Origin: an uncultured virus (IMG/VR IMGVR_UViG_3300025848_000037)
Taxonomy: Duplodnaviria > Heunggongvirae > Uroviricota > Caudoviricetes
Virus record (IMG/VR): IMGVR_UViG_3300025848_000037
DNA length: 20,000 nucleotides
Direction: 5' to 3' (one strand)
This document shows positions 1 through 20,000 of the stretch, in pieces; position 1 is the first letter of the stretch, and each line of letters starts with the position of its first letter. A program made the position numbers and the translations under genes. The notes under the pieces were generated by a model. That model had not been told where the DNA came from. It searched no databases and saw only the letters and a program-made list of their open reading frames with translations.

Positions 1-544
1 CCGTCCAAGCAGCAATCTGAATCACGGCGTTTTCCAACGACGTTTCGTTCAGGTCAGCCTGGGTAGACGGGGTGTTGCTGTTGGTGCCGCCGTTGACCAG
101 CGGGTGAGCGGTGCTGAACAGAGCAACGCCGTCGCCGCCAGTGAACTGGGCGGAGAAACCGTTGTTCAAAACAGCAGCAGCTTTGACCTGCTTGGTGTAC
201 GCCATGGCACGAGCCAGACCCTTGGTGTAACGAGCAGACAGGCTGTCGTACAGGTTGTCTTCGATGGCCTCTTCGGTCAGCGAGAAACCCAGGGCGATGG
301 TTTCGTGGTTGTAGCGAGCAGTCCACGCTTCCTGCGCGTTGTCGTAGCTGATGGCAGAACCTTCAGCCTTGACCGGCGCGGCAGAGAAACCAGAGAGCTT
401 CGTTTCTTCTTCGAAGGAACGCTCGGAGGTTTCGGTTTCGTAGATCTCCTTGTGCTCTTCGCCGTAGCGTTGATACTCCAGACCAAACAGCGCGTTCAGA
501 CCGGGAAGGAGTTCTTTCAGTAGTTGGGCACGAGAAATAGCCAT
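1..544 (-). CDS. Major capsid protein, Mu GpT-like family (N-terminal part; runs off window)
   Basis: Not in the ORF track. Manual translation from ATG at 544 gives MAISRAQLLKELLPGLNALFGLEYQRYGEEHKEIYETETSERSFEEETKLSGFSAAPVKAEGSAISYD...HETIALGFSLTEEAIEDNLYDSLSARYTKGLARAMAYTKQVKAA. RBS TAAGGAG upstream; lies downstream of portal and scaffold. Confidence 0.9.
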   Translation of the reverse strand, partial: MAISRAQLLKELLPGLNALFGLEYQRYGEEHKEIYETETSERSFEEETKLSGFSAAPVKAEGSAISYDNAQEAWTARYNHETIALGFSLTEEAIEDNLYDSLSARYTKGLARAMAYTKQVKAAAVLNNGFSAQFTGGDGVALFSTAHPLVNGGTNSNTPSTQADLNETSLENAVIQIAAWT

Positions 545-557
545 GGTGAATTACTCC

Positions 558-1409
558 TTAGGCGGTGGTGGAGCTGTAGTAGCCATGCACCAACAGGTTC
601 ATCTTCACCAGAATTTCTGGGTACTGGGTGAACACAATGGTGGAAGCTGCCGGGATGTCAGTGCCGGAACCAAGCACGTTCGGCTGGGCGTTGATGGTCA
701 CCGAGGTGGCGCCAGCAGAAGCAGCAGCAGTAACAAACGAACCGGTTTCGATCAACTGACCGTTGGAAGCAAGGTACGCCACATCAGTACCAATCGGAAT
801 GGCGGAGGGAAGACCCGTGCCAGTCAGGGTAATGGTGGTGGTAGACGAACTGCCAGTAGCCGACGTAGTGATGGCGGTATCACCAACAACACCAACGCAA
901 CGAACCGGGAGGATCGAAGTGACGGGGGTGGCGGTGGGAGCCAAAACAGCGTTAGCCGAGTTGCCGGTGCTCAGACTGGACGCCACAGCGGCGTTGTTGA
1001 CCATCGACAGGTTGGTACCAACCAGAGCCAGGGCGCCCGAAGCAACAACGGTCGTGGCCGAGCAAACAACCGCTTTGAACACGGTGTCAGGATCGTCACA
1101 AACCACAGCCTGCGCATCGCCAGCCAGCGTGGAAGCGGGCCAGTATTGCGAGAATTGCTTCTGCTTGGTCAGGGGGTTGGTATAGGTCACTCCCAAGAAA
1201 ACACCAGTAACTTGGTTGCTACCGGTACCGGTGGTCACAGCTGCGCGGGTAATGAAACCACGCGACAGAACCACGAAGTCACCATAAAAGATGTTTGTGG
1301 CGTAACCGTACTGAATGGGCAGGCTGCGGGTAGAACCAGCAAAGACCTGACCACCGATCAAATTGATCGGCTTTAGCCCGTAAGGGGCCGGGATCTGCGG
1401 ATAAGGCAT
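558..1409 (-). CDS. Virion head-associated protein (possible decoration/cement protein), 283 aa
   Basis: APYGLKPINLIGG start; Thr/Ser/Ala/Gly-rich; RBS AGGAG; immediately upstream of the capsid gene. Function inferred from position. Confidence 0.65.
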   Translation of the reverse strand: MPYPQIPAPYGLKPINLIGGQVFAGSTRSLPIQYGYATNIFYGDFVVLSRGFITRAAVTTGTGSNQVTGVFLGVTYTNPLTKQKQFSQYWPASTLAGDAQAVVCDDPDTVFKAVVCSATTVVASGALALVGTNLSMVNNAAVASSLSTGNSANAVLAPTATPVTSILPVRCVGVVGDTAITTSATGSSSTTTITLTGTGLPSAIPIGTDVAYLASNGQLIETGSFVTAAASAGATSVTINAQPNVLGSGTDIPAASTIVFTQYPEILVKMNLLVHGYYSSTTA

Positions 1410-1429
1410 TTACATGCTCCTAAAAATGT

Positions 1430-1879
1430 TTAAGCACCTTTGCCAAAGCTCGTCGAAGACTTGCGTTCATTGAACAGCGGCATCCTCGGGTCACTCTGGC
1501 GCATGAGACTGTTGTCCACCGCGTCCGCTTGAGCTTTGGTCATCTTCTCGAAGTGCTCGATCCGACCCTTCATAAACTCAGTTGGCGCCTTGCAGAGCAG
1601 CAGCCCGCCGATCTCGATGTTGTGCTTGAAGCGACTTTCGGGATCAACTAGCAGTTGCATGTCCGGTTGCTCTTCGATTGCCACCGGCTCCCACCCTTCA
1701 CGGCGCATGCCAGTGATATTGCGGGGGTCAGCTTTGTCGAGAATCGAAACACGAATCCATCGGTACGCATAACCTGGCAGCTTTTCAGGCTCAGGCAGAA
1801 GCTCAGCTCGCGCCCACTGCTTGGGACGCTCTTGAGTTTCACGACTTTCCAGCTCACGCGTTGTACGAGTTTGTGCCAT
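1430..1879 (-). CDS. Conserved phage head-module hypothetical protein, 149 aa
   Basis: YRWIRVS...REGWEPV...IGGLLLCK motifs; between scaffold and head genes. Confidence 0.8.
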   Translation of the reverse strand: MAQTRTTRELESRETQERPKQWARAELLPEPEKLPGYAYRWIRVSILDKADPRNITGMRREGWEPVAIEEQPDMQLLVDPESRFKHNIEIGGLLLCKAPTEFMKGRIEHFEKMTKAQADAVDNSLMRQSDPRMPLFNERKSSTSFGKGA

Positions 1880-1881
1880 TT

Positions 1882-2811
1882 TTAGGCCTCCAATTTCAGT
1901 TTTGCCACAGCATATTGTTCATCGGTCAACCCCAGCTTTTTGGCCAGAGTCCTCTGACTTTCGGTCAGTCGAACACGTTTTGACTGTGTCGTTCGTGTAG
2001 CCGGCGCAACCACCGTGCTTGCTTTTGTAGCCTTTGCAGGCTTTTCGTCGTCTTCCGTTTGGTCCTCAAACCTTTCTGGAAAACGTTTGCGCATCGTATT
2101 ATCAATGCGCCGGTAATATTCTTGCGAAGATACCACAACCCCTTCTTCCTTCAACTGTTCGTGAAGGGCCAGGGCCATGCCGGTCATCAACTTATCTTCG
2201 CCAAACCAGGGATTTTCCTTTTTCCATGCTTCTGCGCTTGGATCAGTTTTAATCCGCTGGACTTGTTGCGCCGGTTGTACTTCAAACTTTTCCTCTTGTA
2301 AAGGGGCCGGTTTGAAATTGGAAACTTTGTCGATCTTAATCGACATTTGATTAAGTTTCTTCTGGGCCTCCAGCACTTTCTCAGAATCGCCAGATTCATA
2401 GGCCTCACGGTATTCCCGCTCCGCCTGCTGCATTTCCATCTCCACCGCCTTTTTAGCGGTTTCAATGACGTTCTTTTGGCTGCTGTTAATCGTCGATTTG
2501 AGTTTGTTGTTTTCCTCAATCAACCGTTTGGCCAGAGCAACAGCTTCTGCCTGCTCACGCATGACAGATTCCTTTTCCCGGCGCTCGTCATGAGCCAGCT
2601 TCTTGAGCTGCAGGAGCTTCTTTTTGACTTTGCTGGAATAGTCCTCCAGCTCATCGTTATATAGCTCCTCTGCTACCTCCTTGGGAAGCGGCTTTTTATT
2701 GCGGTCTTCCTCCGGGGTATCGTCCTCGATTTCAATTTCGAGTTTGTCGTCGTCTTTCGTATCCTCGATTTCATCGGGGAACTTAAATTCTTCATCGCCA
2801 AATTTGGACAT
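1882..2811 (-). CDS. Probable capsid scaffolding protein
   Basis: Acidic N-terminus, long coiled coil, W...NPWFG motif, C-terminal LTESQRTLAKKLGLTDEQYA. Start set at ATG 2811 behind AAGGAGG. Confidence 0.7.
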   Translation of the reverse strand: MSKFGDEEFKFPDEIEDTKDDDKLEIEIEDDTPEEDRNKKPLPKEVAEELYNDELEDYSSKVKKKLLQLKKLAHDERREKESVMREQAEAVALAKRLIEENNKLKSTINSSQKNVIETAKKAVEMEMQQAEREYREAYESGDSEKVLEAQKKLNQMSIKIDKVSNFKPAPLQEEKFEVQPAQQVQRIKTDPSAEAWKKENPWFGEDKLMTGMALALHEQLKEEGVVVSSQEYYRRIDNTMRKRFPERFEDQTEDDEKPAKATKASTVVAPATRTTQSKRVRLTESQRTLAKKLGLTDEQYAVAKLKLEA

Positions 2812-2822
2812 GTGAACCTCCT

Positions 2823-3233
2823 TCACTTACGCCGGATGCCGCGAGGATCGTCCACAGTACCGTCAACCGTATCATCATTGATCATACGGAACTCACGGCC
2901 ATGGATAACCAGGCGCTGACCAGCATTGGGTCGAACAAGAACAAAATCACCCTCCTTGCACCACGGGCCACTGGGGAACCGCTTGGGATCCTTGTAGCAG
3001 TCCGGTCCCAGTGCAACCACGAACAAAACCGTGGCCAGGGTTTCTTCAATCATGATCGTTTCGTCGGCCTTCAACAGGCCTTGCTCAAACTCCTTATCCA
3101 CCTCGGGCAGGGCACACAAAATTTTGTAGCCAGCCGGTTTGGGGAGTTGTTTCCCTTTTTCTTCGGGAGTTGTGGAACTTGTTCCAATAATTACCGGATT
3201 GTCTGGATTAGTCGCCAGTAGGATCTCACTCAT
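2823..3233 (-). CDS. GroES/Cpn10-like co-chaperonin
   Basis: LPKPAGYKIL...VVALGPDCY...WCKEGDFVLV...IHGREFRMINDDTV matches the Cpn10 pattern. Start ATG 3233 overlaps the upstream gene end. Confidence 0.8.
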   Translation of the reverse strand: MSEILLATNPDNPVIIGTSSTTPEEKGKQLPKPAGYKILCALPEVDKEFEQGLLKADETIMIEETLATVLFVVALGPDCYKDPKRFPSGPWCKEGDFVLVRPNAGQRLVIHGREFRMINDDTVDGTVDDPRGIRRK

Positions 3234-3432
3234 CTTGGGTTTCAAGCCTTCGCTGTAGGTCTGTGATGTAGAGACGTGCAGTGAGCAGACCTTTAACCTC
3301 TCCGCACATCTTTTTGTACTCCGCAAAATCCTTGGCGTTATCGTCCGCCAATGCTTCTTGGAGTTGTTGAACCTTGCTGTCGATTTGCGACCTCAAATGT
3401 TCGAACGCTTTGTCAATGAATTGATCATTCAC
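3226..3432 (-). CDS. Small conserved helical protein after portal, 68 aa
   Basis: AKDFAEYKKMCGEVKGL motif; ATG/TGA overlap with portal stop. Confidence 0.75.
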   Translation of the reverse strand: MNDQFIDKAFEHLRSQIDSKVQQLQEALADDNAKDFAEYKKMCGEVKGLLTARLYITDLQRRLETQDE

Positions 3433-5888
3433 TGTTTGGCCTTTTCAGGTTTATTTTGGTTTGCCCGGATCTGGGCAGTTGTCTTGGCTACATCTACGCC
3501 CAGGCGCATGCGGTCAAGTTCTTTTTGAGCAGTGTGCTTTTCGCTGCTTTGCTCAGCTTGGGCACGAATACGCGCAAATTCAATCTCGCGCTGTGACTCG
3601 ATACGAGCCTGTTCCGTTTTGATTTGCGCCGACTTGGCCTGCGCATCAATCTGGATTTTTTGCTGCTTGAGCTGCAGCTCGCCTTCCTTGAGCTTGAGCT
3701 CCTGCTGCTGCATCTGGATGAGCGGATCCTGAGCCATCTGCTCGGCTTGCTGCTGCGCCGCAATAGCCTTGTTCTTGTTGAGCAACTGGCCCGATGCCTG
3801 GGCAATCAGCTTGGCCAACTCAGCCTCAATCTCCGGCGGCAGCTTGTCCTCCGGCGACGGCAACGTAACGCCCATCTGCTCTTCCATTTGCTTGCGGTAG
3901 TGGAAGCCCAGGTGCTCGGCAATGTGCGCCTGCAGGGCTGCGTTGATCGCGTTCACCTGGGGGTTTTGCGCAATCTGCTTGGCCATCAGCGGGTCTTGCA
4001 TAAACATCGTGTGAGCCGCGATGTGTGCATCGTGATCCTGGAAGATGAACGCCTTCATGGGCTTACCACGCAGTGCATTCATGTTCTCGGTAATCGGGTC
4101 CGTCGGCTGCTCGTCATCTTCCAGCGGCACCAGCTTCTGGGCATTCTTGATACCCAAAACATCCAGCATCTGGCGGTGCAGTTGGGGCAGGTCATAGATC
4201 TGCGGCGCCATCTGGGCCAGCTGGATCACCGCCTGGTACTGGACAACCTTCTGCGCCATCGTGGCCGCATTGGGGTCCGACACCGGGATCACATCGACCA
4301 TGTCGTAGTCGGAGCGCTTTGCCTTGCGGCCGCCCTGCTCGGGCTCGTAGCTGTACTCGTCCGGGGTGTAGTCGCGGATGATGTCGCGCAGAAGTTTCAG
4401 CTCTTGCTTGAACGAGTAATGGATCCGCGCCTGGACCGCGGACATCACCTTGAGTTGCCGCTCCAGCAGCGCCAGCGTCGTACCAACAGGGGAGTTGGCA
4501 GACATATCCGCCACCTTCATGTCAGCAGCAGACGCAAACCGGCGGCCTTCGTCAACGATCTTGTCCATCAGCCCCGCAAGAACCTGGCTCGGCTCTTTGT
4601 AGGGCAGCGCCATGATGTTGTCTTTGATCGTGCCGCTGGGAACGTCAACATCACGCCACTCCGCCGGGGCAATCGGGGTATCGTCACCCTTGACGCGCAG
4701 ACCACGGGTTTTGAAACCACCCGGCAGGTTGCTCAGCGACCCCGCATCAACCAATTGGCGCAGGATCGAGGTGCCGGCCTTGGCAAACGCCCCGATCAGG
4801 TGGATCAGGCCAAAGCAGTAAAAGCCAAAGCCCGGGACGTATCCATAGTGGACGTAGTGCTGGCGCTTGGTGTGCTTTTTGTCGCCCGGCTTCCAGTTTC
4901 GGCGAATAGCCAGGCACTTATTACTGCCCTTTTCAATCGTCACGATGTACGGCAGGGCAATGCCCGTCATTTCGCCGCTCTCGTCCTTGTGCTCGTACCC
5001 GGGCAGGTCCAGGTTAACGTTCATCTCCAGCAATTTGTACCGGTCATCGCTGGTAGCGCGGAAACCCATCTTCTCCGCAATCTTTTTCTCCACATCATCG
5101 AGTTCGTTGCTCGGCTCGCCCAGGTCAATATCGAGGTAGAACCCGGCAACCTGCAGTTTGCGCAGGTCGTTCTCGGTCTTCCTCATCACATGGGTCACGC
5201 GCTCGGCGGTTTCGATATCACTGGCCCCGTACGGAACCACAATATCGTCAGCCGGCACGTAAATCGACGTCTGGCGCTCAAGGTTGGGGTCGTAATAGAC
5301 CTTTTTGAACGCGTTACCCGCCAGCCCCAGACCCCAAACCATCCTCTCGTGCTCAGGACGGAACTCAGTCATCACGTCCGTGAGCTGGTAGTTCATGTCG
5401 TCCGCAACGTTGGTCGCGGCTTCGCGTTTTTCGGGAGTTTCTTTCCCAATAATCTGGGTTTTGACAGGCCCCGCAGCGGGGAACGTGGACATAACCGTCT
5501 CAGCCTGGAACTTAACCAGCGCTTCTGACAAAAGTGGGTGGTAAACCCCGCACGCGCCAGGCCAAGGATCCGTTCTTTCCTCGATTTTCAGGCCCAGCAG
5601 CTGCAAACCGTCCACATAGGTCTGCATCCAGTCCCGGCGAGACGAAACATCGTCTTCATAATCACTTACCAAATCACCAACGATGGTCGCAATCGCGCTG
5701 TCGTCCAGATATTCAGCCAAGTTGGCGTCGAAATCGTCTTCAACCCCACCGTCCAGGCTGATTTCCACACCATCCATCTCGATATTGACCTCTTCAGGAT
5801 CAACAATTTCGATCTCAATCTCTGGTTCTTCGCCCGTCGCCAAAGATTCCAAGCCCTCTGGCGCTTCGTATAGTGATTTATCGATCAT
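3429..5888 (-). CDS. Portal protein, P22-like, with C-terminal coiled-coil barrel
   Basis: 819 aa directly downstream of TerL; GNAFKKVYYDP and GFGFYCFGLIHL motifs; Q/A/K-rich C-terminal coiled coil. Confidence 0.85.
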   Translation of the reverse strand: MIDKSLYEAPEGLESLATGEEPEIEIEIVDPEEVNIEMDGVEISLDGGVEDDFDANLAEYLDDSAIATIVGDLVSDYEDDVSSRRDWMQTYVDGLQLLGLKIEERTDPWPGACGVYHPLLSEALVKFQAETVMSTFPAAGPVKTQIIGKETPEKREAATNVADDMNYQLTDVMTEFRPEHERMVWGLGLAGNAFKKVYYDPNLERQTSIYVPADDIVVPYGASDIETAERVTHVMRKTENDLRKLQVAGFYLDIDLGEPSNELDDVEKKIAEKMGFRATSDDRYKLLEMNVNLDLPGYEHKDESGEMTGIALPYIVTIEKGSNKCLAIRRNWKPGDKKHTKRQHYVHYGYVPGFGFYCFGLIHLIGAFAKAGTSILRQLVDAGSLSNLPGGFKTRGLRVKGDDTPIAPAEWRDVDVPSGTIKDNIMALPYKEPSQVLAGLMDKIVDEGRRFASAADMKVADMSANSPVGTTLALLERQLKVMSAVQARIHYSFKQELKLLRDIIRDYTPDEYSYEPEQGGRKAKRSDYDMVDVIPVSDPNAATMAQKVVQYQAVIQLAQMAPQIYDLPQLHRQMLDVLGIKNAQKLVPLEDDEQPTDPITENMNALRGKPMKAFIFQDHDAHIAAHTMFMQDPLMAKQIAQNPQVNAINAALQAHIAEHLGFHYRKQMEEQMGVTLPSPEDKLPPEIEAELAKLIAQASGQLLNKNKAIAAQQQAEQMAQDPLIQMQQQELKLKEGELQLKQQKIQIDAQAKSAQIKTEQARIESQREIEFARIRAQAEQSSEKHTAQKELDRMRLGVDVAKTTAQIRANQNKPEKAKQ

Positions 5889-5896
5889 GCTGGCCC

Positions 5897-7393
5897 TTAA
5901 TAATAGGAAACCCGACGTTTGAATGATACTGGCTCATCAGGCTCGTCAGTTTGAAGGCGGATAAACCCACCCTTTCGGAAACGAATCAGCGCTTGCGTCG
6001 TCGAGTCCACAAGGTCATCGTGATCTGAATACGGGAATGCCGCCATCTCTTCAATTAACTCGTCCGCCCACCTTGTTTCCGGCGCCCATACCTTGCCACT
6101 GGCAAACAAATCGGCCACAGAGTTAATACGGACCATCTTATCATTGCCCCTGCTGGGTGTAAATTCACTTACAGGGATACCCATCGCCCTCAGCTCATAG
6201 ATAAGTGGCGCCCCGGAAGCCTTCGCTTCCACGATAAACGCGTCCGGCTCCCACTCCTTATAGTGGTTAAACGCCTTCTCCTTCAACTCCGGGAACTCCA
6301 TTCGGCGCTTGAACGCATCGAGCAAAATAATGTGGGCGTCGTTTTCGTTCTCGTTCATGTAGAACACCCCCCACGTCGTACACGCCGAATAGTCCGCCCT
6401 CTCACTCTTCGTAAACGCCGTGTCCCAGCTCTGGATCACAAACTGACACTGGGGCGGCCTCTCCTGCTTCCACGCCTTCCACCACTCCCTCTTAATAATC
6501 GCGCCCTCTTCGGACGTCGGCTCCTGCTGGTACTGGGCGTTCCACTTGCTCACCGGCAGTTCAAGCTTCAGAGCTTCGAGCTCCTCCAGGCTCCAGAACT
6601 CCGGCCAAAGTGGCTTTCCACTCGGCAATATCGCAGGGAAGTTAATCACCTCCCAGTGCTCCCCATCCTTATCGATCATCGACTGCAACACCCGGCCCGT
6701 CAGGTCTTTCTTCGACCACCGGGTCATCACGATCACAATCGACCCACCCGGCTGCAGACGCTGCCGCGGGCCAGACGTGTACCACTCATACACCTGGTCA
6801 AACACCTCCGGGTTACTTTGCGCCAACTTGGCTTCCTGCTCGGAATGGGGGTCGTCAATGATGAGTAGATCCGCGCCCTTACCCGTCACCGTACCGCCCA
6901 CACCAATAGCGAAATACTCCCCGTTCCCGTTCGTCGCCCAGCGACCCGCCGCCTTGGAGTCAGCCCTCAAGCTCACATTCGGGAAGATCTCCCCGTACGG
7001 CTGGCTGTCCACCAAGTTCCGCACCTTCCGGCCAAAGCCCACCGCCAGTTCACTCGTGTTCGAGCACTGGATCACCTTCTTATTCGGGTACTTCCCCAAA
7101 AACCAGCTCGGCAGCATGAACGACGCAAACTCACTCTTCGTGTGCCGCGGCGGCATATTAATAATCAACCTCTTCAGCTTCCCCTGGGCAATCTCCTCAA
7201 ACTTCGCTGCCATCACTTTATGGTGCCGCCCGTCAATAAACCCAGGCCACATCGCACGGACAAACTTCCCAAACGACCCCTGCGCCTCCTCCCGGCGTTT
7301 GGCCATCCTCAACTCATGAAGATCCTCAAACACCTGCTCCTGCACATTCAACGGCAACTTCTCTATCGCCCGGGCAATTTCATCTACGTTCAC
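5897..7393 (-). CDS. terL: Terminase large subunit
   Basis: Walker A-like INMPPRHTKS, Walker B LLIIDDPH, coupling motif VMTRW, nuclease acidic motifs SWDTA and HDDLVD. Confidence 0.95.
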   Translation of the reverse strand: MNVDEIARAIEKLPLNVQEQVFEDLHELRMAKRREEAQGSFGKFVRAMWPGFIDGRHHKVMAAKFEEIAQGKLKRLIINMPPRHTKSEFASFMLPSWFLGKYPNKKVIQCSNTSELAVGFGRKVRNLVDSQPYGEIFPNVSLRADSKAAGRWATNGNGEYFAIGVGGTVTGKGADLLIIDDPHSEQEAKLAQSNPEVFDQVYEWYTSGPRQRLQPGGSIVIVMTRWSKKDLTGRVLQSMIDKDGEHWEVINFPAILPSGKPLWPEFWSLEELEALKLELPVSKWNAQYQQEPTSEEGAIIKREWWKAWKQERPPQCQFVIQSWDTAFTKSERADYSACTTWGVFYMNENENDAHIILLDAFKRRMEFPELKEKAFNHYKEWEPDAFIVEAKASGAPLIYELRAMGIPVSEFTPSRGNDKMVRINSVADLFASGKVWAPETRWADELIEEMAAFPYSDHDDLVDSTTQALIRFRKGGFIRLQTDEPDEPVSFKRRVSYY

Positions 7394-7656
7394 TCAATCC
7401 TCCGAAAATTTATATACACAGGCCGTATCGACCTCGCGCTCCCAGGCAACCTCTTACACACCCCCAAATCACACAGCTTCCTCATCACCCTATTCACATT
7501 CCCCCGCCCCCTATCCCCCGTCAACCTCATGATGTCATCCACCGACGGCCCATACCCAAACTTCTTCCACCACTCATCAATACACAAAAACACCACCTTC
7601 TGCTTCGGCGTCATAAGCCTCTCCATCCCACTCTCAACATCCCTTACTCGCTCCAT
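7390..7656 (-). CDS. Stand-alone LexA-type N-terminal winged-helix DNA-binding protein
   Basis: MTPKQKVVFLCIDEWWKKFGYGPSVDDIMRLTGDRGRGNVNRVMRKLCDLGVCKRLPGSARSIR aligns by eye with the LexA DBD (LTARQQEV...GMPPTRAEIA...LARKGVIE...SRGIR). No peptidase domain. Start could be 7656, 7626 or 7614. Confidence 0.75.
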   Translation of the reverse strand: MERVRDVESGMERLMTPKQKVVFLCIDEWWKKFGYGPSVDDIMRLTGDRGRGNVNRVMRKLCDLGVCKRLPGSARSIRPVYINFRRIE

Positions 7657-7913
7657 TCCCCATCCTCCCACGACCGATCCCACTCCCACACCACCACCGG
7701 AGTCCTCGGCCCCACATACGCCCCCTCCACATTGAAATCAATAAACTCCAACGCCTCCTCATCACTCATCCCATCCCTCTCCATCAACACCTTCACTATC
7801 CCCTCCCCCGAATACACCAACCTCTCCACCCTCCCATCATCCATCCACACACTAGCCGTCCCCAATATCGCATCGTCATACCCATCAAACCGAATCAGCC
7901 CCTCCATCTCCAT
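7644..7913 (-). CDS. Conserved phage hypothetical protein, 89 aa
   Basis: DGYDDAILG...EEALEFIDFNVEGAYVGPRTP; RBS AAGGAG. Confidence 0.8.
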   Translation of the reverse strand: MEMEGLIRFDGYDDAILGTASVWMDDGRVERLVYSGEGIVKVLMERDGMSDEEALEFIDFNVEGAYVGPRTPVVVWEWDRSWEDGEWSE

Positions 7914-7998
7914 CTCCTTTATCTGTACTTATCTTTGTAATTGATAAGTATGTTGCACAAATTTATTCCGCCAATTACTAACCCTAATTTTCTATAAA

Positions 7999-8015
7999 TG
8001 GAACAAGTTCCACTC
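7999..8015. promoter_or_regulatory. Second copy of the GTGGAACTTGTTCCA palindrome
   Basis: TGGAACAAGTTCCACTC in the AT-rich gap downstream of terS. Confidence 0.55.
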
Positions 8016-8039
8016 TCAGGATTGGATCAATTTTTATTT

Positions 8040-8783
8040 TTATACCCCCCCATCGGTTTTTTCTAGCGATTCTTTGAGTGGAATACTATGCGAAGGTGCG
8101 CCCCCCGTGGCCGGGCCGGAATGGGCGGGTGGGGGGGCCGTGGGGTCGGCTGGCTGGCCATCGTCGTGGGATGTGCCTGCATCTGTGCGTGCTTGGGCCA
8201 GCTCGGTGAGCAGGTCTAGCCCGGCGTCTGCCTCGACTACCTGTGCGTCCGTGACATCCTTGAGTGTCTCGAGGAGACGCGCCCGGATCTCCCCGCTGCG
8301 CTGGATGGTCGTGATCTCCTTGCGTTCGACGAAAGCCCCGACCTCGAACAGGTTGCCCAACAGCTTCAGGCAGGCCACGCGTTGGGCAGGCGGGAACTCG
8401 GGATCGAGGGAGTGCTGGACGAGTTGCTGGACGAGCAGGGACTTGAGCTGAGCAGGGGTTCGATGTTTCTCTGCCTCGATTGCCAGCTTGTAGGCCTCGA
8501 CCTCTTGCTGGATCCTTGCGTCGGCTGCGAGCTTGTACGGCTGACAGACGATTGTGGACGGAGCTGGTGTTCCCTCTCTACTGTCCCTGTATGCCTGAGC
8601 CTTCGTCTTCCCTAGTGCAAGCTGCCGGGCGAATTCCCTCTGTTTCGTCGTGAGCTGAGCCTTCTTCCCCGGGCCGGACGACAGTAGGTGTTCTACCGGG
8701 AACTGCGTGAGCCCCTCTGCGATCTGCTGCCGGGTCAGCTTCTGTGGTGTCTTCACCTTGCGTGCTGGAGTGCCTGTGTCCAT
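8040..8783 (-). CDS. Probable terminase small subunit
   Basis: LTTKQREFARQLALGKTKAQAYR HTH typical of TerS; CLKLLG motif; upstream of TerL. Confidence 0.7.
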   Translation of the reverse strand: MDTGTPARKVKTPQKLTRQQIAEGLTQFPVEHLLSSGPGKKAQLTTKQREFARQLALGKTKAQAYRDSREGTPAPSTIVCQPYKLAADARIQQEVEAYKLAIEAEKHRTPAQLKSLLVQQLVQHSLDPEFPPAQRVACLKLLGNLFEVGAFVERKEITTIQRSGEIRARLLETLKDVTDAQVVEADAGLDLLTELAQARTDAGTSHDDGQPADPTAPPPAHSGPATGGAPSHSIPLKESLEKTDGGV

Positions 8784-8819
8784 CGTGTCCTACTAGGTAC
8801 GGAGTGAGTATCGGGCCAG

Positions 8820-8847
8820 ATGATACCGCGGCCTTCACCCAGGTCAA
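8820..8847 (-). promoter_or_regulatory. Leftward sigma70-like promoter for the packaging operon
   Basis: Minus strand TTGACC-16 nt-TATCAT, about 37 nt upstream of the terS ATG. Confidence 0.55.
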
Positions 8848-8869
8848 CCGCGGCGTGCCATCCTGACCT

Positions 8870-8887
8870 AGTGGAACTTGTTCCACT
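8870..8887. promoter_or_regulatory. Palindromic operator-like site AGTGGAAC-TT-GTTCCACT
   Basis: Perfect 8-bp arms. The same 15-mer recurs at 7999-8013 (reverse) and 3172-3186. Confidence 0.6.
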
Positions 8888-8894
8888 CGACTTC

Positions 8895-8933
8895 AAAAAA
8901 AATGCTTGACGAGGTACTTGCAACCCCTACAAT
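8895..8933 (+). promoter_or_regulatory. Rightward sigma70 promoter for the small-gene cassette
   Basis: A-tract (8895-8902), TTGACG (8906-8911), 16 nt spacer, TACAAT (8928-8933). Confidence 0.75.
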
Positions 8934-8987
8934 ATCAGACATGGCAGCAGCCGCTGTCATGTGTCGCAACCTACTGGAGACCTACCC

Positions 8988-9158
8988 ATGAGTGACCAAT
9001 CCCTGAAGACGGCCTGCGTGCTGTCCGTCATGTTCGCTGTTCTGACTGTCGTCGTCGGACTGATCCTCGATGCTCTGTCGGTTGCGGACGCTGTCGTCTG
9101 CCTCACCTGCGTCGCTGTCCCCGCTGTCGCCCTGATCCTCGAAGGAGCACAAGCATGA
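8988..9158 (+). CDS. Small membrane protein, 56 aa, two predicted TM helices
   Basis: GGAGA RBS; two hydrophobic stretches; ATGA overlap with next gene. Confidence 0.7.
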   Translation: MSDQSLKTACVLSVMFAVLTVVVGLILDALSVADAVVCLTCVAVPAVALILEGAQA

Positions 9159-9394
9159 CCAAACTGAAAGCCCTCAAGACTGATCCAGTTGCTCTCAATG
9201 CCGCCCTGCGCCGGTTGCTGTCTCTGCTGGACACCACGGACGCCGAATTCCCGGACGCCTGCTGGCGCGTTGCATCCTCGACCGGCGTTGACTATGTCGC
9301 CCTAGCGGATGCGTACGACACTTACTGCGCCGCGCGCGACGATGTGACGCACGCTGACTGGTACGAGCGCGTGTCCCACGCCTGCGACCGCTGA
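9155..9394 (+). CDS. Hypothetical protein, 79 aa
   Basis: AAGGAG RBS; EFPDACWRVA...LADAYD. Confidence 0.75.
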   Translation: MTKLKALKTDPVALNAALRRLLSLLDTTDAEFPDACWRVASSTGVDYVALADAYDTYCAARDDVTHADWYERVSHACDR

Positions 9395-9465
9395 GAGTGC
9401 AGCCTGATGACCGGGGCCGCCCGGTCATTGGAGTGCAATCCCGCACGACTACGGAGAACATCATG
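9395..9465 (+). repeat. Structured intergenic element, copy 1
   Basis: CCTGATGACCGGG-GCCG-CCCGGTCATTGG, then GTGC-AATCCC-GCAC, then ACGGAGAACATCATG. Confidence 0.75.
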
Positions 9466-9711
9466 CCCGACTACTACCGACTCACGACGATGACCCACTA
9501 CGGCGCGATCACAGAGACTACCGAGATGCTGGTCACCGACGAGGATATGCTGGCCGCCGCGCAAGCAATGGACAGATCCGGCGGAGGGTTCGCGGAAGCA
9601 ATTGCGGCGGCATGGTTTCGCGCTGATTCTGGCAACCGCGAACGGCTGGCGGATGCCTTTGGTGACCTGTTCGGGCGCTTCGTCAAGCAGGCCTACGCCG
9701 ACAAGACTTGA
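9463..9711 (+). CDS. Hypothetical protein, 82 aa
   Basis: GGAG RBS; MDRSGGGFAEAIAAAWFRADSGNRERLADAFGDLF. Confidence 0.8.
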   Translation: MPDYYRLTTMTHYGAITETTEMLVTDEDMLAAAQAMDRSGGGFAEAIAAAWFRADSGNRERLADAFGDLFGRFVKQAYADKT

Positions 9712-9776
9712 TCCTGATGCCCCGCGTGCCGGGGCATTAGGATGGGGTTTTCCCATCGTCAACGGAGATCATCATG
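9703..9776 (+). repeat. Structured intergenic element, copy 2
   Basis: ATCCTGATGCCCCG-CGTGC-CGGGGCATTAGGAT, then GATGGG-GTTTT-CCCATC, then AACGGAGATCATCATG. Confidence 0.8.
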
Positions 9777-10028
9777 CGAATCACTTACCTACAGGATCCC
9801 GGTCATGGCTGGCTGGTCGTGCCTGCCGCCCTTGTCCGCAGCCTCGGCTGCCGCCCCTCTGACTACAGCTACCACGACCGCGCCGCTGATGTGGCGTACT
9901 TGGAGGAGGATTGCGACGCTGGGGCATTCATGCAGGCGCTGAAGGCTAGCGGTGTCGTGCCGCAGATCATCGACCACCACACCAACGATGACGCGTACTG
10001 CCGCAGCCTACCGCGTTGGAGGGGCTGA
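9774..10028 (+). CDS. Conserved hypothetical protein (DPGHGWL...YLEEDCD type), 84 aa
   Basis: Motifs DPGHGWL, SDYSY, YLEEDCD; good RBS. Confidence 0.85.
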   Translation: MRITYLQDPGHGWLVVPAALVRSLGCRPSDYSYHDRAADVAYLEEDCDAGAFMQALKASGVVPQIIDHHTNDDAYCRSLPRWRG

Positions 10029-10117
10029 TGACCACCAGACTCGCTGCCCTGATTGCTCAGGCCCGACTCTGGGCCATCCTCGCTGAAATGAAAGCCGCAC
10101 AAAGGAGCCGCAAATGA
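10028..10117 (+). CDS. Tiny ORF, 29 aa (MTTRLAALIAQARLWAILAEMKAAQRSRK)
   Basis: Manual translation; TGATG overlap upstream and ATGA overlap downstream. Confidence 0.5.
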   Translation: MTTRLAALIAQARLWAILAEMKAAQRSRK

Positions 10118-10281
10118 GACATCACGCCCAACACCCATTCGATCAAGAGATCCGCCGCCGCCTGTTCCAAGACCGCCGCGAGGCACGCGTGCAGGCCGCA
10201 TGGGAGTTCCTGCTTACCCTTGTCGTGTCCACAGCAATCGTCGGTGTCATCACGCTGATTGTCGTAACCCTCACGGAGTGA
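10114..10281 (+). CDS. Small protein with C-terminal TM helix, 55 aa
   Basis: Manual translation MRHHAQHPFDQEIRRR...WEFLLTLVVSTAIVGVITLIVVTLTE; AAGGAG RBS. Confidence 0.65.
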   Translation: MRHHAQHPFDQEIRRRLFQDRREARVQAAWEFLLTLVVSTAIVGVITLIVVTLTE

Positions 10282-10283
10282 CC

Positions 10284-10451
10284 ATGAATCTTTATAAATT
10301 TACCTGTTCTGTGTGGGTGCGGGGCGAAAGCCTTGAAGCTGCCCTGCAGGAGCTGCACGAGGAAGTTGACTACCACTTTGGCCTCGACAACAACCTGATT
10401 GCGCTGGAAAGCGACGAGGGTGTGTTGGCTGAAGAAGGAGAAAGCAAATGA
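10284..10451 (+). CDS. Acidic hypothetical protein, 55 aa
   Basis: GGAG RBS then MNLYKFTCSVWVRGES... Confidence 0.7.
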   Translation: MNLYKFTCSVWVRGESLEAALQELHEEVDYHFGLDNNLIALESDEGVLAEEGESK

Positions 10452-10663
10452 ACGCACCGATCATTAAAGACGGATGGGCACTAATCCACGAGCGCACCGG
10501 AAAGTTGGTCAGTGAGCGCGATGTGGTGCTGGACTTCAGGGGCGAGGCCGACACCATCATGGGAGGCAATCCCCCGCACAAACCCAGCTCAACGGGGCGT
10601 GTCTGGGTGGAGCGCGGCGAGTTCTTCCCTTCCGTTTTCAACCTTAAATGGGTACGCAACTAG
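10448..10663 (+). CDS. Conserved hypothetical protein, 71 aa
   Basis: DFRGE...GGNPPHKPSSTGRVWV...FFPSVFNLKW; AAGGAG RBS. Confidence 0.8.
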   Translation: MNAPIIKDGWALIHERTGKLVSERDVVLDFRGEADTIMGGNPPHKPSSTGRVWVERGEFFPSVFNLKWVRN

Positions 10664-10672
10664 GACGGAATC

Positions 10673-10743
10673 CACAACATCCCCTGTAGCCCCGCGTGCG
10701 AGGCTATGGGGGGGCGTTGTGCCCTCTAACGGAGATCAACATG
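10673..10743 (+). repeat. Structured intergenic element, copy 3
   Basis: CCCCTGTAGCC-CCGCGTGCGA-GGCTATGGGGG, then GGGC-GTTGT-GCCC, then AACGGAGATCAACATG. Confidence 0.75.
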
Positions 10744-10929
10744 GATATTCACAAGCTGGATTTTTGGCTGCTCGATGCGTACGCATTGGGCTACTACGAT
10801 GGACGCCACCACGGGAGCGAAGACACCCCCGAAGAGTACGACGATGACCGCCGCTACCTGTACAAGGTCGGCTACCAACGCGGCGTGACTGACTACTGCC
10901 ACGACAAACACCCGGAGACTCAATCATGA
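10741..10929 (+). CDS. Hypothetical protein, 62 aa, with two GYxxG motifs
   Basis: AYALGYYDG...YKVGYQRG; RBS GGAG. Confidence 0.75.
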   Translation: MDIHKLDFWLLDAYALGYYDGRHHGSEDTPEEYDDDRRYLYKVGYQRGVTDYCHDKHPETQS

Positions 10930-11126
10930 AACGACCTGAAAACATCCACGACGCACTTCGTCACCTGCACGATCTGACAATGGCTATCGCCAACGACATG
11001 AACAATTACATGGATAACCCACAAGACCACAAACCGGAGTACTTTGAGGCTGTCCATGCGGCAGCGCTTGATGCTCACCTGCTGGTCACATGGGTGAGGG
11101 ACAACCTAGCGGAAATGCAGAAATGA
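10926..11126 (+). CDS. Hypothetical helical protein, 66 aa
   Basis: GGAG RBS, ATGA overlaps at both ends. Confidence 0.7.
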   Translation: MKRPENIHDALRHLHDLTMAIANDMNNYMDNPQDHKPEYFEAVHAAALDAHLLVTWVRDNLAEMQK

Positions 11127-11803
11127 AATACACATTCGTCCGCAAGAGTGGCAACCGCAAAACCGGGCCAATCCCACAGACCTACAACTCGCGCTCGACC
11201 TGCCCTCCAAGCTGCGCCCACTATCGAACAAGCTGCTACGCTGAAGACTTCTACACCCGCATGGCATGGCACAAAGTAGACCGCACCGGGATGGATATCA
11301 CCGGGCTAGTGCGTGAGATAGCCCGGCTGCCAGACGGACAGCTTTGGCGCTACTCCGTCGCTGGTGACCTACCCGGCGCGGGGGAACTGGTTGACGCGTA
11401 CGAGCTAGGCCAAATCGTTTCCGCAAACCGAGGCAAACGAGGGTTCACCTACACCCACAAAAAATCCGCCGCCGCAATCAAGTGGGCGCGGCACGCAATC
11501 GAGTGGGGTTTTACTGTGAACCTATCCGCCGATGATGCAGGAGAGGCAGACCGCCTGCACCGCCACGGCCTGCCGATTGTCGTGACTGTGCCAATGGACA
11601 CCCCGCGCCAATCGTTCACCCCAGCAGGACACCCGATCATTGTCTGCCCCGCACAGACAACCGATCATGTGACTTGCGAAACCTGCGGCCTGTGTCAAAA
11701 CGCTACCCGCAGATCCATCGTCGGTTTCCGCGCCCACGGGTCAAAGGCACGCGTTGCCGACCAACGAGCACGCAAAGTTATCCCGATTCGGAGCACGCAA
11801 TGA
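11123..11803 (+). CDS. Cys-rich Gp88-like / radical-SAM-like Fe-S protein, 226 aa
   Basis: N-terminal CPPSCAHYRTSCYA (CX3CX6C), WRYSVAGDL, FTYTH, VNLSAD, and C-terminal CPAQ-X6-CETCGLC. Confidence 0.65.
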   Translation: MKYTFVRKSGNRKTGPIPQTYNSRSTCPPSCAHYRTSCYAEDFYTRMAWHKVDRTGMDITGLVREIARLPDGQLWRYSVAGDLPGAGELVDAYELGQIVSANRGKRGFTYTHKKSAAAIKWARHAIEWGFTVNLSADDAGEADRLHRHGLPIVVTVPMDTPRQSFTPAGHPIIVCPAQTTDHVTCETCGLCQNATRRSIVGFRAHGSKARVADQRARKVIPIRSTQ

Positions 11804-12111
11804 ACGCCGAGCAAATACTGAAACGATTGATTGCACCGCAGAACAGGCCTGCCGGGATGTATCTGCGTCTTTACCACGGACGCCCATCACCCAAACACGA
11901 AATGGAGGGCTGGGGGCCAGATGGCCCGGTTTTCGGGCCTCTGAAGTATTGCCACATCACCTACATGAGCACGATCAATATTTGTGGCATGGACGATGAG
12001 GATACCGGGCCAATGAGCGGGGATGATCCGATACATTTTGTTGACGATTTGATTTTTTACGATGGCTGGTACTACGGGGACTGGGCCTTTGAATATGAGG
12101 ATGGAAAATGA
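11800..12111 (+). CDS. Conserved hypothetical protein, 103 aa
   Basis: YLRLYHGR...GWGPDGPVFGPL...HITY...YDGWYYGDW; ATGA overlap. Confidence 0.75.
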   Translation: MNAEQILKRLIAPQNRPAGMYLRLYHGRPSPKHEMEGWGPDGPVFGPLKYCHITYMSTINICGMDDEDTGPMSGDDPIHFVDDLIFYDGWYYGDWAFEYEDGK

Positions 12112-12290
12112 CTGACTGCCAAATGCACACGAAAACCGATGGAAGCTGGTGGGAGCACGATGGGCAGGGCATCCCCCTTTGCCGCGTGTGCTCCAACTGC
12201 CGCGACGAAAAGCTACGCCGCTATCGGCCTGAGATTTTGGCCTACTACACACAGGCCGACATCGACGAGCAGATCGAGGAGGATTACTGA
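12108..12290 (+). CDS. Small Cys/His protein, 60 aa
   Basis: DGQGIPLCRVCSNC...YRPEIL; ATGA overlap. Confidence 0.75.
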   Translation: MTDCQMHTKTDGSWWEHDGQGIPLCRVCSNCRDEKLRRYRPEILAYYTQADIDEQIEEDY

Positions 12291-12291
12291 A

Positions 12292-12504
12292 ATGATGCTG
12301 GACACACCCGAACAGATCGCTGGAGCACGAATGCTTACCCTGTTTGCAGGCCTGAAGCTGGAGGTACTGGGGATGCGGAAATCAGGCCGCAGTTGCTACC
12401 AGATCGTTAAGCAGGAATTTGGACTGAAGGGCACGCGCCGACAAGTGCTCGACGCGTATCAGGAACTGCTGTACGAACGAGGGCTAAAGCAACGGCCTCA
12501 GTAA
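12292..12504 (+). CDS. Hypothetical protein, 70 aa
   Basis: MMLDTPEQI...GLKLEVLGM...VKQEFGLKG; GGAGG upstream. Confidence 0.7.
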   Translation: MMLDTPEQIAGARMLTLFAGLKLEVLGMRKSGRSCYQIVKQEFGLKGTRRQVLDAYQELLYERGLKQRPQ

Positions 12505-13278
12505 CGCCGCCGCCGCCTCTGTGCCGAGCCTAGCCTCGGCATCATTGAAATCCTCCCCTAGCTGGCCTAGCCAGATTCGGGAGGATACTTTTTTGGCGGC
12601 ACGCTGGCCTGCGCCGCTGGCATCATGGTCTGCCACCACCAACGGGTTCCGCAGCCGCTGGCCTATCTCGACCATGTTCTGGGCCGAGAAGCAGACATGG
12701 ATGCGATACCGCTGCCGGGCGTGTTTCAGCGCACGCCGCACCGACAGGCCGGTGGCGAAGCCTTCGACGAGGATGTCCTGGCCCTTGTTGTCGATCACGA
12801 GGCTAGCGCCCTTTGTCAGCTGGCCGGCCAGGAACCGCTTCGTGCCGTCCGCGGCTATGAGCTGGCAGCCAACTAATTTGTCGCCCACCCGCATCGGTAG
12901 CACGAGGCTACCCTCCCAGACATACCCTTCGAGTTCAGGGAATCCCTTCTTCGCTAGGTATGGGTGCGTGGCTTTCGGTGCCGAGTTGAGAATCCACGCC
13001 GCCCGATGTGCCGCACGCTCCTGCCTAGCACGACGCTCTTTGTCTGCCTTCTCGCGCCTGGCCTTGGCCTCGGGGTCTGGCCTGTAGGCTTCGTCGGACT
13101 TGTACGGGATGTGCTTGTCATGCACCGCGAAGTTGATGAGCGCACCCATCCTGCCATCGAAGATGTAGGCGCCGTTGGCCTTCTTCGGGTGGTCAATGGT
13201 GGGCACGCGCATCCAGCGGTCGAGCACGAGGCTGCGGATGATGAGTCCGTGCATCTCCGCAAACTGTTCAAAGGTCAC
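12484..13278 (-). CDS. TOPRIM-domain primase-like protein
   Basis: HPYLAKKG, LVLPM, QLI...GTKRFL, TOPRIM motifs LVEGFATG, VADHD, EDFND. Confidence 0.85.
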   Translation of the reverse strand: MTFEQFAEMHGLIIRSLVLDRWMRVPTIDHPKKANGAYIFDGRMGALINFAVHDKHIPYKSDEAYRPDPEAKARREKADKERRARQERAAHRAAWILNSAPKATHPYLAKKGFPELEGYVWEGSLVLPMRVGDKLVGCQLIAADGTKRFLAGQLTKGASLVIDNKGQDILVEGFATGLSVRRALKHARQRYRIHVCFSAQNMVEIGQRLRNPLVVADHDASGAGQRAAKKVSSRIWLGQLGEDFNDAEARLGTEAAAALLRPLL

Positions 13279-13472
13279 TTCGCGCTGGGCCTGTTGTTGT
13301 GACGCTCTTCCATCACTTTGATGGCGCCAATAACTTCACCAATCTGGGCCAGGGCGTAAAGAGCGCACTTGTTTGCATCTTCAAACCGGTTCTCAAGCAT
13401 GAATTTATGAAGATCTTTGAGCGCTGCGTCGGCCATCATGGCCGGGAAAGAGTAATCAACTAGTTTGGTCAT
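13275..13472 (-). CDS. Hypothetical protein, 65 aa
   Basis: Coupled ORF with overlapping start/stop codons. Confidence 0.7.
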   Translation of the reverse strand: MTKLVDYSFPAMMADAALKDLHKFMLENRFEDANKCALYALAQIGEVIGAIKVMEERHNNRPSAK

Positions 13473-13729
13473 TTTGTTTGCTTATATTTCTTGCGCCATG
13501 CCCGGACGGACTTGGGGTCTACGTTGTAGTAGTTGGCTACGTCTTGGATGGTTCCTTCTGCCATAGCCACTTCCCGCTGTTTATCTTCCTGCTCCTTCCT
13601 TTTGTCATCGTGGGTGTGGACAAGAACCTCTTCGGTTGTGAAGCGATGTAAATTGCCACACTCCCGAACACGCCTTGGCATCCGGGTCGTGACAACCCGG
13701 CTCCATGCGTTGCACGTAGGGCAGTTCAT
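13469..13729 (-). CDS. Zn-ribbon (NrdR N-terminal-like) plus C-terminal HTH protein
   Basis: MNCPTC...RRVRECGNLHRFTTEE, and TIQDVANYYNVDPKSVRAWRKK. Confidence 0.7.
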   Translation of the reverse strand: MNCPTCNAWSRVVTTRMPRRVRECGNLHRFTTEEVLVHTHDDKRKEQEDKQREVAMAEGTIQDVANYYNVDPKSVRAWRKKYKQTK

Positions 13730-13980
13730 TTAGGAATGGCTCTGGAATAGACAGAGAACTGCCTGACGCTAATGGTGCTCTGCACCGACTTGTTAGACAG
13801 GTTGGGAATGGTGCCAAGGGAGATGCCCATAGCCCGGCTACGCTCCACCACCTGAGTCTGGCTCTGCGACATAGTTGCACCATGCCCCCGGAAGTGAGCG
13901 TCTTGCAAGAACACAGACGGGCTGTGGTCATGCTTCCAGTGGAAGGGGCTATCTACCGGGCAATTGCATTTAAATTTCAT
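13726..13980 (-). CDS. Hypothetical protein, 84 aa
   Basis: CNCPVDSPFHW; start/stop overlaps at both ends. Confidence 0.65.
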   Translation of the reverse strand: MKFKCNCPVDSPFHWKHDHSPSVFLQDAHFRGHGATMSQSQTQVVERSRAMGISLGTIPNLSNKSVQSTISVRQFSVYSRAIPK

Positions 13981-14174
13981 GATGGCTTTCTTATTCCTGT
14001 TTCAAAGTCTTCTCGTTTATCTGCGCTGTTGTGTGTGGCAACCATGTGTTCCATGTCAAGGCCGGGGCAGCACCAGCAGTGGGGGCTAAGGATATGCTCG
14101 TATAAATCCTCGTCTGGCACAACGTGGGTAACGTAGTGCCCGTCGTTAGACCACCCCGATATGGTTACCCACAT
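13977..14174 (-). CDS. Small His/Cys metal-binding hypothetical protein, 65 aa
   Basis: HVVP-D-EH...CWCCP...HNSADKRE. Confidence 0.7.
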   Translation of the reverse strand: MWVTISGWSNDGHYVTHVVPDEDLYEHILSPHCWCCPGLDMEHMVATHNSADKREDFETGIRKPS

Positions 14175-14842
14175 GGTTGTTCAAACTTGTAGTCATGGAA
14201 TACTGCGCCACGGGATTTATCCCCAACCTCGCAATTCCTGACCCACACTCGCTTGCCTGTTTTCTTCATGGTTCTCCAATGGCCTCTGCGCTCGTGCCAC
14301 CTTGGTGGCGCATGGGTTCCCCCTTGAGGGTCTTGCTTGGGCTTGGATGGCTCTATGGTTATCGTTGTCCAATCATAGGTTGGCATTTTTCCTTGACGGA
14401 TTTTCTTGTCCCAGTTGGCCCTCTTAATGATTTGATGCCCGGTCACGGGCTTGGTGTCCAATGACTCACAAAACGCTGCAATGAACGCTAGGACACCAGT
14501 TGCATAGCTTGTTCGGTAGTCAAAGCGTGTGCCGTCCTTGTGGCGAACCTTGATGCCCTCATCATCAATTATAAAAAAAAAGGTTGATATTGTTCGCGTT
14601 GATTTTTTGTCCCATTGCAAACCTGTAACCCCGGTAATTTCTCCAACGCGAGTTACAAAAATAACAACCTTCTTATTGTCATACTCGCAAGCAAGGGCAG
14701 TACGTGGGTATGGCAAGGGGCGGGAAAGAATTTCAGGACTTACTTTTTGTTCCTTGCGGTACACCGCACTCATATCAAACCAATGATGTTCAACTGCCTT
14801 TTCTGGATTTATAGCCACAAGCTCTTGAATTAGTGGCGTCAT
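14165..14842 (-). CDS. Conserved phage protein with HxRRGHWR motif, 225 aa
   Basis: GGTHAPPRWHERRGHWR...VWVRNCEVG...HDY at the C-terminus. Confidence 0.8.
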   Translation of the reverse strand: MTPLIQELVAINPEKAVEHHWFDMSAVYRKEQKVSPEILSRPLPYPRTALACEYDNKKVVIFVTRVGEITGVTGLQWDKKSTRTISTFFFIIDDEGIKVRHKDGTRFDYRTSYATGVLAFIAAFCESLDTKPVTGHQIIKRANWDKKIRQGKMPTYDWTTITIEPSKPKQDPQGGTHAPPRWHERRGHWRTMKKTGKRVWVRNCEVGDKSRGAVFHDYKFEQPCG

Positions 14843-14976
14843 GTGTTCTTCCCCTTAATTAGCGTTCCACAAATTTGACAATGCTGGTACTCACCTTCGC
14901 TTTTTTCCGGGTACTTGGCGCGAATCAAATGTCCCGTTTTTTCGCATAACCAGAATAACCAGATAAAAACCCTCAT
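14839..14976 (-). CDS. Small Zn-finger-like ORF, 45 aa
   Basis: Manual translation MRVFIWLFWLCEKTGHLIRAKYPEKSEGEYQHCQICGTLIKGKNT; ATGA overlaps both ends. Confidence 0.65.
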   Translation of the reverse strand: MRVFIWLFWLCEKTGHLIRAKYPEKSEGEYQHCQICGTLIKGKNT

Positions 14977-15215
14977 GTGTTCTTCTCCTTTAGTTTGGCT
15001 TCAATGGCGCGGGCAAATCGCACATCTTCTTCGGATTCGCACAGTGTCAAATCCTCATCCGTCAACCCCACCCATCTACGCCTGACTCCAGACAAATCCA
15101 AATCAGCCTTCAAAAGATCGTCCATCACTCGCTGATCGTCTTCGTTCCAATTCTCTGGATACGCCTGCTTGAACGAATCAAGCGCATCCCATGCGCGACG
15201 CAGTAGGTCAACCAT
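14973..15215 (-). CDS. Hypothetical protein ending WVGLTDED...FARAIEAKLKEKNT, 80 aa
   Basis: GGAG RBS; C-terminal module shared with neighbour. Confidence 0.75.
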   Translation of the reverse strand: MVDLLRRAWDALDSFKQAYPENWNEDDQRVMDDLLKADLDLSGVRRRWVGLTDEDLTLCESEEDVRFARAIEAKLKEKNT

Positions 15216-15459
15216 GGTTCTTCTCCCGCAGCTTGGCCTCCACGGCGCGGGCAAATCGCACATTCCAGTCTGGTGATTCGTGGAAATGCGTTGCATTGTC
15301 GGCGGCTTCAATCTCCTCTTTTGTTAACGACACCCACTCACGCTCGGGCTTGAGCTTGGCCTTCACAGCGTCGATGAGCATCGCCCGGTCAAACGCATCG
15401 TTAGGGCTGTCTTCGATCCATCGCAGGCACAGCGCCAGCAGTTCTTTTTCAGTCGGCAT
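15208..15459 (-). CDS. Hypothetical protein ending WVSLTKEE...FARAVEAKLREKNHG
   Basis: AAGGAG RBS; paralogous C-terminus. Confidence 0.75.
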   Translation of the reverse strand: MPTEKELLALCLRWIEDSPNDAFDRAMLIDAVKAKLKPEREWVSLTKEEIEAADNATHFHESPDWNVRFARAVEAKLREKNHG

Positions 15460-15616
15460 CAATCATCTCCTTTAGTTCTTCCATGCACTCGGCCCAGCCC
15501 AGCAGCATGTACCACACGTAGTCATTGCGCGGGGTACGTTCAAAACAGAAATGCGCCATAGCTAGGTAGTTGTCGGCTGCGGCCCACCAGCGGCTGCGTT
15601 CGTAGTCAGGATGCAT
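15449..15616 (-). CDS. Hypothetical protein, 55 aa
   Basis: Manual translation MHPDYERSRWWAAADNYLAMAHFCF...EELKEMIDAD; fills the gap; GGGGAG RBS. Confidence 0.6.
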   Translation of the reverse strand: MHPDYERSRWWAAADNYLAMAHFCFERTPRNDYVWYMLLGWAECMEELKEMIDAD

Positions 15617-15938
15617 TGCTCCCCCTTGCGCGGATGGCGGCGGCTACGCGGTCTTTAGCTTGCATAGTGATGTCGTCCTGCTCGCCAGATACAGGCGTCT
15701 CAGCAATAACTGCACACGCCTCGCGCTCGGCCTCCACCGCCCGCCGAGTCTGCACACAGGCAAACCGCTGGCAATCAGCATGGCATGAGTGAATCTCGGT
15801 GGAGAGCAGGTAATCGCGGTGAAGTTCAACAAAACGACCAGCCTTTTCCATTGTTGGATGCCAACCCAGAACCCCGGGCGATTCCTCTTTCAACATTTCT
15901 GCTTTCTCTAACAAGTCAATCAATTGTCCCGGGGTCAT
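15606..15938 (-). CDS. Hypothetical protein with AEREACA...AAAIRARG module, 110 aa
   Basis: AAGGAG RBS; HSCH-CQR-AC motif; ATGA overlap. Confidence 0.75.
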   Translation of the reverse strand: MTPGQLIDLLEKAEMLKEESPGVLGWHPTMEKAGRFVELHRDYLLSTEIHSCHADCQRFACVQTRRAVEAEREACAVIAETPVSGEQDDITMQAKDRVAAAIRARGSNAS

Positions 15939-16096
15939 TCCATCTCCTTTATTTTTTCTGCCAGCACCCTGATGTACTCGCGTGCTTGTTCGACAGGAAC
16001 TTCGGCGTGGTAGAAAATTAGCGCCGCTTCCACAAGTTTCGGGCTTTGTGGGGTGCTGGCGAACACCGCCCACAGATACTCTCGTTTTGCGCTCAT
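15935..16096 (-). CDS. Hypothetical protein, 53 aa
   Basis: GGAGG RBS; ATGA overlaps. Confidence 0.65.
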   Translation of the reverse strand: MSAKREYLWAVFASTPQSPKLVEAALIFYHAEVPVEQAREYIRVLAEKIKEME

Positions 16097-16323
16097 TTCA
16101 AACCTCCATACATTGACCACTCTCTGGCCTTCTCCACCATGAACAGCCCCTCGGCCCGGGTCATTTTGGATGAGCGCACAAACAGTTCGCCTTCCCAGTC
16201 GAAAGCAATGATCATCACATCGGTCAGGCCACCATCCTCACACATATCCAGCGCGGACTTGAGCGCCTGCTCTGGGGTGTAGTTCACGCTTGCGGGTAGG
16301 CTGATTACTTTTTCGTTGTTCAT
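16093..16323 (-). CDS. Hypothetical protein, 76 aa
   Basis: TPEQAL...DVMIIAFD...GELFVRSSKMTR; TGATG overlap. Confidence 0.7.
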   Translation of the reverse strand: MNNEKVISLPASVNYTPEQALKSALDMCEDGGLTDVMIIAFDWEGELFVRSSKMTRAEGLFMVEKAREWSMYGGLK

Positions 16324-16460
16324 CAGTACCCCCACCGGATTCGAAAGCACACCAGATAGAGGTGCAGGACAAACTCATTGCCGCCGCTGAAAAACCCCAC
16401 GGCAAAGCACGGCCATAGGCGCGGGAAAAACTCGGTGGTCAAATGCAAACTTTTTCTCAT
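16323..16460 (-). CDS. Small aromatic/hydrophobic ORF, 45 aa
   Basis: Manual translation MRKSLHLTTEFFPRLWPCFAVGFFSGGNEFVLHLYLVCFRIRWGY; AAGGAG RBS. Confidence 0.6.
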   Translation of the reverse strand: MRKSLHLTTEFFPRLWPCFAVGFFSGGNEFVLHLYLVCFRIRWGY

Positions 16461-16795
16461 GATTTCTCCTTTGCTGCGGCGATGGCGGCGATTCGCTTCG
16501 CCTCTGCTTGTGCGCCAAGCATGGAGCCACTTGCCGGAATTAACTCCAGCGCCTCCAGCAGTTGCTCGTTTACACGCTCCAACTCGGCCAGCTTCTTGTC
16601 TAGCTCGGTGTTCTGGTCGCGCAAGCTCTCGTTGAGTTCGTGCAGGCGGCGCAGTTCGGCGGCGGCTTTGTGTTTGAAGTCCATTGGGCCATTGCTGGCA
16701 CCGTCCAGTTCATCAGCCAGATGCTTTACGTTTTCACGCTCGCAGCCGCTACGTTTGCAAAACCCCCCGCACGATGAGCATTGACGTTCAGTCAT
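16457..16795 (-). CDS. Hypothetical protein, Cys-rich N-terminus plus coiled coil, 112 aa
   Basis: CSSCGGFCKRSGC, AAAELRRLH, LLEALE; ATGA overlap. Confidence 0.7.
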   Translation of the reverse strand: MTERQCSSCGGFCKRSGCERENVKHLADELDGASNGPMDFKHKAAAELRRLHELNESLRDQNTELDKKLAELERVNEQLLEALELIPASGSMLGAQAEAKRIAAIAAAKEKS

Positions 16796-17292
16796 TCCCC
16801 ACCCCCGATCCCGTGCTTGCGCTCGATGGCGCGGCAAAGCTCTCGCACATAAACACCGAGCGGCTTGCCCTTCTCTCTAGTGCGGCAGTAAACGCGGTTT
16901 TCGATCTTGTCGAACTCTTCCTCCGTCAGCGGCTGGCGCTGGGGCGGGGTTGACAGAAGCTCCTCATTGCCTTCGCTGTCAATGCTCCATGACGCGCCGC
17001 AAACGCACAGCAGTTCGTGAGGCTGGCGCTGGGGCGGGGCGGTGTAGAGCATCGTGCCGATTGGAATTGCATCAACATCTTCTTGCTGGTAATCGATGGC
17101 GTGTTTCTCGTCAGACAAGCTTCCTTCGCAAACCCACGCCACCGGCTCCTGCTTTTCGGCCTGCTCAATGGCGGTGCGGAGAGCGGCGATGGCGTTTTGT
17201 CGTACTGGCAAAGTTGATTTGTGGGTAAAACCCCACTCGTCAGCAAAAAACTCCAGCGCCTCGAGCGCCTGCTTCATTGCGTCGATGCTCAT
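16792..17292 (-). CDS. Modular hypothetical protein (MKQALEALE...QEPVAW...LYTAPPQRQP...RAIE), 166 aa
   Basis: GGAGG RBS; internal 19-bp direct repeat. Confidence 0.75.
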   Translation of the reverse strand: MSIDAMKQALEALEFFADEWGFTHKSTLPVRQNAIAALRTAIEQAEKQEPVAWVCEGSLSDEKHAIDYQQEDVDAIPIGTMLYTAPPQRQPHELLCVCGASWSIDSEGNEELLSTPPQRQPLTEEEFDKIENRVYCRTREKGKPLGVYVRELCRAIERKHGIGGGE

Positions 17293-17405
17293 TTCCATTC
17301 CTCCTCGTCCTTCTTGAGCATGGAGTCAAAGTACTCGTGGGCTAGGTGTACCAACAGTCCACCAACAGCGAATCCAATGATGAGCCCAAGAAAGAAGTCG
17401 ATCAT
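17289..17405 (-). CDS. Small single-TM protein, 38 aa
   Basis: Manual translation MIDFFLGLIIGFAVGGLLVHLAHEYFDSMLKKDEEEWK; ATGA overlaps. Confidence 0.6.
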   Translation of the reverse strand: MIDFFLGLIIGFAVGGLLVHLAHEYFDSMLKKDEEEWK

Positions 17406-17575
17406 TTCTTCTCCCCTTTATTGAACGTGCCTGCAAACTTGTTTGCCAGCGCCCACACGTCGAGCAAGCGGATTACCAGAATCTCCCGGCCATCAGAATC
17501 CTGATAGAGGGTTTCGTACAAACACTCTTGCTCCAGCCAAACGCAGAACTCGGGGTAGCTCATCTTTTCGCTCAT
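17402..17575 (-). CDS. Hypothetical protein, 57 aa
   Basis: Manual translation MSEKMSYPEFCVWLEQECLYETLYQDSDGREILVIRLLDVW...; ATGA overlaps. Confidence 0.6.
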   Translation of the reverse strand: MSEKMSYPEFCVWLEQECLYETLYQDSDGREILVIRLLDVWALANKFAGTFNKGEKK

Positions 17576-17790
17576 TCTTGGCCCCCGTGTTCGTGCCTGA
17601 ACTTGCTGTTCAGCTCCAGCATCTGCACCGCCCGGCGCAGCGCTGCAGTCACGTTCTCGATGGATTCGTTCGTGACCTCCTGCTTCATCGTGACCTCCGC
17701 GCAGAACGAATCAAACGCTTCAATCGTAAACACGACCGTTTCTTTTTCCTCGTCGTACGCCTCGATCTTTACTGGATACACCTTAATCAT
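17572..17790 (-). CDS. Hypothetical protein, 72 aa
   Basis: AGGAG RBS. Confidence 0.7.
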   Translation of the reverse strand: MIKVYPVKIEAYDEEKETVVFTIEAFDSFCAEVTMKQEVTNESIENVTAALRRAVQMLELNSKFRHEHGGQE

Positions 17791-17814
17791 TTCTAAACTC
17801 CTGGTTGATTAACT

Positions 17815-19293
17815 TCATGCCGCCGCCCTGGATTTGGATTTCGCCCACGCAATGTTGCGTGACTGAATCCACCTAAATGTTTTTGTGCTGGTGGGAATGG
17901 TTGTTTGCTCCACCCCACGCGGGAACACGCCGTACATTTCCTTGTACTTGTGAGCAACCCATCCATCCTTGTAGCCGCGCATACGCGAGTAATAGAGCAG
18001 CTCCGAATAAAACTTCTGACGATCCTGCAGCGGATTGTTGGACTTGCCATCGAGCTCGTGCAGCTCTCCCGCCACGCTGGCCACGTTCTTCACCGGGCGC
18101 TGATACCCGCAAGAGAGGCAGACGTTGTCTTTGCCAATCCACAGCGCCGCGCACACTGGGCACTTGGATTCCTTCTTCTCCTTCTCCGTGGGCTCTTTCT
18201 TAGCCTTCTCGCCGTCTTTGGCTAACTCAGTGACGCCGTTATCGAAGAGATCGTCCCAGTCCCCGCGGAACCGCAGGTAGTTGCCCGAGTGGTCGAGCCA
18301 CACGCCGAACTGCTTGCCCTCGAAGGGGCGCATGATGCGACCCATCTGCTGGACGTGAGAGCTGAAGGATTTCGAGAACGGCCTGGCAGACACGCCAATC
18401 ATCACGTCAGGCACGTCAAACCCGCGGGTCAGGATATCGGTGGCGATGAGCCCATGGATTGAGCTGTCAGGCTTGGCAAACTCCTCGATGGTCTCGCGCT
18501 TGAACTCGTCGTCCTCTTTGTAGGAGATCGAGACAAAGTTATAGCCCTGCTCTTTGAACTGGCGCTCCAGGTCTTTGCCGTGCGCTACGCCTGCACAGAA
18601 CACAACCGTCTTCTTGGGCCTGCCAAAGATTCTGTTAGTCTGCTTGATCCACTCGGCGACGATGTCCCCGGTGATCTTCATGCTGCGCTCGCTGACCACG
18701 TCCTGGGACCATTCGCCGGCCACCTTCTTGGCCCCGGTCATGTTGATCTCTTTGGCGATGAACACCCGCAGCGGGGTCAGCCAGCCATCCTTGATCAGCT
18801 CACCCGTGGGCTTGGCCCCGACCACATGGGTGTAGACATCCCCCAGGCCTTTGGTGAACGGCGTGGCGGTCAGGCCGATCACTTTGATTGTGGGGTTGTC
18901 CTTGATCCACTTGGTGGTGCTGGCACGCTGGACGTGGCACTCGTCGATCATCAGCAGATCGATGTCCATGTCGTTCTGCCGGCGCTCCAGGGTCTGTGCG
19001 CTGCAGACCTGGATGTTCTCGTACGGGCGATAACGCCAGTGCCCAGACATCATCACCCCGTGCGGGATGTCGTACTTCGATAGCCGCAGGCTTGTCTGGT
19101 CCACCAGCACGATGCGATCCAGCACCATGGCGGCCTTCTTGTAGCCCTTGGCCACCTCGGCCATGATCGACATGGCCACCTCGGTCTTACCAAACCCCGT
19201 CGGGGCATATAACAGCTGGCAGCGATGTCCACTCTTGAATCCATCGCGCAGCTTCTCGACCACCTCTTGCTGGTGGGGTCTCAACGAGAGCAT
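17815..19293 (-). CDS. Superfamily 2 DExH-box helicase with C-terminal Zn ribbon
   Basis: LRPHQ Q-motif, APTGFGKT Walker A, DECH, GLTATP, TRGFDVP, QQMGRIMR, CPVC...CLSC. Confidence 0.92.
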   Translation of the reverse strand: MLSLRPHQQEVVEKLRDGFKSGHRCQLLYAPTGFGKTEVAMSIMAEVAKGYKKAAMVLDRIVLVDQTSLRLSKYDIPHGVMMSGHWRYRPYENIQVCSAQTLERRQNDMDIDLLMIDECHVQRASTTKWIKDNPTIKVIGLTATPFTKGLGDVYTHVVGAKPTGELIKDGWLTPLRVFIAKEINMTGAKKVAGEWSQDVVSERSMKITGDIVAEWIKQTNRIFGRPKKTVVFCAGVAHGKDLERQFKEQGYNFVSISYKEDDEFKRETIEEFAKPDSSIHGLIATDILTRGFDVPDVMIGVSARPFSKSFSSHVQQMGRIMRPFEGKQFGVWLDHSGNYLRFRGDWDDLFDNGVTELAKDGEKAKKEPTEKEKKESKCPVCAALWIGKDNVCLSCGYQRPVKNVASVAGELHELDGKSNNPLQDRQKFYSELLYYSRMRGYKDGWVAHKYKEMYGVFPRGVEQTTIPTSTKTFRWIQSRNIAWAKSKSRAAA

Positions 19294-19328
19294 GAAGTCC
19301 TCCTACCGGGAAAGCGCCCGGCTTCGCA

Positions 19329-20000
19329 TCAAACAGTGGCTGCTTTTTCAGCCTTCTCAGCACGCTTCTTCCAGTAGTTCACCTGCTTCACGGCCTCGGC
19401 AAACTTGTTCTGGAAGTCGTTTCGGGAGATGGTCACGGACTTGAGCTGCAGCTCCAAGTCTTTCACCTCAGCACGCAATTCATCGATGGTGGATGCCACC
19501 TGAGCTTTGGCAGCATCATCAATGTCCATGTCCACGATGGCCAGCTGATCCTTGAGCTTGGCGTTTTCCTCAGCAATGGCCTTCATCTCCGTGGCCAGCT
19601 CTGCCATCCGATCCTCTTCGGTAACCTCCTCGGGCTGCTCAGGCTCGGGCGCTTTGGTGCTGGGCTTGGCAGGCGGGGGCGGCGGGAGCTTCTGCTTCTT
19701 GTTGAGTTCCATGGCCTTGCGGATGCGGCCCACGGTCATGTGGGACACCTTGCAAATCTTGGCGATGTCCCGGTCGGAGCTGTCCGCGTACTCGATGTCT
19801 TCGAGGAGGGAGGTCACCACCAGGCGCTTCTCCTCGTTGGTGCGGGGCAGGCCGTGCTCCGAGTTGGCACCGCGGGAATAGATGAACGCATCGCGCTTGG
19901 TGCCCGTGTGGACTTCGCACTCGATAGAGCGAATGGCGGCCCGCTTGTGGGCATGGTAGCGGTGGAACCCATCAGCCAGCCAAAGATCCTTGCCGTCGTT
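19329..20000 (-). CDS. ParB/Srx-like N-terminal domain protein with HTH and coiled coil (5' truncated)
   Basis: The frame extends upstream of the listed ORF to the window edge: DGKDLWLADGFHRYHAH...GANSEHGLPRTNEEKR...SDRDIAKICKVSHMTVGRIR. Confidence 0.8.
   Translation of the reverse strand, partial: NDGKDLWLADGFHRYHAHKRAAIRSIECEVHTGTKRDAFIYSRGANSEHGLPRTNEEKRLVVTSLLEDIEYADSSDRDIAKICKVSHMTVGRIRKAMELNKKQKLPPPPPAKPSTKAPEPEQPEEVTEEDRMAELATEMKAIAEENAKLKDQLAIVDMDIDDAAKAQVASTIDELRAEVKDLELQLKSVTISRNDFQNKFAEAVKQVNYWKKRAEKAEKAATV

Follow-up and report, generated by a model that had tools for sequence, protein, structure and literature searches.

Three paralogous modules occupy the sole long gaps of an operon of 13 small ORFs in the window (the whole 20,000-nt stretch analysed here, DNA of an uncultured freshwater phage and part of a 36.6-kb record estimated to be 57% complete), and we read them as copies of one intercistronic mRNA module that serves as processing or stability punctuation and as a homology patch for gene exchange (probability about 0.5). 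That they act at the RNA level as structured connectors is very probable, and punctuation by processing or stabilisation of any kind is slightly better than an even bet; cleavage by RNase III specifically, which modelled folds suggest, is less likely than not. Compensatory and wobble changes, among copies and among strains, preserve the stem. The original prediction of a family of sense-strand RNA hairpins that act in cis and are joined to ribosome-binding sites was upheld by the folds, the strand bias of the G.U pairs and the stem-keeping changes.

Position and sequence of the modules

The promoter of the operon (Table 1) was the only promoter-like site on the + strand of 7800-13500, none being found inside the three modules in the same scan, and a diverged strain contig keeps TTGACA in its place (loose end at 8901). 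The putative transcript, whose start was placed from the -10 box, would begin with the leader hairpin, followed by CGCAACCTACTGGAG and the ATG at 8988. This leader region (8906-8990: promoter, stem-loop and SD) is a promoter-bearing cousin of the three modules. Eight of the nine non-module junctions in the operon overlap or have a spacer of at most 2 nt, the modules being the only long spacers (62-77 nt) among the 12 junctions.

Eleven of the 13 ORFs have no homologue in 40 related loci, the two that do encoding an 84-aa protein (9774-10028) and a DUF7227 protein (11090/11123-11803); no relatives of the proteins of 9463-9711 and 10741-10929 were found in IMG/VR. The record also has genes for an Erf-like annealing protein, for a PD-(D/E)XK exonuclease and for a RuvC-like resolvase. 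A T7-like RNA polymerase (PF00940) had no match in this record of an estimated 57% completeness, but the control genomes gave none either, so that the negative carries little weight. RNA-library contigs cover 9470-9771 and 10687-11049, a presence that falls short of proof of transcription.

All three elements lie where they had been placed, each between a stop codon (TGA 9392-9394, TGA 9709-9711 and TAG 10661-10663 for copies 1, 2 and 3) and the next ATG. CCTG and ACGGAGA-n-CA-n-CATG, described as shared, are invariant in the alignments of the three copies (mean column identity 77%), and the stems ATGACC/GGTCAT, ATGCCC/GGGCAT and TAGCC/GGCTA, like the second-hairpin arms GTGC/GCAC, GATGGG/CCCATC and GGGC/GCCC, are all present. 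The base of the hairpin touches the upstream stop codon or sits just 3' of it: as originally noted, the lower stem of copies 1 and 2 abuts or takes in the stop (the hairpin of copy 2 includes it), and in copy 3 the stop is 9 nt before the hairpin. On the other side, the 3' side of the hairpin is 19-22 nt 5' of the conserved ACGGAGAnCAnCATG start region (SD and ATG). The hairpin-to-ATG distance is constant across modules and the stop-to-hairpin distance is variable; the module is anchored on the downstream start.

A covariance model built from the three copies scored 78.6, 77.9 and 71.4 bits on copies 1, 2 and 3 and 15.5 bits on the next best match in the window, and found no further match in the rest of the record. 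Furthermore, two of the three perfect hairpins of at least 8 bp in the whole record are copies 1 and 2.

Table 1. Coordinates of the operon, its leader and the three modules (positions in the window).
Feature	Coordinates	Strand	Details
Sigma70-type promoter of the small-gene operon	8906-8933	+	TTGACG-16-TACAAT, A-run upstream; 10/12 matches
Leader hairpin at the predicted transcript 5' end	8939-8962	+	10 pairs, -14.5 kcal/mol, z -4.49; - strand -10.0
Operon of 13 small ORFs	8988-12504	+	four blocks: 8988-9394, 9463-9711, 9774-10663, 10741-12504
Module 1	9393-9465	+	core stem 9404-9431, loop GCCG; optional small hairpin 9433-9446; SD GGAG 9453-9456; ATG 9463
Long hairpin 1	9393-9443	+	-29.2 kcal/mol, z -4.59; 19 pairs, 2 G.U
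Module 2	9703-9776	+	core 9711-9743, loop CGTGC; upstream stop 9709-9711 inside hairpin; SD 9764-9767; ATG 9774
Long hairpin 2	9703-9751	+	-32.9 kcal/mol, z -6.54; 21 pairs (4 G.U) and one G.G
Module 3	10673-10743	+	core 10680-10713 with C.A mismatch, loop CGTG; SD 10731-10734; ATG 10741
Long hairpin 3	10673-10721	+	-29.9 kcal/mol, z -4.15; 20 pairs, 3 G.U

Folding and covariation of the stems

The long hairpins, proposed as alternative folds of all three copies, are their minimum-free-energy folds, and shuffles never folded as stably (0/200 for each). Their layout is the same: 12-14 bp of upper stem are separated by a mismatch or a small internal loop from 6-7 bp of lower stem, the irregularity lying 12-15 pairs from the loop in each of the three. 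The argument that G-T pairs favour the transcript as the folded form holds, with nine G.U pairs on the + strand in the three hairpins; the - strand is less stable by 2.0-10.4 kcal/mol (in 4/4 hairpins when the leader hairpin is counted). When wide flanks are included, the minimum free energies of the two strands are nearly equal, the asymmetry being confined to the hairpin segments themselves.

Among the copies, two-sided changes occur at four of the 16 model pairs, a count reached by 14 of 500 shuffles; slid controls were lower. Because the alignment used for pair counts sets the 3' arm of copy 3 and the second hairpin of copy 2 one column out of register, its figure of 79% paired is an underestimate. 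In each copy's own register, four of the 11 shared main-stem positions change on both sides (A-U/C-G, G-C/C-G, A-U/U-A and U-A/A-U). With the main stem fixed, the lower-stem extension was matched by fractions of 0.35, 0.11 and 0.015 of flank shuffles in copies 1-3 (Fisher p 0.02), and the second hairpin by 0.019, 0.072 and 0.118 (Fisher p 0.008), both p values being generous because the copies are paralogues; taken singly, copies 1 and 2 have lower stems that do not surpass shuffled flanks.

Strain variants were taken from contigs of freshwater runs, each variant resting on single contigs; uncovered stretches of runs were not scored as absence and low-identity joints were disregarded. Freshwater runs containing part of the stretch made up 24 rows from 19 studies. 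In copy 2, A9739G converts U-A to U.G, a 1-nt loop deletion at 9729 yields the loop of copy 3, and the lower-stem variants G9705A and T9708C convert G.U to Watson-Crick pairs. In copy 3, whose 5' flank variants have 30 visible letters, one contig carries 10677 A>G together with 10717 T>C, replacing A-U by G-C in the lower stem; moreover, positions 10684, 10685 and 10686 vary among strain contigs with pairing kept.

Homologues and gene exchange

A check against Rfam 15 gave no match on the elements; the sole match at E <=1 in the window was IMES-2 at 1980-2116 (18.9 bits against a gathering score of 54.7). The integron attC site was tried and rejected: the stems have CCTG.../...YWKGG at their bases and lack a GTTRRRY core (RYYYAAC/GTTRRRY expected). 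None of 50,697 phage records matched 8900-11200 in a nucleotide search. Scanning IMG/VR for CCTG-gap-ACGGAGAnCAnCATG returned at least 120 matches, those listed being generic hairpin-plus-RBS regions: 100 of these loci (L040-L139) reached at best 33.3 bits against model R1 and mostly 14-20 bits, about what the start block alone yields. Two loci, L082 (19.2 bits) and L147 (outside the set of 100), have an architecture that is similar by eye only. With a tighter pattern, metagenomes of soils and of other habitats gave at least 119 matches, none of those listed being a close homologue. For the copy 2/3 core plus start block, the scan of genome contigs gave 0 matches and that of IMG/VR one chance match, beside a tRNA-like region.

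The expectation of homologues in related phages was borne out in part: only near-identical strains yielded sequence homologues, whereas more distant relatives have analogous modules that cannot be aligned. These analogous modules contain hairpins of 6-7 bp with UNCG loops, or no hairpin: four relatives (L161, L162, L171 and L174) carry UACG, UUCG or CUCG loops, C-G closed, in the equivalent position. In L019 a 12-bp hairpin precedes a 5-bp one. Upstream of most homologues of the 84-aa protein there is no hairpin (L160, 68% identical, has none; L161 has one). Since the hairpins of relatives are short or absent, the role shared across the phage group may be simpler than RNase III processing.

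The suggestion of cassette shuffling agrees with the strain data, in which the gene after module 2 differs, and with the related phages; downstream genes do vary between relatives, at module 2 and at analogous modules. In two runs, contigs that match as far as the end of module 2 carry a different gene beyond it (switching at 9771 and 9777), which begins exactly at the start codon in both; the ORF replacing 9774-10028 is translated as starting MPNWC, and no ORF with that start was found in the record or related loci. Between L162 and L171, which are 88.7% identical up to the ATG of the analogous module, the gene that follows is replaced, and for L171 and L174 it is the 37-nt module alone that reaches 97% identity. 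Gene-start breakpoints are not special to modules, because the strain breakpoint at 10454 is a gene start without a module and the right-hand edge of the L162/L171 replacement is a plain RBS. As unrelated genes are separated by the same ~70 nt, the module would also offer homology for gene replacement, which the phage's own Erf-type annealing protein may perform.

Proposed function, rival explanations and known systems

In the reading that we prefer, the hairpin would punctuate the polycistronic transcript: host RNase III would most likely cut at the irregularity in the manner of the T7 early sites, so that the upstream block keeps the upper stem as a stabilising 3' cap and the downstream block gains a defined leader; if uncut, the hairpin would serve at the same place as an insulator or as a barrier to exonucleases. 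Of the RNase III option as first proposed, the geometry stands, being laid out as in the predicted T7 intergenic hairpins, whereas cleavage itself is a prediction only. The GC-rich stems could also carry RNase III antideterminant pairs (PMC3867540). A more elaborate version, which we regard as unlikely, is a portable "cut-and-cap" unit, the long hairpin being an RNase III substrate whose single cut caps both new ends: one cut at the irregularity would leave the 12-14 bp upper stem to cap the 3' end of the upstream block, and the freed 3' strand of the lower stem would snap into the second hairpin at the new 5' end, protecting the downstream block with the SD left open. It would account for both mutually exclusive folds being somewhat above chance. 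If it is true, a gene inserted by Erf-type recombination would arrive with a processing site, a 5' cap and a start region.

The nearest rival is a hairpin that is never cut and acts passively, blocking 3' exonucleases, keeping the upstream coding sequence off the downstream SD and giving the four blocks different levels. The short UNCG-loop hairpins of relatives in the same place, the 12-bp and 5-bp pair of L019, the anchoring on the downstream start and the leader's own 5' hairpin would all suit it; however, a short hairpin would then suffice, leaving unexplained both the ~20 bp with an irregularity at a similar distance from the loop in all three copies and the lower-stem covariation in a strain, and we hold this rather doubtful. 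Attenuation of transcription, in which a U-less stem-loop would reduce read-through between successive blocks, as has been reported for the stem-loops of PeSLs (promoter-early stem-loops), is improbable. The module hairpins are very stable, and a PeSL stem-loop placed before lacZ reduced expression as much as rrnB T1 (PMC2839356), but no U-tract follows any copy, so that none of the three has the GC-rich hairpin plus U-run of an intrinsic (Rho-independent) terminator; there are 0 terminator-like sites on the + strand of 7800-13500, relatives have canonical hairpin-plus-U-run terminators elsewhere, and an RNA-library contig runs through module 2 (a weak point).

Two-state folding survives in the sense that both folds can be drawn, each modestly above shuffles, but the long hairpin dominates at equilibrium (expected pairs within the second-hairpin region <=0.04), and therefore the two states are unbalanced; support is weak both for the small second hairpin and for a two-state switch. 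In a translation-coupled switch, a ribosome finishing the upstream gene would melt the lower stem, the second hairpin would form and the downstream SD would be exposed, to which the stop codons of copies 1 and 2 lend themselves. Against it stand the stop of copy 3 ahead of the hairpin, the low stability of the second hairpin (-3.3 to -5.2 kcal/mol), the natural compensatory change, which backs the long form only, and the modelled SD accessibility, which changed inconsistently when the 5' flank was blocked (0.27 to 0.21, 0.44 to 0.50 and 0.21 to 0.33); the switch is quite improbable. A function primarily at the DNA level, in which the modules would be cruciform or recombination sites for exchanging cassettes and their RNA fold a by-product, would match the gene replacement at module edges and the recombination genes of the record, but is very improbable given the G.U pairs and wobble-preserving variants that favour sense RNA, the poorer - strand in 4/4 hairpins and the breakpoints at module-free gene starts; no integrase or attC-type core sites were found, with no tyrosine recombinase among 41 ORFs scanned in a record estimated at 57% completeness. 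Antitermination like that of HK022 put, by an RNA acting processively on RNA polymerase, had been suggested by two adjacent stem-loops, which can indeed be drawn, but is scarcely credible: the second stem-loop is weak, Rfam gave no match, no terminator is predicted in the operon (7800-13500, + strand) for it to act on, and the element occurs three times, at 460-1800 nt from the promoter (distances to the predicted start: ~460, 770 and 1740 nt).

Most unknown phage genes, anti-defence genes among them, come and go in accessory-gene regions. A promoter-less processing or stabilising module marking swap points would help to delimit gene blocks in uncultured phages, would explain immediate expression of newly arrived genes and would be a compact natural part for operon building; here three copies form a defined set on which this idea can be tested, guided by natural variants.

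The T7 early RNase III signals (R0.3, R0.5, R1, R1.1 and R1.3) lie in intergenic regions. Folding the five T7 early intergenic regions gave predicted hairpins that share their geometry with the modules (between 0.4 and 0.5: 9 bp, loop, ~12 bp, 3' end 17 nt before the ATG). According to PMC3867540, the T7 early precursor carries five RNase III signals, an ideal RNase III substrate is 22 bp, and internal loops lead to single cuts after which stabilising 3' ends remain. Like the modules, the T7 signals are paralogous intercistronic hairpins of a host-polymerase early operon (here on the evidence of the promoter), with predicted folds of ~20 bp made of upper stem, irregularity and lower stem, the base at the upstream stop and the hairpin ending about 17-35 nt before the next ATG. 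Two marks of a T7-type signal, the intercistronic place and an irregular hairpin that spans about two helical turns and is interrupted by an internal loop, are found in the modules at the level of prediction; site-specific cleavage and permissive proximal and distal box pairs are further marks of such a signal. Unlike the T7 signals, the modules lack sequence similarity to them, are much more GC-rich, number only three and are fused to a fixed SD block, with cleavage predicted only.

Tuerk et al. reportedly described in 1988 intercistronic C(UUCG)G hairpins in phage T4 mRNAs. These resemble the modules in being stable and lying between cistrons, and in L161, L162, L171 and L174 hairpins with UACG, UUCG or CUCG loops stand in the equivalent position. 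The modules differ in having GCCG, CGUGC and CGUG loops, stems two to three times longer and a conserved start region to which they are fused.

Finally, the PeSLs of T4-type phages, as described in PMC2839356 and PMC4122927, likewise consist of an upstream stop, a stem-loop with G-T pairs, an SD and a start codon, and lie in an ORFan-rich variable region where gene replacements between relatives are bounded by the module. Of these traits, the stem-loop with its stop and SD/start edges was found here, as were the variable region and the module-bounded replacement, though breakpoints also fall at module-free gene starts. A sigma70-like promoter (-35, -10, AT-rich upstream) in each module, terminator activity of the stem-loop and mini-circle formation are further marks of a PeSL. 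In contrast, the three internal modules have no sigma70 promoter, the full set of promoter, stem-loop and SD being confined to the operon leader region, and there are 3-4 copies in an unrelated, 37-kb type of phage against about 50 for PeSLs. The connector is genuine yet of a not unprecedented kind: it is a promoter-less cousin of the T4 PeSLs.

Three hairpin modules in one operon

The virus record (linear, 36.6 kb, 20 kb of it in the window; completeness estimate 57%) is recurrent in freshwater metagenomes, and its closest named phage, DSL-LC05, is a freshwater isolate (37.6 kb) of like layout with a 65% identical DUF7227 protein. The module-bearing operon is ORFan-rich: homologues were found for just two of its 13 ORFs among 40 related loci examined. 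Its 12 junctions comprise eight overlaps or spacers of at most 2 nt, one 27-nt spacer and three long gaps (68, 62 and 77 nt), the only ones in the operon, each filled by a module. The two divergent promoters were the sole good sigma70-type matches across 7800-13500, a scan that found no internal promoter among the modules. A 16-18 bp palindrome, TGGAAC-WW-GTTCCA, occurs at 3171-3188, 7997-8014 and 8870-8887 (six strand matches in the window vs 0.01 expected); one copy lies between the divergent promoters, with ~20 nt separating it from the downstream -35 box of the operon promoter, and the palindrome probably serves as the operator of a phage regulator. Compared with record G000, the window has 41 differing positions, of which the first 20 in the list are grouped in 6406-6577 and 19391-19490.

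Sequence and alignments bore out three related elements where the original prediction had placed them. A covariance model trained on all three copies and run on the window and the rest of the record scored copies 1, 2 and 3 at 78.6, 77.9 and 71.4 bits; the runner-up in the window (15.5 bits) was the antisense of copy 2, and the remaining 16.7 kb gave no match. A search of Rfam gave no match to the elements. Only three perfect hairpins of at least 8 bp exist in the whole record, copies 1 and 2 being two of them. The MFE fold of every element was a single long hairpin rather than two hairpins, with 19, 21 and 20 predicted pairs in copies 1, 2 and 3: an upper part of 12-14 bp, then a 2x2 loop, G.G mismatch or 1x2 loop, and a lower part of 6-7 bp. 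With the upper stem fixed, copy 3 alone had a lower stem better than that of shuffled flanks (fractions 0.35, 0.11 and 0.015 for copies 1, 2 and 3). Of the two states proposed earlier, the long alternative hairpin and the small second hairpin both exist, the latter with modest gain over shuffles (fractions 0.019, 0.072 and 0.118), but the long form is the outright winner of the equilibrium ensemble. Folding of the transcript, as predicted from G-T pairs on the plus strand, agreed with nine G.U pairs in total and with minus-strand versions less stable by 2.0-10.4 kcal/mol; the leader hairpin likewise folded worse on the minus strand. Because this asymmetry was gone with wider flanks, it is a property of the hairpins and not of the region.

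Positions of the modules, their genomic setting and analogous features in related loci
Feature	Locus	Position	Strand	Details
Copy 1 hairpin	window	9393-9443	+	MFE -29.2 kcal/mol, z -4.59
Copy 2 hairpin	window	9703-9751	+	MFE -32.9 kcal/mol, z -6.54
Copy 3 hairpin	window	10673-10721	+	MFE -29.9 kcal/mol, z -4.15
Leader hairpin	window	8939-8962	+	10 bp at predicted transcript start, z -4.49; then SD, ATG 8988
Portal, large terminase and neighbours	window	1430-8783	-	
sigma70-type promoter	window	8820-8847	-	divergent from 8906-8933
sigma70-type promoter of operon	window	8906-8933	+	TTGACG-16-TACAAT, 10/12 matches
Operon of 13 small ORFs	window	8988-12504	+	between the two minus-strand gene groups
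Toprim primase	window	12484-13278	-	replication gene
Helicase	window	17815-19293	-	replication gene
Erf-like ssDNA annealing protein	L180 (rest of record)	9053-9748		
PD-(D/E)XK exonuclease	L180	10357-11265		
RuvC-like resolvase	L180	11380-12000		
Intercistronic hairpins, C(UNCG)G-type tetraloop then CAACCTGGAG-n-ATG	L162; L171; L174; L161	3310, 3798; 2909, 3398; 3181, 3634; 3966		
Hairpin-less connector GTAACCCGTAACC..AAAGGA..ATG	L182 (DSL-LC05)	5020-5053, 5189-5220, 5738-5770		with stop codons and RBS, ahead of small genes
TTGAC..TATAGT promoter + hairpin + RBS	L177; L175	3361, 4334, 4579, 5084; 3383, 4738		ahead of small genes

Selection on the long hairpin and its link to the start codon

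Both-sided changes among the copies affected 4/16 pairs in the model-fitted alignment, where copy 3 is off register by one column; 14/500 shuffles matched this count, and all slid controls were lower. Read in their own registers, the main stems share 11 positions, four of them changed on both sides, so that stems differing yet staying paired, as first noted, were recovered; two other positions show a U.G to U-A switch and a C.A mismatch (copy 3).

Strain variants came from contigs of two freshwater sequencing runs, X10 and X15 (an RNA library). In the diverged X10 strain and an X15 contig, copy 2 carries i) A9739G, turning U-A into U.G; ii) a single-base loop deletion yielding the loop of copy 3; and iii) G9705A and T9708C, which turn lower-stem wobbles into Watson-Crick pairs and are both synonymous for the upstream ORF. 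In copy 3, one X15 contig carries T10717C, and the 30 letters that can be read from its 5' part, which was left unaligned, fit 10657-10686 gap-free: its 10677 A>G, at the partner of 10717, turns A-U into G-C, changes at 10684, 10685 and 10686 retain pairing, and those at 10673 and 10682 break it. The 10677/10717 variant, seen in one contig, is the best single evidence and suggests that the long form is selected.

The upstream stop overlaps the hairpin base in copy 1 and falls within the lower stem of copy 2, as had been anticipated for these two copies; in copy 3 it precedes the hairpin by 9 nt. The distance from hairpin base to ATG is 19, 22 and 19 nt. As stop distance varies while ATG distance is near-constant, the module belongs to the downstream start. 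Moreover, given the leader hairpin with its SD and ATG, the first block opens with a promoter-bearing version of the module layout. A ~20-bp sense-strand hairpin is under selection, keeps a set distance to a conserved start region, and is placed between translationally coupled gene blocks of one operon, where strains differ in gene content.

Analogous modules and gene exchange

Sequence homologues came to light only in near-identical strains, and pattern scans of IMG/VR, metagenomes and genomes were at chance level among the matches listed. The suggested search of other phages succeeded for such strains. More distant relatives carry analogous modules that do not align with these, and modules of this sort are common among phages that have genes in common with the present one. 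The DUF7227 gene of L019 is preceded by two hairpins, of 12 bp and 5 bp, and an RBS (20.9 bits, E 0.005); in L161 a hairpin with a UACG loop and an RBS stand ahead of the homologue of the 84-aa gene, the position of copy 2; and the arrangement stop, GGGGCC-(UACG/UUCG/CUCG)-GGCCCC, CAACCTGGAG-n-ATG is present twice in each of L162, L171 and L174. The hairpin-less connector is repeated 3-4 times in DSL-LC05 and several IMG/VR relatives (L014, L015, L031 and L034), preceding 3-4 small genes. Near-identical leaders (at least two) occurred in 14/61 loci at an identity threshold so strict that the three copies of the window themselves fall below it. Ahead of the DSL-LC05 small-gene operon, L182 4470-5010 holds many copies of CCCAGTGGGT(CA), which look like iterons or operators.

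Downstream genes do vary between relatives, a check proposed at the outset. An X15 contig matched 9470-9771 with two differences, followed by 147 nt of unlike sequence, and an X10 contig matched 9655-9777, followed by 119 nt of other sequence; past module 2 both enter the same alternative gene, starting at the module's ATG. Likewise, identity between L162 and L171 is 88.7% as far as the ATG that follows an analogous module; the two then differ for 165 vs 565 nt, a gene being replaced exactly at that ATG. Between L171 and L174, a module of 37 nt is 97% identical amid unalignable flanks. One X10 contig diverges at 10454, 6 nt past the ATG of the gene 10448-10663, where the junction is an ATGA overlap and module-free; therefore gene replacement is not confined to modules. 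This breakpoint and the right-hand boundary of the L162/L171 replacement, a plain RBS, count against a special exchange role of the modules. The Erf-like protein, exonuclease and resolvase make up a recombination set of the phage, and this set could use short repeats. L180 74-7411 is a giant ORF that runs off the end of the contig and codes for 2445 aa or more, with AAA_34 and Helicase_C_4 (Strawberry-notch-type helicase domains) and LPD38, which marks a large polyvalent protein.

Mechanism and known systems

The hairpin would punctuate the polycistronic mRNA, and from the predicted folds RNase III-type processing is the favoured form of punctuation, because every copy is long enough for roughly two turns of helix and has its irregularity 12-15 pairs away from the loop, and because this layout is that of the hairpins predicted in the five intergenic regions of the T7 early genes and of the RNase III substrates reviewed in PMC3867540. 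Nearly as likely is a passive barrier or insulator hairpin, a better fit to the short hairpins of relatives.

Other readings fell away. No U-run follows any copy and the operon plus strand has 0 terminator-like sites, which excludes an intrinsic terminator; canonical terminators are present in relatives. For the translation-coupled switch offered originally, modelling a ribosome on the upstream stop shifted SD accessibility in no consistent direction. The HK022 put-like antiterminator, also among the initial options, was discarded since the defining features of put fail, and those of an attC-like site are likewise lacking.

The module set is a small, fairly clean example of a promoter-less hairpin + RBS connector, with useful natural variants. 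Under RNase III-type processing the module would work like a T7 processing signal, its cleavage being a prediction by analogy. It evolves like the PeSL of T4-type phages, as described in PMC2839356 and PMC4122927, but differs in having no promoter and for that reason falls outside PeSL; the repeated modules of L175 and L177, which are not T4-like phages, show the PeSL layout in full.
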